Shown: in pieces, positions 1-64,000 of the stretch | Numbering within the stretch: the first letter of the stretch is position 1 | Layout of the letters: each line of letters starts with the position of its first letter | NCBI GenBank assembly: GCA_000092065.1 | Contig: CP000584.1 | From: Ostreococcus lucimarinus | Lineage: Eukaryota | Direction: 5' to 3' (one strand) | DNA length: 64,000 nt | The notes under the pieces: model-generated | What the model was told of the DNA's origin: nothing | What the model saw: the letters and a program-made list of their open reading frames with translations, nothing else | Database searches by the model: none | Made by a program: the position numbers and the translations under genes

Positions 1-1
1 C

Positions 2-187
2 GACGCGTACATGCGCGAAAAGCACGCGTCGCCGAGAGCGTTTAATTTAGAGAAGGCGCGGGCGGTCCTGGATTCGCTGAAAGCGGACCACGCCAAGTTA
101 CCCGAGGCCGCGGGGCCGTTTTCGCTGCCGAAGACGTGGCCCGGGATGTCCCTGGTGCTGGAGCGGTGCGGCGATTCGTTGGAATAG
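2..187 (+). CDS. 3' end of a gene that begins upstream of the window (product unidentified)
   Basis: Frame open from the window edge to TAG at 185-187 (...LPEAAGPFSLPKTWPGMSLVLERCGDSLE*). Absent from the ORF track because it has no start in the window. Confidence 0.25.
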   Translation, partial: DAYMREKHASPRAFNLEKARAVLDSLKADHAKLPEAAGPFSLPKTWPGMSLVLERCGDSLE

Positions 188-239
188 CGAAGACCGCTAG
201 TAGTGCTAGTATTAGTATTGCATGTCGCGATATATCGCG

Positions 240-2307
240 TCACGCGCTAGGAATGAATTCGCGCGCGGAAAGGTCGAGCTTGGGGACGGCGCCTCGCTTG
301 GCGTACAGCGCTCGACCGTCGGCGGCCAGCGTCAGCGCGCGTTTGAATTCTTCGTCCGCGCCGTTGTAATCCAGCACGCTGACGATAGAGACGGCTTGGA
401 TACCCAGCGCTTTTCCTATGCGTCTTTTGGTGAGCGCAAAGATGACTGGAACATCTTTTTCTCGAGCGTCCGCGATTATTTGTCGGACACGGTCGTCGAG
501 GCCGCCTTCGCTTTCAATCTTCTCGATGTTCGGCGCGATGACGACAACCTTGCTCGTCCGCGCGTCCACGCTTTTCGCGACTTCGCGTAATCCGAAGAGC
601 AACCGCCGGCGCATCTTCGCCTTAATCTTATCGGTGTGGTACAGACGGTCCTGAAAGCGTTTGAGCGTCGAAAGGAGCGTCTTGGTCGCCTCGTTGAGCT
701 CGTCGGTGATTATTTGCTCGGCGTATCGTATGTTTAACGCGCCTTCTTCGCCGACGTACGTCTTCGCCGCTTTATTCTGCGACGCCGCTTTCTCCGCCGC
801 TTCAGGGTCGTCCCGAATCGCGAGCTTTTTCGCATGCAGTTTACCGCCGACGTGCGCGTTCCATGCTTGCTCGCCGAAGCACTTCACGTCGCACACGTCA
901 CACGTTCGAGTCTCCTGCTTCACCTTGGCCGACTTTGGCTCTGGTTCGCCTTTCAGAACGTCCAGCAAACTTCGCACGCCCCACACCCCGGCCGGTGCAC
1001 GCGCTTCGATGATGTCGAGCTTCTGTTGTACGCTGTGCTCGTCGGCGTTCTCGCCCTCTGCTGCGGCGGATTCGTCCGACACATCTTCATCCGAATCATC
1101 GTCCGAGTCTGCATCCATGCACATGAAATTCACACCAACAGAGTGATTCGTCTCGTCGTACGTCAGAAGCACATACACCCAGTCGACGCGAACCTCGATC
1201 TCGACTTCCACTTCCTCTTCGACGATCTTCTTTGATTCTTCCTCTCGCCGCGTTGTGCGCTCTCGAAGAATTATCTTTTTCAGCGTCGATTGCTTCTTTT
1301 TCTTCCCTTCTCGTCGCGCTTTGCCGCGTTTGGGCACCATGCCCGTCGACGTCGCCATGTTTGTGCTTCTAATCATCTGCTGCTCTTTACCCTCTGCCCT
1401 CGCGTTCTTCGCCGGCTTGTCCGTCTTGAAGTACGTCGCGAGAGAGTTCACCATGCTATTCGAAGTCTTCGTCTTAGAAGACACCAAGTCGCCTAAGTTC
1501 AGCGACACACGATTGACTTGCGTATTGGCCGTCGGTATAATTCCAGCAGCGATCTGCGCCGCCTCTAGAACCTTCGCCTCGGGATTATTCAAACCGTAAT
1601 GCGAAGCGCCGATGTGCTGCTCCAACGCGTCGTACGCCTTGAACGCGCGTCCACACACCTGACACCGAACTTTGCCGAACTTATCCATCACCGACCGCCT
1701 CGACTCGCGATGAAGTAACTCTGCGGTGATGATGGGAAGTTTCGGCGCTAAGGCTTTCGTCGTCGAGACTTGTCGCTTCCCCGTGGGCGCCGCGCGCCGC
1801 GATTCAGACGCCATGATATCCCGTAAACTCGTCCCACCCTCGCGCGTCAATGCCCCGGCGCGCGCTATCGGCGCCGGTTCCGATGTCATCATCTTGACCG
1901 GCTTCACGTTCCACGCCGGCACGCTCGGCGCCGGCGCGGGCGGCAACAACGCAGGCTTCGCCTTCGTCTCGTCCGCCGTCGCGTCGACGCTCTTCGTCTT
2001 CGTCTTCGTCTTCGCCTTCGTCTTCGCCGCGTCTGTCCCGTCTCGCCCATCCCCTTTCCCGCGCTGCTTCATTCTAACGACATCATCGACGTCGCATCGC
2101 ATGCGCCCCTCGTCCATTCTCTCGCGCCGCCACGCCGCGCACTTCGCGACGTCGTCCTCGCTCGCGCCTCGAGCAAACTTGCTGCACCGCGTCCCCTTCC
2201 CCTCGACGACGTGCGCCGTCGCCGCGAACGCCGCGAACACGCGCTGATTCGCCTCGACGTAGTCGTAGATGAGAGCCGCGCTCGCGTCGTCGTACGTCCG
2301 ACCGTCG

Positions 2308-2344
<37 letters not shown>

Positions 2345-2381
2345 GTCGCACGTTGAGCCCGACGAGGACGTTCATCGGCAT
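240..2381 (-). CDS. L7Ae-fold RNA-binding protein, SECIS-binding-protein-2 (SBP2)-like, with two U1/matrin-type C2H2 zinc fingers
   Basis: ORF 240..2975. The C-terminus (LLFGLREVAKS...KVVVIAPNIEKIESEGGLDD...DVPVIFALTKRRIGKALG...VLDYNGADEEF) matches the SBP2 L7Ae K-turn-binding domain from memory. Two CxxC-x12-H-x5-H fingers (CDVCDVKCF..H..H; CQVCGRAF..H..H). The first ~198 codons of the ORF are a poly-Asp/low-complexity overlap with the divergent neighbour, so the start is set at ATG 2381 (alternative 2117). Confidence 0.6.
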
Positions 2382-2543
2382 CGCGCGCGCTTTGCGCGAG
2401 CATACGGCCTCGATCGCCGCCGCGGTGACGTCCACGGACGCGCGCGAGTGTCCATCGACGCACAGCGCGCTCGCGATGTCGCGCGCGCGCGTCATCGCGC
2501 GCGCGCGTCGACGTGTGCCGTCACTCGTCGTCGCGTCATCGCG

Positions 2544-3485
2544 ATGATGGACGCGTTCGGCGCGCTCGTCCGCGCGTCCTGGGCGCCGATCGCGCGCGGT
2601 GCGCTCGACGGCGTCGAGCTCAACGACGTCGACGTCCTGGTCGTCGCCGAGTGCGCGGCGTTCGCGGCGTGGTGCCTGCTCGGGTCTTGGGTTTGGAAGA
2701 CGTACAGCTTCGTCGACCAACTTTGGAGCGTGACGCCGGTCGTGTACGTCGCGACGTACGCGTATCACGGCGTCGGCACGGCGGCGCGGGCGCGGTTGAC
2801 GCTCATGCTGGGATTGGCGCTGCTGTGGGGGGCGAGGCTGACGTATAACTTTGCCAGGAAGGGTGGTTACGCCGGAGAGGAGGATTACCGCTGGGGCGAG
2901 TTGCGAAAGAATAAACTGTTGCGTAATCCGATCGTCTGGCAGCTGTTCAACGTGTCGTTCATCGCGGTGTATCAAAACGTGTTGTTGCTATTGATCGCCC
3001 TGCCCGCGGCGGTGGCGTATCGATCGAAAGAGGCGCTGGCGTGGCGCGGCGCCGACGGCGTCGCGCTGTGCGCGTGGACGGCGGCGTTTCTCGTCGAAGT
3101 CGCCGCGGATGAGCAGCAGTGGCGGTTTCAACGCTCCAAGCGCGGGTTGGCGCGCAAGGTGAAGGGGTGGAAAGAGGATTACGAGCGAGGGTTCTTGACG
3201 CACGCGCTGTTCGCGTGGTCGCGACACCCGAATTTTTGGGCCGAGCAGACGATGTGGGTGAGCTTTAGCGGCTTCGCCGCGGCGAGCTTAAAGTCCAAGG
3301 CGTTCTTCACGCCCGCGCTCATCGGACCGATTCTGTTGATACTGCTGTTCCAAGGCTCGACGTCGTTCACCGAAGCCATCACGGGGAAAAAGTACCCGGA
3401 TTACAAGGCGTACCAAGACGCGACGAGTCGGTTGCTCCCGCTGCCTCGTCGCCGCGCTTTGCCGCCGCCGACGAAGAAGGATTAA
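2544..3485 (+). CDS. DUF1295 / steroid-5-alpha-reductase-superfamily polytopic membrane protein
   Basis: ORF 2211..3485. The real start is probably MMDAF at 2544, since upstream codons are poly-Val/Arg junk. Multi-TM profile and the HPNFWAEQTMWVSF motif (HPNY-type box of DUF1295/ICMT-like reductases). Confidence 0.6.
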   Translation: MMDAFGALVRASWAPIARGALDGVELNDVDVLVVAECAAFAAWCLLGSWVWKTYSFVDQLWSVTPVVYVATYAYHGVGTAARARLTLMLGLALLWGARLTYNFARKGGYAGEEDYRWGELRKNKLLRNPIVWQLFNVSFIAVYQNVLLLLIALPAAVAYRSKEALAWRGADGVALCAWTAAFLVEVAADEQQWRFQRSKRGLARKVKGWKEDYERGFLTHALFAWSRHPNFWAEQTMWVSFSGFAAASLKSKAFFTPALIGPILLILLFQGSTSFTEAITGKKYPDYKAYQDATSRLLPLPRRRALPPPTKKD

Positions 3486-3557
3486 AGTCCGCGACGCGGT
3501 GCGTTCGCTCGTTTTACCCGCTAAAATCAATATTCTCAACTCCTACCGCCATGTTTC

Positions 3558-4019
3558 CTAGTGCGTTTCCGCGAGCTCTTCCTCCCGCTGTCTCGACAGG
3601 TGCAACAGCGCGTCCACCCTTCGCTCGCGCGCCGCGCGCCTCGCGTCCACCTCCGCGCTCACCTCCTCGTACCGCATCCCTCGCCCCGGCTCCCCTCCCT
3701 CTTCGATGACATCGTATTGATCGTAATTCGCGTACCCTCTCGCGATCGCCTCCCCTCGCGCGTCTCCCTCGCCCCGCGTTCGCGCCTTCGCGACGTCCTC
3801 CGTCTCCCCCATCACCGCCCGTCGCTTCGCCTCGCGCAACCGTCGCCGCCCCGGATCGTTCCCACGCCTCCCGCGCACCACGCGCGCCATCTGTCGCCCG
3901 AGCGCGCACGCGACGCCCACCCCCAGCGCGAGATACGTCAGCGCGAACATCGCCCGCATCAAATTCGCGTCCCGTTCGACGCGCATCGCCGGCGGCGGCG
4001 GCGGCGGCATCGACGCCAT
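3558..4019 (-). CDS. small single-TM protein with charged C-terminus (hypothetical)
   Basis: Only the last ~153 codons of ORF 3558..4817 look protein-like (MASMPPPPPPAMRVE...MRAMFALTYLALGVGVACALG TM helix, then a K/R/E-rich tail). Upstream codons are S/A/R low-complexity. Confidence 0.3.
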   Translation of the reverse strand: MASMPPPPPPAMRVERDANLMRAMFALTYLALGVGVACALGRQMARVVRGRRGNDPGRRRLREAKRRAVMGETEDVAKARTRGEGDARGEAIARGYANYDQYDVIEEGGEPGRGMRYEEVSAEVDARRAARERRVDALLHLSRQREEELAETH

Positions 4020-4137
4020 GTCGGCGTCGAGGACCGGCGCGACGACGTCGAGGATCGTCGCGCGGCGCGCCTCGGTCGCCGCGCGTCGACGAGTCGCGAC
4101 CGTCGGCGCGCGCCGTCGACGCGTTCGGCCGCGGCGT

Positions 4138-4203
4138 TGGTCCGTGTTAAAGTGTCCCCGTCGTGAGACTATGGTCCGTGTTAAAGTGTCCCCGTCGTGA
4201 GAC
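4138..4203. repeat. perfect tandem duplication of a ~32-bp unit (TGGTCCGTGTTAAAGTGTCCCCGTCGTGAGAC x2, 2-bp spacer)
   Basis: Direct read: 4138-4169 and 4172-4203 are identical. It lies in the divergent intergenic region between the minus ORF starting at 4019 and the RING gene (start 4378/4486). It is a relatively AT-containing island in a GC-rich context. Confidence 0.8.
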
Positions 4204-4485
4204 GACCTCGCGACGGTCGCGGTCGCGGACGCGATTCGTCGTCGCCGCGACGCGACGCGCGCCGACGCGACGCCGCGCGACGCGAGCGACGCGCGCGATC
4301 GCGCGGTCGACGCGTCGGACGCGGACGCGCGAACGACGCGCGACGCGGAAGCGGGACGAACGACGGCGGAGGATTCGATGGCGCCAGGTGGCGACGAAGC
4401 GCCGACGTCGCGCGCGCGCGACGCGCGGCGCGCGCGAGGAGCGACGCGAGGGCGAGGAGGAGGCGCGCGGCGCGCGTTCGTCGCG

Positions 4486-6183
4486 ATGGCGGTCGCGGTG
4501 GCGGTCGCGGCGGCGCGCGTGGGGGCGTCGTACGACGACGACGACGACGACGACGACAGACGAGGCGCGACGACGCTCGCCGTCGGGGGGGACGCCGAGT
4601 ACGGCGAGGTCCTGCTGCGACGCGATAAGTGGTATCGGTTCGACGTGAGCGGGACGTCGTCGGACGTCGTCGTGGAGTTGGAACGGGAGAGCGGGATACC
4701 GCTCGTGTACTTGAAGAAGGACTCGTCGTCGACGGGGGGGTGGCAAAGAATCGTGGGAGCGTACGCGGCGATCGGGAAGTCGAACGAGTGGTGGGATTTT
4801 CCGTTGAAAAGATACACGGTGGGGAATTACGGCGCGTATGGATACGTGGATGACTACAGAACGATTAAACTCGTCGGCGCGTCGGCGGGGAGGTATTATT
4901 TGCGAGTGAAAAACTTGCAGGAGACGTCGATGACGACGGGACGGGTGACGTATTCCGACGTCGCGAGGTACAAGCTCAGGGTGCGTTCGACGAGCGATGG
5001 CGTGACTCAGGCGCCGTTGTGCGCGTGGGACTGCTCGAGCCACGGGACGTGCGTGAATAGCGGCTCGGCGACCGGCGATAACACCAAATGTGAGTGCGAC
5101 GCGTCGCCGACGATAACGGGCGACGGCTTCACGTTCGCGAGCGGAAGCGCGTGCAGAGATCGTTACGGGACGTACGAGAACTTGAGATCCAAGTCCTCGT
5201 TGACGGTGTCTCCGGGACAGTTTTTGTACTTGTCGTACGACGCGTGGAATTTAGTCAGTCGATCGCAAGATTACGGCTTAGAAATAGACGTGTACTGGGA
5301 GCGCGGCGGCGATCCGTTGCTCCTGGTCAAGGCTGGTTCGCCACCGACGCTCATCGATTACGACGCGCAGTACGGTTCGTTGCGCCTGGGTTACAATTCT
5401 GTCTACCTACCGCGGCTCGCATCGAGTCAAATGTACTACTTTGCCGTCTTCAATCGCAAGTTTGACGCCAACAGTGACTGCGTTTTCAGAATATCGCTGA
5501 CGTCGGCTTCGCGGAACAGGGCGACGAACTCGCCGAACATGGTGTCCATGGCGCTCGTGTTATTCGTGAGCATGAGCTTTTGCTTCGTCGTCGCCCTCAT
5601 CAAGCGATACTTTCAGCGACGCTACTTGACCCAGTTTCGCGAGCAACGAGTGCAGCAGCTGTCGATGGAAGAATTGCGAACGCAACGCCGCAACGACCGC
5701 GACACCAACCCCGGGACACCCGAAGACATCATCTCGCAAATCGCACTGGTGGATTATCATCCCAACTTGAAGGACGGCATCCTCGCCGACGGACAAGAGC
5801 CGACGTGCACGATTTGCTTGGATGATTACGTCGAGGGAGACAAGCTGCGACGCTTCCCGCAGTGCAAACACATGTTCCATCAAGAGTGCGCGGACTTGTG
5901 GTTACACACGAGCCACACGTGCCCGAACTGCCGGGCGTCGCTCCTACCGGAAGAGAACGCGCCCGCGGCGGAGAGCGCGCCCGCGGCGGAGAGCGCGCCG
6001 ATGCCTCCCGGCGTTCCGGGTGGTGTATACGAGCTTGCACCTCTGCCTTACGCGCTTCGCGGGCAAGCGGCGCCAGTCGTAGTCGTTCACATGCCTCCGC
6101 CGCCGACGCCCGTCCGCGGCGCGGGTGGCATAGCGCCCGCAAATTCGCGTCCGTTCGACTCGAGTGAACTCCCGACCATTTAA
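4486..6183 (+). CDS. type-I transmembrane RING-H2 E3 ubiquitin ligase with EGF-like ectodomain
   Basis: ORF 4378..6183. Signal-peptide-like MAVAVAVAAARVGAS at 4486. EGF-like CAWDCSSHGTCVNSG..KCECD between two beta-rich domains. TM helix (MVSMALVLFVSMSFCFVVALI). Canonical RING-H2 CTICLDDY..C..H..H..C..C (C3H2C3). APAAES repeats at the C-terminus. Confidence 0.7.
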   Translation: MAVAVAVAAARVGASYDDDDDDDDRRGATTLAVGGDAEYGEVLLRRDKWYRFDVSGTSSDVVVELERESGIPLVYLKKDSSSTGGWQRIVGAYAAIGKSNEWWDFPLKRYTVGNYGAYGYVDDYRTIKLVGASAGRYYLRVKNLQETSMTTGRVTYSDVARYKLRVRSTSDGVTQAPLCAWDCSSHGTCVNSGSATGDNTKCECDASPTITGDGFTFASGSACRDRYGTYENLRSKSSLTVSPGQFLYLSYDAWNLVSRSQDYGLEIDVYWERGGDPLLLVKAGSPPTLIDYDAQYGSLRLGYNSVYLPRLASSQMYYFAVFNRKFDANSDCVFRISLTSASRNRATNSPNMVSMALVLFVSMSFCFVVALIKRYFQRRYLTQFREQRVQQLSMEELRTQRRNDRDTNPGTPEDIISQIALVDYHPNLKDGILADGQEPTCTICLDDYVEGDKLRRFPQCKHMFHQECADLWLHTSHTCPNCRASLLPEENAPAAESAPAAESAPMPPGVPGGVYELAPLPYALRGQAAPVVVVHMPPPPTPVRGAGGIAPANSRPFDSSELPTI

Positions 6184-6256
6184 GCCCGAGTCGAGCGAAC
6201 TTTTTACTGTGTCATCATTATTGCATATTGTTATCATTACACGTAGCGCATCTTCA

Positions 6257-7264
6257 CTATATTGTCGTATCTTCACTTTTGCGTCGCTGGCCAGTGAGCA
6301 TCGCACGCGCGCGCCGACCAAGCTCAACCAAGCTCAATCTGCGACTGACGGCGCCGGTGCCGCGAGCCGGCGAGCCGGCGAGAACCCATGGGTGTCTCGA
6401 CACCTCGCGTAACGTGATTCGCTTCTTCGGGTCGGGGTGTAGCATACGAAGAATCAGATCTTTGACCTCGTTCGATATCGATCGAGACATCGGCGCGATG
6501 TTTCCCTTCACGATGTTTTCGAGCGTCAACTTCACGGAGTTTGGGCGGTCTGGATTTTGAAATGGATATGTGCCAGTCAACATGATGTAACAAAAGACCC
6601 CGCACGACCAAACATCGCAAGCCTTCGCGTCGTACTTTGTTCGTCTCACGTTCCCGTCGCCGTCGTGCTTGTCCAGCATCTCGGGCGCCATGTAATCCGG
6701 CGTGCCGACCGCGCGCGTCGCGACGCTATCCAGGCCCTTGGCCAATCCGAAATCGATGAGTTTCAAATCTCCGTGCGGCTCGCACACGATCGCGTTCTCG
6801 GGTTTGACGTCTCGATGACACAATCCGTGATCGTGTATCATCCGGATCGCCTCCACGAGCTGCGAGAACAACCGTCTCGCCGTGACTTCGTCCAATCGTC
6901 CGCCCCGCGCGTTTATGAAATCCAAAACGTCGACCCCCCGCGCGAGTTCAAACACCAACACCAACAAATCTTCCCCATCGTTCACAACATTCATCAATCG
7001 CACGACTCGACTCGTCGACGCCATCAATTTCGTCGCGTACTTGATCTCCCTCTTCACCGCCGCCAGCGGCACCTTCACCCTCGCCCCGTCGCCGACGTCC
7101 AAGCACTTCAGCGCGACTTTTTCCCCCGTCTCCCGATCCACGCCCTCGTACACCAACGCCGTGCCACCGCGATTGATCAGCTTCGTCACCTCGTACCGCG
7201 CGTTTTTCCCCACCGTCGTCCCGCGCGCGAGTTCGTTCGCCGCCGCGCGCGTCGACCGCATCAT
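6257..7264 (-). CDS. serine/threonine protein kinase (CAMK-like)
   Basis: Complete kinase domain: GxGxxG-like NRGGTALVY, VALK, HRDVKPEN, DFGLA, GTPDYMAPE. A TTACA (=TGTAA on the minus strand) sits 16 nt downstream of the stop, at 6237-6241. Confidence 0.85.
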   Translation of the reverse strand: MMRSTRAAANELARGTTVGKNARYEVTKLINRGGTALVYEGVDRETGEKVALKCLDVGDGARVKVPLAAVKREIKYATKLMASTSRVVRLMNVVNDGEDLLVLVFELARGVDVLDFINARGGRLDEVTARRLFSQLVEAIRMIHDHGLCHRDVKPENAIVCEPHGDLKLIDFGLAKGLDSVATRAVGTPDYMAPEMLDKHDGDGNVRRTKYDAKACDVWSCGVFCYIMLTGTYPFQNPDRPNSVKLTLENIVKGNIAPMSRSISNEVKDLILRMLHPDPKKRITLREVSRHPWVLAGSPARGTGAVSRRLSLVELGRRARAMLTGQRRKSEDTTI

Positions 7265-7275
7265 CGCGACGTCGA

Positions 7276-8391
7276 TTGGTCTTCTCGGCGATGGCGCCGG
7301 GTCGCGATCCGCGTTCGTTCGACGACGGCGCGTTCGCGACGACGCGATGCGGTTCGCGACGGACGACGACGCGACGCTCGTTTCGGACGCGCGTCGCGAC
7401 GAAGGCGCTCGATCGACGCGTCGACGAAAGCGACGCGTCGACGAATCGAATCGTTCGCTCGAACGCGTCGACGTGTGGCGATCGAACCGACGCGCGTCGA
7501 CCGGCGATCGCGACGCGCGGCGACGCGATGCGGGACGCGGTGTACTACCCGGACGACGACGACGACGCGCGCGAGGACGCGCGCGAGGACGGCGCGACGA
7601 CGACGACGCGCGCGGGCGCGACGACGACGACGACGACGACGACGATCGCGACGGGCGATGCGAGCGAAGGCGATGGGAAAGCGCGCGCGACGATCGCGAC
7701 GGGCGCGCGCGAGGGAGGGGGGAGTTACACCACGCCGGGAGTGGTTCCGCCGGTGATGCCGACGCGGTTGGTGAGCGCGAGGACGTACGAGAGCGAACCG
7801 GCGAGAGGGACGCCGGTGAGCGCGATTGAGACGCGACCGCGACCGCAGACGATCGCGCGCGCGCAGGGCGGCGTGTTCGCGTTCGTGTCGCCGATGTTCG
7901 CGGACATGGATGATCCTCAAGTGCGCGCGGTGATGGAACGGGAGTTCGCGCGCGAGTTGGGGTTGCCCGAGGGCGAACTGCCGGTGGATTTGGAGCACTT
8001 CATGCTGGCGCGACAGTTGAGTCGCGTGGTGCGTTTGTTCGCGTTGATCGATATGGTGTTGTGCGTGTTGTACGCGCTGAGCGGGGTGAGCGTGATCGCG
8101 GTGTTACTCATAGGCCCGCTCGCTGGGTTCGTGGGGGCGCGCATGTACAGTCCAGGGCTCACCGCTTGTTACGTGGCGTTTTGCGTGGCGTCCATCGTTT
8201 GGCGAATTTTGAATTTCGTCTTTATGAAAAATGTCACCGCGCGCGTGCTGTCGGTGATCACCATCATCTTAGCGACGTACATCACGCGATTGGTGATTCG
8301 GTTTTATCACGTCGTGCGCGTGATACCGCTCGAGGGACAAATTTTGCTTCGGCAACTCGACTTCGCGAACTCGGCGGCGCCCGTGGTCTAA
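7276..8391 (+). CDS. hypothetical membrane protein (disordered N-terminus, 4 C-terminal TM helices)
   Basis: The long ORF ends with hydrophobic helices (LFALIDMVLCVLYAL.., AVLLIGPLAGFVGA.., VAFCVASIVWRIL.., VLSVITIILATYI). The start is uncertain: ATG 7276 lies only 12 bp from the kinase start codon, so ATG 7528 (MRDAVYY) or later is possible. TGTAA sits at 8393-8397, 2 nt after the stop. Confidence 0.5.
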   Translation: MVFSAMAPGRDPRSFDDGAFATTRCGSRRTTTRRSFRTRVATKALDRRVDESDASTNRIVRSNASTCGDRTDARRPAIATRGDAMRDAVYYPDDDDDAREDAREDGATTTTRAGATTTTTTTTIATGDASEGDGKARATIATGAREGGGSYTTPGVVPPVMPTRLVSARTYESEPARGTPVSAIETRPRPQTIARAQGGVFAFVSPMFADMDDPQVRAVMEREFARELGLPEGELPVDLEHFMLARQLSRVVRLFALIDMVLCVLYALSGVSVIAVLLIGPLAGFVGARMYSPGLTACYVAFCVASIVWRILNFVFMKNVTARVLSVITIILATYITRLVIRFYHVVRVIPLEGQILLRQLDFANSAAPVV

Positions 8392-8397
8392 ATGTAA
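8389..8397 (+). terminator. stop codon + TGTAA poly(A) signal (TAAATGTAA)
   Basis: TGTAA is the green-algal poly(A) signal and sits 2 nt after the stop of the 7276..8391 gene. Similar TGTAA elements lie at 10308-10312, 36387-36391 (overlapping the stop), 56479-56483 and 59133-59137, with minus-strand copies at 6237-6241, 8423-8429 and 56490-56494. Confidence 0.4.
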
Positions 8398-8453
8398 TTT
8401 TCAACGTACAATAGTCGATAGTTACAGCTGCTGCTACCTAAACGCCGACCGAC

Positions 8454-9446
8454 CTAACCGCGCGGTTTTTGGTGTCGTCGCCGTCCGAGCGATTTCCAGA
8501 ACGCCTTGACCTCTTTCCGCGCGTTCGGACGTCCTCGGCCTCCGCAAAACGACTCGGCGTCTTTGCCTGGCGGAACAAAGCACGCGCACGAGCCGTGTTT
8601 TTTCACCTTCTTCACGCGCTTCAACACGAACCAGCGACGGACGCGTCGTTTCGACGACGAGCCTTCGCTCGTTATGAGCTTTCGATATCCCTCTCTGTCC
8701 TCGACCCAACCGTGCGCGCAAAACGTATCCATCCACCACCGCCTCGTTTGATACGTTTCGTCTTCGTCTCCCACCGGGCTCCCACCGTCGAGCGTCTTCG
8801 CCAGCGCGAACACCATCATCGCCCCTTTCTTCGCCACGCGCGTGGCTTCGTTTATCACCGGATCGACGTTTTCTTTCGTCGCCTTCATCTCCATCTTCCC
8901 GAACGTCTCGAACGCGACGACGTAATCGAAAAACGCTCGTCGATACGGCAAGCGCCGCAACGACGCCGCCGTCGCCACGCCTTTCGCCGCCAAATCTCCC
9001 CCCCGATCGCGCGTGCGCGCGATTCTCGGATCGACGCCCACTATCTTAAACCCTCGTTCTCGCATCTCTCGCAAAAACGTGCCCGTGCCGCACGCCAGCT
9101 CCAATCCGCGCGCGTCTCGCCGCCGTCCCGCCGCCGCGCGCACGAACGCCCCCATCCCTTCGCACGCCCCGCACGTCGCCCGCATCTCCGCCTCGCCGAT
9201 CGTCACCGCGCGCGTCTCGTCATCATCATCCTCCGCTCGCCCTCGCGCGAACCACGACGCGAGCGCGGACGGCGGCGCCGGCGGCGCGCGCACGCGCGCG
9301 CCGTCCGGTCGAACGAACGTCGTCGCGTTCGCATCTTTCGACGCCGCGCGGTGCGCCCACGTCAGCGTCGCGCACGCGACGGCGACGAGGACGAAGAGCG
9401 TCGGTCGGCATCGCCTCGGGCGCGCGACGACGCGCGAGAGCGCCAT
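8454..9446 (-). CDS. class I SAM-dependent methyltransferase with N-terminal signal/anchor
   Basis: Only the 3' two-thirds of ORF 8454..9917 looks real. It starts MALSRVVARPRRCRPTLFVLVAVACATL (signal-like) at ATG 9446. Motif I LELACGTGTF followed by RGFKIVGVDP. CTGTAAC on the minus strand lies just past the stop. Confidence 0.6.
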   Translation of the reverse strand: MALSRVVARPRRCRPTLFVLVAVACATLTWAHRAASKDANATTFVRPDGARVRAPPAPPSALASWFARGRAEDDDDETRAVTIGEAEMRATCGACEGMGAFVRAAAGRRRDARGLELACGTGTFLREMRERGFKIVGVDPRIARTRDRGGDLAAKGVATAASLRRLPYRRAFFDYVVAFETFGKMEMKATKENVDPVINEATRVAKKGAMMVFALAKTLDGGSPVGDEDETYQTRRWWMDTFCAHGWVEDREGYRKLITSEGSSSKRRVRRWFVLKRVKKVKKHGSCACFVPPGKDAESFCGGRGRPNARKEVKAFWKSLGRRRHQKPRG

Positions 9447-9521
9447 CGCGGCGCGGCGCGGCGCGGCGCGAAGTGCCGTTCGGGCGCGGCGCCATTCGTC
9501 CGCGCGCGACGACGCGCCGTC

Positions 9522-10304
9522 ATGGCGGTCGCGGCGCGACCGTCGCGATGGGACTTTCGCGCGCGAGTCTTCTTCGCGCTGTGCGCCGTGACGTGCGCGA
9601 GCGGGTGCGCGTGCGCGTGCGCGGCGCTCGCGCCGGGCGTCGTCAGACGACGCGCGGACGCGCTCTTCAGACTGTCGATTTACGCGTCGACGAGCGCGTT
9701 CGCGTACAGGATCGCGTACGGCGCGGCGACGAGCGTGAAGGCGAGAGATTTTAAGGCGCTCGGCGCGCATCTGTCGCGAAGCGCGCGCTCGAACGGGGGG
9801 CAATACATGATTTACGGGTCGATGGCGTTGGCGAGCGCGCGACGCGGCGGCGCCAACGCGCCGCAGTTGGCGCCTTTGATCGTGCTGAGCGCGTATCAGG
9901 TGCTGGCGATCGGGCATAAAGTGTGGGAGGACGCGGATAGTAAAACGATGTGGTGCAAGCTCGGGTTCGGACGCGTGTTCGACGCGGCGCAGCGAAATAT
10001 GGAGCTGGCGCTCGCGATTTGCGCGACGATGGAGGTGTCGCTGATGACGACGATTCTTCTGGATTTAGCGAGTCCTCAGCGACGTAGTTTTAGCCGAGTG
10101 ATCGCGTACGCGTTTTGGCTTCGATCGAGGTATCACTGTCACGATAACACGGTGTTTCGCATCAAGTTTACCGCGCACGATACGGCGCACTACCACAGAG
10201 AGGTTTGGAAAATGTTGGACGAGAAGGTGGCGTCCAAGGTGCCGGCGCTTCGAAAAGCCCTGTCGCCGTTCGCGACGTGGTTCGCCACGCCGTCGGCGTC
10301 GTAA
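9522..10304 (+). CDS. small multi-pass membrane protein (hypothetical)
   Basis: The protein-like part of ORF 8469..10304 begins MAVAARPSRWDF at ATG 9522, with 4 predicted TM segments. The upstream 350 codons are R/A junk antisense to the methyltransferase. TGTAA at 10308-10312 follows the stop. Confidence 0.5.
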   Translation: MAVAARPSRWDFRARVFFALCAVTCASGCACACAALAPGVVRRRADALFRLSIYASTSAFAYRIAYGAATSVKARDFKALGAHLSRSARSNGGQYMIYGSMALASARRGGANAPQLAPLIVLSAYQVLAIGHKVWEDADSKTMWCKLGFGRVFDAAQRNMELALAICATMEVSLMTTILLDLASPQRRSFSRVIAYAFWLRSRYHCHDNTVFRIKFTAHDTAHYHREVWKMLDEKVASKVPALRKALSPFATWFATPSAS

Positions 10305-10358
10305 TGTTGTAACGAGCGTGTTGAATATTAATCATCATCTAAAAGTTCGTCCGATCTA

Positions 10359-11703
10359 TCAATATTTTGGTGGCACTTTGCACGCGTCGATTTCTCTCGC
10401 CGCGGCGTCAAAGCCCGGGAACATCATAAAGTTTGGCGAAATCCCTGTCTGATCGATGTCGACGAGACCTGGGGTGACGTACTTACCCACGGTGAGTACC
10501 ATCCCACTCAAATCACTGAGTTCGTACACGCTCTGAATCAAACCCTTGCCGTACGTCTTACTCCCGACCACAGTCGCTCGACAGTTGTCCTTCAAAGCGC
10601 CGGTTAAAATTTCGCTCGCAGAAGCGCTTCTGCCGTTGACAAGAACAACCAGCGGAACGTCAGCGGCGACGACAGGGTCATTTTTCGACGTCGTGATCGC
10701 CTTCAGCTTAGTCGGTAGTTGAGAATCAGATCCGTTTCTCGCGGTTTTTGTCGCCGAGACGTCGGTATCGCGTTTGACGCCTCCGGCGACGACTCGACCT
10801 TCGGTGTACGCGATGGTCGAATCCGCAGGTAAAAATAATCGAGCAATCTCCACACCAGCTTGCACTAATCCCCCAGGATTGTCGCGTAAGTCTAGAATAT
10901 ACGCGTCTGCTCCTTGCGTCCTTAAATCCGTGATCGCTCTCGCGATATCGCGCTCGGCGAGCGAGTTGAACTCGCGAAGCCGAATGTAACCGACGTGTCC
11001 GCCCTCCAGACGCATGCTCACTGGACTTTTCGGCGCTTCGAATTGACTGTCTCGCGTCAGAGAAACGACGCGCGGGACGTCTTCGCCTGTGCGCGAGATT
11101 GTTAGATCCACGCTCTTCCCGTCAGCCTCTTGAATGAGCGAAGACACCTGAAACGCGCTCAAGCCGCGCACGAGTTCGCCGTTGACGGCGACGATTTCAT
11201 CATCCTGCGCCACTCCAGCCTTCATCGCGCTCGAGTCGAGCACCATTCCCAGCACGCGCACGCGTTCAGGGTCGTCCGCATCTTCCGCGATGTTCAAACC
11301 GACGCCGGTGATGTCGTATTTCAACATCGAAGTGAACCGATCCGGCTCGATGAAGCGCGTAAACTTATCCCCGAGCGTCCCCAGCATCGACTTAATCATC
11401 TCGTACGCCTCCTCGCGACTTTGAGGCGGATTCGCCTCGTGTTCGGCCTTGATCGCCTCCCACGCCGCGCGATCGAATCCGTCCGACTCAGATTTTCTCG
11501 CCGGTAAAAAGTTGTCGAAAACCAACCCCCACGCTTCGTCCAAGATGGTCGCGTCCGTCGCGCCCTCCGATTCCGCCTCCGCCTCCGCCGCTTCGGCCGC
11601 GATCTCGCTCACCAGTTCCACCGCCGACGACACAGATTTCGTCCGCGCGTCCCCTCGACCGCGCGCGACGTCATCCGCGAACGCCGCGGGCGTCCCGAAC
11701 GTC

Positions 11704-11753
<50 letters not shown>

Positions 11754-12218
11754 GCGCGCGCGCGCCGTCGGCCCCATCACCGCTCGCGCGATCGCCTCCG
11801 CCCACGATGACGTCGTCGTCATCGACGCCGACGCGTCGCCGCGCGCGCGCGCGCCGTCGCCGCTCCTCGCGCGCGCGGCGCCGCTCGTTCGCCGTGACCC
11901 ATCGCCCGCGCGTCCCGACGACGACGTCGCGCACCGCGCGCGCGCGTGCGCACCGCGCGTCGTCGCGCGCGACGCGCCCGCGTTCGCGCCACCGCGCGGC
12001 CACGCCTCGGGGCGCGCGCTCGACGCGCGCGCGACGTGGAACCGCATCGCGCGCGTCGCGCGGTGACGCGATTTCGCGACGCGACGCCGCGCTCGTCGTC
12101 GCGCCATGCTCGCCGCGCGCGATGCGCTCTCGCCGCGCGCGTGCGCGCGCGCGTTCGCCCTGCTCGTCCTGCTCGGCGCCCCGCTGTTTGCGACGCGCGG
12201 GGACGCGACGGCGTTCAC
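10359..12218 (-). CDS. ctpA: C-terminal processing peptidase (S41, CtpA/D1-processing protease type) with bipartite plastid-lumen presequence
   Basis: PDZ domain. S41 motifs LDLRDNPGGLVQAG, NGRSASASEI (Ser) and YGKGLIQSV (Lys). The N-terminus is S/R/A-rich, followed by an Ala-rich hydrophobic stretch ending AFA|DD (lumenal signal-peptidase-like site). The start is ambiguous between 12218 and 12107. Confidence 0.8.
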
Positions 12219-12657
12219 CGTCGTCGACGGCGTCGCGAGTTGGCTGAGCGCGCAGAACGGCGGAAGAAAACTCGCGGGATGGCGCGCGGTGGTCGTCGAG
12301 GCGTGCTATTACCCCGACAGCGCGATCGCGCGCCTTAGCGGTCGATCGGTCGAGGCGACGGCGACGCGGATCACGCGAAAGGCGGCGCAGATGCGCGAGG
12401 CGCTCGGCGAGGCGGGGGCGCGCGAGTGCGCGCTGGGGTGCGCGCTCGCGCTGCTGGGGAGCGTCAAGTATTGCGTGAACGGCGATATCGGACCGTACGG
12501 CGTGCTGGCGGCGCTCGAACTCGGGTATTCCGTGTTCGCGAAGGGACTTCCCGCGATGCGGGCGAACGTGGTGGGGACGACGTGCGTCGTCGTCTTCGGC
12601 GCGTTGTCGTCGCCGAGCGCGCGCCGACGCGCGCGGGCGAGGGCGAAGCGAGATTAA
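12106..12657 (+). CDS. candidate small secreted protein (hypothetical)
   Basis: 183-aa ORF with a signal-peptide-like N-terminus (MLAARDALSPRACARAFALLVLLGAPLFATRG) and non-repetitive composition. Its ATG shares a CATG palindrome at 12105-12108 with a possible CtpA start on the opposite strand. Confidence 0.3.
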   Translation: MLAARDALSPRACARAFALLVLLGAPLFATRGDATAFTVVDGVASWLSAQNGGRKLAGWRAVVVEACYYPDSAIARLSGRSVEATATRITRKAAQMREALGEAGARECALGCALALLGSVKYCVNGDIGPYGVLAALELGYSVFAKGLPAMRANVVGTTCVVVFGALSSPSARRRARARAKRD

Positions 12658-12827
12658 CGACGCGCTGCGATCGATTTCGCGCGTTCGGGCGTTCGGTTTT
12701 TGATCTTTCTTGTGAATTCGTGACGTGAAAGCGTCGACCTGTCGGTATAATAATGTACAATTCGTTCTCGCTGAATCGCGTCCGTCATTCGTTCTCATCG
12801 CGCGGCGTCGCGTCGGCGCGCGACGCT

Positions 12828-14438
12828 CTACTTCGGCGCGCGATGCTCTCGCCAGAGGAAGAAACCGCAGTCACAATCGGGATTGGTGCGCGCGCCGGCC
12901 GGGCGCGGGCAGCAAAAGAACACGCGTCCACAGTGTGGGCTCTCCTTCTTCTTCACCGTGCGTACTTTGCACGTTTCGCCGTGCTTGCACTTGGGAGGCG
13001 CCATTTTGGCGAACGTGTTCATCCACGCGCCTCGCGCTTCTTCGGAGCTCACTTTCGTCTCGCGCGATTCGAATGCGTTCGCCGTGGGTGCTATAGGTTG
13101 TTCTACTGTGTCTAGTTGGCGTTCGTTTCGGTCATCCGGCTCTTTCTTTTTGGACTTGACGACGAAGAAATCTTTCAACGTCGCTTCGGGCTTGCGCTTG
13201 GGCGCGTCTGAGACGCCCGCGCGGGATTGGGCGCGGGCGCTTGGGCGCGTCGGCTTCGCTCGCGACTGAGACGCCGCGTTAAGAAATTCCGGCGTCGCGT
13301 TGCTCGTCGACGATGCGCGTGCGAATATTGAATCTACCGTGGTTTGTCGACCTGGGTAAAGCATCGAAATCGCCAAAGACGGAGGCGTTTGTTGCGAATC
13401 TCTCCGCCTCCACATCGATTCCTCGAGCTCAAGATAGACTGGCGCGTGATCGCTCCCTTCAAATTTTTGTGCCACACCGACGCCTCGGACGCGCTTCAAC
13501 GTCACCGCTCGATCGCACAAGAAATAATCGATTCGTGATCCATAATTGGACAACTGCGCTCCACTCGCAACGTTCCAACACGTGAACGCATCGCCGAGCG
13601 TCGGAAAAAATTCGCGAAACACGTCCACCATCGCGTCCCCGGCAAGTTGTGCCGCGAGCCAATCGCGCGATGGATTTCGAGGTTCCACCGCGTTCGGGTC
13701 TTCATCCGCGCGATCGAGTTTCCACGACGGTGCGATGTTCCAATCACCGCATAAAATCACATTTCGACCGCGTTCGCGCAGACTCTTGTATCTCGCCTCG
13801 AGCGCGCTCAAAAAATCGCGCTTGAACGCCGCGCGCTCGGCTGTTTTCTCATCGACCGCTGGATCGCCGAAAACGGCCGGCACGTACACCGTGCACAGAA
13901 CGAACTCACCGAAATCGACCCACAACGCCCTGCCCTCGCCGTCGATCTCTTTCGCGCGCGTCGCGTCGTCCGCGAACGGCGCGATTTCTCCCGCCCACAT
14001 GGTCGACTCGCCCGCGTCGCCTTTCGCGCACACTCCCCGCTCGATCGACGTCGGGCAAATCTCGTTCGAGCGCCAGTACACCGCCACGCCGCTGTATCCC
14101 ACGCGGTGATTGGAGGATTCGCACACCGCGTGGGCGCCGTCCCAACCTTCGACGCGTTCCAGCCGCTCGACGTCGCCGCTCGAGCTCAGCTTTGTTTCCT
14201 GCAAACAAATCACCTTCAAATCGCTTCCGAGCGCGTCGAACAGCGCCTTCATGGACCCGTAGCCGTGTATCCGACGCACGCCGTGCGCGTCCGCGCGTCC
14301 GTTCGTTTTTTGCGCCGCGCGCGCGTCCGTGAGCGCGCGCAACCCGCGCAGACCGACGTTCCACGAGACAATCGTCGAGCGTCGCGACGCCGCGTTCGAG
14401 CGTCGAGGGTACGCGCGCGCGTCGTCGGGCGTCGACAT
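12828..14438 (-). CDS. APE2: AP endonuclease 2-like (exonuclease III family) with C-terminal GRF zinc finger
   Basis: EEP-fold motifs (ICLQETK ... FEGSDHAPVYLEL). The C-terminal CKHGETCKVRTVKKKESPHCGRVFFCCP...CDCGFFLW is a GRF-type zinc ribbon, as in APE2. Confidence 0.75.
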   Translation of the reverse strand: MSTPDDARAYPRRSNAASRRSTIVSWNVGLRGLRALTDARAAQKTNGRADAHGVRRIHGYGSMKALFDALGSDLKVICLQETKLSSSGDVERLERVEGWDGAHAVCESSNHRVGYSGVAVYWRSNEICPTSIERGVCAKGDAGESTMWAGEIAPFADDATRAKEIDGEGRALWVDFGEFVLCTVYVPAVFGDPAVDEKTAERAAFKRDFLSALEARYKSLRERGRNVILCGDWNIAPSWKLDRADEDPNAVEPRNPSRDWLAAQLAGDAMVDVFREFFPTLGDAFTCWNVASGAQLSNYGSRIDYFLCDRAVTLKRVRGVGVAQKFEGSDHAPVYLELEESMWRRRDSQQTPPSLAISMLYPGRQTTVDSIFARASSTSNATPEFLNAASQSRAKPTRPSARAQSRAGVSDAPKRKPEATLKDFFVVKSKKKEPDDRNERQLDTVEQPIAPTANAFESRETKVSSEEARGAWMNTFAKMAPPKCKHGETCKVRTVKKKESPHCGRVFFCCPRPAGARTNPDCDCGFFLWREHRAPK

Positions 14439-14568
14439 CGCGCGCTTAAACGCGTCGCGCGCGCCGCGGTGACGCGAGGTGTCGCATGCCGACGAGCGTT
14501 CGAATGCCGATGACGAGTGCCTCGTTTCCTCTACTCACAACGCGCGTTCGAGTCGCGGGACTACGGCG

Positions 14569-17142
14569 CTAGAGGACGAGCTTGACCCACGGCATGTCGC
14601 ACGCGTCGTTCTCGCAGTTCTCCACCAGCGCGAACGTGATGTCAGCCATGGGCACGGAGAGGGAAATTTGTTGTAAATTTCTGGCCGTCGAGGCGTCCGT
14701 CATGATGAGGTGCGTGGAACGTAAGCGAGAGGCGATGCGAACGCCGCTCCCAATCGGGGGCTCGGCGACGTTTACGCGCGGATCTTTGCACATCACCTTG
14801 AGCATTTGCATCACCGTGCCCATGTCCACGGTGGTCGTGCCGGTGCGTTGAAGCGCCTTAACCAACGCTATCAAGAACATGCGCTCGTAAAAGCTCGCAG
14901 CGTGAATGAGTTTCATGTGCGGACCGTCGAACATTTCGCTTTGCGCTTGGCGGACGTCGTCCATGGTTACTTTTTCGATGCGAGCCTTGGCGCGCGCTGC
15001 GGCGCCCTCTTCTGGTTGCGCGTTTTGCAAAGTGAGAGTAGTCACCTTTTCGACGTTAATTCTGGCTTCGGCGACTTCCGCCGCTCGCCGCGCGAGTTCG
15101 AGCGCTCGCCGCGCGTCGCCGTTCACCGAAGCAACTTTTCTGCAAATCAAGTCGAGGGTCGACGGCGCGTAGGCGTCGCTGCATCCCTCGACACTTTCCA
15201 GACGCGAGGTGACGATCTTCTTGAGCTGTTCCCAGGAATACGGAGCGAAAGCCGCGCGATTGCTTCCGAGTCGAGACGCGATGCGCGGGAGCATGCGTTC
15301 GGGTACGTCGAGCGTGTTGGCGATGCCGATGACGACGAGTCGACTCTTCTTGTGAGTCGGCCAATCGAAAATATTGTACAGCACGTCTTGCCTGTGCGTA
15401 ACGAGCAAATCAAGCTCGTCGACGATGAGAACTGTGACTCGTCCATCGCTTCCTTTGCCTTCCTTGAATCTCTTCTCCAAGACCATGCTCGCTTTGTCCG
15501 GGCTAAACTTTTGCCCCATCAACTCTTCGGCGATGGTGCTGTACGCGTGCTTGGGCGTTTGCAAACGGAGCGCGTTGAGCTCAACGTGGTTGAACTTTGG
15601 AATCACGCCGTTGCGCGCTTGCGAACGAAGGACCCGTATGATTTCGCGAACTGTCGCCGTCTTGCCCGTACCGGGGACGCCGGAAATGTACAGACATTTT
15701 CCCGTGCTGTGCGAACCCGCCATGATGGCTTCGTGCACGAAGTCGTAGACTTGCTTGCGTTCGTTTTCGCGACACGGCAGCGTCGCCGGCGTCGATGCCA
15801 GAGATAACACAGCGCGCACGCCGCCTAAAACAGTCGACGGGTGCTTCCTACCACGACTGAGAGCGCTGCCACCGAAACCAGCAATCTCCAAACGCGCCGC
15901 CGCGTCTTCCACACGCCGTCGAGCGGCGAGACGACCCGCGAGACGACTGTTGGCGCCCGACTTTTTGTCCTTCTTTTTCTTCGAGTCCCAGTCGTCGTCC
16001 TCTGCGTCGCGCCAGTCTAATTCATTCTCAAAGCGATCGTCGTCGCTGAATTCGTCCTCTTCGCCCCATTCGCCGCGACGCTTGAAGCGCTGAAACGCGG
16101 TGTCGTACGTGTATTCGCACACGTACGTGTCGTGCGATCCTTCCTCTTGATCTCGGAATTCTTGAGGCGTGCACACCTTGGCGACGCGAAATAAGCAATC
16201 GACGGGATTAACGTCGACGTTATGCGTCAAAAACACCTCGCGCCGATGCTGAATGGGTTGGCGTCCCATGTGCGTCTCCTCGGGCAGCGCGTACCATCGC
16301 GCCGCGAATTGGTACTCTCCGTTCTCTTCCCAAATGTGCTCTATACGCGCTAAATGGAACCTACCCGCCATGAACTCCGTGCACGCGGTGCGCGTCAACG
16401 TTTCGATTCGCGGCACCGCGCTCGCGGCCTCCCCGCCCCGCGCACACAACGGACAGTGCCAATCGCTCTCCGGCACGCGCGTCAGCGGCGGCTTGAGACA
16501 GCACATGTGCCACCCGCTCAGACACGTATCGCACTCGAGCATGATTCGATCCGCGTTCGGCGCTTCACCGCACACCATGCAAGGACAATCTTCGTCGTCA
16601 TCGAAATCGACCGTTTTCTCGTTCACCACGTACACGCTATCGCCCACGGCAAACTTTTCGCCTTCCAAATTCACGCACTTCCAATACTTGCGCTTCGGCG
16701 CCGCCGCCGCCGCGTTCAATTTTTTTCCCCTCCCCACCTTTTTCCCGTCCGACCCCCCCCCGACGTCGCTCGCGACGTCCCGCGCGTCGCGCGTCCTCGT
16801 CCTCTCCCCCTCGCTCGCTTTCGCCTTCGTCTTTTTCCCTCCTCTCCCCGACGCGTCCCTCGCCGCGTCGTCGTCTCGCGTCCGCGCCGCCTCCGTCTCC
16901 ATCTCCTTCCTCCCTCGCGCCATCTGCGCCAAAAACGCCGCGTTCGCCCGCTTCTTCTTCTTCTTCTTCTTCGCCTTCCCATCGTTCGCGTCCTCGTCGT
17001 CCCGTCCCGTCGTCGTCGTCGTCGTCGTCGTCTTTCGCTTCGTCGGTCGCGTCCCATCCTCGGTGGCGTACACCCGCGTCGCCATCGCGCGCGCGCGCGA
17101 CGTCGACGCGAGTCGCGATCGCAGTCGCGTCTGCCGCTCCAT
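14569..17142 (-). CDS. ORC1: origin recognition complex subunit 1 (plant type: BAH domain with embedded PHD finger, AAA+ ATPase, winged helix)
   Basis: BAH (KYWKCVNLEGEKFAVGDSVYV...) interrupted by a PHD (CPCMVCGE...CDTCLSGWHMCCL...HCPLC). Walker A GVPGTGKTAT, Walker B LIVDELD. Cdc6/Orc1 C-terminal winged helix. Confidence 0.85.
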   Translation of the reverse strand: MERQTRLRSRLASTSRARAMATRVYATEDGTRPTKRKTTTTTTTTGRDDEDANDGKAKKKKKKKRANAAFLAQMARGRKEMETEAARTRDDDAARDASGRGGKKTKAKASEGERTRTRDARDVASDVGGGSDGKKVGRGKKLNAAAAAPKRKYWKCVNLEGEKFAVGDSVYVVNEKTVDFDDDEDCPCMVCGEAPNADRIMLECDTCLSGWHMCCLKPPLTRVPESDWHCPLCARGGEAASAVPRIETLTRTACTEFMAGRFHLARIEHIWEENGEYQFAARWYALPEETHMGRQPIQHRREVFLTHNVDVNPVDCLFRVAKVCTPQEFRDQEEGSHDTYVCEYTYDTAFQRFKRRGEWGEEDEFSDDDRFENELDWRDAEDDDWDSKKKKDKKSGANSRLAGRLAARRRVEDAAARLEIAGFGGSALSRGRKHPSTVLGGVRAVLSLASTPATLPCRENERKQVYDFVHEAIMAGSHSTGKCLYISGVPGTGKTATVREIIRVLRSQARNGVIPKFNHVELNALRLQTPKHAYSTIAEELMGQKFSPDKASMVLEKRFKEGKGSDGRVTVLIVDELDLLVTHRQDVLYNIFDWPTHKKSRLVVIGIANTLDVPERMLPRIASRLGSNRAAFAPYSWEQLKKIVTSRLESVEGCSDAYAPSTLDLICRKVASVNGDARRALELARRAAEVAEARINVEKVTTLTLQNAQPEEGAAARAKARIEKVTMDDVRQAQSEMFDGPHMKLIHAASFYERMFLIALVKALQRTGTTTVDMGTVMQMLKVMCKDPRVNVAEPPIGSGVRIASRLRSTHLIMTDASTARNLQQISLSVPMADITFALVENCENDACDMPWVKLVL

Positions 17143-17192
17143 CTCGTCCGTCGTCCCTCGTCGCCGGCGTCGCGGTGTGAGCGCGCGTCGCG

Positions 17193-18974
17193 GTGTGCGC
17201 GCACCGCGATTCGAATCGATCGCGCGACAGCTCGAGTTTGAATTCGCGTTCGCGTCGTCGCGAGTGCGACGCGCGCGAGGGACGACGGATGCGCGTCTCG
17301 ACGTCGACGCGCGTCTCGATCGCGGTCGCGTCGACGCCGCGTCGCGCGCGTCGGCGACGACGCGCGAACGCGACGCGACGACGCGCGTTCGACGACGACG
17401 ACGACGACGACGACGGACTCGATGGACTCGTGCGACGGGCGTGCGCGCGAATCGGACGCGGCGACGAGGAAGCGAAAGAGATGACGGCGCGATTGCGGGC
17501 GAATTGGTTCGAGACGGCGGAGGACGTGCGAGGGATGGGGCCGGAGGACGCGCGCGCGGCGGGAATGCCGGCGAGGCTGTACGCGAGCGTGCGGGCGACG
17601 CTGGACGAGGACGAAGAAGACGACGTAGAGGCGAGAAATGGGGAAACGAAGCGCGAGGAGAGCGAAAGTGGGTGGATCGGGGGGGCGCTGCCGGGCGCGG
17701 GAACGCGCGCGCCGACGGTGACGCGAGAGGGAGGGACGGCGCTCGCCGACGTGCGCGTGACGCAACGGCGACGATTGAAACCGTTTTCTCTGCGCGGCGA
17801 AGAGGTGAGCGCGGAGTTGGAGGAAGAGTTGAATACGCTGGTGAGAGATTTGACGTCGAGACGCGTCGGTGGTGGGCGCGCGCCCGTGCGAGAGCGCACG
17901 GCGATGAATCACGTCGCCGTGGCGAAGCAATTCATGGGATGGTTGTGCCGAGAGTCAGAGCACGCGAGCGAGTTTGCGACTCTGAGCGTCGATGGACGCG
18001 TGGTGTTGCGTCCGGGCGTGTCGTTGCGCGACGCGTTTCCGAAGCGCGAATCCGTAGGCGCGAAGTACGCGATAGAATACGTTCAGTGGCTCAGCGACGA
18101 GCGTCGCATCAAATCGACGACGGAGGATTTTCAGCTGCGAAGTCTCGTCGCCTTGGCGAAGTGGGTGCACGCGTTCGTCGAAGACGACGGTATAGCGCCG
18201 CCGTGCGTGCAAGAGCTCGTTCGAGTGCAGCGATCGGCGCGCGATCGCGCGAAAAACGCCCCACACGCCGCGGACGACGACCGAAAATGGCTCGAATGGG
18301 ATCAGTACTTGGCGCTCGTCGAGCATCTCAAACTCGAGTGCGCGCCGCTGGATTGCAACGGCAAAGAGCGCTCTGAGCGCGAAATCGCGATGAGCGTGCA
18401 GCGCTATTTATTGTTCGCCATCTTGGCGTGCATTCCCGATCGCCAGCGAACGTTGCGCGAGCTGCAGTTGAACAAGACGCTCTTTCGCGACGCCTCCACC
18501 GGCGCGTGGATGGTGCGTCACGGCAGCGACGATTACAAAACGGGCGGCGCCTACGGCGAGCGACCCGCGCTCGTGATCGATTCTCGCGTCTATCCAGCGC
18601 TCGAGAGTTGGCTCTCCACCCACCGAGCCGCGTTATCGCCGTCCCACGACTTTGTTTTCACCCGCCCCAACGGCACGCCCTGGACGGTGAGCGAATTGTC
18701 GCGAACGTTTTCCCGCGCCGCCCTTCGCGTCACCGGCCAAAAGACCAATCCCCACTTGATTCGCGACATGATCGTCACCCACGTCCGCTCTCGCGGCATC
18801 GCCAGCGACGCCGAGCTCGAGGCCTTGGCTCGTTTCATGGGTCACTCCAGCGCCATGCAAAAGTCCACCTACGACCGCCGCACGACGCAAGAAAAAGTCA
18901 ACCCGGCGTTGTCGTTGATGGCCAACGTCAACGCCGCCGCGCCGCCGTCGCGACCGGCGTCCGCGCCGTCCTAG
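17193..18974 (+). CDS. tyrosine recombinase (phage-integrase/Crypton-like: SAM-like core-binding domain + catalytic domain), single host-like gene
   Basis: Catalytic residues in order: R (ACIPDRQRTLRELQL), K (DYKTGGAYGERPALVI), HxxR (NPHLIRDMIV), H (FMGHSS), Y (QKSTYDRR). SAM-like N-terminal domain (MNHVAVAKQFMGWL..IEYVQWL..LAKWVHAF). The start is likely ATG 17481, because the first 96 codons are low-complexity antisense to the ORC1 5' end. Confidence 0.7.
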   Translation: MCAHRDSNRSRDSSSLNSRSRRRECDAREGRRMRVSTSTRVSIAVASTPRRARRRRRANATRRRAFDDDDDDDDGLDGLVRRACARIGRGDEEAKEMTARLRANWFETAEDVRGMGPEDARAAGMPARLYASVRATLDEDEEDDVEARNGETKREESESGWIGGALPGAGTRAPTVTREGGTALADVRVTQRRRLKPFSLRGEEVSAELEEELNTLVRDLTSRRVGGGRAPVRERTAMNHVAVAKQFMGWLCRESEHASEFATLSVDGRVVLRPGVSLRDAFPKRESVGAKYAIEYVQWLSDERRIKSTTEDFQLRSLVALAKWVHAFVEDDGIAPPCVQELVRVQRSARDRAKNAPHAADDDRKWLEWDQYLALVEHLKLECAPLDCNGKERSEREIAMSVQRYLLFAILACIPDRQRTLRELQLNKTLFRDASTGAWMVRHGSDDYKTGGAYGERPALVIDSRVYPALESWLSTHRAALSPSHDFVFTRPNGTPWTVSELSRTFSRAALRVTGQKTNPHLIRDMIVTHVRSRGIASDAELEALARFMGHSSAMQKSTYDRRTTQEKVNPALSLMANVNAAAPPSRPASAPS

Positions 18975-19372
18975 CGATCGCGGAGTCGATCGATTTTCGG
19001 TCTCGACCGCGGCGTCCGGATCGGATCCCGTCGGCGCGCGCCCGCGATGAAACCAAACCAAACCAAACGCCACCGAACCAAACACAGACACGACGCGACC
19101 ACGCGCCGCCGCGCGGTGACCTCGCCGCAGTCGGGGACGCGAGTCGCGACTCGCCGATTCATCACCGCGCGTCGCCGCGGCGCGACGACGCGCGAGAGCG
19201 GAGAAAGGGCGCTCGAATCGTCGATCGCGAATCGCGTCGAACGCGCGACGCGACCGACGCGCGCGACGCGCGCGACGCCGCGCGACGCGACGGCGCGGGA
19301 CGCGCGATCGACGCCCGGACGCGAATCGACGGGAGGCGCGAGCGACGCGAGGAAACGTCGGCGACGCGCGCG

Positions 19373-20503
19373 ATGGCGCCGAACGACGGCGAACGAACGG
19401 CGTTCGCGCTGAAGATCGCGCGAGGGCGCGTCGTGGAGGTGACGAAGACGAACGGGGAGACGATCGAGGGGGTGTTCGCGGAGACGACGAAGAACGGCGG
19501 CGAGGCGACGATCAAGTACGGATGGACGAAACGCGAGGCGGGGGCGAAAGAGCGGGCGCAGAGGAGCAAACCGATGGAAACGATGGCGATCGCGATGGAT
19601 GAGATCGCGAGCATCACGGCGAGAGACGTGGGGATGAGCGATTTGGCGGTGGGGCCGAGTCGAATGAACGACGACTTCACCGACGGCGGCATCTCGAGAG
19701 GGGCGACGGGACAGGATCGCGAACTCGTCGCGTGGGCGCCGGAAGAGGGCGATGGAGCGAGTGGGATGACGCTCGAGGAAGAGGCTGGGATCGGGGCGAA
19801 GAAGGCGGCGGCGGCGGCGTGGGGGAAGAAATCCGGCGGACAGTGGGACCAATTCTCCGCCAATAAGCAACTCTTCGGCGTCGACACCAAGTTTGACGAA
19901 TCCTTGTACACGACGACGATCGATAAGGCCAAGGGAGGGATCTCCGAAGCCGAGGCCGCGCGCATCGCGTACGAGATTCAGAATCAAATCTCGGACAACC
20001 CGCACGTCGCGGAGGAACGTGGCCAAAAGGCGCTCGCGGATTACGACGAAGAGGAACGATACTCCTCGGTGTTGCCCACGCCGAAAGGCGCGGCGCCGCC
20101 GACGCCGGCGTGGGGCTCGGGCAAGGTGCCGAGCACCGTCGCGCAGCACGCGGAAAAGAAGCCCGCGGGTGAGAAGGCGAAGGACGTCGCCCAGCCCGCG
20201 GACGCGTCCAAGTCCAAGCTCAACGCCGACGCCAAGTCTTTCTCTCTCAGCGCCAAGGCGGCCGAGTTCGTGCCGACGTTCAAAAAGCCAGCCGCGCCGC
20301 AAGTGCCGCCCACGGGACCGCAAATGATGATGTACCCGGGTATCCCGCAAATGCAAGGCCAAATGATGTACATGCCGCAAATGGGCATGGGCGTTCCGCC
20401 GCAAATGCGAGGCATGATGCCGGGTATGCCGTACATGCCGCAACAAGGCATGGGCGTCCCGCACGGTGCGCCTCCCACACGACCACCCGAGGGTGAGAAC
20501 TGA
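19373..20503 (+). CDS. ataxin-2/Pbp1-like protein (Lsm + LsmAD + PAM2 motif), CID-type
   Basis: Sm-like N-terminus (RTAFALKIARGRVVEVTKTNGETIEGVF). LsmAD (KKSGGQWDQFSANKQLFGVDTKFDESLYTT). PAM2 (SKLNADAKSFSLSAKAAEFVPTF). M/P/Q-rich tail. The real start is ATG 19373 inside ORF 18428..20503. Confidence 0.75.
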   Translation: MAPNDGERTAFALKIARGRVVEVTKTNGETIEGVFAETTKNGGEATIKYGWTKREAGAKERAQRSKPMETMAIAMDEIASITARDVGMSDLAVGPSRMNDDFTDGGISRGATGQDRELVAWAPEEGDGASGMTLEEEAGIGAKKAAAAAWGKKSGGQWDQFSANKQLFGVDTKFDESLYTTTIDKAKGGISEAEAARIAYEIQNQISDNPHVAEERGQKALADYDEEERYSSVLPTPKGAAPPTPAWGSGKVPSTVAQHAEKKPAGEKAKDVAQPADASKSKLNADAKSFSLSAKAAEFVPTFKKPAAPQVPPTGPQMMMYPGIPQMQGQMMYMPQMGMGVPPQMRGMMPGMPYMPQQGMGVPHGAPPTRPPEGEN

Positions 20504-20775
20504 GCTCGCGTTCGCGTACACAACGAGCGAGTGCGTTCCATAGGCGTCGCGCGCGCGCCATCCGAAACCGTCAAACCGTCGACGCGCTCGCTCGACGTTT
20601 GATTTTGTCCGTCTCCGACGACGCAATAACACATTACCGACAAAACATATTATCCAGGCGACTCCGACGGCGCGTCGCGTCTTCGCCTTTCGCGACCGTC
20701 GACGCGAGCGCGAAACGACGTCCCGACGGGACGACTGGCGACCCCGCGCGGCGGTTACCGCACATCGCGCCGACG

Positions 20776-21897
20776 ATGCGCGTCGCGCGCGCCTTCGTCG
20801 TCGCTTTCGCGCGCGCGCGCCCGCGAGTGACGCGCGCCGCGCGTCCGAGCGCGCCCGCGACGAAACCGCGCGTCTGCGCCCCCCTCTGCGCGTCCGCCGA
20901 CGACCGCGCGCTGCACAGCCTCGACGGCTGCGACGACGCCAGCGACGCGCCGTACGTCGTCGTCAAGCGCGTCGACGCCCACGACGTCGGCGCGCTCGGT
21001 GATGTGTTACTTTCTCTCGGTGCCTCGTCCGTGTCGACGATCGACGCCGACGCGGGGACGGAGGACGAGCACGAAATCTTCAGCGCCAACACGTTCGAGG
21101 AGCAGGCGAGCGACAAGACGAAGGCGCGCGTTTGGGCGAAGTGCCACGTGACGGCGTACTTTGAAGATCACGCGCGAGCGCGCGCGGGAATCGAGGCGGC
21201 GGAAGAAATTTTGGGGATTTCGTTGGAAGCGTCGTACGCGGAGTCGAAATCAAACGATTGGGTGCAGGCGGTGAAGGATAGCTTTACGCCGACGAAAATC
21301 GCGGACGGGCTGTACATCGTGCCGGATTGGTGTAAAGACGTCGATGCGAACGCTGTGAACATCGCGCTGGAGCCGGGCATCGCGTTCGGTACCGGTGAAC
21401 ATCCGACGACGCGGTTGTGCCTGCGCTGGCTGAAACAGACTTTGGCGAGGCGAGGGAAGACCGAGCTCGTGGTCGATTTCGGATGCGGCTCGGGCGTACT
21501 CGCGATCGGAGCGCTCGTCATGGGGGCCGACCGCGCGGTGGGCGTGGATTTGGCGAAACAAGCCGTGCAGAGTTCTATCGACAACGCCAAGTTGAATGGT
21601 GTGGAGGATCGCTTGACGACGTATCTTGGCGACGGACGCGATCCCGGAACTCCGGGCGCGAACGGGCAGGCGGACGTCGTCGTCGCGAATATTTTAATCG
21701 GCCCCGTGCTCGAGTTGGAGCCACTCTTCGCGGGGTACTGTAAAGTCGGTGGCGAAATCGCGTTGAGTGGGATTTTATACGGTGAGCAGAGCGCATCTGT
21801 CGTGGCAAAGTACGCGCGTCATTTCGACAATATTTGCGTCGTCGAGGAAGGTGGGTGGGCGTGCGTGCACGGCGTACGAAACGGAACGCCAGTCTGA
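20776..21897 (+). CDS. prmA: ribosomal protein L11 methyltransferase (PrmA), organellar-type with presequence
   Basis: PrmA signature GTGEHPTTRLCLRWL. SAM motif VVDFGCGSGVLAIGAL, then VANILIGPVLELEPLF. R/A-rich N-terminal presequence. ORF opens at 20599; ATG 20776 is the preferred start. Confidence 0.75.
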   Translation: MRVARAFVVAFARARPRVTRAARPSAPATKPRVCAPLCASADDRALHSLDGCDDASDAPYVVVKRVDAHDVGALGDVLLSLGASSVSTIDADAGTEDEHEIFSANTFEEQASDKTKARVWAKCHVTAYFEDHARARAGIEAAEEILGISLEASYAESKSNDWVQAVKDSFTPTKIADGLYIVPDWCKDVDANAVNIALEPGIAFGTGEHPTTRLCLRWLKQTLARRGKTELVVDFGCGSGVLAIGALVMGADRAVGVDLAKQAVQSSIDNAKLNGVEDRLTTYLGDGRDPGTPGANGQADVVVANILIGPVLELEPLFAGYCKVGGEIALSGILYGEQSASVVAKYARHFDNICVVEEGGWACVHGVRNGTPV

Positions 21898-22016
21898 TTG
21901 ATGGTTCTTCGTCGTCATTGTTATTGTGTCGTAGTTTTCTAATACAAAAATTCGCGTGCGCGCGCATATTAACAAAAATTACGAATCCAGTCGTCGTCTA
22001 CATTGCTCGCTTAACA

Positions 22017-23942
22017 TCATTCGCTCGAAACCGGCTCTTTTCCGCCGCCGCCGCACACCTCTTCGCCGTCTTCTTCGCTTTCGTCACCGAGCATAAAGGC
22101 ATCCGACTGCATCGCATTCTTCTGCATAGAGATAGTCGTACCTTTACTCACGCTCGGCGTACCACCGACGCGATTGAAAGTTGTTCCCGGTTGATCCATG
22201 CGCGATTCCGTGCCGGTGGCGTGCGACGGGCTGTCTGGTCGGCGCAAGTGCGTACCGTCAAGCATCGCTCGTGTATCCATGGCAGCGTTATCGTCGACGT
22301 TTTGGAAAGAGCTGAACCCACCTCCGAAAACTCCAGCACTCATGGCGCCATCGGTTTCCCCCTCAACTTCACCGTGCATACCCAAGCCACCGCTGGCGAC
22401 GTAGCCGGCGTTGGGGTAAGAGAACAGTTGCCCGCCCTGCGCGCTCGATCCCGCCATGCCGCTCATGGGCATCGTCCCCCAGGACACTCCTCCCGGTGCG
22501 CCGATGAACGACGATGCGATACCACCCCGTCGTGGTGCGTGGAGAGCGACATCACGTCGGTGAGTGGCTTCGCGCAAATCCGCGACGAGCCCCGGATCAT
22601 CGGGCGTCATTTCCAACGCCTTGGTCAAGTCGCCGATGGCGGTGCCGAAATCTCCCTCGGTCACCGCGGCGAGCGCTCGCGCCTTGAGTGCGAGTGCATT
22701 GTTCGGTTCGCGCGCGAGCGCGCGAGCTGCGAGTTCACCCGCTCGCACGGGATCGGCTCTCCGAAGCGCGCACGCGCTCGCTTCGAGCAAGCACGCCGTC
22801 TTCAACTGTGAATTTCGCTCCGACGATCCACCCGTCTCTTCGGTTTCAAACATTTCAATTTGATCGATAAATCGCAGGGCGTGTCCGTACGCGCGCTCGG
22901 CGGTGCCGAAATTCTCGATCGCCTTGAGCGCATCCGCGCGAGCCTTGAGCTCGAGCGACGCCGGAACGAGCGATTCTCGCGGTACGTCCCACGGTTCTTG
23001 ATTATCCCACCGCGTCGGCGCGGGCAGAATGATTTGCTTCGATTCGACCTCGGTACCGACACCTGCCGCTCCTCCCTCACCGGCGAGCAAGCTTCCAGCC
23101 GCCTTGATGTCGCCACATTCCACCTCTTCGCTATTGCCCAGGCCCGAATCCGCGCGCCCGCCTTCGCCGCGCGAATTCGTAAGCCTCTGCGCCTCGGTCG
23201 AATCCACCGGACGCGCGCGGTCGCTCGACACCGCCGCCGTGTTCGAATCTCCCGCACTATTCGCCGGCCGCTGTGCGTGTCCGTGCACCGTGCTCGAACT
23301 CCCCGTCGCGCCTCCGCGCCCGCCGACGCGACTTCGCGTCAACCCGGGCGCCGCGCCGCGCCGCGCCGCGCCGTCCGCATTCGTCGCGTCGACCGTCGCC
23401 GCCGCCTCCTCACCCATCGCCCGCGCGCGCGCCCTCACATTCCCGGCTTCGTCTCCGTTCACGACGTCGTCGTTCGACCGCACGGCTTGCGAGTTTTGAA
23501 TCGAGTGCGTCGCCGCGCGTCGCGCCCCTTCGTCCCCGATCACCGTGGCGTGTCCCGGATTTTCGATCGACCGCGTCACCGCCGCCGCGTCCACCGCGGG
23601 CATTCGTGTCTCGTATCCGCCGTCGTCGTCCAAGTCTCTCGCGGACCGTTCGACGTCCGCGTCGTCGTCCGCGTCTTCGTCCCCTCGTCGCGTCCCGCGT
23701 CCCCGTCGCCGCGCTTCGCCCGCGCCGCCCGCGCCGCCCATCCCGAACGCCGATCCCGACGATTGCGCCGCGCGCGTCGCCGCGGCGCGCTCGGGCGACG
23801 CCCGCAGCGCGTCGTCGTCGAGGCGTTCGGCGCCGTCCGTTCGCATCAGCATCGGACTCAGATGGGTGTCACCCTCGGACGTCGTCGCGTCGAGCGTCGC
23901 CAGCGACGCCGCGCCCGTGGATCCGCCCGCGCTGCGCGCCAT
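22017..23942 (-). CDS. TPR-repeat protein with long disordered N-terminus
   Basis: The C-terminal third has tandem TPR-like helices (AERAYGHALRFIDQ.., ARALAREPNNALALKARALAAV.., GTAIGDLTKALEMTPDD). ORF 22017..24437, but the first 165 codons are R/D/V low-complexity, so the start is set at ATG 23942. Confidence 0.5.
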   Translation of the reverse strand: MARSAGGSTGAASLATLDATTSEGDTHLSPMLMRTDGAERLDDDALRASPERAAATRAAQSSGSAFGMGGAGGAGEARRRGRGTRRGDEDADDDADVERSARDLDDDGGYETRMPAVDAAAVTRSIENPGHATVIGDEGARRAATHSIQNSQAVRSNDDVVNGDEAGNVRARARAMGEEAAATVDATNADGAARRGAAPGLTRSRVGGRGGATGSSSTVHGHAQRPANSAGDSNTAAVSSDRARPVDSTEAQRLTNSRGEGGRADSGLGNSEEVECGDIKAAGSLLAGEGGAAGVGTEVESKQIILPAPTRWDNQEPWDVPRESLVPASLELKARADALKAIENFGTAERAYGHALRFIDQIEMFETEETGGSSERNSQLKTACLLEASACALRRADPVRAGELAARALAREPNNALALKARALAAVTEGDFGTAIGDLTKALEMTPDDPGLVADLREATHRRDVALHAPRRGGIASSFIGAPGGVSWGTMPMSGMAGSSAQGGQLFSYPNAGYVASGGLGMHGEVEGETDGAMSAGVFGGGFSSFQNVDDNAAMDTRAMLDGTHLRRPDSPSHATGTESRMDQPGTTFNRVGGTPSVSKGTTISMQKNAMQSDAFMLGDESEEDGEEVCGGGGKEPVSSE

Positions 23943-25120
23943 GTCGGCGCGCGCGACGCGCGAAGACGCGTCGCGGTGTGCGACTCGGCGGCGTCCGCGC
24001 GGCGGGCGACGCGAACGCGAACGCGAGACGCGCGCGAACGTCGAGGTCGATATCCCGAATCGTCGATGTGAATGAATTACACGAATCACACAAAAAGTTA
24101 GTTCGTTTCCCAGCGCTCGCTCGTCGCGATGACGCGTCGAAATCGCCCGTCGTCGCGTCACCGCGCGTTGGGATCGAGCGGAAACGACGCGCGCGCCGCG
24201 TCGCTCGGAAACGGAAACGGAAACGCGACGCCGACGCCGACGCCCGCGATCGCGCGCATCGCGTCGATCGTCATCGTCGACGACGACGACGACGACGCGC
24301 GGTGCGCGTGACGCGCACCGCGACGCCCGCCGCCGCCGCGTCCCGTCGACGCCGGCTCGCCTCCGTCTCGCGCCGGCGACGACGCGTCTAGAACTTCGTC
24401 GTCCGTCGCCTCCTCCGTCGTCATCTCCGCGTCCCACGAAGCGAGTCGTCCCGTCATCGTCGACGTCGACGTCGTCGGCGTCTCCGAGTCGTTCGCTTCC
24501 TCGCGCTCGCGCTCGCGCTCGTCCCGCCTCGCGTCTCGCTTGGCCAGTCGTCCGTCGCGCACGCCGACGGCTTCGACGTACGCGTCTCGTCTTCGCTTGC
24601 GCCCGCGCGCCGCGCGCGCGGCGTCACCGTCGTCGTCCATGGAATCCACGTCGCACGCGGCGCGCGCGCGCGCGTTTTCGAACGAACGCGCGAACCACCG
24701 GTCGGTGATTGATTGTATTGATTTTTGAACGCGATGCGCTCGAGCTCGACGCCGCGACGACGCGACGACGCGACGACGCGACGCGCGACTACCGACGACG
24801 CGACGACGACGATCGCGACCGATCGGATCGATCGCGCGTCTCGCGGTGTCGCGCGCGCGGCGTCGAACGCGCGTCTTCCATCGATCGATTCGACGCCCGC
24901 GTCTTCTCGGCGACCGACCGAACGCGACCGACGACGCGATCGCGACGAACGGCGCGTTCGACCGACGTCGAGATCGAAATCGAACGATCGCACCGCGATC
25001 GATCGGTGCGATCGAACCTCGACGCGTCGATCGAACGATCGTCGAATCGCGCGATCGACCCATCTGGATCGCCGTCGGCGCCGACGTCACGCCCGGCGGC
25101 ACAGCGCGACGGACGACGCC

Positions 25121-25331
25121 ATGAGCGACTGGGCCGACGACAGCGGCGATTTACCACCCCTGAGCGCGGGACTGCCGCCGCCACCGACGACGACGACGAC
25201 GACGACGATACCGAAACCGTCGACGTCGGTGCCGGCGCCGCAGGTCGCGTCGCCGCAGAAATCGGGATACGTCCCGCCGCATCTGCGGAATCGGCACGCG
25301 GCGGCGGGCGACGGCGGGTCGCGAGGATTCG
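25121..25331 (+). CDS. DDX3/Ded1-like DEAD-box helicase, exon 1 (eIF4E-binding YxPPHLR motif)
   Basis: MSDWADDSGDLPPL...SGYVPPHLRNRHAAAGDGGSRGFG ends at TTCG|GTGCGT (donor at 25332). Unspliced, the frame hits a stop at ~25397. Not linked to the helicase ORF in the track. Confidence 0.6.
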
Positions 25332-25579
25332 GTGCGTCGACGACGACGGCGCGACGCGCGCGAACGACGGCGACGGCGACGACGAGAGGGAATTTTTAAT
25401 CGATCGATCGCGCGCGCGCGATGACGCGCGAACGCGTCGCGCGAGAGAGGGGACGCACGCGATCGCGATCTCGACCGCCCCGCACGATGGCGACGGGCGA
25501 TAACATTGAGGCGTAACCCTGGACGAGCGCCGAGGCGGGCGACTGACGACGAACGACGCGCGCGGTTCCGATCGAGCAG
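25332..25579 (+). other. spliceosomal intron (248 bp) of the DDX3-like gene
   Basis: GTGCGT donor, CGACTGACGAC branch site, GAG/CAG acceptors at 25576/25579 (both in phase 1). The CAG is chosen. Confidence 0.55.
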
Positions 25580-27193
25580 GCGGTGACGATAGACGAGGCG
25601 ATGGATGGGATACCGGACGCGACCGCGGCGGCGGTGGATGGGGCGGCGGCGGCGGCGGTGGATGGGGCGGCGGCGGCGGCGGCGGACGGTTTTCGCGCGG
25701 GGAAGACTACGGCGGGACGTCGTTCGGGCGGCGAGACGATCGCGGGGGAGGAGGCGGAGGATGGGACACCGGACGGTCGCGATTCCGCAGAGAAGATAAC
25801 CCGTTCGCGCAAATGGAAGAGGAAGAAGCGGCGGCGGCGAGAAACGATCCTGACTCCGAGGCGACGAAGATGTTTACCGGCGAAAACACCGGTTTGGACT
25901 TTGACCTGTACGACGACATTCCCGTGGAGACGAGCGGACGCGACGTGCCGGAGCCCATCACTTCGTTCGTCGACCTCGACCTCGGGGCGGCCGTGAACAC
26001 GAACATCAAGAGATGCAAGTTTAAGAATCCGACGCCGGTGCAAAAGTACGCCATTCCAGCTTCGCTGGCGGGAAGAGATTTAATGGCGTGCGCGCAGACG
26101 GGTTCCGGTAAAACGGCGGCGTTTTGCTTTCCCATCATCGCCGGTATCTTGAAGCGCGGTCTTCAAGGCGGTCATATGAACCGCAAGACGTATCCTCTCG
26201 CGCTCGTGCTTTCGCCGACGCGCGAATTGGCGAGCCAGATTCACGAAGAATCGCGGAAGTTCGCGTACCAAACCGGCGTCGCCTCGTGCGTCATCTACGG
26301 TGGCGCTCCGGCGGTGGAACAATTCCGCGCCATGGAACGCGGGTGCGACATTCTCGTCGCCACGCCGGGTCGTTTGATCGATCTCATCGATCGCGCTAAG
26401 ATCTCGTTGAGCAGAGTTCAATATCTCGCGCTCGACGAGGCGGATCGCATGTTGGATATGGGTTTCGAGCCGCAAATTCGACAAATCGTCGACGAGCGCG
26501 ACATGCCGCGATGTGGCGAGCGTCAAACGATGTTGTTCTCCGCAACGTTCCCGAGGGAAATCCAGCGAATGGCTTCGGACTTCTTGGACGATTACGTCTT
26601 TCTCACGGTCGGTCGCGTCGGCTCTTCGCACGCGTTGATCACGCAATCCGTCGAGCGCGTGACTTCGTACCACGAAAAGAGCAATATGCTTCTCGATTTG
26701 GTCGAAGCCGTGCCGGGTTTGACTTTGGTTTTCGTCGAAACGAAGCGAGGTGCGGACCAGCTCGAGGATTTCTTGTACCAAAACGGTAAGCCCGCGACGA
26801 GCATCCACGGCGATCGCACGCAGCAGGAGCGCGAGGCGGCGTTGAAATCCTTCCGAGCGGGTAAGACGCCCATCCTCGTCGCCACGGACGTCGCGGCGAG
26901 AGGTTTGGATATTCCTCACGTCACCCACGTCATCAACTTTGACTTGCCATCGGATATCGACGACTACACGCACCGCATCGGTCGTACCGGGCGCGCGGGG
27001 AAGAAGGGTCGGGCGACGGCGCTGTTTTTAGAATCCAAAGACGGCCAAATGGCTCGCCCGTTGACGGAGCTCATGAGCGAGGCGAACCAGGAAGTGCCGA
27101 CGTGGTTGACGCAAATCTCTGGCCATTCCTTCGGCGGTGGTGGACGTCGTCGCGGTGGTGGTGGCGGGAATAGATTCGGCGGTCGCGACTACC

Positions 27194-27240
<47 letters not shown>

Positions 27241-27255
27241 TGGGGCCGCGAGTAA
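25580..27255 (+). CDS. DDX3/Ded1-like DEAD-box helicase, exon 2 (G/W-rich linker + helicase core + Gly-rich tail)
   Basis: Frame is open upstream of the track ORF (25813..27255) and encodes a DDX3-like RGG/GW region ([25 protein letters not shown]...[30 protein letters not shown]). Acceptor CAG|G at 25579, 31 nt after the ACTGAC branch site. Core motifs [29 protein letters not shown]. (GGC)15 Gly tail. Confidence 0.65.
27196..27240 (+). repeat. (GGC)15 microsatellite encoding the poly-Gly tail of the DDX3-like helicase
   Basis: Direct read. Confidence 0.85.
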
Positions 27256-27617
27256 ATCGACCCGCCTCGCGCGTTCGCGTTCCGAGTATGAAATCCTAGA
27301 TGTGTGCATCTGTTAGATGTTAGACATTCGTGTTGTGACTATTTTCTACACTATCCCACTACGCCATCACACGTCCCCTCGCGTCTCGGCCGCCGACAAA
27401 GACGACGAAGCCTCGACTCGACGAAAACGGTCCCGCGCCCGCCCCCCTCGCAAAAGATTCCTCTTCGGCACGCGTAGGAATAAAAAACCAAAATCACCCC
27501 GAAACCCCGTATACAACGTGAAACGAGTCGATGTACCGCGCACCCCATTTGTGCGACGGCGTCCCCCGCCTCGTCGTCGCGGCGTCGTCGTCGCGGCATC
27601 GCGCGACGCGTCGGACG

Positions 27618-27680
27618 ATGAAGTTCGGTCAGCTCTTCGCCGCGACGACGGCGTCGATGGCGCCGAACGTGCGAGAGCAG
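27618..27680 (+). CDS. SPX-domain protein, exon 1 (21-codon micro-exon MKFGQLFAATTASMAPNVREQ)
   Basis: MKFG is the canonical SPX N-terminus. CAG|GTGCGC donor at 27681. The exon lies inside a junk ORF (27531..28034) in the track. Confidence 0.55.
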
Positions 27681-28020
27681 GTGCGCGACGCGAACGCGCG
27701 AGCGCCCGGAACGACGCGACGACGACCGCGCGAACGACGACCGCAAAACGGGGCGACGGGCGATGGCGCGGTAGAATATTCCCAGCGCGCGACCGTCGCG
27801 GAGGGGGGGGGAGGGCGCGCGTCGCGCGCGTCGCGCGCTCTAAAGAGAGACAAGAATGCGCGCGAAGGATGCGCGCGAGGACGCCGCGAATGGGGACGGT
27901 TCGCGCGCGATGGTGGGCGTCGAGCGCGCGAAGACGGCGAACGGAGGGCGGCGAGACGCGCGAACGACTCGAGGGCGTTGACTGACGGATTCACGCGATG
28001 CACGCGCGCGGGAAGCGTAG
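27681..28020 (+). other. spliceosomal intron (340 bp) of the SPX gene
   Basis: GTGCGC donor. TTGACTGACGG branch site 33 nt before the AG acceptor. Confidence 0.5.
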
Positions 28021-28752
28021 TTTTTGGATTATAAACTCTTGAAACAGGTGTTAAAGACACTTCCGGAGAATAAGGGCGATGTGAAGCCCGCGACGGCGGG
28101 GGAGGTTCACGCGGGGGAGCGGGCATTCGTGCAGGCGCTGTCCAACGAGTTGAAGAAGTTTAACGAGTTCTTCATGAACAGAGAGGAGGAAATCGTCATG
28201 AAGGAGGGTCATTTGCAGCAGTTATTCGATCAGAACGAAGAGCGCATCGCGAGCGCGTTGAGCGCGGGGGTGTACGACGACGCGTGTTTGGCGGGAGACA
28301 CGGGCATTTGCCAGAAATTTGCCAACTTTCACGGAGAGCTCGTGTTGTTGGAGCACTGGACCAATTTAAACTACGCGGCTTTGGTGAAAATTTTGAAGAA
28401 GCACGATAAGCGATCGAGCTTGGCGCTGCGTTCTCCTTTCCTAGTCAACGTCCTGCAGCAGCCTTTCTACAGCACGGAGGTGCTCACGGCGATGATCGGT
28501 CGCGCCGAGGAGCGATTCCGCGCCATCGAGCACAGGATTCGAGAATTCTTGGGCGAGCACGTCCCGCGCGCTGAGCTCGGGACATCGCCGCAGGTGCAAC
28601 TGAGGGTATCATCGGACGGAAGCGAGATTAGCGACGACGACGACGACGCCTATTCCATCGAGCACACCAAAGCCGCTCTGAACTGCTGGCAAGGTTTGGA
28701 CAAGAGCGAGGCTTTGCAAAACCCGCTCGGCACGCCTCACGACGTTCAGTGA
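28021..28752 (+). CDS. SPX-domain protein, exon 2
   Basis: The track ORF 28024..28752 starts at a TTG, not an ATG. Joined in phase 0 after acceptor TAG| at 28020 it reads ...REQ|FLDYKLLKQVLK (SPX YIDYKxLKK box). Further SPX boxes: LKKFNEFFMNREEE and LNYAALVKILKKHDK. Confidence 0.7.
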   Translation, partial: FLDYKLLKQVLKTLPENKGDVKPATAGEVHAGERAFVQALSNELKKFNEFFMNREEEIVMKEGHLQQLFDQNEERIASALSAGVYDDACLAGDTGICQKFANFHGELVLLEHWTNLNYAALVKILKKHDKRSSLALRSPFLVNVLQQPFYSTEVLTAMIGRAEERFRAIEHRIREFLGEHVPRAELGTSPQVQLRVSSDGSEISDDDDDAYSIEHTKAALNCWQGLDKSEALQNPLGTPHDVQ

Positions 28753-29051
28753 AAACTTACGCACTAGTTTCTCGCACTCCCACCGCGCGTCGTGACATCT
28801 CGCGCGTGAATGACGCATATTACCCTAGCTCAGCCACACGTCTGGCTGACCACCATTCTTTCCTTGTTGTAAGCTTTTTTTGTTAACTTGGCCTCGAACC
28901 GTCTTGTCTCGCGCGCGCGCATCACGAGCCATTCATCCGCGCGTCGTCGGACCGATCGATCGGCGCCGAAGCGAAGGGACGCCACGCACTCACCTCCAGA
29001 GTCGAGACCGCGCGCGCGCGACATCGACGCGCGCTCGATACGACGGCGCAA

Positions 29052-31682
29052 ATGCGACTCCTCGACGGGTCGCCCTCGGCCCAATACGTCGTTTCACGCG
29101 AGCTCGTCGTTATGCTCGACGCGCCGCGCGCGGGCGTGCCTCGGCGCGTGCGCGAGCGATTCGAAAGTGCGAGCGAGACACATCCATCATCCAACGACGA
29201 ACGACGAGCGGTGTCGAACGAGCGCGACGTTGAGGTAGGCTGCGAGTCAAGATACGAACAGCCTTTTCTGACGACGCGACTCCATGAAACTGACGTGACT
29301 AACGACGTGACTGACGACGTGACTGACGACGCCTCGTCGCGTGAGCTGCAGATCGCTCGAGCATTTCTCGACGCACGGTTGAACGGTGAGCACGAATACG
29401 AAGGCTTTGAAGCGCTACTGTGCGACGAATCCGTGATCTCTCTGACGACGCGACTTCTCGCGCGCGTCGAAGAGCGCGGCGAAGCCAAATTTCCAGCGAA
29501 AATGGTTCTGAGCGCGTACATGATTTGCTACCACGCCGATGTGGTCCTCGGTGGTTCGAACGCGAAGGAGGTACCGTGCGAAGAAACGTCGCTCATTGAT
29601 TCATCCAAGGCGTTGGTTAACGCGTTCGACGCGCTCGCACTCACGATGTCGCGCTCGGGCACGTTCACAGCCACCATCACGAACGCGTTCGAGCGCGCTT
29701 GGCACACGTGGACTGCAGATTTCAAAATTTGGAAATCGAAAGACGCGTTTAGTTTGACCCAAGAGCTCATACGAATCGGTGTTGCGATGGAGTCTTCGAT
29801 GATTCGTGTGTGCGGCGCTCGCGGCGCGCTCGATTCCACAGTCGATCTCGGTGAAGAACGCAACGCGATACGCTCCGCACAATCGCACGATCGCGCGCTT
29901 CTAAGAGAGAAAGTCTTCACGCTTTCGGGTAAAAGCGCAGTCGACGAGTTCGATGCGATGATTACAAGAGTTCGAGCCGCGGGCTTAAGCGACGAAGAGT
30001 CAGCGAGGGCAAAGGATACTCGCACGGATCGGCTCGACGAACGTCGGCGTAAACGGGAAGCCACGAGCGCTCAAATCGCCGCTGCGATCGAAAAGGACAA
30101 AGAACGCGCTCGTCAGCAGATGGCTGGTGAAGAAAACGTTGTTTCGAACTTTGTCGAAATGCAAAAGGATCAGATTTTACACGAATTAATGCTGGACCCC
30201 GAGTGGAAGCTCAGAGCGCCACCAAAGTCACCCGTTGAGGACGATCCCGTACGCGAGCAGGTCGTACAAATCATGAAGAAGGCGTTCTGGGACATGGTGT
30301 ACGAATCACTTGTTCATGATACGATCGACACATCTATCGTTCGCGCTCGAATTTTCGAATGGAAAGACGCCATCATCGACGACACTTTGATTTTGGATCG
30401 CCAGACGACGGAGAGCTTGGAACTGATCCAAAATTCACTCAGCCTCATCGACGTCAACTATCTTGAAGCGAGCATCTTGCGCATGGAAAGCACACCTACA
30501 GACACATCAGAAGCTTTGCGAACCTCGCTCGATCATGGTTACACGGCTCTCAATGCGCTCGCGAATGGTTCCGTGAAGGACGATCTTAGCGCTGCGTTTG
30601 ACAATCTGACGCGAGAACTCGAGACGGCGACGAACGCGGACAAATTCACTTTATCTCGAGCGATTGCTGATGCTTTGGCGTTCTTGTTTGATTTTCGCGA
30701 GCGTATACACCAATCGATGAGCCTTGAAGCAGCCAACGAGGCGATTGATGCACTCCGCGAGACGCTCGCGGTGATGCCAGATGGCATCGAGTACGCGACA
30801 ACGCGCTTCTTGCATCGATTTGATGTGAAAGTCGGGGAGACCGAACTCGCACTTGCGTTTCCTCGCACGTGTGCTTGGCTTGAAAGCGTCGTCGAAGAGC
30901 TTCCGACGCTCGATGCGACATTTGCACCTCTTCTCGATTCTCTCAATGTCGACCGCTGGCGAGGCGTGCGTCTGAGGAGCGGTTTCGAGACTCGAGCCGA
31001 GGGCGCGCAAAAGACTTCTTCGGAAGTAATCAGTTCAACTTTACATCCGACCCGGGTCATGTCTGTGAATGGTGTTTGTCGTGTCGCCTTTGCACGATTG
31101 GTTACCAATCCCAACGCCATGATTCAAGACTTTATCCCGGAAACGCTTGAAAACGACGTGCAACGCATCGATTACTTTTGCCGTGAGTTTCAGAACATTC
31201 AAACGCTTGCCGCTTGTTTGATGCTCTCCACGCAACTCTGTCGCTTAGAGGTTTTCGTGGATGTGGACGCGCTCATCGATCGAGTCGCGGTTCTGCTCTC
31301 TTCGGAACGAGACCTACCGGCGATGTCTCGCGTCGCCGAGGTCCTCTCCGCGACGCTCCCGACGTCCGACGGCGCCCAAACCATCACCAACATGCTTCGC
31401 AAGCTCACGGGTTCCGACGATTGCGCCAATCCGATGTCTGTCGCCATCATCAAGGCCATACGATCCGCGCTCACGATTCGTCTCCTTCACGGCTTCGAAG
31501 GCGAAGCCGTTGATAGGGCGTGCGACGCCCGGCTCGCCGCAGTCTTCGCGTCGCGTCTCCGTCCTCGCGTCGACGCCATCGCTCGCGACGCCGCGCGAGT
31601 GATCAATCTACACGCCACAGTGCGCGCGCCCGTGGTTTCGGCCTTAGTGAACGACTTGCTCGCCAGAGATGATGAAATTTAA
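29052..31682 (+). CDS. T-complex protein 11 (TCP11/Sok1) family protein
   Basis: ILHELMLDPEWKLRAPP...VVQIMKKAFWDMVYESL matches the TCP11 family core from memory. In-frame 12-bp tandem repeat (TDVTNDVTDDVTDD) at 29283-29335. Confidence 0.55.
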   Translation: MRLLDGSPSAQYVVSRELVVMLDAPRAGVPRRVRERFESASETHPSSNDERRAVSNERDVEVGCESRYEQPFLTTRLHETDVTNDVTDDVTDDASSRELQIARAFLDARLNGEHEYEGFEALLCDESVISLTTRLLARVEERGEAKFPAKMVLSAYMICYHADVVLGGSNAKEVPCEETSLIDSSKALVNAFDALALTMSRSGTFTATITNAFERAWHTWTADFKIWKSKDAFSLTQELIRIGVAMESSMIRVCGARGALDSTVDLGEERNAIRSAQSHDRALLREKVFTLSGKSAVDEFDAMITRVRAAGLSDEESARAKDTRTDRLDERRRKREATSAQIAAAIEKDKERARQQMAGEENVVSNFVEMQKDQILHELMLDPEWKLRAPPKSPVEDDPVREQVVQIMKKAFWDMVYESLVHDTIDTSIVRARIFEWKDAIIDDTLILDRQTTESLELIQNSLSLIDVNYLEASILRMESTPTDTSEALRTSLDHGYTALNALANGSVKDDLSAAFDNLTRELETATNADKFTLSRAIADALAFLFDFRERIHQSMSLEAANEAIDALRETLAVMPDGIEYATTRFLHRFDVKVGETELALAFPRTCAWLESVVEELPTLDATFAPLLDSLNVDRWRGVRLRSGFETRAEGAQKTSSEVISSTLHPTRVMSVNGVCRVAFARLVTNPNAMIQDFIPETLENDVQRIDYFCREFQNIQTLAACLMLSTQLCRLEVFVDVDALIDRVAVLLSSERDLPAMSRVAEVLSATLPTSDGAQTITNMLRKLTGSDDCANPMSVAIIKAIRSALTIRLLHGFEGEAVDRACDARLAAVFASRLRPRVDAIARDAARVINLHATVRAPVVSALVNDLLARDDEI

Positions 31683-31729
31683 CGCTCTTCTTCGCGAATC
31701 AGAGGCACCCGGCGCTTGAAGAATCTTCA

Positions 31730-34700
31730 ATGAAGATGAACCGCTTTTCCGTTGCCCACGCGTCAGAATTCTGCATTCAGCGACTCGCGCGGCGAGCACG
31801 CCGCGCTCGAAACGCCGCCAAGTTGTCGCAGGAGAACAACGATGTGTGCGCGCGCGACGAATCCACCGTCGCGCGCGACGAAGCGCGCCAAGGCCTGCTG
31901 TCGCTCGCGCGCGTCGCGAGTCGACGCGTCGATCGCTCGTTACGACGCATGCGCGCGTCAATCAGTCGTAGACGCTCCAACAAAGGAACGGATGGCGAAG
32001 CGTGCTTAGTTTTACACGGATGGCGAAGCAACGCCGACGTGAGCGCGCTGCATGCGCGAAGGTTGCGGCTTTTGAAGCGATTTAGAAAGGCGTCGTGCGT
32101 GAATGGCTCGGAGGAGGCGCCGCACGCGGCGGACGAGACGACGTCTGAATTAATCGATGGACCGTGGTTCTCCTGGGTCGACGACGCGAGTGATGATACG
32201 TTTGAAAATTTGGAAAGCGAGCGAGCGACGGCGTTAATGACGGCGGCGCGATCGGTGGCAAAGTTTGCCATCGAACACGGGCCGTTCAAGTGCGCGGTGG
32301 GATTTTCGCAAGGCGGCGCAATGATCACGTTGTTGTCCAACCCGCAGGTCTTAAGCATGCTGGGGATCGAAGGGGGCTATTTGTGGGACAGTGCGGTGAT
32401 TTGTTGCGGCGCGTCATCTTCATTGCTCGATCTCGCGGCGACGAAGTGGGGTATCGACGTGCGCTCGTCGGCGTCGCCGATGCCGTCGTTGCACGTGTTC
32501 GGTTTTCAAGACAAATTCAAACCACAAGGTGAAGTGCTCATGAATACGTTCCGTGCGTACGACAGCGAGGACCAATTGATCAGACACGCTCTGTATTTAG
32601 ACTGCGGTCACACGTTGCCGGCGTCGCTCGAGACGGACACTGGTTTTCACGCCGAATTCGACGCCTGGCTCGAGGCGGCGACCGAGGCGGCTCCCCGTCG
32701 TTACAGGTCAAACGAGTTCGATGAAGATGTTTTGTTCGACGACATCAAGTCGCTAGAGTATAAGTCGCTCAAGTTTAGTAATCAGCCCACCATCGAGCGC
32801 GCTGAGGCTGATATTGAGAGAGCAGAAGCGGAGGGCGCACGCGCCGCCCAAGCGACGACATTTGCTTCAGCCAGAACTCTCGCCCGAAACATCGATGTAA
32901 GCACCGCAACTGCGCCGAGCGGGAATGATCTCACGTTCAACACGCGCTGTGCGAGTTTGGTTCAGTGTAATGTGTCGCTAAAGTCAAGCAGAGTGAATAT
33001 TCTTGACTTTCTAGCGAGGGCGCCTCGAGCGTCTCCGCTTCTTCGAAGCTTGGACGGGGCAACATTGACGTACGGGCAAGCGATCGACTTCATAACAAAA
33101 GGGGACGGTGATTTACGTAAACTTGGGGCAGATTCGTCATCTGTTTTTGCGTATAATGTCCCTCCAGGCCCGGTCGGTGCGCTAGCTTTTCTCGCCGTCG
33201 CGTCGCAGTGCACCGCCGTCCCTTTGGACCCCGGCATCGCCGAGGAAGACGCCTACGAAGCCCTGACGTCGTGTCGAGTGTCAATGCTTGCGTTATTTCG
33301 AGGAACCGACACTGAAGCAATTGAAACGGCAGCTTCTCGAGCTCATATACCGATTAAATGGTTCGTGATGACGGAAGCTGATACTAAACTTGCCGGTTTG
33401 TACGCGCCGGAATCGTCTCAATCGTCAACGAGTGACGTCGCGCCGCTCGTACAATCGAGTGAAACGATCGGTCTTTTGCTTCGAACTTCTGGGACGACAT
33501 CCAAGTCAAAAGTTGTTCCGTTGGTTATCGGCGCGTTGACTTCAAACGGCGCTACGCTGGCGGCTTCTCTTGAACTCAAAGCTTCAGACGTTTGCATCAA
33601 CGCCATGCCTCTTTTTCACATCGGTGGCCTTTCGTGTTCCATCTTGGCGACGATCGCGGCGCACTCTTCTGTCATCTGCTGTCGTAAGTTTGACGCTCAA
33701 TCGTTTTATGACACCATTACGACGTCGCATGAAGTCAAACCGACGTGGTACTCAGCAATACCGACGATTCATTTGACAGTACTGCAATACGGTCAAGCTG
33801 TGGCTCGTGGCGCAAAGCCATCGCATGCTCTTCGTTTCATACGCTCTGGCGCGGCGGCGCTCAGCCATGCCGACGCAGAAAAGTTGCAACGATTTTGGGA
33901 CGTGCCGATAATACCGACGTATAGTATGAGTGAACAAATGCCGATCACTGGTAAAGGTGTCCACGTTCCGCTCGCCGAGCGTGCGGATACCGTGGGCCAG
34001 CCTCTCTGTTGTTCGTTTGCGCTCGTCGGTGATGGTCATTGCAGACTCACGGCACCTTTTGGACAGCAAGGTGAACTCGTCATCAGCGGTGATAACGTGA
34101 TGACGGCGTATCAAGATGCGGAAGAAGCTAACAATAAGACTTACTTCTACGTTGCCGATAAGCGTTACCTTCGCACTGGCGACATCGCAAAGATGGACCA
34201 CGATGGGTTTGTGTACTTGACTGGTCGTAGTAAGGAACTTATCAAGCGCGGGGGTGAGCAAGTGAGCCCATTAAAAGTCGAGGCTGTGCTCGTGCAGCAT
34301 CCATACGTGCGTGTTGCGGTAGTCTTCAGCGTTCCTTCGGCGCTTTGGGGAGAAGAAGTGGGCGCCGCGATCGTATTGACCGACGACTTTGATGGGCACG
34401 AAGACTCGGCGCTCTCTTCAATCAAGTCTTTCATGGGAACATCGAAAGAACTATCTCGATTTGAAATTCCTGTACACTGGAAATTTGTCGCTGACGAAGA
34501 TTTACCCAAAACATCGACGAAAAAGTATAAGCGTGCGGGTTTGGCCGAGATTTTAAACGTCGCGAAGAAAGTCGACGCGTGCACTTTGCGGCACTCTAAA
34601 AAGGTGACGACCCCGTCGCATGGTCTTGCAGGCTTGCGCTATTGTATGGCTGTAGGTGTGATGTTTAACCACATAGGTGCCATTTGGCAAGGCGAGGACG

Positions 34701-36391
34701 AACGTGATCCTTTGACGTATGGTCCAGCGTGGATGTCTGCCAAGGCGACGACGTTTTACTTTCCAGCGACAACTTTCTTTGTGCTGGGTGGCTTCACGCT
34801 CAGCGCCGCACTGAACGGCAAGGAAATCACAAAAGGAACATGGGGATCGTTCTATAATTCAAGGTTTCAAACACTCTTTCCTCTGTACTTGCTGTCTTTG
34901 TTTCTCGGTCTGATCAACGTCCTCGTGGTGTGTCGCCCGGAAACTTTTAGTAGCGAATTTAGCTGGCAACCACATAACGCAACGCTCACGCTCGACTCTG
35001 GGGCGTGGGCGCAATGCCAGACCGGTCCAGTGGAGATGCCCTACGGCGCTTGGCTCTTCATGACCCTCATCGTTTTCTCTTTCGGGTTGCAAACTTGGTT
35101 CCCGCTGTGGCTTCTCAGCTCGTGGTTCATGTACTACACGTGGTTCAACGGCGTTTACTATTTCATTATTCTCGTGTTTCCTTTCATGCACAACGCGCTC
35201 GCTCGCGTCAAAGGCGAATTCAAAGCCGTACTGAGATGGTTCATCGTTTACTGTGTCGGTACTCTTATCACCGCCGGGCTTTTGGGATTGTACTACGCCT
35301 TACCGGCGTGGGAAGAGCACGACGATGTCGCCAAAGTGAAGAGCTGGAAAGAAAATGTGCAGAACATCTACGCACTCAGCACAATGATGTTTCCGCCGTA
35401 TTGGGTGCCATGTGTCGGTACGGGTATGGCCGCATACTTTTGGTACGACGCCGTACGGCCAGTAGAGTCGCACAAGCGCGCGTTGTACGGCCACTGCGCC
35501 GATGTGCTCACGCTCGCATTTTTCGCCTTCCATCTCGCCCATTTCCTTGACATTGATTGGCCTTATCCGACCAACGTCACGGGCAAGATGTGGGAAGTTG
35601 TACCCGAAGAGCATCATCGCTGGGATACAGGCATCAATCGCTATGTATGGAGCGTCATGATCACTCGGTTGTATTCTCCGTTGATCGCCGTCTGGATCGC
35701 TCTGCTGTCGATACCGAAGGGCAGCCGAACGACTCGCCTTCTTGAATCAAACTTACTAAGCAAAGTGCTCGCCCCGACGAGTTATGGTTGCTTCTTGTTC
35801 CACCAGATCATTGGACAGTGGTATTGGTGGGCGACTCGTAATGGAAATGGCATCAAGACCGCAGACGTTGGCGACAAGACGTCGTGGATGTGGTGGGCGT
35901 ATCCGAAGGAATATTACTGGTTCTCGCCGCAGCCGTTACCTGTGGCGTGGTACGAGTTCTTCTTCATCGTCGGAATGACGACGTGCTTTTCGGCGGCGGT
36001 AGACAGGTGGCTCAATACTCCACTGACGGTGCTATGGATCAAGTTTATAACCTTCTTCCGGAATATTATATGGCCGAATTCGGCGAAGAGCGCGGAGACT
36101 TCGGGTAGCAGCGAGGAGTCGTCGCCTGAAGACGCGGTGATCAAAGCAGTCGCCGCGGTCACGGGCGTCGACGAACGAGTGTCTCTCGACGACTCCTTTG
36201 ATGAGATCGGTCTCGTTTCTGTCGGTCTGCCAGTGCTCGTGGGTATAATCAACGCCGGCGAACAATTCGCCGTCATCTCGGCTCAAGAAATAGCGACGTG
36301 CGCGAACCTTCGTGACGTCGTCAGAATAATCGCTTCCAAGCGTGAATCGGCTCGATCGAGTGTAGGGTTTGGAACTAGAAGCTCTCTGTAA
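31730..36391 (+). CDS. multidomain FSH1-type serine hydrolase + adenylation (AMP-binding) domain + family-3 membrane acyltransferase + phosphopantetheine carrier domain
   Basis: Hydrolase: LVLHGW..., GFSQGGA (GxSxG), ...DCGHTLP. A-domain: LLRTSGTTSKSKVVPL (A3), YLRTGD (A8), LTGRSKELIKRGGEQVSPLKVE, LPKTSTKKYKR (A10 Lys). AT3: GLRYCMAVGVMFNH.., FFVLGGFTLS, FYNSRFQTLFPLY, about 10 TM helices. Carrier: VSLDDSFDEIGLVSVG (Ser attachment site). TGTAA overlaps the TAA stop (36387-36391). Start may be ATG 31949. Confidence 0.75.
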   Translation: MKMNRFSVAHASEFCIQRLARRARRARNAAKLSQENNDVCARDESTVARDEARQGLLSLARVASRRVDRSLRRMRASISRRRSNKGTDGEACLVLHGWRSNADVSALHARRLRLLKRFRKASCVNGSEEAPHAADETTSELIDGPWFSWVDDASDDTFENLESERATALMTAARSVAKFAIEHGPFKCAVGFSQGGAMITLLSNPQVLSMLGIEGGYLWDSAVICCGASSSLLDLAATKWGIDVRSSASPMPSLHVFGFQDKFKPQGEVLMNTFRAYDSEDQLIRHALYLDCGHTLPASLETDTGFHAEFDAWLEAATEAAPRRYRSNEFDEDVLFDDIKSLEYKSLKFSNQPTIERAEADIERAEAEGARAAQATTFASARTLARNIDVSTATAPSGNDLTFNTRCASLVQCNVSLKSSRVNILDFLARAPRASPLLRSLDGATLTYGQAIDFITKGDGDLRKLGADSSSVFAYNVPPGPVGALAFLAVASQCTAVPLDPGIAEEDAYEALTSCRVSMLALFRGTDTEAIETAASRAHIPIKWFVMTEADTKLAGLYAPESSQSSTSDVAPLVQSSETIGLLLRTSGTTSKSKVVPLVIGALTSNGATLAASLELKASDVCINAMPLFHIGGLSCSILATIAAHSSVICCRKFDAQSFYDTITTSHEVKPTWYSAIPTIHLTVLQYGQAVARGAKPSHALRFIRSGAAALSHADAEKLQRFWDVPIIPTYSMSEQMPITGKGVHVPLAERADTVGQPLCCSFALVGDGHCRLTAPFGQQGELVISGDNVMTAYQDAEEANNKTYFYVADKRYLRTGDIAKMDHDGFVYLTGRSKELIKRGGEQVSPLKVEAVLVQHPYVRVAVVFSVPSALWGEEVGAAIVLTDDFDGHEDSALSSIKSFMGTSKELSRFEIPVHWKFVADEDLPKTSTKKYKRAGLAEILNVAKKVDACTLRHSKKVTTPSHGLAGLRYCMAVGVMFNHIGAIWQGEDERDPLTYGPAWMSAKATTFYFPATTFFVLGGFTLSAALNGKEITKGTWGSFYNSRFQTLFPLYLLSLFLGLINVLVVCRPETFSSEFSWQPHNATLTLDSGAWAQCQTGPVEMPYGAWLFMTLIVFSFGLQTWFPLWLLSSWFMYYTWFNGVYYFIILVFPFMHNALARVKGEFKAVLRWFIVYCVGTLITAGLLGLYYALPAWEEHDDVAKVKSWKENVQNIYALSTMMFPPYWVPCVGTGMAAYFWYDAVRPVESHKRALYGHCADVLTLAFFAFHLAHFLDIDWPYPTNVTGKMWEVVPEEHHRWDTGINRYVWSVMITRLYSPLIAVWIALLSIPKGSRTTRLLESNLLSKVLAPTSYGCFLFHQIIGQWYWWATRNGNGIKTADVGDKTSWMWWAYPKEYYWFSPQPLPVAWYEFFFIVGMTTCFSAAVDRWLNTPLTVLWIKFITFFRNIIWPNSAKSAETSGSSEESSPEDAVIKAVAAVTGVDERVSLDDSFDEIGLVSVGLPVLVGIINAGEQFAVISAQEIATCANLRDVVRIIASKRESARSSVGFGTRSSL

Positions 36392-36763
36392 TAAGTTATC
36401 ACACGCTAAGCATCATCGTCACTCAAACGACGACGAGTTGCGTATCCTCTCCTTGTGCTCGTGCGCCTCGCGTCCGAGGAAAACCTTTGCTCGACTGATT
36501 CAGTCACGTCACAACCCAGACGCCATGAACTCGATCAAGCGTGCGATCGCGCGCGTGCTGGCGTCAGACGAGTTACACTACGCCATCATCCCCGTCATCA
36601 TCATCGTCGGTATGAACACGACGCCGAAACCGAGCATTTTGTCGCTCTTGACGCCGATTTAGACGAGTGTAGAGATCTAGAGATTAGCAACGAACGAACG
36701 CATCGACCGCGACACGGATACGAGTGTAATGAAAACGAAGTGGTTTGTTACAAGTTGCGCGTT

Positions 36764-38398
36764 TTAGCTTCGCTCGCGCAGGCGTCGATCAAAGTCGGAG
36801 AGGTCGTAATCATCGCCGGCGCCCTCGTTGGACGTGTACACGGCGTCACCCACGACGCGCTGGGACGCAGCTGAGCTCGCGGCGGCGAGCTTGGCGGCTA
36901 AACGAGGCTCTGGACTCGCGATACGGCGAGCTGCGAGCAATCGAGAGTTATTGCGAGCATCGATTTCCCGGTTCTTGCCTTGGTTGCGGAAATAGCGCAA
37001 CAGCGGAACGACGAAGAATAATACGCCGTAGCTCAGTAAACCGGGGAGCAAGCCCGAGAAGGCGCGCGCCAACTCCACGTACTCTCGGGTGCGGTACATG
37101 ATTTGCGGGTCGTTAATCATCTGCGCCAAAATCACCACCCCCACTAAGTTCGCAACGCCGAGTAAACCCGCTTGAATCTTTTGCGACGGCTCGGCGAGCG
37201 AAAACACCCATCGCTCCTCTTGCGCCAACGCCTCACTTTCGCCTCTACTTCGCGCCGTTGTTTTTCCAGCGGTGGACTCCATGTTAGGAAATCGATAAAT
37301 GATCGATCCTGTGACGGTATTCACCTCTGGCGTGCCCTCGAAGCGGGTGAGCGCGGGCAAGACAAAGGACTCGTCTTCGTATCCCGCCGTGTCCAGAAAC
37401 GGCGCCAACTGCTCCGCCGTCACAACGCCCTTATTCTTTTGAATCAAGCGTCCAACCAACTCCCAACGCCGCTTTTCGAAATCCAAGTTCGGATCGCCGT
37501 CGCCGAAAACAAAACTGAAGACAGCCTCAAAAAAGTTCATCTCTCTGTCGCGTCTTCGCGGTCGGCGATAGTAGTACGGATCCCAATACCAAAACAAATC
37601 AAACGGCGAAATGTAAAAGCGCGGCCCAGCGAAGCCACCACCGCGCCGATCTGAACGATCGTCACTACTCTTGGCGCTCATGAGGGCGAAGATGGCGGTG
37701 TAGACAATCATCACGCTCGCCACGAGCGACGTTCCAAACGCCACGCGAAAAACGTACGAAGCTAAGCTTTTCGCCCCGCTCACGATCGGTTCGATCTTCA
37801 TCTTGAACGATTTCGAGCTCAAAATCCCTCGTGTCGACCTGGGAAACACGTATGTGAGATCGCCCGCGCTGGATACTTCCAAAGTCGCTCCTGTGTCCGC
37901 CGCCAGCGCGTTGAGCGCCTTTTGCGTCTCGAACACGCTCGCCCCCGAAATCGAGCTCACGTCCCCCACAGTGGCGCGATACTGCGCCTTCTCGATCGCT
38001 TTAAGTGTTTTTTCGCGCAATTCAGCGTTCAAATCATCGCTCTCCACGCGTCCTCCCGGGGCGACGGCGAGCTTGTCGTCCTCCGCGAGCGCGCTCTCGC
38101 GAGGCAGGTCCAACTCGACTCGATCGTCGTAGTCCCATCCTCCTCGCGCGCGCGTCGTCACCGCTCCATCGCGCGCGCGCGCGAAGCGCGTCTTTCGCGC
38201 GACGCGCCCGTCCTCAGCGCGCGTCGCCGCGTCGCTCGCCCGCGCGCGCGACCTCGTCGGCGTCATCTTGGACGACGCGCGAACGACGACGACGACGACG
38301 CGCGGCGACGACGACGACGCGCGCGCTCGAACGGCGCCGACCGCGAGCGGCGGCATCGCGCGCGAGTTGTGCGTCGTCGGCACCGCGGTGGCGCGCAT
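36764..38398 (-). CDS. conserved plastid/cyanobacterial-type membrane protein (At5g03900-like), with presequence
   Basis: ORF 36764..38497. N-terminal S/A/R-rich presequence, soluble domain (ATVGDVSSISGASVFETQKALNAL), FGDGDPN motif, and two TM regions flanking a domain containing VTAEQLAPFLD. Start is uncertain (38497, 38398 or 38356) because it overlaps the neighbour's start. Confidence 0.5.
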   Translation of the reverse strand: MRATAVPTTHNSRAMPPLAVGAVRARASSSSPRVVVVVVRASSKMTPTRSRARASDAATRAEDGRVARKTRFARARDGAVTTRARGGWDYDDRVELDLPRESALAEDDKLAVAPGGRVESDDLNAELREKTLKAIEKAQYRATVGDVSSISGASVFETQKALNALAADTGATLEVSSAGDLTYVFPRSTRGILSSKSFKMKIEPIVSGAKSLASYVFRVAFGTSLVASVMIVYTAIFALMSAKSSDDRSDRRGGGFAGPRFYISPFDLFWYWDPYYYRRPRRRDREMNFFEAVFSFVFGDGDPNLDFEKRRWELVGRLIQKNKGVVTAEQLAPFLDTAGYEDESFVLPALTRFEGTPEVNTVTGSIIYRFPNMESTAGKTTARSRGESEALAQEERWVFSLAEPSQKIQAGLLGVANLVGVVILAQMINDPQIMYRTREYVELARAFSGLLPGLLSYGVLFFVVPLLRYFRNQGKNREIDARNNSRLLAARRIASPEPRLAAKLAAASSAASQRVVGDAVYTSNEGAGDDYDLSDFDRRLRERS

Positions 38399-38486
38399 GT
38401 CGATCGAAGCGAAGGGCGCGTCGTGAGATGACGCGATGCGACGCGAAGGACGAGCGAGCGACAGTGCGAGACGCGCGACGCGCGCG

Positions 38487-40352
38487 ATGTCTCGCAAGGG
38501 CGGATGGGGACGCGGGGACGAGGATGATTATTACGACGATTACGACGACGACGAGGCGTACGACGACGACGACGAGGCGTACGACGACGACGACGAAGCC
38601 GCAGGCGCCGGGCGCGAGGCCCTCGAGCGAGCCGAGGATGGCGAGCGCGCGACGACGGGCGCGAGGGCGGCGAAGACGAGCAAGGCGATGGAGTTGATGA
38701 AGACGAAACCGACGCCCACGCGCGTGGGGATGAAAGAGATCGAGGCGCGGATGGCGGCGGAGAGAAACGCGAGGTATCCCGCGGCGCCGCGCGGGCCGAG
38801 CGGAGGCGGCGCGAGCGCGGGGAAGTTTGCGTTCGATACGCCTTCACCGGACGCGGCAGCGGCGGCGGCGCGAGCGCGGGGGAGTAAGTCTGGGGCGAGC
38901 GCGGCGATGGAAACGACGGAAACGCTCGTGAAAGAATTTGCGGCCAAGACGCGAGTCGGCGGCGACGCGACCGCGTTTGCGGGATACGAAGCTTCGAGCG
39001 CCGAGCGCGCGGCGTACACCTCACCGGAGGGCGGTGACGTGCACGTCGTGATATTAGGACACGTTGATGCGGGGAAATCGACGCTTAGTGGGCGATTGAT
39101 GTACGCTTTGAAAGCGGTCGATGACAGAGCGATGCATAAAAACGTGCGCGATTCCAAGGCGAGCGGGAAATCGTCGTTCGCCTGGGCTTGGGTGATGGAC
39201 TGTAGACCGGAAGAACGAGAGCGCGGGGTGACGATAGACGTCAGCATGAAGCGATGTGTGTTAGATGGACATCGACAGTTGGTAGTTTTAGATGCTCCTG
39301 GGCACAAAGATTTCGTGCCGAACGCGATTTCCGGCGCGTCGCAAGCCGACGCGGGCGTTTTGGTCATTGACGGCGCGATGGGTGGATTTGAAAACGGTTT
39401 CGCTGCGACTCCAGGTCACACGGGACAAACGCGCGAGCACGCGCGATTGGCGCGGGCGCTTGGTTTACATTCCCTCATCGTCGTCATCAATAAGATGGAC
39501 TGCGTTGAGTATGGAGAGGAGCGATTTAGATTTGTCGTCGATGCGCTTCAAAACTTTCTCATCGACGACGTCGGTTTTAGCCAAGAACAGCTCACGTTCG
39601 TGCCGGTTTCGGGGATTGAGGGTACAAATATTTCGCCCGATGACGCGGCTGCATTGCCCGATGCATTGGCCTCGTGGTATCGAGGCCCGACGCTCGTAGA
39701 CGCGTTGCGAGCGGTTAAAATTCCATCTCGAGGAGCGCCGAAACCGCTTCGCATGCCAATCGCAGACATCATCACCGAAGTGCGCTCTCTCGGTGGAGCC
39801 GCGTGCGGTGGTAAGATCGAAGCTGGAAGCTTGATGAAAGGTCAAAAGCTACTCGTGATGCCGGCCAACGTTTCGGCCACTGTGAAGTGCGTGGAAGTGG
39901 ACGGAATAGCCGTCGACTTTGCGCCGATTGGCACATCCGTGGACGTCGGCTTGAGCGACGTGGATTCGCGGCATTTAGAAGTCGGGAGCGTTTTATGCCA
40001 TGCGTCGCATCCAATAACGCCCACGGATGAGATTGAAGTCCGTGTGCTCACGACGGACATGCTTCGTGTGCCTTTACTCAAAGGCTCAAGGGTTGTTTTG
40101 CATTCGCACATGCTCGCGTGCGACGCAACGATTGAGGAACTCGTCGCGCAAGTGGACACGGTGACGGGAGACGTGGTAAAGGCAAGTCCTCGGTGTATTA
40201 CGCGCGAACAGAGCGCTATTTTGCGTATTCGCACGTCTAGGAATATTTGCGTCGAACCGGTCGAGATTTCACCGACGTTAAGCCGCGTGACGCTTCGCAT
40301 GAATGGCAAAACCATGGCGCTCGGTGTGGTGACTGCGATTTGGCGCTCTTAG
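38487..40352 (+). CDS. HBS1: HBS1-like translational GTPase (Hbs1/Ski7 family)
   Basis: G-domain: GHVDAGKSTLSGRLMY, ERERGVTIDV, DAPGHKDFV, NKMD. EF1A-like domains II/III. Acidic DDYDDDEAYDDDDE N-terminal extension. ERERGVT and QAD context resemble Hbs1 more than eRF3. ORF opens at 38436; ATG 38487 (MSRKGGWG) is preferred. Confidence 0.75.
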   Translation: MSRKGGWGRGDEDDYYDDYDDDEAYDDDDEAYDDDDEAAGAGREALERAEDGERATTGARAAKTSKAMELMKTKPTPTRVGMKEIEARMAAERNARYPAAPRGPSGGGASAGKFAFDTPSPDAAAAAARARGSKSGASAAMETTETLVKEFAAKTRVGGDATAFAGYEASSAERAAYTSPEGGDVHVVILGHVDAGKSTLSGRLMYALKAVDDRAMHKNVRDSKASGKSSFAWAWVMDCRPEERERGVTIDVSMKRCVLDGHRQLVVLDAPGHKDFVPNAISGASQADAGVLVIDGAMGGFENGFAATPGHTGQTREHARLARALGLHSLIVVINKMDCVEYGEERFRFVVDALQNFLIDDVGFSQEQLTFVPVSGIEGTNISPDDAAALPDALASWYRGPTLVDALRAVKIPSRGAPKPLRMPIADIITEVRSLGGAACGGKIEAGSLMKGQKLLVMPANVSATVKCVEVDGIAVDFAPIGTSVDVGLSDVDSRHLEVGSVLCHASHPITPTDEIEVRVLTTDMLRVPLLKGSRVVLHSHMLACDATIEELVAQVDTVTGDVVKASPRCITREQSAILRIRTSRNICVEPVEISPTLSRVTLRMNGKTMALGVVTAIWRS

Positions 40353-40370
40353 TTGGCTAATTTCTAATTT

Positions 40371-41624
40371 CTACTTTGGAACGCCGTACACGACTTGATT
40401 CGCGCCTTCTATATCTAGATACTGTACTTCGCCCCCCGTTTTTCGCGCGAGATAATCCACGAGCGCCATTCTCTCGGTCACCGGCGCGCCGTCGCGGTCT
40501 CGTCTGTGCTTGAACAAATCCGGAAAGACGCAACACGGAACTACGGCGAACGGCTTACTGTATTGCAGCGCGAAATCGACGATCGCTTCGGTGGCCTGAT
40601 CTGGATGCATACCGATAATGGCCGAACAATCTTTGAACTGTGCGAAATTTTCACTGGAAAACTCTGTTCGAATTTGCTCGCACAGCATCGATTCCGCCTC
40701 CGGCGCCGTCGACTCGTCCGTCTTCAACTTCTTCTTCAGCCACTTGTGCTGTTTCTTGTTCAGCTTTCGCTCGCGCGGTTCGACAAGCGTGCTTTTGATT
40801 CCTAATTTTGTATGTAACTCAAACGACACATCGCCTCGTCCGCCCGCGACGTCCAAAACGCCGGTACCCGCGTTTAAAACTTCGGCGCCAAACTTTTCGA
40901 GCAAAAATTGCGCGAATCGCTGCGCACGCATTTGTTTGCTCGCCACCGAGTCTCCGTGCGGGTCCCCGCACTCTTTAGCCGCGATTTCCCGTCTATTCGC
41001 CTTACGCGCCGCGATCCATTCGCGTTGCACCGCTCGATCGTGCGCATACTTGCACTTGTCGCCTTTGGCGCAAAATGCGTTATTGATGAAGAACTTGCAC
41101 GCGCCGACGCTCGCTCCGTCGGCGACTCTCGAACTCGCCTCGCCGCCGATCCCACTCTCGCCTCCTTCGTTCGGGAGGTACAACTCGCGCTGAAACGCTT
41201 TCCCTGGATTCACTTTCGCCCACTCTTCGACGATCTCGACCACTTCCTCGCACGCCAACGACCACTCGCCGTGCGCGTTCGCCGCTCGCCGCGAGAGCGT
41301 CCCGCGAAACGCGCCCGTGTTCCCGAGCTTCAACGACGTCTTTTGCGCCCACGCCACGTCTTCGTGCGTCACGAACGCACCATGCGACGCCTTCACCACC
41401 ATTTCGATCAGCTCGCCAGCGCTCAACGCCGCGTGCGCCCGCGCGCGTCGTCCGTCGTCTCGCAAAGTCGCGTCGTCCGCGCCAACCGCCGCCGCATCGA
41501 GCGCGTCGTCCACGCGCACGTCGTAAAATGCCAAGCGCTTGCTCACGCGACGTCGACCGATGATGCGTCCGCGCACGATGACGTCAACCGCGCTCGCGCC
41601 GTCGTCGGCGGCGGCGGCGCGCAT
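40371..41624 (-). CDS. CCCH zinc-finger + SAM-dependent methyltransferase (TRM13/Methyltransf_32-like)
   Basis: CCCH finger GACKFFINNAFCAKGDKCKYAHD. SAM motif LDVAGGRGDVSFEL. AIIGMHPDQATEAIVDFALQ and VVPCCVF resemble the TRM13 MTase core. Confidence 0.5.
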   Translation of the reverse strand: MRAAAADDGASAVDVIVRGRIIGRRRVSKRLAFYDVRVDDALDAAAVGADDATLRDDGRRARAHAALSAGELIEMVVKASHGAFVTHEDVAWAQKTSLKLGNTGAFRGTLSRRAANAHGEWSLACEEVVEIVEEWAKVNPGKAFQRELYLPNEGGESGIGGEASSRVADGASVGACKFFINNAFCAKGDKCKYAHDRAVQREWIAARKANRREIAAKECGDPHGDSVASKQMRAQRFAQFLLEKFGAEVLNAGTGVLDVAGGRGDVSFELHTKLGIKSTLVEPRERKLNKKQHKWLKKKLKTDESTAPEAESMLCEQIRTEFSSENFAQFKDCSAIIGMHPDQATEAIVDFALQYSKPFAVVPCCVFPDLFKHRRDRDGAPVTERMALVDYLARKTGGEVQYLDIEGANQVVYGVPK

Positions 41625-43164
41625 GACTGCGCGACGCGATGCGACCGACGCGCGTCAAAGTGACGCGCTCGGGGCGACGACGACGCGCATCGGGATGACG
41701 ACGTCGGTGACGCCGGCGCGCGGCGCGAGGTGTGCGCGAGGTGTGTCCGCGCGCGCTCTGGCGCGCGCAGACGACGCGCGACGCGCGACACACGCGCGCG
41801 GCGCGGCGTCGAACGCGATGGATAAAACGCGCGGCGAAACGACGACGACGACGACGACGAGACGAAGCGGTGGACGACGACGTGACGCGCGAGCGCGCGC
41901 GAGCGCAGATGATGTCGAAGAGCGTGTGACGTCGACGCGTGAAACCACGACGGGGCGGTTCGGGAATGGAAACACGACGAGACGAGACGCGCTCATGGCG
42001 GCGGCGAGCGCGGCGGCGCTGCGAGCGACGGGAGCAAACGCGGCGGATGACGACGCGCGACGGTTGTTCGAGCAGAGGTTCCCGGTGCTGTTTAAACCGT
42101 TCATCGGTCGTGGAACGCGCGCGACGGTGAAGCGAACGATCGTGCCGGGACAGATGTGGGCGTTTGAACAAAACATCGAGCTCGGCCCGCTCGAGACGAC
42201 GATTCGATGCGTGACGTGCAAGCTAAGCGACGGTTCGCTGTGGGTGCACGCGCCCTTAGCGCCGACGGAGGAGTTTTTTGAATTTGTGGAGAGTTGTGGG
42301 GATGGTACGAGCGCGTGCGTTCGATACGTCGTCGTGCCAACGTACGCGTTAGAGCATAAAATTTTCGCCAAGGATGCGCTCGCGCGATGGCGAGGCGCCA
42401 AGTTATACGCCTCGCCGGGGCAGTTTACGTTTCCCATTCGCGACGTCTCTGACGAAATAGTGTTCGGGAAAAAGGTGGACTTCGTATTACAAGGAAGTGA
42501 TTTAGACGTGAGATCGCCTGTAGCGGTGCCTTGGAAGGATGAGATCGAGTTTGAGACGCTCGAAGCGGGAACGTTTGACGTGGGATCGACGAAGCAGACG
42601 ATTTACGAGACCGCGTTTTTTCACAAACCAAGCAAGACTTTGATCGTCACCGACGCCTTGGCGCAGATCCCGATCGACCCTCCGGAGGCGAATTCCGTGG
42701 AAAAACTCTTAGTCGTCTCCCAGCGATCGACGGCGGACCCCGTGCCCGAGGACACGCCCGAGGCGCGTCGCGCCGGGTGGGAGAAAACGGCGTTGTTGGT
42801 GAGTTACTTTTTCCCCGAACACGAAGAGCTCGACCCGGCGGCGCCTGGGACGGTGATTTGGACAGACGGTTGGCACGACAACTTTCAAGCCCTCGCCGGT
42901 CGCTTGCTCGTTCCCCCGGTCGTGCGCACGCTGCTTTACGCTCAAAATCCCAACGCTGTTCGCCGTTGGGTAGCCGCCGTGAGCTCGAGGTGGGATTTTG
43001 AGCGCGTCGTCCCGGCGCATTGGGAGGCGCCCTTGGCGTGTTCCCCCGGTGATTTCAAGCGCGCGTTCGCATTTTTAGACGACGATGCGATCGATGCGTT
43101 TCCCGAGGGTGATTTAAAGCGCGGTTTGCAGCCCGTAGCTGACATAGTGCTGAAGAAAAAGTAG
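41539..43164 (+). CDS. DUF4336-family protein with twin-arginine (Tat) lumenal signal
   Basis: NTTRRDALMAAASAAALRATGANA (RR + hydrophobic + AxA) is preceded by a S/T/R-rich transit-like region. The mature part (LFEQRFPVLFKPF...WAFEQNIELGPLETT...) matches the plant/cyanobacterial DUF4336 from memory. The first ATG is ambiguous. Confidence 0.6.
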   Translation: MLTRRRPMMRPRTMTSTALAPSSAAAARMTARRDATDARQSDALGATTTRIGMTTSVTPARGARCARGVSARALARADDARRATHARGAASNAMDKTRGETTTTTTTRRSGGRRRDARARASADDVEERVTSTRETTTGRFGNGNTTRRDALMAAASAAALRATGANAADDDARRLFEQRFPVLFKPFIGRGTRATVKRTIVPGQMWAFEQNIELGPLETTIRCVTCKLSDGSLWVHAPLAPTEEFFEFVESCGDGTSACVRYVVVPTYALEHKIFAKDALARWRGAKLYASPGQFTFPIRDVSDEIVFGKKVDFVLQGSDLDVRSPVAVPWKDEIEFETLEAGTFDVGSTKQTIYETAFFHKPSKTLIVTDALAQIPIDPPEANSVEKLLVVSQRSTADPVPEDTPEARRAGWEKTALLVSYFFPEHEELDPAAPGTVIWTDGWHDNFQALAGRLLVPPVVRTLLYAQNPNAVRRWVAAVSSRWDFERVVPAHWEAPLACSPGDFKRAFAFLDDDAIDAFPEGDLKRGLQPVADIVLKKK

Positions 43165-43281
43165 TACACGGTGTGTTTTACAACGCCGGCGTCGCTCGGC
43201 TGAGTCAGCATTCTTTCCAGTCATTCGCGCTCGTTCGTTCCTTCCTTCGTTCGTTCGTTCGTCCGTTCGTTCGTTCGCTCA

Positions 43282-43557
43282 CTTCGCGGGATCGTTCCAG
43301 AGATTATTCACGTGCTTGCGCGGTGATCCTTTATCCCAGGACGATCGCCACACCTCTTCGTGTTTCGTCATCCCCGTCGTCCCCGTCGATGCGTTCGATT
43401 GCGTCGATGTCACGAACGAGCGGAACGCGTAATACGTCGCCACGCCGACGCCCGACGCGACGCACAGCGCGCCAAGACTCGTTCGCGGGAGTTTGAAGAG
43501 TTTATGATTACGCGCGTAATCTTCGTGAATCGTGTGCGCGCGATGTAAATCAACCAT
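43282..43557 (-). CDS. small single-TM ORF (hypothetical)
   Basis: The last 92 codons of ORF 43279..45315 (MVDLHRAHTIHEDYARNHKLFKLPRTSLGALCVASGVGVATYYAF...) are the only non-antisense, non-repetitive part. The rest is antisense to the coiled-coil gene. Confidence 0.25.
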
Positions 43558-43765
43558 GGGTGATGGCGGCTCGCCGACGTCGAGGTGTGCCGACGCCGAC
43601 GCGGGCCGTTCGCGATGACGATTGGCCGTCGGCGCCGCGCGGCCGGTCGCACGTCGCGACGCGCGGTGAGGACGACGACGACGGGACGACGGGACGGGAC
43701 GACGACGACGGGACGACGACGACGGGACGACGGGACGACGGGACGACGCGCGCACCGCGCGCGCG

Positions 43766-46700
43766 ATGGACGACCGCGCGGTGTTTAAAGATGGCACGAA
43801 TGCGTCGCGTCGCCGAGGCGAGGACGCCGTGGAAACGATGCGCGAGAAGCTGGAGAAGACATCCATCAAAGCGTTGCGAGCGTTGGAGGCGAAAGACGCG
43901 GAGATCGCGCGATTGCGCGCGGAGCTGCGGGCGCGCGAGCGAAGAGAAGGGGCGACGACGGCGTTTGAACGGCGAAGACGCGCTCGACGCGGAGGCGAAG
44001 ACGAAGGTGAGATGAGCGATGAGGAGACGTTCGAGGACGAGGATCGGTATCGAAACGCGCGACGCGGTCGAACGTCGGCGTCGGCGTCGGCATCGGGCGC
44101 GCGCGTTGGGCAATTGGAACGGGAATTGGAAGACGAACGCGCCGTCGTCATTCGTTTGAGGCGAGAGCTGCGCGAGGCAAACGGAAACGCGGAAAGGCTT
44201 CGAGAGTCGCACGAAGAAGCGAAGAAGTTTGCGTTGGCGAGCGAAAAACACGCGGGGGCGTTGACAGAACGAATGCAGCGCTTGGTGTGCGCGCGAGATG
44301 AGCGGTGGAGCGAGCGCGAGAATGCGGCGGATGCCTCGGAGAGAGCGTTGTCGGCTCGCGTCGCCGCGCTGACGGTCGAAAGCGCGCGCGCGAGCGAAGA
44401 AGGCGAGCGATGGCGGGTAAAGGCGCAAGATTTAGAAGAAGAATTACGCTCAATCAAGGCTGCCACGTTCGAAACCGAGATCTTGAATGAAGAGGAGGAC
44501 GAAGACGCCGGCGCCGCAGAGTCGGCGCATCGATTGCGCGTTCGACTCGCCGAGACGCGTCTCGCGCTTCGCCAGGCGCTTGCCTCGGATAGCGCTGAAG
44601 CGAATACGATGGCATCATCGCAGACCAGCGAGCAAATCGGTGATGCGCTCTCGATGATGTCGCAATCATCGAGGATGACAGCGACTAAGAGCGCGCGAGA
44701 CAACGCCAAACTTGCCTCTGCTGAAGAGAAAATTTCTTCTCTCAAACGCGTCGTGAAGGAACTTAGAAGTACGAATAACTCGCAAGCGAACGAGCTCGGG
44801 CGATTGGAAATGCTATTGAGGGAACAAATCGCGTCGAGCAAACTCACGCTAGAGTCCGCGGAGGCGACTTCTGAAAACGCGACACACGAACGGGAATACT
44901 TCACCAACACCTTGCGCGAACGCGAAGAAGAATTACTCGTCTTGAGAGACACTTTATCGGTATTAGAAAGTGATCGTTCGCCTGCGACAGCAGATGGTGA
45001 TTGGCGGCGAGACGAAATGAATCGAGCGCGCGAGAAGATTATCGCCCTCGAGACTGAAAATGCGTCGCTCGTAAACGAGAGAGAGCTTCTCGCGGGCGAG
45101 GTGCGACAGTATCGCCACGAGCTCAAGGGTGAGTCGGAGCGCGCGGAGGCGTACGAGAGCATCGCCAAATCTGCGCGCCAGCGCGAAGAAATCTTGTTCG
45201 CACAACTCGAGTGGAAAACTGAAGAGTGCATCGCGTACATGGATGCGGAGCTTGAGCTGCTGAGTCGTTTAGACGACGCCGAGCGAGACAACTTGGATTT
45301 GGAAATCAGTCTCAAGTCGTGTGAGAAAGCGCTTCGACTGCAAGTCGAACGGTTGAGTCAATACAGCGCCACGCAGATCGGAGATTTGAAACGCAAAGTT
45401 CAACAGAGCGTGACGGATACCGTTTCAACAGACGCCGCGGCGAACTTTTGCCGCGGTATCCAAATCGCGCTGCGACAGACAGACGACGGGGAAACCACTG
45501 TCAATCAAAGACTTGAAGAAGCGCTCTTGGATGCGCAGCGCACGATTGCTCTGTTGGAGTGTACGTCTATTAAATACGAGAAGGCTTTTACTTCGGCTAT
45601 GAGGCACGTGGAGAAGGCGGAACATCGCAGCGAGTCGACAAAGACAGCGTTTGATCACGTGTGCGCCATTCTCGAACTTTCTCAAAAGTCGTACGCCTCT
45701 CTGAGCTCCAAGGCCATGAGTTCGTTGGAGAATCGACTCATGACGACGCACGCTCGCAACGTAAAGTTATCACAGATAATTGTGCGAGGCGAAACGGACA
45801 CGGGCGTCGAGCTTAACGAAATGGAGGAGGAACTGCGCGATCGCGACGAAAAGATTGAATTAATGAAGGCGCGCATCGACGAGCTCGAAGTCACGGGAAG
45901 CGAACTCATTGGCGCTCGCGAGTCGGCTGCGAGCGCTATGCAAGCCATGTCGGTGGCCCGCGATAAGGCGAAGAAGGAAGTGTTCGAGGAGCAGGATCGC
46001 TTGCGCGAAGCCCAGCGCACGATTGCCGAACTTAACGCCCGCGTTGCGCAGCTTCACGAAGAATTTCGGGCGTCGATATTAGAAGATCAGGCGGACCAAT
46101 TGCGCGCGTTAGTCGAAGAACAAGCGCAGACGATCGCATCGGCGTCTATGGAGCTAGAGAAACGAGTGAATGCGGAAACGCATGCGCAGGAGAGACTGGC
46201 AGAAATCACACGAGAGCTCGAAGCGACGCGTGAAAGCTTTGAGCGAGCGACTGCAGAGCTCGAAGAAGTACGGGAATCTCGCGCAAAGCTCGTCGAGCGG
46301 ACAGATGGACAATCTGAACACCCTGATGTCGTGACAAAATTGAGCCAGCGCACATCCGAGCTCGAAAAAGCGATTGAGGTTCGAGACGATCGAATCAGAG
46401 AATTGGAAAAGTCGGCGCGCTTCGAGACGGCTTTGGCGACAAAGGGAACGACGGCGACGCTTGGTGCGAAAGTTGATCCTCACGATGCGGAAAGCTTAGT
46501 CACTGTCGCGCTCAAAGACAACCGAGCGGCTGCTGTCGTCGCAGCCGCTGCGCGTGACGAAGTCGATCGACTGAAGGAAGAAATCAGATGGCGTGATGAC
46601 GCCTTGGCTGCCGTCGGCGCGTCGACGACAAATGTCGCGATGGACGAATCCACGCGAACTGAACTCGAAAATATCAAGTCTCTTCTCGAAGGCGCGTTCA

Positions 46701-47887
46701 AGCAACACGAAGGACGGTTATCAGAAACCAATCGCTTGGTCGCGCGCGACACATCGACTTTGCAAGCATACGCCGAGGTAATGACGGCGAGGCTGCTCAA
46801 CTTGGAAGCCGAAATCGCGGAACAAAAGCGAAAAGAAGAGGAATGGCAGGCGAGCAACATGCCGGGCGATGATGAGCGTCGCGCGCACGTGGAAAGATGT
46901 AAGCGCTACAGAGAGCTCATGCAACGCCTGCGTCAGGAGCACGAACGCGAGCGAAATAAACTGTTGGAATTCGTCAAGGAGTCGGAAGCAAAGATTGCCG
47001 ATTTGACCAGGCGCGTGCAGAGCAGCTGGGCAGGAGAATCCGAGGCTGAAGTCGCCAATCTCAACGCGCAGCTCGTGCGCGCAAATCAACGAATCGAAGA
47101 GCTCGAACGTCAGCTAAAAACCAAGCAACTCGCCGTCGACGCGACAGAAGGCGGTTTCACTTTGCTCACAGAAGTCGAATCCGCCGACGCAGAACTTCGA
47201 GACACCAGCGCCAAGCTCGCGACGAGCGTCGAAGAAGCCGCTCGACTTCGCGATGAACTCGAACAGTGCAAGACGCAAATCGAGTCGATGAGGGAAGAAA
47301 CGAAGAAAGCTGTGGAGAAGCAGCTGACGACCCGATTCCGGCGCGAGCTGGCGAGACACGAAGATGAGATCGAGCGATTGCGCGAACGTTGCTCGGCGTT
47401 CGCACCGCCGTGCGCATCCCTGGTTGAGGCTGTGCGCAAGATGTCGATACGCTTGTTGCGTATGTCAGCCGCTGTGGCGCACATGTCGAGACAAGCCCAA
47501 GGCAAGCAGTCGATATCAGAAACCCTGATGGCGAAAGATGCGAACGAAGTTGCTTCTTTGGTCGGGTTGTCGCTCGAGGAAATCACCTCGGTGTTTGCAG
47601 TGCAAAACATTCGTTCCGACGGTTCCGCGGATGAAGCGAAAACGGCGCTGAGCATGTTGGATTCACCGGAAAATATCGCCGCTGCGATCGCGTGGTGCGA
47701 GGCGCGTACCTTGCAACTCAACGACGCTTTGACATCGGAGGCTCCGATTGCCGAAGTCTGGAGAGACGATGCACTCGACGCCGTGACGTCGCTCGTGCAC
47801 GATCAAGCGAGCGCGGCTGAGACGTGCCTTCGCGAGTCCACGCCCGAACTTCAACGCTGGTGGATGGGATTAGCTACTAGTGACTAG
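43766..47887 (+). CDS. very long coiled-coil protein (myosin-tail/SMC-hinge-less type, hypothetical)
   Basis: 1373-aa ORF dominated by heptad-like E/R/L/A/K segments throughout. No enzymatic motifs recognised. Confidence 0.65.
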   Translation: MDDRAVFKDGTNASRRRGEDAVETMREKLEKTSIKALRALEAKDAEIARLRAELRARERREGATTAFERRRRARRGGEDEGEMSDEETFEDEDRYRNARRGRTSASASASGARVGQLERELEDERAVVIRLRRELREANGNAERLRESHEEAKKFALASEKHAGALTERMQRLVCARDERWSERENAADASERALSARVAALTVESARASEEGERWRVKAQDLEEELRSIKAATFETEILNEEEDEDAGAAESAHRLRVRLAETRLALRQALASDSAEANTMASSQTSEQIGDALSMMSQSSRMTATKSARDNAKLASAEEKISSLKRVVKELRSTNNSQANELGRLEMLLREQIASSKLTLESAEATSENATHEREYFTNTLREREEELLVLRDTLSVLESDRSPATADGDWRRDEMNRAREKIIALETENASLVNERELLAGEVRQYRHELKGESERAEAYESIAKSARQREEILFAQLEWKTEECIAYMDAELELLSRLDDAERDNLDLEISLKSCEKALRLQVERLSQYSATQIGDLKRKVQQSVTDTVSTDAAANFCRGIQIALRQTDDGETTVNQRLEEALLDAQRTIALLECTSIKYEKAFTSAMRHVEKAEHRSESTKTAFDHVCAILELSQKSYASLSSKAMSSLENRLMTTHARNVKLSQIIVRGETDTGVELNEMEEELRDRDEKIELMKARIDELEVTGSELIGARESAASAMQAMSVARDKAKKEVFEEQDRLREAQRTIAELNARVAQLHEEFRASILEDQADQLRALVEEQAQTIASASMELEKRVNAETHAQERLAEITRELEATRESFERATAELEEVRESRAKLVERTDGQSEHPDVVTKLSQRTSELEKAIEVRDDRIRELEKSARFETALATKGTTATLGAKVDPHDAESLVTVALKDNRAAAVVAAAARDEVDRLKEEIRWRDDALAAVGASTTNVAMDESTRTELENIKSLLEGAFKQHEGRLSETNRLVARDTSTLQAYAEVMTARLLNLEAEIAEQKRKEEEWQASNMPGDDERRAHVERCKRYRELMQRLRQEHERERNKLLEFVKESEAKIADLTRRVQSSWAGESEAEVANLNAQLVRANQRIEELERQLKTKQLAVDATEGGFTLLTEVESADAELRDTSAKLATSVEEAARLRDELEQCKTQIESMREETKKAVEKQLTTRFRRELARHEDEIERLRERCSAFAPPCASLVEAVRKMSIRLLRMSAAVAHMSRQAQGKQSISETLMAKDANEVASLVGLSLEEITSVFAVQNIRSDGSADEAKTALSMLDSPENIAAAIAWCEARTLQLNDALTSEAPIAEVWRDDALDAVTSLVHDQASAAETCLRESTPELQRWWMGLATSD

Positions 47888-47921
47888 GGAATGTATTATT
47901 TTCACTATTTTCACTATTTTC

Positions 47922-48412
47922 CTACGCTAATTTTCCCGCCTTCTGTAGCGCGATGCGTGCCTCGACCCGCGCCTTCGCGATTTGTGAATTTATCGCCGCC
48001 TGTCGCGCCTCGTCCGCTGGCGGTGGGGCCACGACGGGTTGTTGCGGACCAGCGCTGTGAAACGAGATTCCGTTTCGCTTGGCGAGGTACTTCTCCGTGA
48101 CCCGCTTCTGTTCATCAGCGAGCGCACGAGCGAAATCTTCCTCCTCCACTGGCGATTCGTCAAACGCAAATTTTGCCCCAGTGGCGAACGCGTCGCTCGC
48201 CGACACTCCATCTCGCGCGCAGGTCTCCATGAACTCTGGGTTCCTAAAAGTCGATGACGTGAACATCAACGCGCTCGGCGTCACGCCTCGTCGTCTCGCG
48301 ACGATTAAGAGGTCGTTCACTCTCTGTTGCGTCGCCTTCGTCTCCTCGCTCGTCTCGCTCGTCTCGCTCGTCGTCGCCCCGTATCTCGCCGCGATCGCCG
48401 CCACCCACGCGT

Positions 48413-48498
<86 letters not shown>

Positions 48499-48686
48499 CG
48501 ATCATCGACGTTCACCCTCGTCGTCATCGCCGTCGGTCGCGCCGGTCCCACGAACGCATCCTCGCCGTCGCTCGTCGCTTCGTCCGCCGTCTGCCGCGCC
48601 GATCCAGCGCGCGCCGGTCCCACGAAGCCACCGTCGTCGCCGTCGCCGTCGTCGCTGCTTCCGTACTCTCCCACGAACGCGTCCAT
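47922..48686 (-). CDS. HCNGP-like (SAP30-binding-protein family) protein with Asp/Gly-rich tract
   Basis: Real start MDAFVGEYGSSDDGDGDD at ATG 48686. The upstream 295 codons of ORF 47922..49571 are S/P/R junk. Paired FVGPAR motifs, a (DGDDGDD)n tract, and a C-terminal VNDLLIVARRRGVTPSALMFTSSTFRNPEFME...KFAFDES resembling the HCNGP box. Confidence 0.45.
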
Positions 48687-49243
48687 CGTCGCGATGGGAC
48701 GGCGCGACGCGTCGGCGGCGTTCGTCCGAGTGTCGCGGCGCGAACGCGCGACGCGCGAACAAAGGGTCGCGGATATTTTGGTTTTTCGAAAATTCGAATG
48801 GATGCGATCAAATCTACGTATACGGTGTGTAAAAAACGCCATCACGAGTGGATAGGGTTCTGCATCCAAATCTTTAAATCGCGCGGCGCAGCTGTCGACG
48901 TTTTGGCGCGCAAGATGACGGATGAGTTTCGACGCCGCGCCGCACACCTCGCCGCTCGACGAGGTTATAAATCTAAATCTCGAGCGAAACGAACTGCATC
49001 GATTCGATCGTGTTCCGCGCGAGCATCGCGTCGTCATCCGCGCTTGAGGGAGCGCGCACGGACAACGCGCGCGCGAACGGCGTCGAACGAATTCGCTTGT
49101 TCCCCCGATCTCGACACATCGCCGATCGCGCGCATCGGCGACGTCGATTTCGAGCGCGTCGCGGGAGTGTTCGGTGACGAACGCGCGCGTGGACGTGAGA
49201 ACGAACGTCGTTCGTTCACCGCGAGCGGCGCTCGCGCGAAGGC

Positions 49244-49584
49244 ATGGCTGGGAAACGCGCGACGCCGGTAAAAGATGCGTCGAAAAACAAACCGAAAACG
49301 ACGCCGGTGAAGAAGTCGACGATGAAGGCGCCGCGGGACGGGGCGTCGGCGCCGAATTCGCCGGCGGGGCGTGGAACGCCGCGACGAGCGACGGCGAATA
49401 AGGCAACAGAAAGAATGAAGGAAATGGCTGTGAAGACGGAGGACATGGATGAGGACTACGCGTTCGACGGGGATGACGATTACGCCGCGGCGCCGAGCGC
49501 GCCGGCGAGCGGGCGCACGACGCCGAAGAAGTACAGAGCGCGCGTCGTGGGAGGATCAGCACCGCCGACACCGATGAGCAAGAG
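49244..49584 (+). CDS. DNMT5: DNMT5, exon 1 (lysine-rich, S/TPKK-type H1-like N-terminus)
   Basis: MAGKRATPVKDASKNKPKTTPVKK...SPAGRGTPRR...TTPKKYRAR... ends AAG AG|GTACGC (donor at 49585). Listed as an unrelated 128-aa ORF in the track. Confidence 0.6.
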
Positions 49585-49831
49585 GTACGCTAGTAGTGGT
49601 TCTTTGATTTTATCTCCGTTGCGCGCGTGAACAGGACGGCGCGGATGAGAGAAAAGGGGAATCGCGATCAGGGCGCCCGCGGGTGCCCGCGACGCGTTTC
49701 CCGCCCGAACTGCGTCGCCGACGGCAAACGCGCGCCTCACGCGACGTTGACGCGCTTCGGGCGCGTTGAAATCGCGCGTATACATGGATGACTGACGAAT
49801 ATTTTTTCACCTCTTGTTTCATTTTTAACAG
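49585..49831 (+). other. spliceosomal intron (247 bp) of DNMT5
   Basis: GTACGC donor. ACTGAC branch site 34 nt upstream of the AG. Strong polypyrimidine tract. Confidence 0.6.
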
Positions 49832-52800
49832 ATCTCCGGGTGGTTCTCCGCGCAAGAGCGGAGACAGCGACAGCGGCGCGAGCGGCAACCCGAGAACGCA
49901 ACTCGCGGAGCATTTGCCCGTGATTGCGGATATCGGTGGTATGTTTGCCGATCTTGTTAGTCGTGTTCCGGGCATGGAGAACTTCTTGACGGCGATGAAG
50001 CGCCCGTTACGCGTCGCGACGATGTGCTCTGGCACGGAGTCGCCGCTTCTCGCACTCGACAAGATTGGGGACGCCACGGAAAAACTCTATGGTACGCGTC
50101 TCGCCGTCGACCACGTGTTCTCGTGCGAGATCGAACCGTTCAAGCAAGCATACATCGAGCGTAACTTCGCGCCGCCAATCCTCTTTCGCGATATTCGCGA
50201 ATTAGGCGGCGACCAGGCGACGACGGCTTACGGCGCGAAAATCAACGTGCCGCACGACGTCGACATGCTCGTCGCGGGTACTTCTTGTGTCGATTACTCC
50301 AACTTGAACAACGAGCGTAAGGGTCTCGAGGCACAAGGGGAGTCTGGTCAAACGTTCCGCGGGATGATGAACTGGATCAGAAAGAGCCAACCACCGATCA
50401 TCATCTTGGAGAACGTGTGCAACGCGCCGTGGGATCAAGTGCAGAAGAAGTTTGAAGACGAGGGCTACCACGCGCGTTTCATGCGCGTGGACACGAAGCG
50501 GTTCTACATTCCGCACACGCGTACGCGTGTGTACTTGTTTGCGTGCAAAGCGAGCGATGCATCGCTCGTCGAAGCGTGGAAGGGTATGGTAAAGTCGCTC
50601 GAGCGACCGGCGAGCGCGACGCTCGAAGCATTCCTCTTCGACGCCGACGATCCTCGTGTACACGAAGGTCGACGTATGTTGGCTCGCCCGGGTGAAGATT
50701 CGACGCGCGCAAACACTGACTGGGGACGGTGCGAATCTCGTCATCAACGCGCACGCTTGGAGGAAGGTTTGGGTCAGCGTCGCCCGTTCACGCATTGGGA
50801 TGGCGGTTGCACGCTCCCCGACTTTGCATGGAACGACTGGGGTAAGGCTCAGACCGACCGCGTGCTTGACTTGATGGACATCGACTATTTACGCCTTGCG
50901 CAACTTGATATTGATTCCATGCACAAGACTTTGGTTTGGAACCTCTCTCAAAACGTCGATCGTACCACCGGCTCGGTCGCTCCGGGAATTTGCCCGTGCC
51001 TGACGCCATCGATGGTGCCGTTCGTCACCAACCGTGGTGGTCCTCTCGTCGGCATTGAAGCTCTGAGCTTACAAGGGATTCCGGTCGATGACTTGTTGTT
51101 GACCCGTGAAAGCGAGAACCAAATGAGCGATTTAGCCGGCAACGCGATGACGACGACCGTCGTCGGCGCTTGCATGCTCGCCGCGATGACTCTCATGACG
51201 GACAACCTCGCCGCAAAGAAGCACAAGACGGCTCGACGCGCTTTACTGCTTGACGATGATTCCAAGGAGAGCTCGCAAACTATGCAAGGCTCGCTGACAG
51301 TCGTTCAAGCTGCTGCGGCTAAGAAGACGGAGGTCGTCGGGCAAGACAAGTTGGTGAAGCGTCCCCTCGATCTCGGCATGAAGCCAGTCGGGATGAAGGA
51401 GCTCCTCAGCAAGGCGAACAGATCTGCGCGTTTGTGCGTGTGCGAAGGTGAAACTGGCACCACTGATGCGGATTCTCTCGTCATTTGCCGTGACTGCTCT
51501 CACACGTGCTGTATCAAGTGCTGCGGGCGACCCGAACACAACTACGAGAAGCACGTCGTCGATCGCATCTTGCCGGAGGATTTCAAAGAAGACTTGAAAA
51601 ACTCTCTGCCGATGCACATGAAGTTGGATGTGAGCTCGGCCAAGTTTACGAAACCGAAAGAACTTCTTGGTAAAGTGTGGGACGACTGGATGGACGCGAT
51701 CAAGGCTATTGGGGAAGCTGATTTCTTGTTCCGAGGCATGAAGCGAACCAACGTCTGGCGCGTGTATTACTCGTGCGCTTCTGAGGACAAAGTACGCTTG
51801 GAATTGCGCATCGCTCCTAACGCGGCCGAGTGGTTGATCTTCGTTGATCCTTCCATCAAGAAGGGCAAACCGGAGGAGTTCCATGAACGCCCGTTGATGC
51901 GTATGCTCTTGGACAAGTCGGCGAAGAGCGTCTTGGACGGCACGTGGGAGTTCTTCTCGCCAGAGTACGCCGCGGTGCCGGTTATTCTTGAAGGTAAGGG
52001 CGAACTCGAAGATTCTTGGCAGATCAAGCTCGGTATGTTGACCAACAGCAAGCTGAACGGTGACGTGAATTGGCCGGAGGAACGTTGGACTCAGTACGAA
52101 GTTAAGCTGAAAGATCCGAAGAACGCGACAGAGTTTGATCGCAGCATCACCGGCACCTACCAGCTTTATGACAAATGCGACGCCGCTCAAAGTTCATTGC
52201 ACAAGCGCATTGGTGGCCCGCAAAATGGTCGCGAAATGTACTTCTTCATGGACCCCAGACGTAACCAAAAGGGTGAATTTGACTACTTCGTGTTTGCGGA
52301 TAACCATCGTCGTTTGATGTATGGTGAAGACCGCATGGAGACGGCGCACTTGGATTTCCGAAACCTTGGACAGCCTCCTTCGGGAGATCGTTTCCGTCCG
52401 AGTGATAAGAAGGTTGTCGAACACATGGCTCACACGTTTGGAAAATGGACTGCTCTGCCGCAAAAGGTTGCCCTCATGCCCGCCGTCGTCCAAAACGCCG
52501 TCGTGTTGACGCCGCCGGTGAACGCCGTCCCGACTCAAGGCGAGGACTCGTGCTCGAAGGCGGTTGCCATCATGCGTTGCTCCGTTCCTTTGTCTAGCGT
52601 TGATGTCGATTTGTGGCCCGAGAATGGATACACGACTGTGCGTCTTGACAAGAGTCATGCTACCTTCCAACGCCTCGAGTGGTTCACGTCTCGCATGGAA
52701 CTTCCGAAGGTTGTGGAGAAGTGGAACCAGCTCAGCGACGATCACGCGTTGTCGTGCGATAAATTCGCTTGCTCGCGATGTGCGCCGACGCCGCCGACTC

Positions 52801-55800
52801 TTTTGTGGAGCCGACAAGTCGGTTCGCAAAAGATTCAAGCCCGTGAAGATCCGTTGCAGGCATCCAAATATGAACAAGCGCTCAAGTGTCGACCCGAGCC
52901 ATTCGTCGTGCAATGGACTCGCGAGAAGACGACGGGCAACTTGATGATTGCTGGTAACCCAGCTACGCTCGTTCATCGTGCTCTTGCGCTTGTCGCTCCG
53001 TCTGGTGTTCGAGGCATCGAATCAAAGGCGCCGCATATGTCGTGGAGAATCGTTCGACACGACGACCGCCCGATGGACAACTTTGGGGAGTTTGAATTGA
53101 AGAGCAACCGTCACGACAAGCAAGTTGCGCAACCGCCGAACTGGAGCAAGAAGTACCCACTTCGCCCAGAACAACTGCGCTCGCTTGGGTGGATGGTTCA
53201 GCAAGAGATCAACGAAACGCCGTTCGTGGAAGAGGAAATTTGTGAAAAACTTCTTCCGGCTTTGGGCCTTCGCATGGATGGCAAGGCGGAAGTCTCAAAG
53301 GTGATTCGCGGCGGCATCGTGGCCGATCAAGTTGGTTACGGGAAAACGGCCATCTCCATCGGGGTCATCTTGGCGAACCAGCTCAAGTTCCCGACGCCCA
53401 AGCAAGCTAAAGTTGATGCTCCGGTCAAAGCGATTCCGACCAAGGCAACGCTTGTCATCGCGCCGTCTCAGTTGCTCCGCCAATGGCCGAGAGAGGTTGA
53501 GAAGTTCAGCGCGAGAGGTTCTTTGAACACGGTCGTTCTCAAGACAATGTCTGATCTCAACTCTTTGACGGCGCGAGAGGTCATGGAAGCAGATGTTGTC
53601 ATCGTCGCTACGACTCTCTTCAGATCTTCGCTGTACTTTGAGCGTCTCGCGCAACTCGCCGGTCGACCTTCTCTTCCGGATCCGAAATCTTCGAGCCAAG
53701 CGCGCCACTTCACGAGCGTGTACAAGGACACTGTGGCGAGCCTCGAAGACCAAGTCATGCGATTGACCGATAAGAAACTTGGTGTCGCTGAGGTTGCCAA
53801 ACACGTTCGTTGTGGCACTTCTACGCTCAGCGACGTCGCCGTCACAGCGGCGCCCAAACGTCTCAAGGGCGCAAAGCTCATCGAAATGACCGAAAAGGCT
53901 GGCGGCGAAGGTTACGAGTTCGTCGAGGCCTTGCACAAGGAACGCCAGCAGGCTTTGGACAAGGAGAATGTTCAAAAACCGATCAATGTTGAGCCGACAA
54001 GTGCTCCGGTCACGCCGTCCAAGCCTAAGAAGACGCCGACGAAGAAGACGCCGACGAAGAAGACGCCGACGAAGAAGACGCCGACGAAGAAGACGCCGAC
54101 GAAGAAGACGCCGACGAAGAAGACGCCGATGAAGTCACCGATCCGCGCGTCTGCGCGAAACACGCCGCGTAAGTCATACGCTGAAGATGATAGCATGGAA
54201 ACTGATGATGAGATCTCTGATTGGGATGACGATGAATCGCTGGATGGCAGTGAAAGCGAGGAATTCGTCAAGGAAAAGTCGACGCCGAAGCGTAAGCGCA
54301 TCGTTAAGCAACGAAGCATGGAAATTGACGCCGATGGCAATAAAGATCATTGGGGTCTCGAAAGCGCTCAAGCTGAGTACGACTGGCGTGACATCAAGTC
54401 TGTTCCTGTCGAGCTATTCCACTGGCGCCGCGTCATCGTCGATGAGTTTACATACTTGAAGCCGTCCGATAAGGCCGTCGTCATGGGACTTCAATCTGAA
54501 TCCCGTTGGTGCTTGTCTGGTACTCCGCCGGTGGGCGACTTTGCCGACATCAAGGGTACCGCTGCTTTACTCGGTATCAACCTCGGCAGCGACGAAGTTC
54601 CGCGCTATAACAAGTCGGAAATCACGAAGGTGGAGACGTTCCAATTCTTTAAGGAGAAGCCGACACAACAATGGCACAAGCGAAGATGGGAGGTGGCGCA
54701 AGGCTTTTTGAACCGTTACATGCGACAAAACATTGCTGAAATCGATGAGATCAAGTTCAAAGAAGATGTGTGTGATGTTCAACTTCGACCAGCTGAGCGT
54801 GCTATCTACCTTGAGCTCGATCACTACTTGCAATCCATGGACATGAAGGCGAAGAAGAAGAAGCGAGGCGCGTCTGAGAGTGACCGCGACGCCCGTCTCG
54901 CTGCCGTCCTCGGCAACTCTTCTTCCGCAGAAGAAGCACTTCTGAAGCGCGTGGCGCACTTCGAATTGGATGACGAAGCGGGAACTGCGCTTCGAACTTG
55001 CCAAGACATCGTGAACGTTCGCAAGACTCAACAAGAAGATTGCTTGAAGGAATTCGGTGAAGCCATTCTCAAGGCGCGCGCCATGTTGTCGCAAATGTCT
55101 CAGATGCCTGACTTTACTCCGGAAGACAATCCGTTCATCCGATGGGAGAACGGCGTTCAAGGCGAAGGTATCGGTGACCCCACAGCGAGCGAACTTCTCA
55201 AGGGCGTTCTCAAGGAGCAAACCGAAGCCAAGGCTGCTAAGACCGCGCACCTCTTGCAAACGCGCCCGCCCGTCGGATCGACCATCGCGGTGTTTTCTGT
55301 TGAAGAGCAAGAATGGATTGAAGGTGAAGTTCGCGGTTATAGTGGTCAGTGGAAGCAAAAAGCTTCCGTCTACTACGACGCCAAGACTCGTAAGGATGAA
55401 GATTTGACCAAGGTTGACTGGAAGGTGGTCAAGGCTGTTGAAGGCGAGCCGAGCTCCACGATGGACTCTGGGAAATCCGTATCCATGAAGAAGACGAAGA
55501 CGGCATCCCTCGACGATAAGCTCTGGGAGCTGCGAGAGCATACGCACGGTCTCCGCAAGTTGCAAAAAGAGCTTGTCGGTCGAGTGCGCTCTTTGCGCTT
55601 CTTCCAGTCTGTTCGTGACTTGCAACAAGCCAAGATGGACGATTCGGTCAAGTGCGAAGCGTGCTCGAAGAAGTTTGCCAAGTCAAAGTCTGGCGTCCTA
55701 TCTACGTGCGGCCATATTGGTTGCGTCACCTGCCTCAAGGTCAACGCCGAGAACCAAGAGTGTGGCGTGAAGAACTGCGATTGCGCTACTCGTGACACGT

Positions 55801-56348
55801 CCGTCGTGACCGCGGTCTCTCTTGGCACCGAGGCCAGCGCGGACTCCAAGTCTATCAAGACTGATGGTGGCGTCGGCGTGCACGGTTCAAAGATCATCGA
55901 CATCGTCGCTCACATCAAGTCCATCCCGGATGACGAACGAATCCTGGTCTTCGTGCAATTTCCTGACTTGATGCAACAAGTGAGCTCCGCGCTCAACGAA
56001 GCTGGTATCAAAACGCTCAAGCTCAAGGGCTCGGTGCATCAACAAACGGGCGCGCTCGACGAGTTCCAAAAAGAAAACTTGAAGAAGGATGATGCTCGCG
56101 TTCTCTTGCTTTTGAGCCGAGACGAAAGTGCGTCTGGAGCCAACTTGACGACGGCTAACCACGCCATCTTCGTTCACCCCTTGCTCACGAACACTGCTCA
56201 GGAGTACATCGCCAGCGAGACGCAAGCCATCGGTCGCATCCGCCGCTACGGGCAACAGCGCGAAGTGCGCATCTGGCGCTTCATCGCTCGCGATTCCGTC
56301 GACTCTGAAATCTTGAGTCAGCGCGCCGCTGGCTTGATGCAGAACTAA
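49832..56348 (+). CDS. DNMT5: DNMT5: C5 cytosine methyltransferase + RING + SNF2-family ATPase, exon 2
   Basis: Acceptor TTTTTTCACCTCTTGTTTCATTTTTAACAG| with a GACTGACGAAT branch site. The joined frame continues ...PTPMSK|RSPGGSPRKSG.... MTase motifs: ATMCSGTESP (I), GTSCVDYSNLN (IV), ILENV (VI). SNF2: GYGKTAISIG, DEFT box, QAIGRIRRYGQ. Two RING-like Cys clusters. (KTPTK)7 repeat. Confidence 0.85.
54028..54132 (+). repeat. in-frame 15-bp tandem repeat (AAGAAGACGCCGACG)x7 encoding (KTPTK)n inside DNMT5
   Basis: Direct read of seven perfect units. They lie in the linker between the methyltransferase and SNF2 parts. Confidence 0.85.
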
Positions 56349-56519
56349 TAACAGACTAGATGCGCTTCTTACTTTACTATTACTGCAACCGCAAAGAAAC
56401 ACCCTCATATTGACGACAGGAGGTGGTCTGATCCCTCTCAAGTCTGCCAGTTGTCGCCAACACACATATATGACGATTTGTAACGTGTTTTACATACAAC
56501 TATATCACCTAATGACGCT

Positions 56520-57335
56520 CTAATACCAACGCGTCGTCGTTTTCATGAACCAAGCATCTCGTGCAGTTTCGGTGCTTCGAAGCTGCGCGTAGAGCGGTAG
56601 TTGGTCTTCAAGAACTTTCCTCGTCGCTCCGCGGCGTCGATCAACGCGCGGAGTTGGCGCCGAAGATGGATCTTGACTCAACTTTATCTTCGCCAACTGT
56701 GAACGCAGGCGCTCAGTTTCTTTCGTCTTCTTCTCGAGTTCGATGGTCAGGCGTTCGTTGCGCGATTTTTCGCGCGCCAACGCCCCTCGAAGCTCCTGAA
56801 TTTCTCGCTCTTTCGCGTTTGCTTTCGAACGCCGCTCTTCGCTTTCAACCGCTGTCGCGTTCTTTGTCGCCGTCGTTCGCGCAGCATCGGCGCGACGTCG
56901 TGCCCAAAATAACGCCATATCTAAATCAAACGAGACCGGCGCTAGCGCTCCCGGATCGTGCGCGCCATCTTCATCGTCTCGCCGATCGCCGGCTCTGCCT
57001 TTGGCCCTGGCGCCCGCTTCCTCATTCAAGTCACCGGGGAACGAGGACGTCGACAGTTCGTCGTCGAATTGCGCGTATTTTTCCAGTCGCACCTCTTGTA
57101 GGTGTTTAGACACCCGCGATGCCATCTTCTTCGCGTACTCCTCTTCGCTCAGTGCGTATTTTCTTCTTCTCTGTTCGGCCTCGATGTCCAAAGCGCTCAC
57201 CCACGGCGGTCGCGCGTCGCCGCCGTCATCGCCACCTCCATCGGTCGACGATGATGATGCGTACTCATCGTACTCATCACCGTCTTCCCGCATCGCGTCG
57301 CTCGCGAGGTCGTCCCACACAGCGCGAGGTCCCAT
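56520..57335 (-). CDS. coiled-coil protein (hypothetical)
   Basis: ORF 56520..57434. Preferred start MGPRAVWDD at ATG 57335. Acidic N-terminus, then a coiled-coil region (EREIQELRGALAREKSRNERLTIELEKKTKETERLRSQLAKIKL). TGTAA on the minus strand lies 26 nt past the stop. Confidence 0.5.
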   Translation of the reverse strand: MGPRAVWDDLASDAMREDGDEYDEYASSSSTDGGGDDGGDARPPWVSALDIEAEQRRRKYALSEEEYAKKMASRVSKHLQEVRLEKYAQFDDELSTSSFPGDLNEEAGARAKGRAGDRRDDEDGAHDPGALAPVSFDLDMALFWARRRADAARTTATKNATAVESEERRSKANAKEREIQELRGALAREKSRNERLTIELEKKTKETERLRSQLAKIKLSQDPSSAPTPRVDRRRGATRKVLEDQLPLYAQLRSTETARDAWFMKTTTRWY

Positions 57336-57548
57336 CGCGAGGCGACACCGAACCGCGCGACGTCGTCTGTCGCGGCGTGATTCAAACGTCGATGTTCCAG
57401 ATTTCAGGGCGTCCTCAGGTTGTAAAACCCTCACGATTTTTATGATTTATTTCTTGATCCCACATACTATAAATACTGTCTTTAAAGTGCCGTCGCTTCG
57501 GGTTTTTGGTCGATCCGAAGCGTCACGAACGTTGCCGTCGACACGCTG

Positions 57549-59051
57549 GTGGTGGTTGACCGTCGCGGCGGCAGAGTGACACACGTCGTCGTTCAAGCAT
57601 CGCATCGCGCGGAATTTCGAGTGAACGCTTTCCTCATGCTCTCTCGTGCGTTCGCCGCCGACAAAGATCGTCACGCGGTGGCGGCGAACGCGCGCGATGA
57701 CGATCACTCGCCTTCGGTGCCGACTGGATTAATGACGCCTTTGCGGAGCGACGAAGACGTTGCGTGCGCGAGGGACGCGGATATTTCGGCGAGCAGTGCG
57801 AGTGGAACGCCGACGTCGAAGTGCTTCGTGCACGCGCCCGCGGACTCCCCGAACGGGACACCGCAAGAAAACCGAAAAGCCGTGCTGGCGCGCATGGAGC
57901 TCGTCCAGCGCTGGCCCACGCGAGTGGAGTTGTCCGCGGCGGAACAAAACCGTGCAGAGATGTTTTCGCGCTCGTACGAGGACGAAGACGATGGATTCAT
58001 GCTTGCCGAGCGACGAAATGAAGCGTCGACGGTGCGTCGCACGCTGCAAGCGTCGCAATCGCTGAGTTCGATGCCACGCATCGATTCCAAGCCGCCGCTG
58101 GCGCCAAAACCGACGCTGTCGCGCGCCAGAGCGTACGCTTCGGAGGCAGATTTGAGCAAACTGGTCGACACTCATGACGAAGGGCCCGTGTCTTTCGGGC
58201 CTAGTGTTGCGTTAATGCTCGTCGATATCCAACCCGTGTATTGGAGCTTGGCGCCAGAGGTGCAGGCGGCTTTCCCCACGTTTCCTGAAAATGTTTCGCA
58301 TCTACTCGCCTCGGCGCGAGATGCGGGCTCGCACGTCGTCCACGTGAAAGCTTCATACACGTATGACACGTGTCCGTGGCTGAAGAACTTCCAGCGATTG
58401 AACCCAGGTCGACGCGCATACGAGATCGATCCGTCCGAGGTGGAGGAGTTTGCGCAACCGCGCGAGGGCGAAACCATCGTCGACAAGGACACCTTTGGCG
58501 CCTTCATCCACGCGCCAGATCTCGCAGTGCGACTGCGCGAAGCTGGTGTGAAGACGATCGTATTCGCTGGGCTCATCACGTCTGTTTGCGTGCAACATTC
58601 TGTTTTCAGCGCCTTTAACGCTGGTTTCCGAGTCGTCGTCGCGCACGACGCGTGCGGCGATCGCTCTCGCGCTCGTCACGAAGCCGCATTGATGCTTTAC
58701 GGCAACTACATGTATGATGTCGCATCGACGAGCGAGTTAGTGCAAGAAACCGTGGAAGCGAAGAAACGAGAAGAAGTAGAATCTTCTTACAAATCCACGG
58801 CCGCACCGTCGGTTGTTCAAAAACCGCCCCGACCGCTCGCCATCGCGAAACCGACGGCGGTGCACGAATCAAATGTCGCCGATTTGAAGTCCAAGCGATA
58901 TCTTGTCGCCTCCAAATACGGTGGCTCACCGGTAAGCAACCTTGGGGTGTCGTTGTCTCAAATTTCTCTCGTCGATTACGTCGACAAGCGCGGCGCCCGA
59001 GGCGGCCTGTCACCTGTCAGCGCGCTAGATCTTGATAACGCGTCGCTCTAG
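57549..59051 (+). CDS. isochorismatase-family (cysteine hydrolase) domain protein with long N-terminal extension
   Basis: C-terminal half: MLVDIQPVYW...TIVFAGLITSVCVQHSVFSAFNAGFRVVVAHDACG (catalytic Cys/Asp/Lys arrangement of the isochorismatase fold). TGTAA at 59133-59137. Confidence 0.6.
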   Translation: MVVDRRGGRVTHVVVQASHRAEFRVNAFLMLSRAFAADKDRHAVAANARDDDHSPSVPTGLMTPLRSDEDVACARDADISASSASGTPTSKCFVHAPADSPNGTPQENRKAVLARMELVQRWPTRVELSAAEQNRAEMFSRSYEDEDDGFMLAERRNEASTVRRTLQASQSLSSMPRIDSKPPLAPKPTLSRARAYASEADLSKLVDTHDEGPVSFGPSVALMLVDIQPVYWSLAPEVQAAFPTFPENVSHLLASARDAGSHVVHVKASYTYDTCPWLKNFQRLNPGRRAYEIDPSEVEEFAQPREGETIVDKDTFGAFIHAPDLAVRLREAGVKTIVFAGLITSVCVQHSVFSAFNAGFRVVVAHDACGDRSRARHEAALMLYGNYMYDVASTSELVQETVEAKKREEVESSYKSTAAPSVVQKPPRPLAIAKPTAVHESNVADLKSKRYLVASKYGGSPVSNLGVSLSQISLVDYVDKRGARGGLSPVSALDLDNASL

Positions 59052-59148
59052 AGCCGTGTTTGAACTCATTACCGGTCGACCTGTCTTTGACTCGCTCCCT
59101 AATCGAGCGTTCTGTTGTTGTTCCACTTATAATGTAAAAATATTGCCG

Positions 59149-59940
59149 CTACATTTTAAAATCGATGAACACGAGTTCGTCTCCTCCTTCTTGAACGAGT
59201 AGTTCGCGCATCACGAACGCGCCGTACTGCTCGGTAAGCGTCTCTTTAAACCTTTTACGATTTTGAGGCGCTCGGCTTGGTGGATCTCCCAGTAGAAATC
59301 GGCCACCGCCGCGTTTTACGAGCTTTGGAACGAGTTCCGCGACGGGCAATACAGCGTGCGATTCATAGAGTACATCGCACGCAAGAAGAGTGTCGAACTT
59401 CGCTTGATCTTCGCGTACGTCATTCCAGTCGAAATCTTTCACCAAAACGCGATCTTGAAACCCATTTGCCTCGATTGACAGGATGGCGCACGCCAACGCG
59501 AGCGGTTCGCGGTCGAAGAGCTCGACTCGTTTCGCGCCCGCGGCGCACGCAACGAGACCAGCAAGTCCTAAACCTGCGCCGAGATCACACACCGTTTTGT
59601 CTCGCACCAAAGCCGGAGCGTTTGCGATGTACCGAGAAACCGCGAAAGCGCTCGGCCACAGAGTCGCCCAGTACGGATCTGCGTCGAAGGCCTCGTTCGC
59701 GACGTAGTGCTCAACGACTTCGTCTTCAGAAACCGGTCGCACCAATCGCACGCTCAGGGTGTCGGATATGATAATTTGGTCCGTCACGAGCTCGAACACA
59801 TCTCGCACGTCTCGCACGTCTCGCTCGCTTGCTCTCGGCGACCGTCGTGGCCGCCGCCGCTTTTCTAACGACCATCGTCTCTCGAGTGCGAACGTCACTC
59901 TCGACGCGCGCGTTCGCGTCACCGCCGTCGTGGCGGACAT
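59149..59940 (-). CDS. putative protein-lysine N-methyltransferase (Methyltransf_16/METTL21-like) with presequence
   Basis: VCDLGAGLGLAGLVACAAGAKRV (motif I of the family), DFDWNDV, LLACDVLYE. T/R-rich N-terminal presequence. Confidence 0.6.
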   Translation of the reverse strand: MSATTAVTRTRASRVTFALERRWSLEKRRRPRRSPRASERDVRDVRDVFELVTDQIIISDTLSVRLVRPVSEDEVVEHYVANEAFDADPYWATLWPSAFAVSRYIANAPALVRDKTVCDLGAGLGLAGLVACAAGAKRVELFDREPLALACAILSIEANGFQDRVLVKDFDWNDVREDQAKFDTLLACDVLYESHAVLPVAELVPKLVKRGGGRFLLGDPPSRAPQNRKRFKETLTEQYGAFVMRELLVQEGGDELVFIDFKM

Positions 59941-60167
59941 GCGTCAACGCTTCGATCTCCTCTATTGTGGCTCACGACGCATGGTCCGCGACGAACGAAG
60001 CGTTGTGTGGGGATTCAACGCCTTTTTCTAAGTTTGTACGTACGCTTTCGTTCAAGAGCCCTGTGCCATGCGCGATTGATTAGCGCGGGGACGACGTGAG
60101 TCGCGTATTAATTACGTGCGTATATCGTTCTCTTACCACATGTGTTTCTAGGTTTCTATGCTTCCGT

Positions 60168-62300
60168 TCAAGACGTCCTTCTCCACGCGCGGTCCGCCTC
60201 GCTCGGCGACGCCTCGTCGTCGAGCAAAACTTGTTGATCGTCGTCTCGACGCATTTGCCCGCGTTCGAGCCAGTCGATGTCGTCGTCATCCTTCAGGATA
60301 CTCACTCGGGGTCCACGTGCCGCTTGAGATTCGCCACCAAAGTACTTCGGGTCGTAGAACAACGACGTACACAGCGCGATGAACTCAAACACCGAAAAGA
60401 GAGGCGTCAAGACAATCGTCAACACAAATAGGATGTTGTAATATATTGCGCCGGACACGACACCTTGCGATAAATCGGCGACGGACGCGCTCTTGTAAAA
60501 CCCAATGGCATACTTGAATGTCACACAAGCGGTGATGAAACCAACGATGCAAGAGACTGCAAACGTGTCCGCGCCGCTCGAACGCAAACACCAAGGAGCG
60601 AAAGCGCTGAGCACGGGAGCGATGGTCGAGAAGCCCGCGCTCACGCACGCAAGCGTTAAAGAAGCGCGATGCGAGTGATCGAGCGCACTCTCGTCGCGCA
60701 TCAAAACCAGCGCACTATGGTGATCTCGCGCTCGAAGTTTAAACAATTTCCAGACGTTGCTCGTCGGTATCGGCACGTGAACGCCCGCATCCAACCAGGA
60801 GAACTTGACGCCGTTGTTTGAACATCGCAACGCGAAAGCCGTGAGCTCAAAGCCGTCGTGCACGTCCATGTCGGCGAACCCAACTGCGAGCTCGAGTTCG
60901 TTTGGAACTACTAAATATGTGTTCGGAATCGGAGCGACGACGCGCGAGTGCTTCGCATACATCATTCGTAACGCACCGTACGATTCGCCTGCGCGGATGC
61001 ACTCTGCCATGGCTGGGATCCATTGAAACACGCTTTCGACGCCATCGATGAAGGAATTCGATGTTCGAGTGATTCCAGGAAGCACCGCACCTTGCGCGAG
61101 CCGGCGCACGTGTGTGTCCCCACGCCCAGACAAAGCCGCGAGACGTGTTTCTCGCGCGCAGTGTGCGAGCACGGCATCAACCGCTCGCACGTTCAGCAAC
61201 GAATCCGATCCTAAATGCACCACCCAGTCTCCCCATGTCGCCGAACTTGCACGCGTGGCGAAGTTCAACAACCCGCTGCTTCCTTGAACTTTGTAATTCA
61301 TCTCCAATGGAACCACAAGCTCGCTGACGCACGACGACGACACGCCAATCTCTTTTGTCGTCACCACTTCGATTTCAAACAACGTCGTCGGTATTGCGCG
61401 TTGCAGAATATCCACCGCCACGTCCACAGCGCGCTTCACTGCAAGTGGCTTCGCGTCACGTGATATGTGGAATCTAAAGTAAATTTTTCCGCCTAGCTCC
61501 TCCAATAGCTTTGAACGGTCGGGATAAGCCTCTAACCACACCGGCGGCCAGGTGAGGTACGCCGTGACGTGAGCGACGGCTGAAGGAATCGCTATGAAGC
61601 TCGCGACCGAAATAATCATCCAAACCACGTTTTCTAATGCATTTAACTCCAACACTTCCCCAGTTGGATTGAGGTAGGCGCCGAGCGCAGTGACGATGAC
61701 GAACGCGAAGACTAGCGCCATGAAGGAAGCGTACAAGCAGAACAGGCGACACAAAAGTGTGAAGGTCACCGGTTTATATGCTCGGCGCTCCGCCTTCCGA
61801 CGCAGGGCTTCTTTCGATGACTTGCCCGAGGCACTTTTCTTTCGCCCTCGTTCGGTTGCATCCCCTGAGCGGCGAGTACTCGCTCCGCTCCGACGAGACC
61901 TCGTACCGTGCGACGAAGCGGGCTTCTTCACACCACTCAGTAAACCTGTGGTGATCGCCGCGTCCTGACCCCTTGCGAGTGTTTCTGCGGCATCTTCGAA
62001 TGCATCCGCGTCTTCGCCGTCATCATCTGAATCGCTCGCGTCACCCGCGCGCATGTCGCCGTCGTCCTCTACGTCGGTGACGTACGCGTCCGAACTCGTC
62101 GTCGACGGCTCGTCGTCATCGAAACCACTCGCCGCGAGCGCGCGCGTGAGATCATCTGGTTCATCTCCGGGTAATCGTACGCCATCATTCTCTCTCCCCG
62201 GTAAAACCGCTCGCCAGCTCGGGTCGTTTTGATTGAGCGCCATCGCTGCTTGCGTCAAGGAGGACGGCGATCTTCCCTCGCGTCGTCCGTGTTGGCGCAC
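60168..62300 (-). CDS. polytopic membrane protein with cytoplasmic GT-A-like domain (tentative GT2-type glycosyltransferase)
   Basis: 710-aa ORF. Acidic or disordered N-terminal 180 aa. 2-3 TM helices. About 300 aa globular domain (RFHISRDAKPLAVKRAVDVAVDIL...WVVHLGSDS...SNVWKLFKLR). 4-5 C-terminal TM helices. The topology resembles membrane-embedded GT2 synthases, but the assignment is weak. Confidence 0.4.
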   Translation of the reverse strand: MRQHGRREGRSPSSLTQAAMALNQNDPSWRAVLPGRENDGVRLPGDEPDDLTRALAASGFDDDEPSTTSSDAYVTDVEDDGDMRAGDASDSDDDGEDADAFEDAAETLARGQDAAITTGLLSGVKKPASSHGTRSRRSGASTRRSGDATERGRKKSASGKSSKEALRRKAERRAYKPVTFTLLCRLFCLYASFMALVFAFVIVTALGAYLNPTGEVLELNALENVVWMIISVASFIAIPSAVAHVTAYLTWPPVWLEAYPDRSKLLEELGGKIYFRFHISRDAKPLAVKRAVDVAVDILQRAIPTTLFEIEVVTTKEIGVSSSCVSELVVPLEMNYKVQGSSGLLNFATRASSATWGDWVVHLGSDSLLNVRAVDAVLAHCARETRLAALSGRGDTHVRRLAQGAVLPGITRTSNSFIDGVESVFQWIPAMAECIRAGESYGALRMMYAKHSRVVAPIPNTYLVVPNELELAVGFADMDVHDGFELTAFALRCSNNGVKFSWLDAGVHVPIPTSNVWKLFKLRARDHHSALVLMRDESALDHSHRASLTLACVSAGFSTIAPVLSAFAPWCLRSSGADTFAVSCIVGFITACVTFKYAIGFYKSASVADLSQGVVSGAIYYNILFVLTIVLTPLFSVFEFIALCTSLFYDPKYFGGESQAARGPRVSILKDDDDIDWLERGQMRRDDDQQVLLDDEASPSEADRAWRRTS

Positions 62301-62474
62301 CGAGGGCGACGACGGCGACGCTTGCGTCTGCGTCTACTTCTCCGTCGTTTTCGTCGTCGCCGTCGATTCCGTTTACACCGCCGCGCCCGCCACGCGACGG
62401 GACGCGTCTCACTGTGCGGATTTCGTTTAGTGTTGAACGGCTTACGACGTGAGAGCGCGGCGCGCGCGGGGGCG

Positions 62475-64000
62475 ATGTCGGAATCAACTGTGTCCGTATC
62501 GCTCGCCGGCGACGCCGACGCCACCGCGCGAGTCGGCGGCGACGTCGGGACAAACGAGGCGACGACGACGACGACGACGCCGACGACGACGGGAGCGACG
62601 AAGCCACGCCACAGGAACTTTCGCCGTCGGGCAGCGCATGATCGAAGGGAGCGATGGAGGCAGGCACAGACGGCCAACTGGCGCCGAGGCGCGGAGACTG
62701 ACAGCGAAGACCACAGCGATTCATCGCACTCGGACGCCGTGATGCGTTGGAAGCAAGGATCGAGCGCCGACGAGGCCGACGAGATTGACCTCAAAATGCC
62801 AGAGCACTTAAAGCCGGTATTCGTGCAAGGAAAGTTGATGATGCGAAAGAAAAAGCAGTCCAGCGCGCATGTGCGGTCGAAAAAGACGCTTCACGCGTCG
62901 AGTTCCGAGACGGCTTCGCACTCGTCGCGAAGTATATCTGAATGGGAGCGCGCGCAGACTGCCGCTTGGCGTGGGCAAGAGCAAGCGGTTCCATCTGGTT
63001 TGCAAGACTGGGACGACGACGACGACGACGATTTTGCGAATCGGTTGCGCCAGCCCTTGAAGTTGCCATCCACAGTCGCGTCGAGTAGTAGTAGCAGTAG
63101 CAGCAGCAGCTCTTCGAGCTCTTCGAGCGGCAGTGGCAACGATGGCTCGGCGAAAAAAGCGCCGTCGAAGCCCAAACCATCGATGCTCACCAGACAAGAT
63201 CACATCAGGCACGTTGATGAGAGTGACAAGGAGTATTACACCCCTACTGACTCCGACGACACGTTTGAATCCACTGACGGTGACGATGCGAGCGCCGAAT
63301 GCGAGGACGACGAGGTCGACGAATTTGATGAAGAGTTTGACGACGACGAGAACGGCGCTGAAGCGCGAAAAAAGTTGAGAAAGAAAAAGAAAAGAACAGA
63401 CAAAAGGGCGTTGGGTAAAGCTCTCACGCCGCCGATGAGTCCGAAGAGCAAGGCGAGGCATCGTTGCATCAAAGGAGAGCTCGCAGCGTCAAAGGCACGA
63501 ACGGAAGCGCTTCGCGCGCAGCACGCCGCCGTCAAGTACGCATTGGAAGTGGAGAGCGAAACAGGCGAGCGTGTGGTGAATGATGAGCTCAGTCTGGTGC
63601 TCGCCGAAGCTAGCAAAGAGAGTGGAACGATCGACGCCGGGATGCGAGTGCGCGCGAGCATGTTTGCGAAGACAAACGGGCTTTCACCTTTACCGGTTTG
63701 CACGTGCAACGAGACGCCCATGACGCTCATCGGCTCCAATCACAAAGGTTCGTGTGCGGCGTATTGCCAAATTCACATGCCGTTTGCGGCTGCGAAAATG
63801 GGGGTGTACGGAACTTCGCATAGTGAAAATCACGTCGAAGAGGCGACTCGACGTCTACGAGCGGTGTATCTAGAAGAGAAGGCGATCGAAGAAAAGCAAA
63901 AGCAAAAGGTGCGAAATGCTGAAGCGCGACGAAAAGCGCGAGGTGACTTTTCGTGGGCGAAGGGTGGAGCCCTGGAACGTCAAGCTGGTGATTCGAGTGA
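62475..64000 (+). CDS. 5' part of a gene that runs off the window (acidic/Ser-rich protein with basic patch and C-terminal Cys/His-containing region)
   Basis: Frame 0 is open from the stop at 62202 to the window end. The first ATG is 62475 (MSESTVSVSL...). (S)n and D/E tracts, KKLRKKKKRTDKR, then ...CTCNETPMTLIGSNHKGSCAAYCQIHMPF.... Absent from the ORF track because it has no in-window stop. Confidence 0.45.
   Translation, partial: MSESTVSVSLAGDADATARVGGDVGTNEATTTTTTPTTTGATKPRHRNFRRRAAHDRRERWRQAQTANWRRGAETDSEDHSDSSHSDAVMRWKQGSSADEADEIDLKMPEHLKPVFVQGKLMMRKKKQSSAHVRSKKTLHASSSETASHSSRSISEWERAQTAAWRGQEQAVPSGLQDWDDDDDDDFANRLRQPLKLPSTVASSSSSSSSSSSSSSSSGSGNDGSAKKAPSKPKPSMLTRQDHIRHVDESDKEYYTPTDSDDTFESTDGDDASAECEDDEVDEFDEEFDDDENGAEARKKLRKKKKRTDKRALGKALTPPMSPKSKARHRCIKGELAASKARTEALRAQHAAVKYALEVESETGERVVNDELSLVLAEASKESGTIDAGMRVRASMFAKTNGLSPLPVCTCNETPMTLIGSNHKGSCAAYCQIHMPFAAAKMGVYGTSHSENHVEEATRRLRAVYLEEKAIEEKQKQKVRNAEARRKARGDFSWAKGGALERQAGDSS

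Follow-up and report, generated by a model that had tools for sequence, protein, structure and literature searches.

A conserved nuclear tyrosine recombinase gene of apparent cyanobacterial ancestry, possibly plastid-targeted, in Ostreococcus lucimarinus

Tyrosine recombinases (YRs) against which the gene described here can be compared include the Xer proteins (XerA, XerH, XerC/XerD) and Cre, the TyrC proteins of algal organelles, and the eukaryotic Cryptons together with the DUF3504 genes. TyrC of Heterosigma akashiwo and of diatom plastids and plasmids was proposed to convert multimers of chloroplast DNA to monomers in a Xer-like manner (PMC2410131). By its description, TyrC is encoded in the organelle, is about 300 amino acids (aa) long, occurs sporadically, and is regarded as laterally acquired. 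Cryptons code for a YR only, without reverse transcriptase (RT) or RNase H; they are mobile, have a patchy distribution, and carry short terminal direct repeats. Crypton-derived genes provide a precedent for co-option of a YR by its host (PMC3212892), and in the DUF3504 genes the catalytic tetrad is no longer present.

The gene examined here lies in a window of 64,000 nucleotides from Ostreococcus lucimarinus (the whole stretch of DNA that was analysed; GC roughly 0.6). Its product shares the fold of the Xer proteins and Cre, but is twice as long, is encoded in the nucleus, bears a sterile-alpha-motif (SAM) domain and a presequence-like extension, and has an enlarged beta2-beta3 loop that carries an invariant Lys. 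Scored against the NCBIfam equivalog models, it reached 25.4 bits for XerC (cut-off 335.15) and 19.5 bits for XerA (cut-off 220), and on these scores it is not a Xer orthologue. As with TyrC, a link to algal organelle DNA is proposed below; in contrast to TyrC as described, the family of the window YR is nuclear, about 560-700 aa long, widespread, and conserved. It resembles the Cryptons and DUF3504 genes in being eukaryotic and in coding for a YR without RT or RNase H, and differs from them in its fixed locus, intact tetrad, and apparent cyanobacterial ancestry. An earlier, sequence-only reading of this DNA was aware of no such gene described in a Mamiellophyceae-like alga, which agrees with the literature searched; the same search returned no nuclear gene with a described role in rearranging chloroplast DNA. 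We know of no nuclear-encoded site-specific recombinase assigned to plastids, and the literature searched contained none. One nuclear-encoded Holliday-junction resolvase of chloroplasts, MOC1, has been described.

The open reading frame (ORF) at 17193..18974 on the + strand encodes 593 aa and opens with a GTG codon under translation table 11. Since the gene is eukaryotic and the upstream GTG is a table 11 call, the first ATG, at 17289, is probably the true start, which would give a protein of 561 aa; P0001, a relative with 99% identity, has a length of 560 aa. The features of the locus, in positions of the window, are as follows.

14569..17142, - strand: ORC1, with BAH, PHD, AAA+, and Cdc6 winged-helix domains; left anchor of the syntenic block
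17143..17288, no strand: divergent spacer of 146 bp between ORC1 and the YR gene; presumed bidirectional promoter
17289..18974, + strand: YR gene in one exon, coding for 561 aa and ending in a stop
17289..17390, + strand: 34-aa N-terminal extension (MRVSTSTRVSIAVASTPRRARRRRRANATRRRAF) with 12 Arg and no acidic residues, shown as disordered by the AF2 model
17391..17414, + strand: poly-Asp-encoding (GAC)8 tract
17418..17648, + strand: SAM-fold domain, aa 44-120 (LDGLVRRACARIGRG...LRANWFETAEDV...GMPARL)
17745..18338, + strand: conserved VRVTxR motif, then helical core-binding (Phage_int_SAM-like) domain, aa 153-350
18339..18938, + strand: catalytic domain, aa 351-550
18435-18470, + strand: Arg box PDRQRTLRELQL
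18531-18566, + strand: Lys loop DYKTGGAYGERP
18747-18782, + strand: HxxR box NPHLIRDMIVTH
18837-18881, + strand: H...Y box MGHSSAMQKSTYDRR
19373..20503, + strand: ataxin-2-like gene, with SM-ATX, LsmAD, and PAM2; right anchor of the syntenic block
20776..21897, + strand: PrmA-type ribosomal protein L11 methyltransferase; additional syntenic anchor

The domain matches of the neighbouring genes bear out their earlier naming as ORC1 and an ataxin-2-like gene. The distance of 340 bp that had been given for the head-to-head arrangement with ORC1 was counted to an internal ATG at 17484 and is replaced by the 146 bp measured from the first ATG; a start at 17484 would cut into a conserved N-terminal domain. 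An S-phase promoter common to the YR gene and ORC1 was considered and dropped: the 146-bp spacer showed no E2F consensus, nor did the spacers of the orthologues, although 36 instances of the strict motif were counted across the window.

A complete YR fold had been proposed from the sequence, with a SAM-like core-binding domain upstream of a catalytic domain in which the Arg, Lys, HxxR, His, and Tyr motifs follow one another. All of these motifs are present and were mapped to the coordinates above. In Foldseek comparisons of the AF2 model of the window protein (pLDDT 77.9), some 380 columns could be aligned with Cre, XerA, XerH, and lambda Int (E about 3e-6), and the alignments to Cre and XerA cover both the core-binding and the catalytic domain. 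The Pfam profile PF00589 matched the C-terminal half only of the window protein (E=7e-6, 26.3-26.4 bits), below the gathering threshold of 27.1; it matched 33 of 69 family members at E<=0.01 and gave 40.1 bits for the cyanobacterial homologues. The Phage_int_SAM_4 profile matched 3 of the 69 members, and a profile match to the N-domain of XerD was weak. A sequence search of the PDB with the single window protein returned nothing meaningful, and a family profile was required. Despite the weak PF00589 score of the single protein, its identity as a YR is accepted because of the family profile matches, the fold recovered by Foldseek, and the conserved residues. In the 561-aa numbering, R385, K417, R492, and Y528 are invariant across the 69 diverse members, which include distant relatives with identities as low as 24-40%, and H489 and H519 are nearly invariant (at least 90% conserved). 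In the family profile, the PHxxR motif aligns with H244/R247 of XerD. Box I holds three conserved Arg residues (R385, R387, and R390) and K417 lies in the enlarged loop; the catalytic Arg and Lys are named as candidates. The window protein is a complete YR and, apparently, a catalytically competent one.

The YR gene has a long history of vertical inheritance as a single-copy nuclear gene in Mamiellales, and its behaviour is that of a host gene, not of an active transposon. As the sequence-only reading had described, it stands alone between ORC1 and ataxin-2 with neither RT nor RNase H beside it, and the RT, RNase H, or terminal repeats of DIRS, Ngaro, and VIPER elements were not found at the locus. 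No terminal or flanking repeats were detected, only CG-rich low-complexity repeats around the gene, and it is present in one copy, with no paralogue found within the 64,000-nt window. Its codon usage is that of the host (RSCU r=0.91 versus the rest of the window; 0.80-0.93 for the other genes). Orthologues are 99, 97, 77, 67, and 49% identical to the window YR. The synteny that had been suggested as a check holds: the block of ORC1, YR, ataxin-2, PrmA, and TPR genes is kept in two congeners (L001 and L002), and the same block occurs on chromosome OZ116855.1 of Bathycoccus prasinos (L010). A second stable context, in which the YR gene adjoins a DNMT5-like gene, was found in two GC-rich relatives (51% and 47% identity), both of which are probably Mamiellaceae. 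The Bathycoccus YR is 48.7% identical to that of the window and so better conserved than ORC1 (42%) or PrmA (37%). Purifying selection is evident from an overall dN/dS of 0.19-0.22, similar to that of ORC1, PrmA, and ataxin-2; the ratio is 0.07-0.14 in the catalytic domain and 0.13-0.17 in the core-binding domain, and the N-terminal 34 aa are the fastest-evolving part of the gene (0.45-0.83). One near-identical contig (L007) was left out, as its dN/dS of 0.70 arises from very few changes; its fragmented gene calls suggest long-read indels. MMETSP transcripts were found for one orthologue, and homologues elsewhere contain introns, with at least six exon blocks in Acanthamoeba and about 16 exons in Chlamydomonas (C. 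incerta).

The eukaryotic family spans green algae, a large diatom-type clade, and Acanthamoeba; a profile search gave 2,448 hits. Prokaryotic relatives were identified at nine loci among 185,579 prokaryotic genomes, and all nine are cyanobacterial (L014-L022, from Nostoc, Microcoleus, Kamptonema, Stenomitos, Leptolyngbyaceae, and Xenococcus; GC 0.35-0.49). The window protein matches the Nostoc homologue with 36% identity over 446 aa (BLASTP, E=4e-74), and the cyanobacterial proteins as a set are true homologues, 33-36% identical to it along some 420-446 aa. With 530-630 aa they are about as long as it is, and they share the VRVT motif, the core-binding and catalytic domains, and the C-terminal YDRRT..QKV.PA tail, but have another N-terminal domain and neither a SAM domain nor a presequence; in the eukaryotic members, a SAM domain precedes the recombinase. 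The cyanobacterial genes are located in mobile or defence islands, at the border of variable cargo, near genes for Prim-Pol, a D5-like helicase, AAA_25, CHAT, a pPIWI-RE nuclease, and a CI repressor; about 100 bp downstream of the gene, homology breaks off. These neighbours and the position at the edge of the cargo suggest that the cyanobacterial relatives act as mobile-element integrases. In a distance-based neighbour-joining (NJ) tree built on a MAFFT --auto alignment, 100 of 100 bootstraps united the eukaryotic sequences in one clan, and the deep branches within that clan are weakly supported (13-31%). On this evidence, the eukaryotic family descends from one acquisition of a cyanobacterial-type integrase. 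A viral origin was considered and rejected, since IMG/VR contigs held no relatives and BFVD yielded only generic phage integrases with about 14% identity.

The N-termini of the family differ by lineage. Signal-peptide-like h-regions are present in 30 of 53 full-length diatom-side members, and in 21 of these 30 the h-region is followed by an [AGSC]/[FW] site (for example, GASA/FAPV, or SIDA/FICH in a T. oceanica transcript), compared with 5.2 +/- 2.1 expected under the composition-based null of this redesigned, crude scan; a first version of the scan gave 8 sites against 5.3 +/- 1.5, which is not significant. A signal peptide followed by an ASAFAP-like Phe agrees with what is required for import into diatom plastids (PMC4329603). 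None of the 48 green-side members and none of the 9 cyanobacterial-type ones has this motif; the green-side N-termini are acid-poor and rich in Arg, Ala, Ser, and Thr, and the cyanobacterial ones are acidic. Many of the metagenomic N-termini depend on gene calling of the prokaryotic kind and may be misplaced. The acid-free, Arg/Ser/Thr/Ala-rich 34-aa extension of the window protein resembles a presequence (transit peptide), and could equally be read as a mitochondrial presequence or a nuclear localization signal (NLS). The Acanthamoeba protein has an acidic N-terminus and no presequence, and the Seminavis protein has a signal peptide with Cys at +1.

With moderate confidence, we read the window YR as a site-specific recombinase that descends from cyanobacteria, is encoded in the nucleus, and is targeted to the plastid. 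The suggestion of a domesticated recombinase survives insofar as this is a host gene. The N-terminal signals, which look appropriate to each lineage, would point to an organelle-imported enzyme and not to a nuclear domesticated transposase. On the plastid-targeted reading, the cyanobacterial N-terminal domain would have been swapped for a SAM domain in eukaryotes and a targeting sequence gained. The precursor would enter the plastid, have its presequence cut off, and bind a putative inverted-repeat core site in plastid DNA. A tetrameric synapse, possibly aided by the SAM domain, would then carry out strand exchange via 3'-phosphotyrosyl and Holliday-junction intermediates. SAM domains typically mediate oligomerisation. 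The likeliest job for such an enzyme would be to resolve multimers of the plastid genome, or else to carry out some defined inversion or excision. Several observations speak against this reading: the plastid-less Acanthamoeba retains an intact, intron-containing copy without a presequence; the cyanobacterial relatives resemble mobile-element integrases and not chromosome-maintenance enzymes, nor does the YR belong among Xer orthologues; and in Seminavis the +1 residue is not Phe.

A broader version of the plastid-targeted reading, which we offer tentatively and think rather less likely, is that the family constitutes the plastid's own site-specific recombination system, captured a single time from a mobile element of cyanobacteria, with later loss in land plants. 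The captured, SAM-bearing YR would be imported into green and red-derived plastids alike and act at a putative dif/lox-like site, as a functional analogue of Xer that is evolutionarily independent of it. The upkeep of multicopy circular plastid genomes as units that can be segregated is only partly understood, and a family with intact catalytic residues, conservation across green algae and diatoms, cyanobacterial ancestry, and what look like plastid-type presequences makes that question testable. Ostreococcus tauri and Phaeodactylum tricornutum, which may carry the gene, are genetically tractable models. If the plastid-targeted reading is true, a prokaryotic mobile-element integrase became a core eukaryotic gene and retained its chemistry, which animal Crypton-derived genes lost, and a native recombinase with its target site could become available for plastid engineering.

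Co-option for a nuclear function, the sense in which the gene had first been called domesticated, is in our estimate unlikely. Here, the Arg-rich N-terminus would be an NLS, as the NLS-like RRARRRRR cluster allows; the enzyme would perform a programmed rearrangement or some other DNA transaction on nuclear chromosomes, and the SAM domain would link it to chromatin partners. SAM domains are indeed common in eukaryotic nuclear and signalling proteins, the intact Acanthamoeba gene has introns and no presequence, and the YR gene has replication-linked neighbours in both contexts, namely ORC1 in the window and Bathycoccus and the DNMT5-like gene in the other Mamiellales group. These points are weighed against the ER signal peptides with an ASAFAP-like Phe, which are incompatible with nuclear import and argue against it in the diatom-side members, and against cyanobacterial descent in a family whose hosts nearly all bear plastids. 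The rapid change of the N-terminal 34 aa is, moreover, the kind expected of a transit peptide.

A mitochondrial or dually targeted recombinase appears improbable. The mitochondrial genome of Mamiellales is circular with large inverted repeats and would be the substrate. Green-side N-termini such as MARRLLSSV... and MIYRFLIASAFRH... are as similar to amphipathic mitochondrial presequences as to transit peptides, and a role in mitochondria could explain why Acanthamoeba kept the gene, but the N-terminus in that organism is acidic and lacks a presequence, the ancestry is cyanobacterial and not alphaproteobacterial, and the bipartite signals of the diatom side are specific to plastids (PMC4329603). 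Retention of the gene for non-catalytic DNA binding or scaffolding, as for the animal DUF3504 genes, is very improbable, given that those genes lost the tetrad (PMC3212892) that the window YR retains and that the 69 members, down to 24-40% identity, show little or no variation at any catalytic position.

Insertion beside ORC1 of a lone Crypton, or of some other YR transposon that is or recently was active, is already contradicted and has next to no likelihood. Cryptons do go without terminal inverted repeats and may occur in few copies (PMC3212892), and 'YR cryptons' are listed for Mamiellales by automated transposable-element surveys (bioRxiv 10.1101/2025.04.21.649811). Against this, three species of the genus and Bathycoccus all have the gene in one place, between ORC1 and ataxin-2, at saturated dS, purifying selection is strong, codon usage is host-like, neither a second copy nor terminal direct repeats were found in the window, the eukaryotic sequences form one clan, the closest relatives are cyanobacterial, IMG/VR and BFVD offered no nearer kin than a generic integrase fold, and profile searches with DUF3504, DUF3435, and GCR1_C matched 0 of 69 family members. 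The Crypton framing of the sequence-only reading, in its solo-insertion and its domesticated-transposon form alike, is therefore abandoned, and the gene should no longer be scored as 'Crypton' in transposable-element annotations of Mamiellales.

Two entries bear on the range of hosts of the family. The EukProt entry labelled 'Pelagococcus subviridis' (P0048) is 59% identical to Mamiellaceae-type proteins and is not counted for the pelagophytes, since contamination or a gene of green derivation may lie behind it. The Acanthamoeba-related P0198 group is not a second plastid-less host but another compact prasinophyte-like genome.

The open reading frame that the sequence-only reading placed at 17193-18974 (+) is present and, read with the bacterial code from a GTG, encodes 593 aa; its first ATG, at 17289, gives a eukaryotic start and a 561-aa protein, in agreement with a 560-aa relative that is 99% identical. 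The neighbours of this tyrosine-recombinase gene (YR) were correctly named as ORC1 and an ataxin-2-like gene, but the 340 bp given as the distance to ORC1 matches an internal ATG (17484), a start that would cut into a conserved domain, and the divergent spacer between the two ATGs is 146 bp. The genes and the domains of YR (561-aa numbering) are as follows.

ATG at 17142, minus strand: ORC1, with BAH, PHD, AAA+ and Cdc6 winged-helix domains
17289-18974, plus strand: YR
YR aa 1-34: disordered N-terminal extension with 12 Arg and zero acidic residues, followed by a poly-Asp tract
YR about aa 153-350: core-binding domain
YR about aa 351-550: catalytic domain
19373-20503, plus strand: ataxin-2-like gene downstream of YR, with SM-ATX, LsmAD and PAM2
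20776-21897, plus strand: bacterial-type PrmA (ribosomal protein L11 methyltransferase), in the same syntenic block in congeners and Bathycoccus
31730-36391, plus strand: NRPS-like gene (AMP-ligase/acyl-carrier/esterase), 1,553 aa
40371-41624, minus strand: CCCH zinc-finger gene

A perfect 26-nt inverted repeat (17007-17032 and 17391-17416), in which (CGT)n faces (GAC)n, brackets the divergent spacer and derives from the ORC1 poly-Thr and YR poly-Asp tracts. The ORC1 protein is 47% identical to that of Micromonas commoda, 49% to that of M. pusilla and 79–87% to those of several congeners.

Recombinase identity, as proposed from the sequence, was settled by several lines of evidence, among them conservation of the catalytic residues in 69 family members and a profile alignment with XerD. 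Across these members, with identities down to 24–40%, R385, K417, R492 and Y528 are invariant and H489 and H519 are conserved at 90% or more, while the PHLLRDMIVTH segment of the family profile aligns with H244-x-x-R247 of XerD. Three arginines are conserved in box I (PDRQRTLRE) and the invariant lysine lies within an unusually long beta2-beta3 loop, so the catalytic Arg and Lys are not pinned to exact residues. The Pfam model PF00589 matched the C-terminal half only, at E=7e-6 and with 26.3 bits where the threshold is 27.1, and a search of PDB sequences with the single YR sequence returned no match. YR is not an orthologue of Xer, scoring 25 bits where the cut-off is 335.

YR is not a transposon, and the suggested solo Crypton insertion was not borne out: tblastn finds no second copy in the 64-kb window, the surrounding repeats are only CG-rich low-complexity matches and (GAC)n/(CGT)n codon repeats, synteny is conserved and selection is purifying. 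'YR cryptons' are included among the transposable-element classes of Mamiellales in a preprint (bioRxiv 10.1101/2025.04.21.649811), and we consider a Crypton extremely improbable here, as none of the 69 members matches DUF3504, DUF3435 or GCR1_C, by which Crypton-derived and Starship recombinases are recognised. Host-like codon usage was confirmed (RSCU r=0.91 against the rest of the window, with 0.80-0.93 for other genes; GC3 of 0.78). No relatives were found in IMG/VR viral contigs, matches in BFVD were to generic phage integrases only, and MMETSP holds transcripts of an orthologue.

Homologues of YR are graded in identity (99, 97, about 75, about 67, about 51, about 47 and about 44%). The order ORC1-YR-ataxin-2 is kept in two congener contigs, those with the 75% and 68% relatives, where it runs APE2-like, ORC1(-), YR(+), ataxin-2(+), PrmA(+) and TPR(-) as in the window, and in Bathycoccus prasinos, in which YR has ORC1 on one side and the LsmAD/ataxin-2, PrmA and TPR genes on the other (OZ116855.1; the cluster of the 44% relative includes B. 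prasinos CAL6434664.1). In a second, GC-rich Mamiellales group of two diverged lineages (51% and 47% identity), YR is directly downstream of a DNMT5-like gene encoding a 2,400-aa C5-DNA-methylase-SNF2 fusion (L003 362-7615, L012 230-7438). YR thus adjoins a replication-linked gene, either ORC1 or a DNMT5-like maintenance methylase, in both Mamiellales lineages, which may be coincidence. Within the genus, dN/dS (Nei-Gojobori) was calculated by region and for the neighbours; as dS is near or past saturation, the values are upper bounds.

Within-genus dN/dS, upper bounds
YR, whole gene: 0.19-0.22
YR, catalytic domain: 0.07-0.14
YR, core-binding domain: 0.13-0.17
YR, sterile-alpha-motif (SAM) domain: about 0.4
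YR, first 42 codons: 0.45-0.83
ORC1: 0.10-0.15
PrmA: 0.20-0.26
ataxin-2: 0.13-0.23

Between the window and Bathycoccus, YR (48.7% identity; catalytic domain 67%) is better conserved than ORC1 (42%) or PrmA (37%).

When 1.84 billion representative proteins were searched with a profile, 2,448 matches had E<=1e-3, and 390 had E<=1e-30. Automated labels read 'integrase' in IMG and 'Tyr recombinase domain-containing protein' in UniRef. Named members come from Acanthamoeba castellanii (ACA1_144080), Seminavis robusta, Thalassiosira oceanica (THAOC_34649), Monoraphidium minutum, Chlamydomonas incerta (HXX76_013167) and Bathycoccus prasinos. In C. incerta the gene spans 7.2 kb in about 16 exons, and that of Acanthamoeba, with a coding sequence in at least six exon blocks, neighbours eIF2D, vitamin-K-carboxylase-like and dehydrogenase genes; both are resident host genes. 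The Acanthamoeba gene (KB007840.1, L008 8001-11086) is intact, with introns and a SAM domain and with no N-terminal extension, and was probably acquired by transfer from a green alga; since this host is plastid-less, its function there cannot be plastidial. The only 'pelagophyte' member, P0048 (EukProt Pelagococcus subviridis), is 59% identical to Mamiellaceae-type proteins and far nearer to them than any diatom-side member, pointing to prasinophyte transcriptome contamination or a green-derived gene. A compact prasinophyte-like genome, P0198 (L023-L025), encodes a divergent YR in a third context (adh_short, YR, Hpt), has a PXA-PX/Arf gene pair in common with L003, and in the tree is loosely grouped with that of Acanthamoeba.

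Prokaryotic relatives were confined to nine loci, all cyanobacterial, among 185,579 species scanned with one genome each (Nostoc, two Microcoleus, Kamptonema, two Stenomitos, a Leptolyngbyaceae, Xenococcus and an uncultured cyanobacterium). Their GC content (0.35-0.49) is in the cyanobacterial range, so they are no algal contamination. YR is 36% identical to the 571-aa Nostoc protein over 446 residues (E=4e-74), from a VRVT motif to the C-terminal YDRRT..QKV.PA tail. The cyanobacterial proteins have a different N-terminal domain and neither a SAM domain nor a basic extension. Their neighbours include Prim-Pol, DUF3854/D5_N/DUF5906 primase-helicase, AAA_25, CHAT, LRR, pPIWI-RE nuclease, Fic, dynamin-like GTPases and CI/XRE repressors, and homology between the two Microcoleus loci (L015, L017) breaks off (at about 6365 and about 6411) roughly 100 bp downstream of the integrase gene, with differing cargo beyond (Prim-Pol versus D5-like primase-helicase), so that these members look like integrases of an island or episome. 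A candidate attachment or recombination site is a 63-bp segment that L015 2347-2409 and L017 6434-6496 share at 86% identity; in one genome it comes right after the break, in the other about 4 kb upstream.

In a neighbour-joining tree (463 well-occupied columns, 86 sequences, 100 bootstraps, no outgroup), all 61 eukaryotic sequences formed one clan against the 25 cyanobacterial-type sequences (100/100). The Mamiellales clade (100/100) and a large diatom-type clade with T. oceanica and Seminavis (98/100) were recovered, and deeper green-side branching, including the placement of Acanthamoeba, had support of just 13-31%. The eukaryotic family thus has a single origin with cyanobacterial affinity, and this outgroup-less distance tree fits primary endosymbiotic and later transfer alike.

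Diatom plastid import uses an ER signal peptide with Phe (or Trp, Tyr, Leu) after the cleavage site, the 'ASAFAP' motif, followed by a hydroxyl-rich, acid-poor transit peptide (PMC4329603). A first version of our home-made signal scan gave no significance. In the later scan, in which many metagenomic protein starts are uncertain, a signal-peptide-like hydrophobic segment was found in 30 of 53 apparently full-length diatom-side members, directly followed in 21 of these by [AGSC]/[FW], where the slash marks the motif boundary (expected 5.2 +/- 2.1, maximum 12 in 2,000 trials, under a null of each protein's own mature composition). Examples are GASA/FAPV, SSSA/FLLL, GCAS/FSVV and, in a T. oceanica transcript, SIDA/FICH; several missed cases were spotted by eye (e.g. 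ASA/FQP, DG/FAPS, IAS/FSP), and the Seminavis protein has a signal peptide with Cys at +1. The motif is in none of 48 green-side members, most of which carry an Arg/Ala/Ser/Thr-rich extension almost without acidic residues, like green-algal transit peptides; the nine cyanobacterial-type proteins have ordinary acidic N-termini. The N-terminal extension of PrmA (MRVARAFVVAFARARPRV...) is similar in style to that of YR.

From these sequence comparisons, we are confident that YR, of cyanobacterial ancestry and with a predicted working active site, is a conserved gene of the host, and the most economical reading is a predicted plastid-imported site-specific recombinase. On this account, a plastid-bearing ancestor would have acquired a cyanobacterial-type integrase in its nuclear genome a single time; the original N-terminal domain of the integrase would then have been lost, a SAM domain and a targeting peptide added, and the gene since kept under strong constraint with its active site intact. 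Plastid targeting in Ostreococcus lucimarinus itself is somewhat favoured. The leading, still tentative, candidate role is resolution of plastid-genome multimers, to which single-recombinase Xer systems and the action of Cre on the P1 plasmid offer analogies; TyrC of Heterosigma, for which this role has been proposed as well (PMC2410131), looks unrelated and, unlike nuclear YR, is plastid-encoded. A nuclear role appears unlikely, mitochondrial or dual targeting less likely still, and a non-catalytic role, given the invariant residues, highly improbable. A partial full-text literature search, hence no proof of novelty, turned up neither an account of this family nor one of any plastid tyrosine recombinase encoded in the nucleus.

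Window GC is roughly 0.6 overall, swinging from about 0.53 to 0.72 between successive kilobases in the first 28 kb; much of 28-37 kb and 50-61 kb shows a flatter course at lower values (0.50-0.59). The 90% clusters of the NRPS-like and CCCH proteins have members filed in NCBI as '[bacterium]' (MDA9599241.1, MDA9599245.1), which suggests that contigs of this alga were mis-binned into a bacterial MAG.

Follow-up and report, generated by a model that had tools for sequence, protein, structure and literature searches.

Where does the protein begin that is encoded by the long helicase reading frame in the middle of this stretch of Ostreococcus lucimarinus DNA? Within the window, as we call the whole 64-kb stretch that was analyzed, this frame specifies a DEAD-box helicase of the DDX3/Ded1 type, and its first ATG lies at 25813. 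The preliminary description treated that ATG as an annotated start and proposed that a hidden first exon, in a separate frame farther upstream, supplies the actual N terminus. On the basis of the sequence and of comparison with related loci, we consider it highly probable that the gene is nuclear and consists of two exons, with exon 1 at 25121 to 25331, a phase-1 intron, and exon 2 at 25580 to 27255. The principal elements of this model are as follows (W denotes the locus in the window, L numbers denote related loci or contigs, and L020 is that of O. tauri):

25121 to 25331, + strand: predicted coding part of exon 1, 211 nt (70 codons plus 1 nt), encoding MSDWADD...LPPL...SGYVPPHLRNR...SRGFG
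25332 to 25579, + strand: predicted spliceosomal intron, phase 1, 248 nt (245 nt with the GAG acceptor at 25576); its GT...AG removal restores the helicase frame
25580 to 27255, + strand: predicted exon 2, running from the G/W-rich segment through the helicase core to the TAA stop codon at 27253 to 27255
25813 to 25815, + strand: codon of the internal Met149, the first ATG of the long open reading frame (ORF)

The frame opened by the ATG at 25121 to 25123 reads MSDWADDSGDLPPLSAGLPPPPTTTTTTTIPKPSTSVPAPQVASPQKSGYVPPHLRNRHAAAGDGGSRGFG and then arrives at G/GTGCGT (25331/25332; the slash marks the exon boundary), so that the MSDW...SGYVPPHLRNR segment and its end, as first described, can be read directly from the sequence. 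Exon 1 and the helicase ORF are in different frames (25121 mod 3 = 2; 25813 mod 3 = 1), and because exon 1 measures 211 nt, the intron is of phase 1. The helicase frame is indeed open upstream of Met 25813, over 303 nt (from 25510) rather than the roughly 240 nt originally estimated, and 233 nt of this (25580 to 25812) fall within exon 2. The spliced product would comprise 628 amino acids with the CAG acceptor or 629 with the GAG acceptor, and its junction, ...GGSRGFG/GDDRR..., parallels the unbroken ...GGAPGFGDRD... of P0130, an independent chlorophyte homologue. According to this model, transcription would begin at some point upstream of 25121, translation would initiate at the ATG at 25121, and splicing would join exon 1 to exon 2, most likely at 25580 and otherwise at 25577. 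The first exon would then contribute a disordered N terminus, with conserved Trp-Ala-Asp residues at its start and with the YVPPHLRNR box, and exon 2 would contribute a low-complexity linker rich in Gly, Trp, and Arg, with an in-frame 24-nt repeat, followed by the helicase core and an RGG-rich tail.

Four candidate splicing or regulatory elements are recognizable in the predicted intron:

25332 to 25337, + strand: 5′ splice site GTGCGT
25513 to 25520, + strand: short conserved motif GTAACCCT, similar in sequence to a telomere repeat or telo box
25541 to 25548, + strand: branch-site-like GACTGACG, the putative branch A of which lies 33 nt 5′ of the CAG acceptor
25574 to 25579, + strand: tandem NAGNAG acceptor GAG/CAG, in frame at either AG, the two products differing by one Ala

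The boundaries, G/GTGCGT...CAG/G, are of the GT-AG type with a strong donor; GTGCGTCG(AC) is common to L008, L002, and the annotated O. tauri intron, and L001 has GTACGT. At the same position and in the same phase, the intron measures 248 nt in W, 267 nt in L008, 378 nt in L002, 460 nt in L001, 395 nt in L005, and 325 nt in O. tauri. Four Ostreococcus-like lineages have the exon, the phase-1 position, and a CTGAC-AG architecture in common, with introns of 248 to 460 nt that have diverged in sequence; in a Bathycoccus-like locus, this position is likewise occupied by a phase-1 intron, without CTGAC. The GACTGACG-type branch motif is found 30 to 37 nt from the acceptor in L008, L002, and L001, and the stretch from GACTGACG to the acceptor is the best-conserved part of the intron. 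Among EST-confirmed O. lucimarinus introns outside chromosome 2, ACTGAC occurs in 87% and GACTGACG in 66.5% (PMC2483917). In the window as a whole, the GACTGACG 8-mer shows no enrichment (6 occurrences against 4.9 expected); we rejected it as a stand-alone signal, and it counts through its position and conservation only. The telo-box-like GTAACCCT at 25513 to 25520 is the sole noncoding instance in the window, and GTAA(A)CCC(T/C) recurs on the same strand of the same intron in L008, L002/3, L007, and O. tauri, in introns that are otherwise diverged. In land plants, telo boxes link genes to the translation-apparatus regulon. A second TAAACCCT in the window, at 9047, was rejected as a regulatory parallel, as it lies within a long minus-strand ORF. 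Finally, an Rfam scan of 24400 to 28200 gave three sub-threshold chance matches and no intronic snoRNA or other RNA.

Orthologues of exon 1 were found at L001, L002/3, L005, L008 to L016, L018, L019, and the O. tauri locus L020. Conservation of the exon extends across Ostreococcus-like loci of the W, L008, L002, and L001 types, to a Bathycoccus-like locus, and to O. tauri. With L008 as the sister lineage for the comparison of identity and indels, conservation begins exactly at the ATG: the region upstream is 67.6% identical and has many indels that are not multiples of three, and exon 1 is 95.2% identical, with indels of 3 and 3 nt. The intron stands at 79.4% (indels of 4, 3, 1, 1, 1, 1, 4, 1, and 5 nt), the exon-2 extension at 97.6% (indels of 24 and 3 nt only), and the helicase ORF at 96.8%. 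Substitution density in exon 1 plus the extension is far below that of the intron (p = 3e-12) and like that of the helicase ORF (p = 0.64); synonymous and nonsynonymous counts (4 versus 5 in exon 1, 2 versus 3 in the extension) are too few to reveal purifying selection. These figures bear out the earlier proposal that the G/W-rich stretch is coding. The hidden first exon holds up as well, being conserved in sequence, phase, and position across relatives, and the same construction is seen in the curated protein of O. tauri (XP_022838882.1/CEF97774.1). Two contigs conflict with this picture: in L009 the G/W-rich segment is interrupted by an in-frame TGA, and in L010 exon 1 has lost 1 nt. Neither change recurs in any other of the 10 contigs, and the assemblies are error-prone, with other contigs frameshifted within the core itself (P0121 and P0128); we read both changes as assembly errors and rejected them as evidence against coding.

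Searches for the spliced product itself were made at the level of transcripts and of proteins. JGI metagenome and metatranscriptome contigs, a collection that may hold no O. lucimarinus transcripts, were scanned for exact matches to both possible exon-exon junctions (GAGGATTCG-N{0,3}-GCGGTGACGATAGACGAGG), with 0 matches, and a search with the spliced N terminus recovered 10 related loci, all of them unspliced genomic DNA. None of the predicted spliced proteins of W (with both acceptors), L001, L002, and L008 was present, by exact look-up, in a collection of 15 billion proteins. An N-terminal protein search brought up nearly identical ORFs for exon 1, along with full-length homologues that are distant, and no spliced Ostreococcus representative, because the O. 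tauri protein sits inside a cluster whose representative is truncated.

We therefore weighed other readings of the locus. One would have the helicase translated from Met 25813, with the MSDW...YVPPHLRNR ORF and the G/W stretch as noncoding DNA (5′ UTR, uORF, or GC-rich microsatellite). The longest ATG-initiated ORF does begin at 25813, prokaryote-style callers on related contigs yield truncated or intron-read-through products, and no spliced transcript was found in the contigs searched. However, Met 25813 is just the first Met of the long ORF and not a conserved start: the codon is CAG (Gln) in L008, and Gln also stands there in L002 and O. tauri. Beyond exon 1, these genes have no Met until residue 191 in L008, 246 in L002, and 229 in O. 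tauri, in each case past the GLDF motif (at 168, 182, and 165, respectively) and, in L002 (228) and O. tauri (211), also past the Q motif, so that without exon 1 these three would start too far downstream to yield an intact helicase. Moreover, the supposedly noncoding stretches evolve like the helicase ORF, with indels in multiples of three only, whereas the intervening intron does not; in Cymbomonas, Botryococcus, Bryopsis, and land plants, homologues have W-A-D, YVPPHLR, the G/W-rich segment, and NPF in this order in one polypeptide; and the curated O. tauri model includes both parts. Translation from Met 25813 in this manner is, in our view, extremely improbable, and sequence comparison supports the conclusion that this Met is not the start codon.

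A weaker version, in which the full-length protein is accompanied by a regulated, truncated isoform that starts at Met149 (through an intronic start site or intron retention) and lacks the YVPPHLR box and the G/W linker, strikes us as very unlikely. An in-frame Met does directly follow the NPF motif in W and L001, and contig L007, of 2,163 nt, might derive from RNA, since it extends from within the intron to just beyond the stop codon. L007 may, however, be plain genomic DNA or pre-mRNA, and there is no sign of an internal promoter; furthermore, because the Met is lacking in the closest sister lineage, L008, as well as in O. tauri and L002, such an isoform is not a conserved feature. Returning to the two-exon, full-length model, CAG at 25579 is favored as the predicted main acceptor. 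Use of the GAG (intron end at 25576) as the main or a substantial alternative acceptor, giving by NAGNAG splicing a 629-residue isoform with ...GF-A-GGDD..., appears unlikely, even though both AGs of the GAGCAG tandem keep the frame, the GAG is kept in all W-type contigs and in L008, and one extra residue should be tolerated in what is a disordered segment. The order of preference among acceptors is CAG > TAG > AAG > GAG, and GAGHAG is typical where the downstream AG alone is used (68.6% of such cases) (PMC2699507); in addition, CAG stands alone in L002, in L007, and in the O. tauri intron as annotated.

Directly downstream of the predicted junction, the sequence first thought to look intergenic or repeat-like contains two nested features:

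25580 to 25812, + strand: G/W/RGG-rich coding extension, 233 nt, 5′ of the first in-ORF Met, conserved as protein in P0001 to P0003 and O. tauri
25625 to 25686, + strand: 24-bp tandem repeat, unit GGGGGGGW

Tandem Repeats Finder recovered the repeat noted in the preliminary description (2.6 copies, 97% matches, score 117), and its translation is G4W-G7W-G7 followed by (R), rather than the G4W-G8W given there. A whole 24-nt unit is missing in 5 of the 10 environmental contigs of W and closely related types, and 21 nt are missing from the repeat in L008; both changes are in frame. It is conceivable that the N terminus is tunable, by way of the 24-nt G7W unit and the tandem acceptor, and, separately, that the intronic telo-box-type motif is an enhancer that ties the gene to the translation-apparatus regulon, a pair of ideas to which, taken jointly, we assign a low probability. 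If they were true, the number and spacing of Trp residues would vary in the segment that holds the eIF4E-binding Trp in yeast Ded1, and eIF4F docking or condensation behavior could change with repeat variation in wild Ostreococcus. A role of the GW motifs as an Argonaute hook was considered and set aside; Ostreococcus is reported to lack core RNAi genes.

The remainder of exon 2 encodes the helicase proper and its C-terminal tail:

26032 to 27000, + strand: DEAD-box helicase core, RecA1 and RecA2, with motifs Q, I, Ia, Ib, II, III, IV, V, and VI (HRIGRTGR by regex)
about 27079 to 27099, + strand: subfamily motif EANQEVP, residues 571 to 577, just 5′ of the range of the C-terminal tail
27121 to 27252, + strand: RGG/Gly-rich C-terminal tail, containing RDYR and ending in GWGRE

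All core motifs are complete, including DEAD (motif II) and SAT (motif III), and the Pfam domains DEAD (residues 222 to 400, E = 6.5e-49) and Helicase_C (residues 437 to 544, E = 1.7e-34) were recognized. In a PDB search, DDX3X scored 533 bits, Vasa 412, Dbp2 384, and DDX17 325; by such search scores, the predicted protein is nearer to DDX3/Ded1 than to other DEAD-box subfamilies. The best named database matches were RH37, RH52, and "DDX3X." The parallel with plant RH37/RH52 drawn at the outset is thereby supported, the alignment running through the W-A-D, YVPPHLR, G/W-rich, and NPF landmarks, and by its sequence the predicted protein is of the plant RH37/RH52/RH11 class. Members of the subfamily carry an N-terminal YxxxxL(h) "eIF4E-binding" motif, the last residue of which is Arg or Lys in more than 80% of them, a conserved GINF N-terminal to the core, EApQEVP after motif VI, and a C-terminal RDYR (PMC7912733). 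The GINF position reads GLDF in 5 of 5 Ostreococcus sequences aligned and GINF in other green algae and plants; a regex search placed EANQEVP at residue 571 and RDYR at residue 606. The pattern OxxxOxxLxO of a nuclear export signal (NES) rich in leucine had no N-terminal match, its sole regex match lying inside the core at residue 444; as an N-terminal NES is not generally recovered across the subfamily (PMC7912733), it is a weak criterion for membership. Nor do the last five residues include the Trp doublet seen in about 70% of members or the Trp-Asp seen in about 20%: the protein ends in ...GGWGRE, with a single Trp four residues from the end, and its relatives end in GWGRQ, GWGMQ, or GGWD. 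This terminal element is a frequent, not a universal, feature of the subfamily.

What exon 1 would add to this core includes one short motif:

25268 to 25294, + strand: YVPPHLRNR, residues 50 to 58 (by regex), the N-terminal YxxxxL(R/K) box of Ded1/DDX3

Residues Y50, P52, P53, H54, L55, and R56 are invariant in a 10-sequence alignment (A1), and YVPPHLR agrees with human DDX3X 38-YIPPHLR-44 in 6 of 7 residues. At every locus with a complete motif exon, the motif recurs 5′ of the orthologous helicase and in a frame different from that of the called ORF, and YVPPHLR (residues 50 to 56) is in the protein only if exon 1 is spliced on. We take residues 21 to 27 of yeast Ded1 to be the putative equivalent of this box. 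The conserved YxPPHLR box of the preliminary description is thus real, and the function given to it there, eIF4E binding, is a label from human DDX3X, whose 38-YIPPHLR-44 binds eIF4E (PMC9642913, where Shih et al. 2008 is cited for the binding). In yeast Ded1, residues 21 to 27, including Y21 and the highly conserved R27, are determinants of eIF4A binding, and the eIF4E determinants are residues 59 to 65 and 83 to 89, including W88 (PMC7343385). Since the former residues are eIF4A determinants, the name of the box is not usable as its function, and its functional label is disputed between the human and the yeast work. Candidates in the N-terminal part of the algal protein for comparison with Ded1 W88 are W80, W91, W99, and W132. 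By homology, the protein would serve as a translation-initiation helicase, the disordered N terminus of which would use the YVPPHLR box and the conserved segment that contains Trp to dock on eIF4F components (eIF4E and/or eIF4A), and the core of which would unwind structured 5′ UTRs.

The main value of these results lies in annotation. ORF-style callers run on picoeukaryote DNA miss exon 1 in every case and either truncate the protein at an internal Met or read into the intron (P0001 to P0004, P0011, and P0014), and clustering of the protein collection has placed the correct O. tauri model behind a truncated representative. Such calls would wrongly imply that the DDX3 of Mamiellales has no N-terminal partner-binding box. 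With the two-exon model, the plant DDX3 architecture (W-A-D, YVPPHLR, Gly/Trp linker, core) is confirmed in the smallest free-living green algae, and a correct full-length sequence is supplied for functional work.

Several known systems resemble the gene described here. The gene for yeast Ded1, a protein of the same subfamily, is not known to contain an intron. The Ded1 core matches that of the algal protein with an E value of 6.5e-98 (8pnk), and in its disordered N terminus, too, the box is accompanied by a conserved Trp with Gly-rich surroundings (PMC7343385). Human DDX3X is the best relative with a solved structure (E = 1e-158 over residues 166 to 613); its residues 38-YIPPHLR-44 correspond to algal 50-YVPPHLR-56, and EA.QEVP and RDYR are common to both. 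The two differ in that the algal protein has no match to the N-terminal Leu-rich NES pattern of DDX3X and in that the linker is Gly/Trp-rich in the alga and Ser/Arg/Gly-rich in DDX3X; eIF4E binding through the box has been demonstrated for the human protein only, and for the algal protein it is putative. The land-plant proteins RH37, RH52, and RH52B (RH11 class) are 55 to 62% identical over 86 to 97% of the query and share the order M..SWAD, (A/G)YVPPHLR(N/G), a Gly-rich part with GGW, NPF, and NTG(I/L)(N/D)F, together with the RDYR-type and EANQEVP motifs. They have GINF instead of GLDF, end in ...SAWD/SSWE instead of GWGRE, and have longer, less regular linkers without the 24-nt repeat.

The closest system is the orthologue in O. 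tauri RCC4221, annotated as "Helicase, C-terminal" (XP_022838882.1/CEF97774.1; UniProt A0A090M6L0) on CAID01000004.2. Over the helicase part, its cluster representative, P0004, shows 92% identity to the W protein, and across the first 190 residues of the O. tauri model the figure is 74% (alignment A1). The annotation of O. tauri was guided by RNA-seq and manually curated, with 89% of introns validated by RNA-seq across the annotation as a whole (PMC4378021). We reproduced the model from CAID01000004.2: a single 325-nt phase-1 intron with donor GTGCGTCGAC, ACTGAC, and a CAG acceptor, located at about 886897 to 887221 of that contig and at 3200 to 3524 of L020, follows the YVPPHLRNR...G-rich end of exon 1 and is itself followed, as in W, by the G/W-rich segment, NPF, and the core. 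A GTAAACCC-like motif is present in the introns of both species. The downstream gene calls at the O. tauri locus look different from those in W. Within the gene, O. tauri has 616 amino acids and an intron of 325 nt versus 628 amino acids and 248 nt in W, no GAG before the CAG acceptor, Gln in place of Met 25813, only the first G4W and one long Gly run without a duplicated G7W unit, and His/Asp as the junction residue, where W has Gly/Gly. The two-exon structure first proposed is correct but ordinary, the O. tauri orthologue being already annotated in the same way.

The window is GC-rich (55 to 69%), with introns and neighboring genes that look like those of an Ostreococcus-like green alga. Upstream of the helicase ORF (480 amino acids; first ATG at 25813, stop codon at 27253-27255), the preliminary description had placed a separate frame running from MSDW to YVPPHLRNR and ending in a G before GTGCGT. 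This frame was indeed present: opened by the ATG at 25121, it differs from the helicase frame, reads MSDWADDSGDLPPLSAGLPPPPTTTTTTTIPKPSTSVPAPQVASPQKSGYVPPHLRNRHAAAGDGGSRGFG, reaches G and the donor GTGCGT at 25331/25332 and, if left unspliced, meets a stop codon at 25397-25399. Since exon 1 measures 211 nt, the intron is of phase 1; GAGCAG at 25574-25579 supplies two AGs, each of which restores the helicase frame (629 or 628 amino acids). That frame is open upstream of Met 25813, as proposed, but for 303 nt (back to 25510) rather than about 240 nt. Likewise, the 24-bp tandem repeat was recovered by Tandem Repeats Finder (25625-25686; 2.6 copies, 97% matches), but it encodes G4W-G7W-G7 and not G4W-G8W. 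An Rfam search over the helicase region found nothing.

Features of the helicase gene (strand as presented)
25121-25331, exon 1
25332-25579, phase 1 intron
25580-25812, G/W-rich extension (predicted start of exon 2)
25813-27255, helicase ORF

The gene was compared with syntenic loci conserving the order helicase-SPX gene-Tcp11 gene (L001, L002/L003, L008, and L009), ten metagenome loci (L010 to L019), a Bathycoccus-like locus (L005), two Micromonas-like loci (L004 and L006), and the O. tauri reference (L020). In every locus reaching far enough upstream, M(S/A)(D/N/T)(N)WAD...LPP...YVPPHLRNR is encoded ahead of the helicase, and wherever a complete motif exon was found, its frame differs from that of the called ORF. 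Four Ostreococcus-like lineages share a phase 1 end of exon 1 at a G followed by GT(G/A)CGT, and a CTGAC motif 30 to 37 nt before the frame-restoring AG; their introns measure 248, 267, 378, or 460 nt. Against L008, the sister lineage, conservation begins exactly at the ATG, ends exactly at the donor, and returns at the branch motif.

Comparison of the window with L008
Upstream region (24438..25120): 67.6% identity; many indels, not multiples of 3 nt
Exon 1: 95.2% identity; indels of 3 and 3 nt
Intron: 79.4% identity; indels of 4, 3, 1, 1, 1, 1, 4, 1, and 5 nt
G/W-rich extension: 97.6% identity; indels of 24 and 3 nt only
Helicase ORF: 96.8% identity; one 15-nt indel and one 1-nt pairwise-alignment gap

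The 1-nt gap is not a frameshift, since the L008 model translates unbroken to the same C terminus. Exon 1 and the extension together had a substitution density indistinguishable from that of the helicase ORF (P = 0.64) and far below that of the intron (P = 3e-12); synonymous and nonsynonymous counts against L008 were too few to inform. The identities and in-frame indels thus bear out both the hidden first exon and the coding nature of a stretch that looks intergenic or repeat-like.

The arrangement proposed for the window is not new to the genus: the same structure is annotated in O. tauri. Protein XP_022838882.1/CEF97774.1 begins MATWADD...SGYVPPHLRNR, and its model, rebuilt from CAID01000004.2, has a single phase 1 intron after the YVPPHLRNR exon, with a G before the donor GTGCGTCGAC, an ACTGAC motif, and a CAG acceptor; it differs from the window gene in protein length (616 versus 628 amino acids) and intron length (325 versus 248 nt). 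That annotation was RNA-seq guided and hand curated, and RNA-seq validated 89% of its introns (PMC4378021). Among EST-confirmed O. lucimarinus introns outside chromosome 2, ACTGAC occurs in 87% and GACTGACG in 66.5% (PMC2483917), a pattern that the helicase-intron branch motif fits; the GACTGACG 8-mer alone showed no enrichment within the 64-kb window. Because only the CAG acceptor, not GAG, is common to L002, L007, and O. tauri, and because GAGHAG typifies tandem acceptors using the downstream AG only (preference CAG > TAG > AAG > GAG; PMC2699507), we infer, and favor, an exon 2 start at 25580.

The rival reading is initiation at Met 25813, the first ATG of the long ORF. An exact scan of JGI metagenome contigs for the spliced junctions gave 0 matches, the related loci found were all genomic, and the predicted spliced proteins were absent from the public protein collection. 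However, this ATG is CAG (Gln) in L008, with Gln also in L002 and O. tauri, and in these three the first Met downstream of exon 1 is at residue 191, 246, and 229, respectively, beyond the GLDF motif and, in two of three, beyond the Q motif as well. Exon 1 therefore holds the sole start codon giving an intact helicase, which argues strongly against a start at 25813. Two defects interrupt the spliced frame, each in one of 10 contigs: a G-to-T change at ~5987 of L009 (window ~25750), which puts a TGA in frame within the G/W-rich segment, and a 1-nt deletion within the YVPPHLR codons of L010 exon 1 (window ~25283). In L009, the conserved FDLY motif also carries a D-to-Y substitution, and P0121 and P0128, from contigs of the same assembly kinds, carry frameshifts inside the helicase core. 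Being unique, the TGA and the deletion are probably assembly or sequencing errors, although they could conceivably be rare null alleles.

In Mamiellales, every public ORF-style call for this gene (P0001-P0004, P0011, P0014, and P0207) has an incorrect 5' end, either reading through the intron or beginning at an internal Met. The cluster that hides the correct O. tauri model (P0206) is represented by a truncated 474-amino-acid ORF; a second O. tauri model, OUS49698.1 (P0207), lacks the N terminus and overruns the P0206 stop, continuing into SPX exon 1. L007 (JGI 3300016833; 2163 nt) begins 307 nt into the orthologous intron and runs to ~146 nt past the stop codon, its ORF having no Met before FDMYEDIPVE; if the sample is a transcriptome, the contig would come from unspliced pre-mRNA or reflect an intronic start site. 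In the Micromonas-like loci (L004, 3335.. and 3584..3823; L006, 2512.. and 2698..), the N terminus appears split by an extra intron, with an M(S/PGD)WADD...LPP exon apart from a KPAYVPPH(L/A)RNR exon without in-frame Met; L004, a long-read assembly, has YVPPHARNR, with Ala replacing Leu of the YxxxxL box. In L005 (~3899..4070), the G/W segment (...FGRRDD...GGWDTGRS) and the downstream DPFAQMEAED helicase ORF lie in different frames, probably reflecting a 1-nt indel in a polished long-read assembly and not a genuine divergence.

The 24-nt G7W unit (25625..25686) varies in copy number, always in frame, among environmental contigs of the window's own and closely related types: an extra unit is present in the window, L010, L011, L012, and L016, exactly 24 nt are missing in L009, L013, L014, L015, and L018, and 21 nt are missing in L008. 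A telomere-repeat-like motif, GTAA(A)CCC(T/C), lies in the helicase intron of five Ostreococcus lineages with otherwise diverged introns.

Intronic GTAA(A)CCC(T/C), sense strand
window, 25513..25520
L008, ~5408
L002, ~979
L007, ~115
L020, ~3360

The 64-kb window has a single copy each of TAAACCCT and GTAACCCT (~0.2 expected for each), and the motif was not present in L001 or the Bathycoccus-like or Micromonas-like loci. A similar sequence, the plant telo box AAACCCTA, is found in 5' regions of translation-apparatus genes (PMC3022908).

On the 5' side, 24438..25120 is the fastest-evolving segment, full of CGA/CGACG-type short tandem repeats, and separates the helicase gene from a divergently oriented gene (long ORF 22017..24437, minus strand; beside a TPR-type gene in syntenic loci). 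Presumably the two genes share it as promoter and 5'-UTR sequence; the GC-rich ORFs listed there are artifacts. The next downstream gene, encoding an SPX domain (27618..28752), is also intron split, and ORF callers begin it at an internal TTG (28024).

SPX gene
27618..27680, exon 1, encoding MKFGQLFAATTASMAPNVREQ
27681..28020, intron; donor GTGCGC, GACTGACG at 27980, acceptor TAG
28021, start of exon 2, with FLDYKLLKQVLK

The predicted spliced product matches Pfam DEAD (E = 6.5e-49) and Helicase_C (E = 1.7e-34); its closest solved structure, human DDX3X (E = 1e-158), outscores Vasa, Dbp2, and DDX17. The suggested parallel with plant RH helicases held, RH37, RH52, and RH52B standing with "DDX3X" among the top named matches (55 to 62% identity, 86 to 97% of the query). 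The DEAD-box core motifs form a complete set and, of the Ded1/DDX3 subfamily features (reference list, PMC7912733), YxxxxLR (as YVPPHLR, residues 50-56), EANQEVP, and RDYR were found, with GINF taking the form GLDF; motif search of the spliced protein found neither an N-terminal NES pattern nor a C-terminal WW/WD. W132, in the G-rich extension, is nearly invariant in a 10-sequence protein alignment, and the extension may for this reason contribute to eIF4E binding.

YVPPHLR had been labeled an eIF4E-binding box; the motif is there, but the label does not by itself give its function. We take residues 21-27 of yeast Ded1 to be the equivalent of YVPPHLR. This Ded1 segment, which contains Y21 and the highly conserved R27, provides determinants of eIF4A binding (PMC7343385), whereas in human DDX3X an eIF4E-binding site was mapped to 38-YIPPHLR-44 (PMC9642913). 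By homology with these two proteins, the box is best described as a putative eIF4F-docking motif, with eIF4E as the partner in human and eIF4A in yeast.

Overall, the preliminary observation and its interpretation are correct, with small corrections to the numbers. The gene structure is standard and conserved for a well-known helicase family; it is of use for gene-model correction and as a warning on ORF-style calls from picoeukaryote DNA. At residues 1-7 (25121..25141), M-x-x-W-A-D is kept from Ostreococcus to rice and Hibiscus, with Trp4 invariant and Ala5 and Asp6 nearly so in the alignment. Where the metazoan and yeast homologues have an N-terminal NES, not detectable here, the algal protein has M-x-x-W-A-D.

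Follow-up and report, generated by a model that had tools for sequence, protein, structure and literature searches.

A single-chain fusion of hydrolase, adenylation, AT3 acyltransferase and carrier domains in Ostreococcus lucimarinus and in bacteria: a candidate carrier-fed transmembrane acyltransferase

The window analysed here, a 64,000-nucleotide stretch of contig CP000584.1 of Ostreococcus lucimarinus (assembly GCA_000092065.1), carries on its plus strand a single open reading frame at positions 31730..36391, which encodes 1553 amino acids plus the stop codon. The frame is open throughout, domain junctions included, with zero internal stops, and its product combines, in this order, an FSH1-type hydrolase, an ANL adenylation (A) domain, an AT3/TmAT membrane acyltransferase and a phosphopantetheine-binding carrier. 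An earlier sequence-only reading had proposed just such a polypeptide; the coordinates prove exact, the order of the Pfam matches is the one it gave, and the motifs that it quoted (GFSQGG, TSGTTSKSK, YLRTGD, PKTSTKKYKR, FFVLGGFTLS and FYNSRFQTLFPLY) are all present. In the Pfam scan, FSH1, AMP-binding and AMP-binding_C were matched, while AT3 and PP-binding fell below their cutoffs in the window copy; what secures these two weaker calls is conservation across the family, scores above the Pfam cutoffs in relatives, and fold comparison.

The first 87 residues (31730..31990, +) form an Arg/Ser/Ala-rich variable region that is not conserved among orthologues, homology in the orthologue alignment beginning near residue 88. 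Only 47 nt separate the ATG from the stop codon of the gene upstream, and it is uncertain where translation truly starts, Met74 (at 31949) being a candidate alternative. The neighbouring genes are ordinary eukaryotic ones, among them a Tcp11-domain protein upstream, and the fusion gene is therefore not bacterial contamination, a possibility that was also rejected on the strength of 11 orthologues in the Ostreococcus clade. Homologues of PEBP, PPTase, ElbB, porin and SDR genes were searched for within the window and none was found.

The family to which this protein belongs comprises 456 cluster representatives (50% identity). One member, P0001, is identical to the window protein, and P0002-P0011 are 61-72% identical to it over 94-97% of its length. 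The layout is colinear in the 11 Ostreococcus-clade orthologues, in other algae and in approximately 25 bacterial genes of 1370-1500 aa, the fusion measuring about 1400-1580 aa across close orthologues, other algae and bacteria. It was found at full length in Pseudomonas (with Pseudomonas chlororaphis PCL1601 among the carriers of a family member), Acinetobacter (A. tjernbergiae included), Marinobacter, cyanobacteria and others, and is widespread in Proteobacteria and Cyanobacteria, so that the view of it as a eukaryotic or algal invention had to be abandoned; the family also occurs in abundant marine picoalgae and in dinoflagellates. GTDB genomes scanned with the algal alignment gave no loci, the two peptide patterns derived from it being clade-specific, while a second scan with the bacterial-clade alignment gave 27 loci, and the search of bacterial genomes for A-AT3-PCP architectures was answered by the ~25 full-length genes. 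A word-indexed search with a second alignment (A2) returned mostly fragments, with little taxonomy. Conservation is given below for an alignment of 55 sequences or for 39 full-length sequences (14 eukaryote-type and 25 bacterial).

This distribution bears directly on whether adjacent genes have been read as one frame through a missed stop, an intron or an assembly error. The short distance to the upstream gene and the unconserved first ~87 residues could be taken in that sense, as could the L003 assembly, where FSH1 is a separate gene, and the fragmented copies at L012 and L032. Against this, none of the domain junctions breaks the reading frame, and Methylobacterium sp. Gmos1 has the fused form; the colinear fusion also recurs in the 11 close orthologues, in further algae and in ~25 genomes of bacteria, for which introns can be left out of account. 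Judged from the sequences, an artefact of this kind appears very improbable and essentially refuted.

The hydrolase (aa 92-301; 32003..32632, +) matches PF03959 with an E-value of 3e-14, scoring 53.6 bits against a cutoff of 21 in the Pfam search of the whole window protein. Its triad consists of S193 (in GFSQGG; nt 32306-32308), D261 and H294, each of which is kept in 13 of 14 eukaryote-type and in all 25 bacterial sequences, and the triad is present in 38/39 overall. A single-sequence phmmer search of this region against PDB sequences retrieved no relative, and several family members are without FSH1 altogether. FSH1-type hydrolases are found inside or beside carrier-dependent synthases, and acyl groups bound to ACP are released and edited by LovG (PMC8283056, PMC4147253, PMC10512364). 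The window domain has in common with LovG-type and other FSH1-family PKS thioesterases the alpha/beta-hydrolase family, the Ser-Asp-His triad and an association with carrier-bound acyl groups (PMC4147253, PMC10512364, PMC8283056); LovG-type enzymes, however, act in trans, whereas the window hydrolase is joined in cis to the rest of its protein as the N-terminal domain, its role as a thioesterase being putative.

The A domain (aa 430-945; 33017..34564, +) possesses all core motifs (A3, A5, A7, A8 and the A10 Lys) and is matched, above the Pfam cutoffs, by AMP-binding (PF00501; aa 442-794, E 2.5e-36, 125.8 bits) and by AMP-binding_C (PF13193; aa 849-932, E 4e-9, 37.7 bits). The A3, A8 and A10 motifs named at the outset are in place (TSGTTSKSK, R833 in YLRTGD and K932 in PKTSTKKYKR, respectively), together with D818 of A7, and the catalytic residues T586, K594, E735, D818, R833 and K932 are invariant in the 39 sequences. 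The acyl pocket, composed of I631, G632, G707, A708, S732, M733 and P738, is essentially invariant in the same set.

The substrate was approached through the nearest relatives of this domain. The closest solved structures are oxalyl-CoA synthetases, of the kind represented by plant AAE3/LsOCS and yeast Pcs60 (6qjz, 3.6e-62; 5ie0, 2e-55; a third at 1.3e-52), while malonyl-CoA synthetases are much weaker matches at ~1e-30; the best NCBIfam matches are acyl-CoA ligase families, and public annotations of orthologues use the oxalyl-CoA synthetase name. Specificity for oxalate is set by Ser289 and His319 of AtAAE3 (PMC8905533). In the window protein these are replaced by Ala708 and Pro738, replacements that are invariant in 39/39 members, as are two further pocket changes relative to AtAAE3 (His223 to Gly632 and Cys295 to Gly707). 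Oxalate was rejected as the substrate because both specificity residues are replaced, despite the best PDB matches and the public names. Oxalyl-CoA synthetases make a CoA thioester, whereas the product of the window domain is probably a carrier thioester. The sister A-PCP proteins P0014, P0015 and P0018 keep the Ser/His pair, beyond the family the nearest A domains belong to A-PCP-C/TE proteins, and the oxalyl-CoA-synthetase-like lineage includes carrier-loading members. Condensation and TE domains alongside A and PCP, as in a non-ribosomal peptide synthetase module, occur only in the out-group P0013-P0019; neither the condensation (PF00668) nor the thioesterase (PF00975) family gave a Pfam match in the window protein.

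The membrane domain (aa 965-1427; 34622..36010, +) contains 10 TM helices and a re-entrant segment at 1105-1132, in agreement with the roughly 10-TM AT3 domain first proposed. The window copy matches Acyl_transf_3 (PF01757) at aa 965-1391 with 29.0 bits against a cutoff of 31 (E 7e-7), and the family members P0127 (47.2 bits), P0123 (41.1 bits) and P0084 (35.0 bits) exceed it. The AT3 motifs are largely kept. TMH1 carries R-X10-H with exact spacing, formed by R970 (54/55) and H981 (nt 34670-34672; 55/55); TMH2 carries FxxxxG as F1016-F-V-L-G-G1021, with F in 54/55 and position 1021 being G in 45 and A in nine; G1232, the TMH6-Gly, is kept in 45/55; and TMH9 shows S1351xxxF1355 (Y in 32, F in 23) followed by H1358 (53/55). 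Outward loop 3-4 contains a conserved Cys pair, C1068 and C1096 (53/55 and 52/55). When profiles were compared with E. coli WecH, hhalign paired the TMH9 segment alone, with SLGIYGFH at a probability of 0.24, and the comparison was uninformative for the RxxR region; a phmmer search of the AT3 region against PDB sequences gave no match.

On the cytosolic side, the whole family lacks two residues of the canonical AT3 donor site. The Asp of the DxxR motif is found in 0/55 family sequences and 0/25 bacterial copies, position 967 being A, N, S, G, T or others; this motif of TMH1 has been described previously, and its Asp is dispensable in OacB (PMC12423673). At the cytoplasmic face of TMH3, the first Arg of RxxR is present (R1045; R in 43, K in 11), while the second position, T1048, is never Arg (0/55 and 0/25) when mapped by its spacing to the conserved P1051. 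Both Arg residues are essential in OafA (PMC7448272), and the motif is described in the literature as "highly but not absolutely conserved". The loss of these two residues from every member, with the rest of the TmAT core kept (PMC12423673), would fit an altered donor.

The predicted fold is that of a 10-TMH TmAT with cytoplasmic N- and C-termini. Loop charges alternate, K+R being 17.5 inside against 9.1 outside in the 10-TM N-in/C-in model, and this model obeys the positive-inside rule in 54/55 sequences. A 12-TM reading, with 1105-1132 and the amphipathic 1429-1447 as membrane spans, was also considered; the variant with 1105-1132 as a full TM helix fits worse (44/55). Sidedness is thus predicted from charge bias together with a structure model of medium quality (pLDDT 63.8). 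With both termini inside, the ATP-requiring A domain and the carrier are predicted to share the cytoplasmic side, and H981 maps to the outer end of TMH1.

An amphipathic helix (aa 1429-1447) and a Ser/Glu-rich flexible linker reaching aa 1465 (36011..36124, +) follow in the predicted structure, with the helix at model residues 480-498 and a low-confidence linker at 501-513; in the model they tether the carrier domain to TMH10. The carrier itself (aa 1466-1545; 36125..36364, +) is a predicted four-helix bundle, a carrier fold that the structural comparison also found for the C-terminal domain. PP-binding (PF00550) scores only 12.2 bits in the whole protein (aa 1469-1532, E 0.22). When the C-terminal ~100 aa are searched alone, it is the sole family matched, with 19.4 bits for the window copy against a cutoff of 20.8; among C-terminal regions treated in this way it was found in 11/12 members (best E 3.7e-5), and P0106 (30.1 bits) and P0085 (21.0 bits) pass the cutoff. 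The C-terminal phosphopantetheine-binding domain of the initial proposal is accordingly upheld, with a correction to its serine. That in LDDSFDEIGL (S1489) is conserved in only 22/55 members. The predicted attachment site is instead S1497 (nt 36218-36220), a serine kept in 55/55 that immediately precedes helix II; its motif, EIGLVSVG, aligns to the GGHS/GLDS motifs of the solved carriers 8xjy and 2png. G1494 and L1495 are kept in 54/55 and 50/55, and 14 distant members show the motif GLDSL. The residue before S1497 is Val in the Ostreococcus clade (GLVS) rather than the usual Asp or His, the 14 distant members having Asp, and this Val could weaken recognition by a PPTase. Neither the carrier serine nor the A-domain catalytic residues are lost in orthologues (S1497 is kept in 55/55, the A core residues in 39/39). 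The catalytic residues of all four domains survive to ~20% identity, across algae and bacteria, and we therefore conclude that selection acts on the four activities together.

The bacterial genes are flanked by a PEBP (YbcL-like) gene and an AraC regulator, and in 11 loci by a PPTase gene of the Sfp/EntD type (4PPT_N + ACPS), 72-2714 nt downstream of the fusion gene; at L004-L006 it lies 167 nt downstream on the same strand. The bacterial PEBP has a signal-peptide-like N-terminus, and a porin is sometimes co-encoded. Since the fusion adjoins a carrier-arming enzyme in many bacteria, the protein probably transfers acyl groups across the membrane without CoA.

Dlt systems offer a precedent for such a reaction: an acid is activated with ATP, held in the cytoplasm as a thioester on a phosphopantetheinyl carrier, and handed outward by a polytopic acyltransferase of the membrane that has a catalytic His. 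In DltABCD, responsible for D-alanylation in Gram-positive bacteria, these parts are the adenylation enzyme DltA, the carrier DltC and the MBOAT protein DltB, along with DltD. The window protein contains an A domain, a carrier and a membrane acyltransferase, all on the expected (predicted) sides; neither an MBOAT nor a DltD domain was found in it, its membrane part being AT3/TmAT. By analogy, it would work like Dlt without being a Dlt member. The likeness to Dlt in the sequence-only reading has thus gained the invariant carrier Ser and A-domain catalytic residues, the predicted cytoplasmic sidedness and the PPTase at 11 loci, the mechanism itself being deduced from these. We lean, by a modest measure, towards a carrier-fed, CoA-independent transmembrane acyltransferase that would apply Dlt-like logic to an AT3/TmAT core.

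What follows is inferred throughout: the chemistry of each step, the passage of the donor through the pore, substrate and acceptor, and what the hydrolase does. The cytoplasmic ANL domain would use ATP to adenylate a small carboxylic acid, probably not oxalate. In thioester linkage, the acyl group would next be held by the phosphopantetheine arm at S1497, on the carrier of the same chain, which the flexible linker would tether to the cytoplasmic end of TMH10. The acylated arm, which is chemically the pantetheine half of CoA, could then take the place of acyl-CoA in the cavity that the AT3/TmAT domain opens to the cytoplasm. Near the outer face, the thioester would meet the invariant H981, and an acceptor on the far side would receive the acyl group. 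In bacteria, the co-encoded and apparently secreted YbcL-like PEBP may help to reach this acceptor. The FSH1 hydrolase, to which the sequence-only reading gave no role, would most likely free the carrier of acyl groups that are mis-loaded or have stalled, as a thioesterase in the manner of LovG and type II thioesterases. The original designation of a cell-surface or glycan acceptor is pure conjecture, and no homologues of the partner genes lie within the window.

Against the carrier-fed reading, it may be observed that every characterised AT3/TmAT enzyme uses acyl-CoA (PMC9558356, PMC12423673), that the nearest characterised relatives of the A domain are CoA ligases, and that one review argues against ACP donors for AT3 (PMC9558356). 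The retention of TMH1-Arg in 54/55 sequences counts in the same direction, this residue being predicted to contact the 3'-phosphate of CoA (PMC9833829) and not expected to be needed by a pantetheine-only donor, as do the scores of the window copy for AT3 (29.0 vs 31) and PP-binding (19.4 vs 20.8). The A domain could alternatively make a special acyl-CoA at the mouth of the AT3 pore, which would use it in the ordinary way by substrate channelling, the carrier being auxiliary as a docking or regulatory module or an acyl buffer. Both the habits of characterised AT3/TmAT enzymes and the kinship of the A domain with CoA ligases, in the PDB and NCBIfam alike, speak for this, and the CoA site still has its TMH1-Arg, TMH3-Arg, TMH2-Phe and TMH9-Tyr/Phe. 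It leaves unexplained, however, a carrier that is always fused and has its serine in 55/55 sequences, as well as a dedicated PPTase gene at 11 bacterial loci, and it sits poorly with the loss of the DxxR Asp and the second RxxR Arg from all members and with sister A domains that load PCPs. We regard it as rather unlikely.

Another possibility is salvage or remodelling on the cytoplasmic side, in the manner of Aas: FSH1 would free an acid from an ester, the A domain would reload it onto the carrier, and AT3 would acylate a membrane lipid or lipid-linked acceptor in the membrane or its inner leaflet. Aas and related A-PCP-acyltransferase fusions, which are among the distant matches of the A domain, likewise couple an ANL enzyme via a carrier to a membrane acyltransferase; theirs, however, is of the PlsC type (PF01553) and works on the cytoplasmic leaflet, whereas the window protein has an AT3 pore. 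The mapping of H981 to the outer end of TMH1, a position shared with AT3 proteins whose acceptors are extracytoplasmic (PMC9833829), the conserved Cys pair of outward loop 3-4, and the bacterial PEBP with its signal-peptide-like N-terminus, sometimes joined by a porin, point instead to chemistry on the periplasmic side, and the several members without FSH1 would lack the first step. This arrangement seems to us improbable.

In its core, the protein resembles the known AT3/TmAT enzymes (OafA/OafB, OatA, Oac and WecH, in a superfamily with HGSNAT, CASD1 and GWT1), sharing 10 TM helices, R-X10-H, FxxxxG, the first RxxR Arg, TMH6-Gly, SxxxY/F with the TMH9 His, and the outward loop 3-4 (PMC7448272, PMC9833829, PMC12423673). 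Those enzymes draw on cytoplasmic acyl-CoA, whereas the putative donor here is carrier-bound; their known fusions place SGNH, NRF or racemase-type domains across the membrane, whereas those of the window family are a cytoplasmic A domain and carrier. Neither the review of AT3 proteins, nor the two papers on AT3/TmAT structures, nor the mutagenesis study of OafA/OafB mentions an A + carrier fusion, and in the literature searched, of which coverage was incomplete, we found no earlier description of an A/PCP-AT3 fusion or of a PEBP-acyltransferase operon. It is conceivable, although we put this forward tentatively and would sooner doubt it than assert it, that the family is the first carrier-dependent, CoA-independent branch of AT3/TmAT, a single-chain "activate-carry-translocate" exporter of acyl groups derived from free acids, with a secreted YbcL/YbhB-type PEBP as helper on the acceptor side.

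To our knowledge, Dlt is the only well-understood carrier-fed system, and its MBOAT fold is unrelated to AT3. If the family is carrier-fed, acyl export by a carrier protein would have been solved twice, on two folds, and the AT3 pore would accept a protein-tethered pantetheine arm; under the tentative exporter reading, marine picoalgae and dinoflagellates would carry a so far unrecognised acyl modification of a surface or endomembrane component. A helper role for the PEBP would, if true, give the bacterial PEBP family, long enigmatic, its first concrete biochemical context. Current annotations ("AMP-binding protein", "oxalate--CoA ligase") are uninformative or misleading. The family spans ecologically dominant marine picoalgae and culturable, genetically tractable bacteria (Pseudomonas chlororaphis, Acinetobacter and Marinobacter), in which the neighbouring PPTase, AraC regulator and PEBP genes provide a ready experimental handle.

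The fusion protein is encoded by an unbroken ORF of 1553 codons (window 31730-36391, + strand), and it has one identical counterpart and ten orthologues at 61-72% identity over 94-97% of the length, among them an Ostreococcus tauri entry named only 'AMP-dependent synthetase/ligase'. Pfam analysis of the whole protein at once bore out three of the domains assigned in the sequence-only reading, namely FSH1 (residues 92-301, E 3e-14), AMP-binding (442-794, E 2.5e-36) and AMP-binding_C (849-932, E 4e-9). Two calls needed further support: Acyl_transf_3 (965-1391) reached 29.0 bits, slightly below its 31-bit cutoff, and PP-binding (1469-1532) was non-significant at E 0.22. NCBIfam holds no model for the fused protein.

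When the last ~100 residues were scanned alone, PP-binding was the sole Pfam match, at 19.4 bits versus a cutoff of 20.8; it was found in the C-terminal regions of 11 of 12 family members (best E 3.7e-5), and the distant member P0106 lies above the cutoff at 30.1 bits. A profile of the carrier region matched a PKS carrier (8xjy) first and the rat FAS ACP (2png) third among PDB entries, with S1497 aligned to the GGHS/GLDS serine in both. In an AF2 model covering residues 950-1553 (pLDDT 63.8, pTM 0.71) the four-helix carrier pattern is evident, with S1497 immediately ahead of helix II. Across 55 non-redundant relatives, with identity down to ~20%, S1497 is present in all and G1494 in 54, and in distant members the motif becomes a textbook GLDSL. 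The serine originally proposed, S1489, is kept in only 22 of the 55 and has to be given up in favour of S1497. With this serine and all ANL core residues of the adenylation (A) domain invariant, the motifs are not lost in relatives.

The strongest independent support for the use of this domain as a carrier comes from its linkage to a phosphopantetheinyl transferase (PPTase) gene in bacteria. An exhaustive profile search returned 456 cluster representatives at E <= 1e-3 (100 at E <= 1e-30), many of 1200-1650 aa with the AT3-carrier part C-terminal. Members include Pycnococcus provasolii, Pseudoscourfieldia marina, Methylobacterium, a Pseudomonadales MAG and dinoflagellates (Prorocentrum/Polarella), the last with AT3-carrier only. 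The fusion is no eukaryotic innovation: when the species genomes of GTDB were scanned with an alignment of the bacterial clade, it turned up at 27 loci, nearly all encoding products of 1369-1495 aa. These lie in Marinobacter, Marinibactrum and Neptuniibacter (complete genomes), Aeromonas, Pseudomonas (including P. chlororaphis PCL1601), Pseudoduganella, Acinetobacter (seven), Comamonas, Zoogloea, Azonexus, Neisseriaceae, Hyphomicrobiales and four cyanobacteria. A crude NJ tree gathers all bacterial copies in a single compact clade, with the eukaryote-type sequences spread over several deep ones.

Downstream of the bacterial gene lie an Sfp/EntD-type PPTase (4PPT_N + ACPS) at 11 loci, starting on the same strand 167 nt past the fusion gene in L004-L006, as well as an AraC-type regulator (18 loci), ElbB (DJ-1/PfpI; 10 loci) and a porin (4 loci); a short-chain dehydrogenase occurs at 7 loci, including all four cyanobacterial ones. 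Immediately upstream, on the same strand, 19 loci (plus L003) carry a YbhB/YbcL-family PEBP ('Raf kinase inhibitor-like') with a signal-peptide-like N-terminus. According to a review of PEBP/YbhB genomic context, such genes seldom belong to conserved operons; it says nothing of this linkage, which therefore appears to be unreported. None of these partner genes was found in the algal window. On two Pseudomonadales-type metagenome contigs (L004 714-6000 and L006 2554-8657), the fusion gene adjoins a proteorhodopsin gene and a crtE-crtI-crtB-crtY carotenoid/retinal cluster, with a blh-like gene added in L006.

For AT3, relatives of the protein clear the Pfam cutoff at 35-47 bits. Core positions taken from PMC7448272 and PMC12423673 were scored family-wide, and most are retained: the TMH1-Arg (R970, 54/55), the TMH1-His exactly X10 after it (H981, 55/55), the TMH2-Phe (F1016, 54/55) and TMH2-Gly (G1021; G in 45, A in 9), the first Arg of RxxR in TMH3 (R1045; R in 43, K in 11), the TMH6-Gly (G1232, 45/55), the TMH9-Tyr of SxxxY (F1355; Y in 32, F in 23) and the TMH9 His (H1358, 53/55). 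Two donor-site positions, both on its cytosolic side, are not: the Asp of DxxR (A967 in the window) and the second Arg of RxxR (T1048), each absent from all 55 relatives and all 25 bacterial sequences. The latter placement depends on spacing to the conserved P1051; when E. coli WecH was compared by profile, TMH9 alone could be aligned, leaving the RxxR region uncovered. In OafA this second Arg is essential (PMC7448272). Judged by its sequence, the protein is an AT3/TmAT superfamily member with two donor-site deviations.

The AT3 review, two papers on AT3/TmAT structures and one on OafA/OafB mutagenesis argue for acyl-CoA rather than ACP donors. In the main rival to a carrier-fed enzyme, acyl-CoA would be made locally and used by the AT3 domain in the conventional way, the carrier being auxiliary. 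In favour of this are the TMH1-Arg, which is kept, and the descent of the A domain from CoA ligases; against it, and leaving it unlikely, are the invariant carrier serine, the PPTase gene beside bacterial copies and the loss of two donor-site residues.

Hydropathy alone gives a weak signal for transmembrane helices because these are aromatic-rich. With the helices taken from the model, loop charges alternate cleanly across the 55 sequences, L2, L4, L6 and L8 being basic and L1, L3, L5 and L7 acidic; L3 carries a Cys pair (in 53 and 52 sequences) and, in 16, N-x-S/T sequons. A 10-TM, N-in/C-in model with 1105-1132 re-entrant in loop 3-4 (K+R 17.5 inside versus 9.1 outside) fits 54 of 55 sequences, versus 44 when this segment is a full helix, a version that was rejected. 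The topology matches that of canonical AT3 proteins. The side of the carrier had been left to such a prediction, and this charge-bias model predicts both it and the ATP-dependent A domain to be cytoplasmic. They are attached to TMH10 and the N-terminus of the AT3 part, the elements that in the OafB model frame the mouth of the pore on the cytoplasmic side (PMC9833829).

The closest solved relatives of the A domain are oxalyl-CoA synthetases (6qjz, 3.6e-62; 5ie0, 2e-55; 8aff, 1.3e-52), with malonyl-CoA synthetases far behind (~1e-30), and 'oxalate--CoA ligase' is the public name of some orthologues. However, both oxalate specificity residues (AtAAE3 Ser289 and His319; PMC8905533) are replaced, by Ala708 and Pro738, so oxalate was rejected as substrate and the protein is a relative, not a member, of these synthetases. 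At two further pocket positions only a Gly is left (G632, G707). All seven residues of the pocket hardly vary among 14 eukaryote-type and 25 bacterial sequences, which points to one substrate shared by the family; it is unlikely to be oxalate and is probably somewhat larger. Outside the family, the closest A domains belong to A-PCP-C/TE proteins and have the oxalate signature intact; hence this lineage contains carrier-loading enzymes. Three such NRPS-like proteins (P0014, P0015, P0018), one publicly named 'oxalate---CoA ligase', keep the oxalate-specific His/Ser/His and are candidate oxalate-loading carrier systems.

FSH1 lies above its Pfam cutoff, with the triad Ser193-Asp261-His294 kept in 38 of 39 sequences. 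Since some members lack it (A-AT3-carrier, or AT3-carrier only), the hydrolase is, on domain architecture, an accessory of the core formed by A, AT3 and carrier. Hydrolases of the FSH1 type are found inside carrier-dependent synthases or next to them, and one of them, LovG, both releases and edits acyl groups bound to ACP (PMC8283056, PMC4147253, PMC10512364); by analogy, an editing or release thioesterase would be the most economical role. Two distant members have extra modules at the N-terminus: in P0099 an EF-hand pair precedes FSH1, which suggests calcium regulation, and in P0012 (2330 aa; L001 5201-12193) FSH1 follows ~700 additional residues that include a predicted TM helix, which would make an extracytoplasmic N-terminal domain. 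FSH1 is a separate gene just upstream in a Methylobacterium-like assembly (L003 8635-12910) and fused in Methylobacterium sp. Gmos1 (1425 aa). The Aeromonas popoffii and Nodosilinea copies (L012; L032) are split into several ORFs, through frameshifts, pseudogene decay or errors of assembly perhaps.

The domains, their order, conservation and fold, the predicted sidedness and the PPTase linkage were observed; for the best-supported reading, a carrier-fed transmembrane acyltransferase towards which we lean slightly, we infer all of the chemistry. The A domain would adenylate an acid and load it onto holo-S1497; the acyl-pantetheine arm would take the place of acyl-CoA in the AT3 pore; H981 would mediate transfer to an acceptor across the membrane; and FSH1 would edit the carrier. 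Aas-like salvage acting on membrane lipids is quite improbable. The likeness to the Dlt pathway noted in the sequence-only reading holds for this proposed functional logic, but not for membership, as Dlt employs an MBOAT membrane component rather than AT3/TmAT and has DltD, which is absent here. The four AT3 papers cited describe fusions with SGNH and NRF and do not mention one with A and carrier domains, and no functional description of the family was found in the papers searched, its public entries carrying uninformative names. What appears new is a putative TmAT acyltransferase with built-in adenylation-carrier donor supply. Carrier dependence, if true, would be new for the superfamily, and the bacterial orthologues make it directly testable.

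The gene sits in a normal compact eukaryotic context. Its ATG lies 47 nt past the stop of an 876-aa ORF with a Tcp11 (T-complex protein 11) domain (29052-31682, +), and downstream is an unrelated 577-aa ORF (36764-38497, -) with an Arg/Ala/Ser-rich N-terminus, hydrophobic segments and no Pfam match. Given the Tcp11-domain gene and these surroundings, bacterial contamination was rejected; a gene-model artefact is essentially excluded. Because the first ~87 residues are unconserved and Arg/Ser/Ala-rich, and the upstream stop is so close, translation may in fact begin at Met74 (nt 31949); alternatively, these residues may form a targeting peptide. The GC content of the window is ~0.61-0.69 in the first 28 kb and, short rebounds aside, ~0.52-0.58 from there on, with the fusion gene in the lowest stretch (0.52-0.55); the drop near 28000 could reflect a border between compositional domains on the chromosome, or else a foreign origin of the region.

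Follow-up and report, generated by a model that had tools for sequence, protein, structure and literature searches.

Background

In picoalgae, CG methylation specific to nucleosome linkers is associated with DNMT5 enzymes, which also serve as a model for high-fidelity, ATP-dependent maintenance methylation. In Cryptococcus, the region N-terminal to the DNMT5 methyltransferase reportedly carries a chromodomain that reads H3K9 methylation, while the N-terminal regulatory features of DNMT1 include a PIP box, an NLS and phosphosites. The C-terminal tails of histone H1 are roughly 40% lysine and almost free of acidic residues. Their S/T-P-K/R-K/R motifs double as CDK sites, S/T-P-x-K/R being the full CDK consensus, and the SPKK motif is said to occur in the H1 and H2B tails of sea-urchin sperm. 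The sequence preceding the methyltransferase domain varies among the DNMT5s, with DNMT5b enzymes carrying LBR, MBD, HAND or Tudor domains (PMC9998398).

The locus described here lies in a 64,000-nucleotide stretch of the Ostreococcus lucimarinus CCE9901 genome, referred to as the window. Its large ORF encodes a protein of the same family as Cryptococcus neoformans DNMT5 (PDB 7R76, 7R77, 7R78 and 7T02; deposited as 'DNA repair protein Rad8'), with a C5-MTase followed by an SNF2 ATPase. Both proteins have approximately 100–280 residues N-terminal to a shared element. In the O. lucimarinus protein, this region differs from that of Cryptococcus in being a 113–135-residue disordered basic-acidic-basic tail with no detectable domain.

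Gene structure

Two ORFs are present on the plus strand, one at 49244..49630 (128 aa, ATG start) and one at 49788..56348 (2186 aa). Removal of a 247-nt GT-AG intron at 49585..49831 would join these in frame, giving an exon 1 at 49244..49584 (ATG start, 113 codons plus 2 bases) and an exon 2, including the stop codon, at 49832..56348. The donor is AAGAG/GTACGC, cut after 49584, and the acceptor is AACAG/A, cut before 49832. Between them is the branch motif ACTGAC at 49791-49796, within GATGACTGAC (49787-49796), followed by a pyrimidine-rich tract at approximately 49800-49826. The intron is in phase 2 because exon 1 is 341 nt; AG/A across the junction restores an Arg codon and the spliced product is 2285 aa with no internal stops. 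The donor, branch, pyrimidine tract, acceptor, spacing and in-frame junction are all as described in the first-pass annotation of this DNA. It had also placed the end of the 128-aa ORF at the donor, which is indeed there, but the ORF itself reads 14 codons into the intron.

The sequence features of a spliceosomal intron are all seen: a GT donor, CTRAC 18–45 nt before a YAG acceptor, a pyrimidine tract and a preserved frame. A composite splice signal was defined as AG/GTRMGY, then ACTRAC followed by 10–45 nt of at least 65% pyrimidine and YAG, with a span of 150–400 nt. This occurs once on both strands of the window, at 49585-49831, compared to a mean of 0.13 sites in shuffled sequence.

Exon 1 has a GC3 of 0.74. 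There is an in-frame stop upstream of it at 49196 and no ATG within the 300 nt upstream of 49244. The region at 48687..49243 is a divergent intergenic or promoter region, flanked on its other side by a minus-strand HCNGP-like gene with a probable start codon at 48686. An HCNGP gene is also the syntenic upstream neighbour in L003, L004, L008 and L011.

RefSeq divides this locus into two genes, XP_001417392, a 102-aa 'predicted protein' whose sequence equals that of the window ORF between Met27 and the read-through stop, and XP_001417393, a DNMT5 starting at MTDEYFF, which is the O. lucimarinus DNMT5 used for published phylogenies. On this arrangement, a small unspliced basic protein of 102–128 aa would be encoded independently of a DNMT5 beginning at 49788 or at MFADLV (49941). 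Prokaryote-style gene callers likewise list the two ORFs apart on dozens of metagenome contigs, and a spliced transcript was not retrieved, the contigs scanned being genomic. The exon-exon junction pattern has no matches in the JGI metagenome contigs, where 29 out of 29 contigs with the exon 1 end are genomic and contain the intron; since the contigs are genomic, this is uninformative either way. Neither of the two protein libraries searched contained a junction-spanning protein. Even so, from the splice signals and the comparisons given below, it is very probable that ORF 49244..49630 is not a separate gene and that its first 341 nt are DNMT5 exon 1, joined at 49832.

Conservation in the Mamiellales

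The window was compared with three further Ostreococcus lineages (L009, L007 and L011) and with two other Mamiellales, L003 (Micromonas pusilla-like) and L004. Intron position and phase, with a split Arg codon (AG/R), are identical in the four Ostreococcus lineages. All four have ACTRAC as the branch motif, with donors GTACGC, GTACGT, GTGCGT and GTGAGT and intron lengths of 247, 232, 221 and 221 nt. Position and phase are also common to L003 and L004, which have homologous exons upstream of DNMT5, making six lineages in total, although L003 required a 1-nt frame correction within exon 1.

Judged from its substitutions, exon 1 is under purifying selection, with dN/dS of 0.19–0.31 in the six pairwise comparisons of the four Ostreococcus lineages. 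At the DNA level, pairs of sequences are on average 75% identical across exon 1 and 73% identical across exon 2, against 40% across the intron; conservation ends at the donor and restarts at the acceptor. Within the population, indels (1 and 8 nt) are confined to the intron, with no frame-breaking indels elsewhere. This is difficult to reconcile with an independent small gene, whose conservation would stop exactly at a GT donor and whose read-through tail is different in each lineage, both in its sequence and in its length. In L011 the stop codon of the small ORF overlaps the donor.

The start of exon 2 encodes an element, LAEHLPxIxDIxxMF, that is conserved out to C. neoformans DNMT5. Homology to the latter begins at exon-2 residue 24 (LAEHLPVIADIGGMF), corresponding to C. 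neoformans residue 282. A DNMT5 starting at MFADLV would lose LAEHLPVIADIGG from this conserved element. In L007, L003 and L004 the reading frame contains no ATG from the preceding stop up to the element. Three lineages are thus without a usable start codon for a conserved N-terminal sequence, so that the upstream exon is needed. Together with the evidence from the annotated start and from methylation below, this makes the division into two independent genes highly improbable.

The annotated start codon

The ATG at 49788..49790 that serves as the XP_001417393 start is inside the branch-point motif, being part of the conserved GATGACTRAC. The peptide from this ATG to the acceptor is unconserved, reading MTDEYFFTSCFIFN in the window, MTDDCSILFPRWI in L009 and MTNIPRSPICFPD in L011, and L007 has no in-frame ATG at the matching position. 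It is most likely, on this comparison, that the ATG at 49788 is not a genuine start codon.

DNMT5 models lacking the N-terminal exon are XP_001417393 for O. lucimarinus, XP_003063363 for M. pusilla and XP_007511811 for Bathycoccus prasinos. The conserved VFSCEIEPF sequence starts at residue 110, approximately 55 and 82 of these models, respectively, and at residue 209 of the spliced O. lucimarinus product. In a published alignment supplement, the V of VFSCEIEPF is numbered 110 in XP_001417393, the position that it also has in the 49788 ORF (PMC10540734). Orthologues starting at the MTDEYFF methionine had been named beforehand as evidence against the spliced exon, and formally the RefSeq models begin at or downstream of that point. 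However, where the models begin does not serve as a test, because the ATG lies inside GATGACTRAC and the peptide that follows it is unconserved.

The in-frame ATG could also be used by a second isoform, a short form made alongside the spliced long form either from a promoter inside the intron or by retaining the intron and re-initiating at 49788 or 49941. The lucimarinus lineage has such an ATG at 49788, as do L009 and L011 at the corresponding position, but it is missing from L007, L003 and L004.

Methylation of the locus

Bisulfite contig L042 (SRR847306) corresponds to window positions 48636-54048, with C to T as the only mismatches. None of the 121 CpGs in 48636-49243, upstream of exon 1, retain C. 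From 49332 onward there are methylated CpG clusters every 170–210 bp, including one at 49674-49722 inside the intron, in which 13 out of 13 CpGs are methylated; full methylation is also seen in the first three exon 2 linkers. The periodic array continues uninterrupted across the intron and the sole unmethylated promoter-like stretch is upstream of exon 1. Prasinophyte gene bodies carry periodic 5mC, which is absent beside transcription start sites (PMC12633428). The methylation pattern is independent support for a single two-exon gene. There is no unmethylated promoter-like gap before 49788, as a separate DNMT5 gene would be expected to have, and the methylated intron linker and the three linkers following it are likewise unlike regions adjacent to prasinophyte start sites, making the additional short isoform quite unlikely.

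The claim that the 128-aa ORF is the spliced first exon of DNMT5, listed as a separate gene, is therefore upheld by the conserved intron, purifying selection, the start codon and the methylation.

The catalytic core and the SNF2 insert

Exon 2 encodes the N-terminal element, the C5-MTase, an SNF2 ATPase with a Lys/Thr/Pro-rich insert, a candidate RING region and helicase C. The C5-MTase domain matches DNA_methylase (PF00145) at residues 64-444 (Pfam, E=2.1e-16), with 55–98% identity to hundreds of PF00145 proteins. SNF2-rel_dom (PF00176, E=6.5e-21) and Helicase_C (PF00271, E=3.9e-6) are both over their cut-offs. The match to zf-RING_5 at residues 1940-1982 is weak, at 21.4 bits, under the 27.9-bit cut-off (E=2.4e-4), with a discernible Cys/His pattern. 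The MTase, SNF2 and helicase domains, alongside the weak RING match, identify the large ORF as DNMT5. This agrees with its original assignment, as does a phmmer match to C. neoformans DNMT5 (7R76) across the first 556 residues of exon 2 (E=1.5e-176).

Within the SNF2 insert, at 54027..54134 on the plus strand, is a 15-nt tandem repeat of 7.2 copies (TRF score 209, 98% matches) encoding (KKTPT)x7, followed by an acidic-aromatic run and then a basic run. The 2171-aa exon-2 product has 12 [ST]P.[KR] motifs, 11 of them in one 90-aa stretch formed by this cluster, which has the highest density of the motif among the 93 long stop-free segments of the window. The cluster is kept in L009 and L007, with 4–5 repeat copies, and in a degenerate form in L011.

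Composition of the N-terminal tail

The exon 1 product is 12% Lys and 8% Arg, with 11.5% Asp plus Glu (13 acidic residues) and a net charge of +10 over 113 residues. Its earlier description as lysine-rich is therefore overstated. The tail consists of a basic arm at residues 1–58 (net +12), an acidic, aromatic patch at 59–80 (net -8) and a second basic arm at 81–135 (net +8), which extends into exon 2. Residues 1–125 contain five [ST]P.[KR] motifs where 0.55 are expected (P=5e-5) and three of the strict [ST]P[KR][KR] form, TPRR, TPKK and SPRK, where 0.11 are expected (P=1e-4). The TPVKK, SP, TPRR and TPKK sites are in exon 1, while SPRK, originally listed with them, comes from the beginning of exon 2. 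Three sites do not vary among the nine Mamiellales sequences aligned, SP at 39–40, TP[RK]R at 45–48 and [ST]P[KR]K at 93–96; of the five [ST]P.[KR] sites, four are conserved within Ostreococcus and two across the Mamiellales.

Residues 1–135 are on the disordered side of the charge-hydropathy plot, with 70% disorder-promoting residues. AlphaFold2 gave no fold for the tail, with a mean pLDDT of 57.5, a pTM of 0.17 and a single predicted helix at about 48–66 that leads into the acidic patch, from a shallow alignment of seven sequences. A Pfam search with residues 1–150 of the spliced product found no linker-histone domain at E up to 0.1, the sole match being a spurious PBP1_TM (E=0.057). With its conserved consensus sites in a disordered segment, the tail is a clustered candidate CDK-substrate region. 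Three O. tauri proteome and phosphoproteome supplements contain no matching peptide strings, which is uninformative, these being from another species and modified peptides being possibly written differently.

Other maintenance methyltransferases carry a variable targeting or regulatory module ahead of their conserved catalytic core, to which the tail would correspond. Exon 1 differs from the N-termini of DNMT1 and the DNMT5b enzymes in having no PIP box (there is no Gln) and no folded reader domain. Basic-acidic-basic low-complexity tails, in the same ORF as the MTase, are found in other DNMT5 homologues of many lineages, although homology between these and the algal tail was not demonstrable by profile-profile comparison (hhalign, probability 0.5%). 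A PIP-like Q..ITSFF lies at the very N-terminus of several DNMT5 homologues.

Comparison with histone H1

The first-pass annotation had called exon 1 histone-H1-like. The likeness holds for the enrichment and conservation of S/T-P-K/R motifs in a disordered basic segment. It does not hold for composition, exon 1 having 12% Lys against approximately 40% in H1 tails, a central patch of eight acidic charges and no winged-helix domain. The (KKTPT)x7 insert is much nearer to H1 in composition than is exon 1.

A putative linker-DNA binder of the H1 type could steer DNMT5 and so cause or sharpen linker-specific methylation. Consistent with this are the S/TPKK-type motifs, the second and far more Lys-rich cluster in the SNF2 insert and the linker-periodic methylation of the locus itself. 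Linker-methylating species other than M. pusilla are all without the winged-helix domain of canonical H1 (PMC5728721), which might leave linker DNA accessible to a tail of this kind. However, M. pusilla retains a winged-helix H1 and its DNMT5 has the same tail. Linker specificity already has an explanation that needs no targeting tail, namely that nucleosomes block methyltransferases when remodelling is uncoupled (PMC5728721). Given also the modest Lys content, the acidic patch, the missing linker-histone domain and the wide occurrence of basic-acidic-basic tails among DNMT5 homologues, the role of an H1-like binder is doubtful.

Possible function of the tail

The composition and motifs of the tail fit regulation through CDK sites or an NLS as well as they fit DNA tethering. 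They tentatively suggest, at somewhat less than even likelihood, a targeting or regulatory module of the variable kind found N-terminal of the methyltransferase in DNMT5 enzymes. The basic S/TPKK-type arms would probably act in nuclear import and in weak, sequence-independent contact with DNA or chromatin, and this contact would probably be tuned by proline-directed (CDK-type) phosphorylation. The SNF2 insert may contain another module built on the same basic-acidic-basic plan. In a more speculative and rather unlikely extension, the N-terminal exon and the (KKTPT)n insert would be paired modules, each with an S/TPKK arm, an acidic-aromatic patch and a basic arm. As a phosphorylation-gated tether to linker DNA or histones, these might hold DNMT5 on linkers where canonical H1 is reduced or absent, helping to write the nucleosome-positioning, linker-periodic methylation.

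Conclusions

Taken as a whole, the two-exon DNMT5 gene with a candidate regulatory N-terminal tail is the likely explanation of this locus. The outcome is a well-supported annotation correction and a hypothesis, rather than a new mechanism. The three RefSeq DNMT5 models, which published phylogenies have used, are missing their first 100–150 residues. The corrected model alters what is to be cloned, expressed or deleted, and removes a spurious orphan gene. Where Cryptococcus DNMT5 is said to have a chromodomain, the sequences compared here suggest that the DNMT5 of these algae has a conserved, probably phospho-regulated charged tail.

Structure of the DNMT5 gene

Two open reading frames are found on the + strand of the window, one of 128 aa at 49244..49630 and one of 2186 aa at 49788..56348. 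The larger of these matches DNMT5 of Cryptococcus neoformans (PDB 7R76) with E=1.5e-176 and is identified as DNMT5. The Pfam domains DNA_methylase, SNF2-rel_dom and Helicase_C all exceed their cut-offs in this ORF. The enzyme had been described in the first-pass annotation as a methyltransferase with RING and SNF2 domains, of which the methyltransferase and SNF2 parts are confirmed and the RING is only weakly matched.

Within the small ORF there is a donor, AAGAG/GTACGC, cut after 49584. An acceptor, ...GGATGACTGACGAATATTTTTTCACCTCTTGTTTCATTTTTAACAG/ATCTCC, is present 247 nt on, making 49832 the first base of exon 2. Exon 1 (49244..49584) is 341 nt long, or 113 codons and 2 bases, and the first base of exon 2 (49832..56348) is a third codon position in the frame of the large ORF. 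The junction AG/A therefore restores an Arg codon. The spliced product has 2285 residues and no internal stops, in agreement with the earlier proposal that the donor and an in-frame acceptor join the small ORF to DNMT5. The small ORF was also said to end at the donor, but actually continues for 14 codons beyond it. A composite splice signal (AG/GTRMGY, ACTRAC, 10–45 nt of at least 65% pyrimidine and YAG, with a total span of 150–400 nt) has a single occurrence on both strands of the whole window, at 49585–49831, against 0.13 in shuffled sequence. Elsewhere in the window, 28001–38000 is a 10 kb region of 52–58% GC with flanks of 61–69% GC.

Conservation of the intron in the Mamiellales

The same locus was recovered from metagenome contigs of three further Ostreococcus lineages (L001 and L009, L007 and L008, L011 and L012) and of two other Mamiellales (L003 and L004). 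The L003 DNMT5 agrees with Micromonas pusilla XP_003063363 at every residue displayed in the supplement of PMC10540734; L004 is a Mamiellales contig of 61% GC. The exon 1 homologue, MAGK...TP[MT]SKR, closes at AAGAG/GT[AG][CA]G[TC] in 4/4 Ostreococcus lineages, and in all four the donor is followed by an ACTRAC branch motif and then by a YAG/A acceptor at 221–247 nt, with the phase unchanged. At the equivalent position there is a phase-2 intron in L003 (GCGAG/GTGCGC ... CGCAG/G) and in L004 (CCCAG/GTGAGA ... CGCAG/G), each with the Arg codon split AG/G. The alignment of orthologues that had been proposed as a check thus places the intron at the same position and phase in the four Ostreococcus lineages, L003 and L004.

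Mean pairwise DNA identity among four Ostreococcus sequences is 75% in exon 1, 40% in the intron and 73% at the start of exon 2, with 60%, 14% and 55% invariant ungapped columns, respectively. Those in the intron are concentrated at its two splice sites and its branch motif. Exon 1 has a dN/dS of 0.19–0.31 in 6/6 pairs (dS 0.43–0.92) and a GC3 of 0.74. The read-through peptide past the donor is unlike in every lineage (YASSGS, CVMVVF, YVTIVL, CVYRFR, CVFLSR, YVYWHM), and in L011 the donor is overlapped by a stop codon. In the lucimarinus-like population, 1-nt and 8-nt indels are confined to the intron. Intron lengths in this population are 247, 254 and 255 nt (contigs L013 and L026 compared with window 49585–49831), and exon 1 has one SNP across 12 contigs.

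Two irregularities of frame were seen in the more distant contigs. In the M. pusilla-like L003 (8440–8520), exon 1 changes frame between its acidic portion and the following SPKKKRKPPVKSPRAK portion, either through a 1-nt assembly error or as a genuine difference; only in the second frame do the donor and phase fit. In L004 (9258–9384), the methyltransferase domain has an extra frame change, from ...RELDEEQ to ATTAYGA..., probably owing to a second intron that Ostreococcus lacks.

Start codon and deposited annotation

The region homologous to Cryptococcus DNMT5 starts with LAEHLPVIADIGGMF, 24 residues past the acceptor, and the first conserved methionine lies further downstream. This stretch must therefore be translated. 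The sole in-frame ATG upstream of it in the window is at 49788, where the RefSeq DNMT5 model starts, and this falls inside the branch-point motif GATGACTGAC (49787–49796). From this ATG to the acceptor, the peptide represents translation of the pyrimidine tract and is unconserved. An ORF start of the MTD or MTN type recurs in L009 and L011, and not in L007, because the branch motif is kept for splicing. In L007, L003 and L004, the stretch from the preceding stop to the conserved element is devoid of in-frame ATGs, and the start codon in these would be supplied only by splicing from the upstream exon. The ATG of exon 1 at 49244 is the first in more than 300 nt, with an in-frame stop ahead of it at 49196, and the MAGK start is common to most Ostreococcus-like sequences.

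The 128-aa ORF is present in the protein collection, where a cluster member, XP_001417392.1 (A4RWU2), is a 'predicted protein' of O. lucimarinus CCE9901. This protein of 102 aa has the same sequence as the window ORF, beginning at Met27 of the latter and including the read-through tail YASSGSLILSPLRA. XP_001417393, the accession that follows, serves as the DNMT5 in a published phylogeny (PMC10540734), and the RefSeq N-termini were deduced from the residue numbers in the alignment supplement of that study. Residue 110 of XP_001417393 is the V of VFSCEIEPF, as is position 110 of the ORF beginning MTDEYFF, and RefSeq therefore has two genes at the locus, XP_001417392 and XP_001417393, with exon 1 listed separately, as the first-pass annotation had stated for the ORF track. 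It is very likely that this two-gene annotation is wrong. In M. pusilla XP_003063363 the same landmark comes at about residue 55, and in Bathycoccus XP_007511811 at residue 82 (PMC10540734 supplement), low numbers that indicate that these models also are without the long N-terminus. No DNMT5 model above about 1000 aa came from either protein library, and neither the exact spliced nor the exact unspliced product is present in the protein collection.

Searches across the junction

A degenerate exon–exon junction pattern had 0 matches in the JGI metagenome contigs, and a scan with the 3' end of exon 1 found 29 contigs with the intron present in 29/29; as this collection is DNA, both results are uninformative on splicing. 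No junction-spanning protein was found with a 161-aa query across the junction, which gave unspliced ORF calls only, as did phmmer with exon 1 against 1.84 billion representatives and the cluster members of two retrieved proteins (P0001 and P0144). Matching peptide strings were absent from the supplements of three O. tauri proteome or phosphoproteome papers.

Methylation of the locus

Logan contig L042 (run SRR847306) corresponds to window 48636–54048 with differences of C to T only, which assigns the window to O. lucimarinus. It consists of assembled bisulfite reads, with 166 C in 5413 nt, and the methylation state is readable from it directly. Every retained C (166/166) is in a CpG context. 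These form clusters at 170–210 bp spacing from 49332 to 53906, the linker-periodic pattern described for O. lucimarinus. The CpGs retained number 0/121 upstream of exon 1 (48636–49243), 16/59 in exon 1, 13/38 in the intron and 29/74 in the first 500 nt of exon 2, and the intron contains a fully methylated cluster at 49674–49722. Prasinophyte 5mC has been reported as periodic in gene bodies, essentially absent beside transcription start sites and first seen around the third linker (PMC12633428). Taken with this rule, the retention pattern in a one-strand consensus from one run suggests a single promoter-like region free of methylation, which lies upstream of exon 1, and none before 49788, to the extent that the literature generalisation applies. 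This region is common to DNMT5 and a divergent HCNGP-like gene. A two-exon, spliced structure for DNMT5 is highly probable on evidence that is independent of RNA data.

Features of the N-terminal tail

The tail encoded by exon 1 is basic over residues 1–58 (net charge +12), acidic and aromatic over residues 59–80 (EDMDEDYAFDGDDDY; net charge -8) and basic again over residues 81–135 (net charge +8), the second basic arm running on into exon 2. Charge-hydropathy analysis classes residues 1–135 as disordered, and 70% of them are disorder-promoting. AlphaFold2, using an alignment of seven homologue rows with two non-Ostreococcus rows left out, gave a mean pLDDT of 57.5, a pTM of 0.17 and a single helix at 48–66. 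In residues 1–125 there are 5 [ST]P.[KR] motifs where 0.55 are expected from composition (P=5e-5), and 3 of the strict [ST]P[KR][KR] form where 0.11 are expected (P=1e-4). Of the motifs that had been placed in exon 1, SPRK is encoded by exon 2. Residues invariant in nine Mamiellales sequences include SP (39–40), TP.R (45–48), FD (74–75) and [ST]P.K (93–96). Pfam finds no domain on the DNMT5 N-terminus, including no linker-histone domain in the exon-1 tail. Inspection of exon 1 found no PIP box or APIM, and its Gln count is 0.

Exon 1 had been called lysine-rich, yet just 12% of its residues are Lys compared with about 40% in H1 tails. The term histone-H1-like is borne out by the motif content, but not by composition or architecture: besides this Lys content, acidic residues number 13 and a linker-histone domain is not detected. 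A more cautious label is called for, namely a disordered tail of basic-acidic-basic layout with conserved, proline-directed sites of S/TPKK or CDK type. The complete CDK consensus is likewise S/T-P-x-K/R. The K-K/R-x-K/R stretches would fit a nuclear localisation signal. The sequence does not tell DNA tethering, import and phospho-regulation apart, and these roles are mutually compatible.

KKTPT repeats in the SNF2 domain

In the remaining 2171 residues, 11/12 [ST]P.[KR] motifs fall in a 90-residue insert in the SNF2 domain. A 15-nt tandem repeat at 54027–54134 (7.2 copies, 98% matches) gives this insert its (KKTPT)x7 sequence, after which come an acidic-aromatic stretch and then a basic one, the same layout as in the N-terminal tail. 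There are 7 repeat copies in the window, 4 in L009 and 5 in L007, and they are degenerate in L011; the insert itself is conserved, and L004 carries a similar one. DNMT5 alone among the window's 93 long stop-free segments has more than one Lys-type motif per 125-residue span. The 90%-identity cluster (P0150–P0163) of P0001, a DNMT5 fragment, looks chimeric. It includes an unrelated protein, called 'syntaxin 7' by one source and not encoded in the window, that has two AT-hook-like RGRP motifs as well as KKTPTKKTPTK. DNMT5 is therefore not alone in having KKTPT repeats in these algae.

Comparison with other DNMT5 tails and possible function

Many DNMT5 homologues have basic-acidic-basic tails ahead of the methyltransferase, some with a PIP-like Q..ITSFF or RPRRS...VSY.E. 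The motif RPRRS-x3-4-(V/I)SY-x-E, with an acidic run, recurs in tails of diverse eukaryotes (P0005, P0076, P0094, P0120, P0102, P0006, P0086), and can be loosely aligned to the TPRR that is invariant in the Mamiellales exon. A homologous relationship between these tails and exon 1 was rejected, as hhalign was non-significant (probability 0.5%, E=0.11), and the likeness is in architecture only. The PIP-box-like Q..ITSFF(G) is found about 10–25 residues from the N-terminus in many non-Mamiellales homologues (P0019, P0021, P0025, P0034, P0038, P0041, P0047, P0053, P0054, P0058, P0078). It resembles the PCNA-binding motif of DNMT1, which hints that DNMT5 may be coupled to replication in those lineages.

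Species that methylate linkers, M. pusilla excepted, are reported to be without the winged helix of canonical H1, and linker specificity has been attributed to nucleosomes blocking methyltransferases (Lyons and Zilberman, PMC5728721). M. pusilla has both a winged-helix H1 and the DNMT5 tail, which counts against the tail being a simple replacement for H1. We infer that the exon-1 tail may be a targeting or regulatory module. The hypothesis that it is linked to linker methylation is rather improbable. Rather than a new kind of system, the result is a useful correction to the annotation of a well-known enzyme and a modestly interesting lead.
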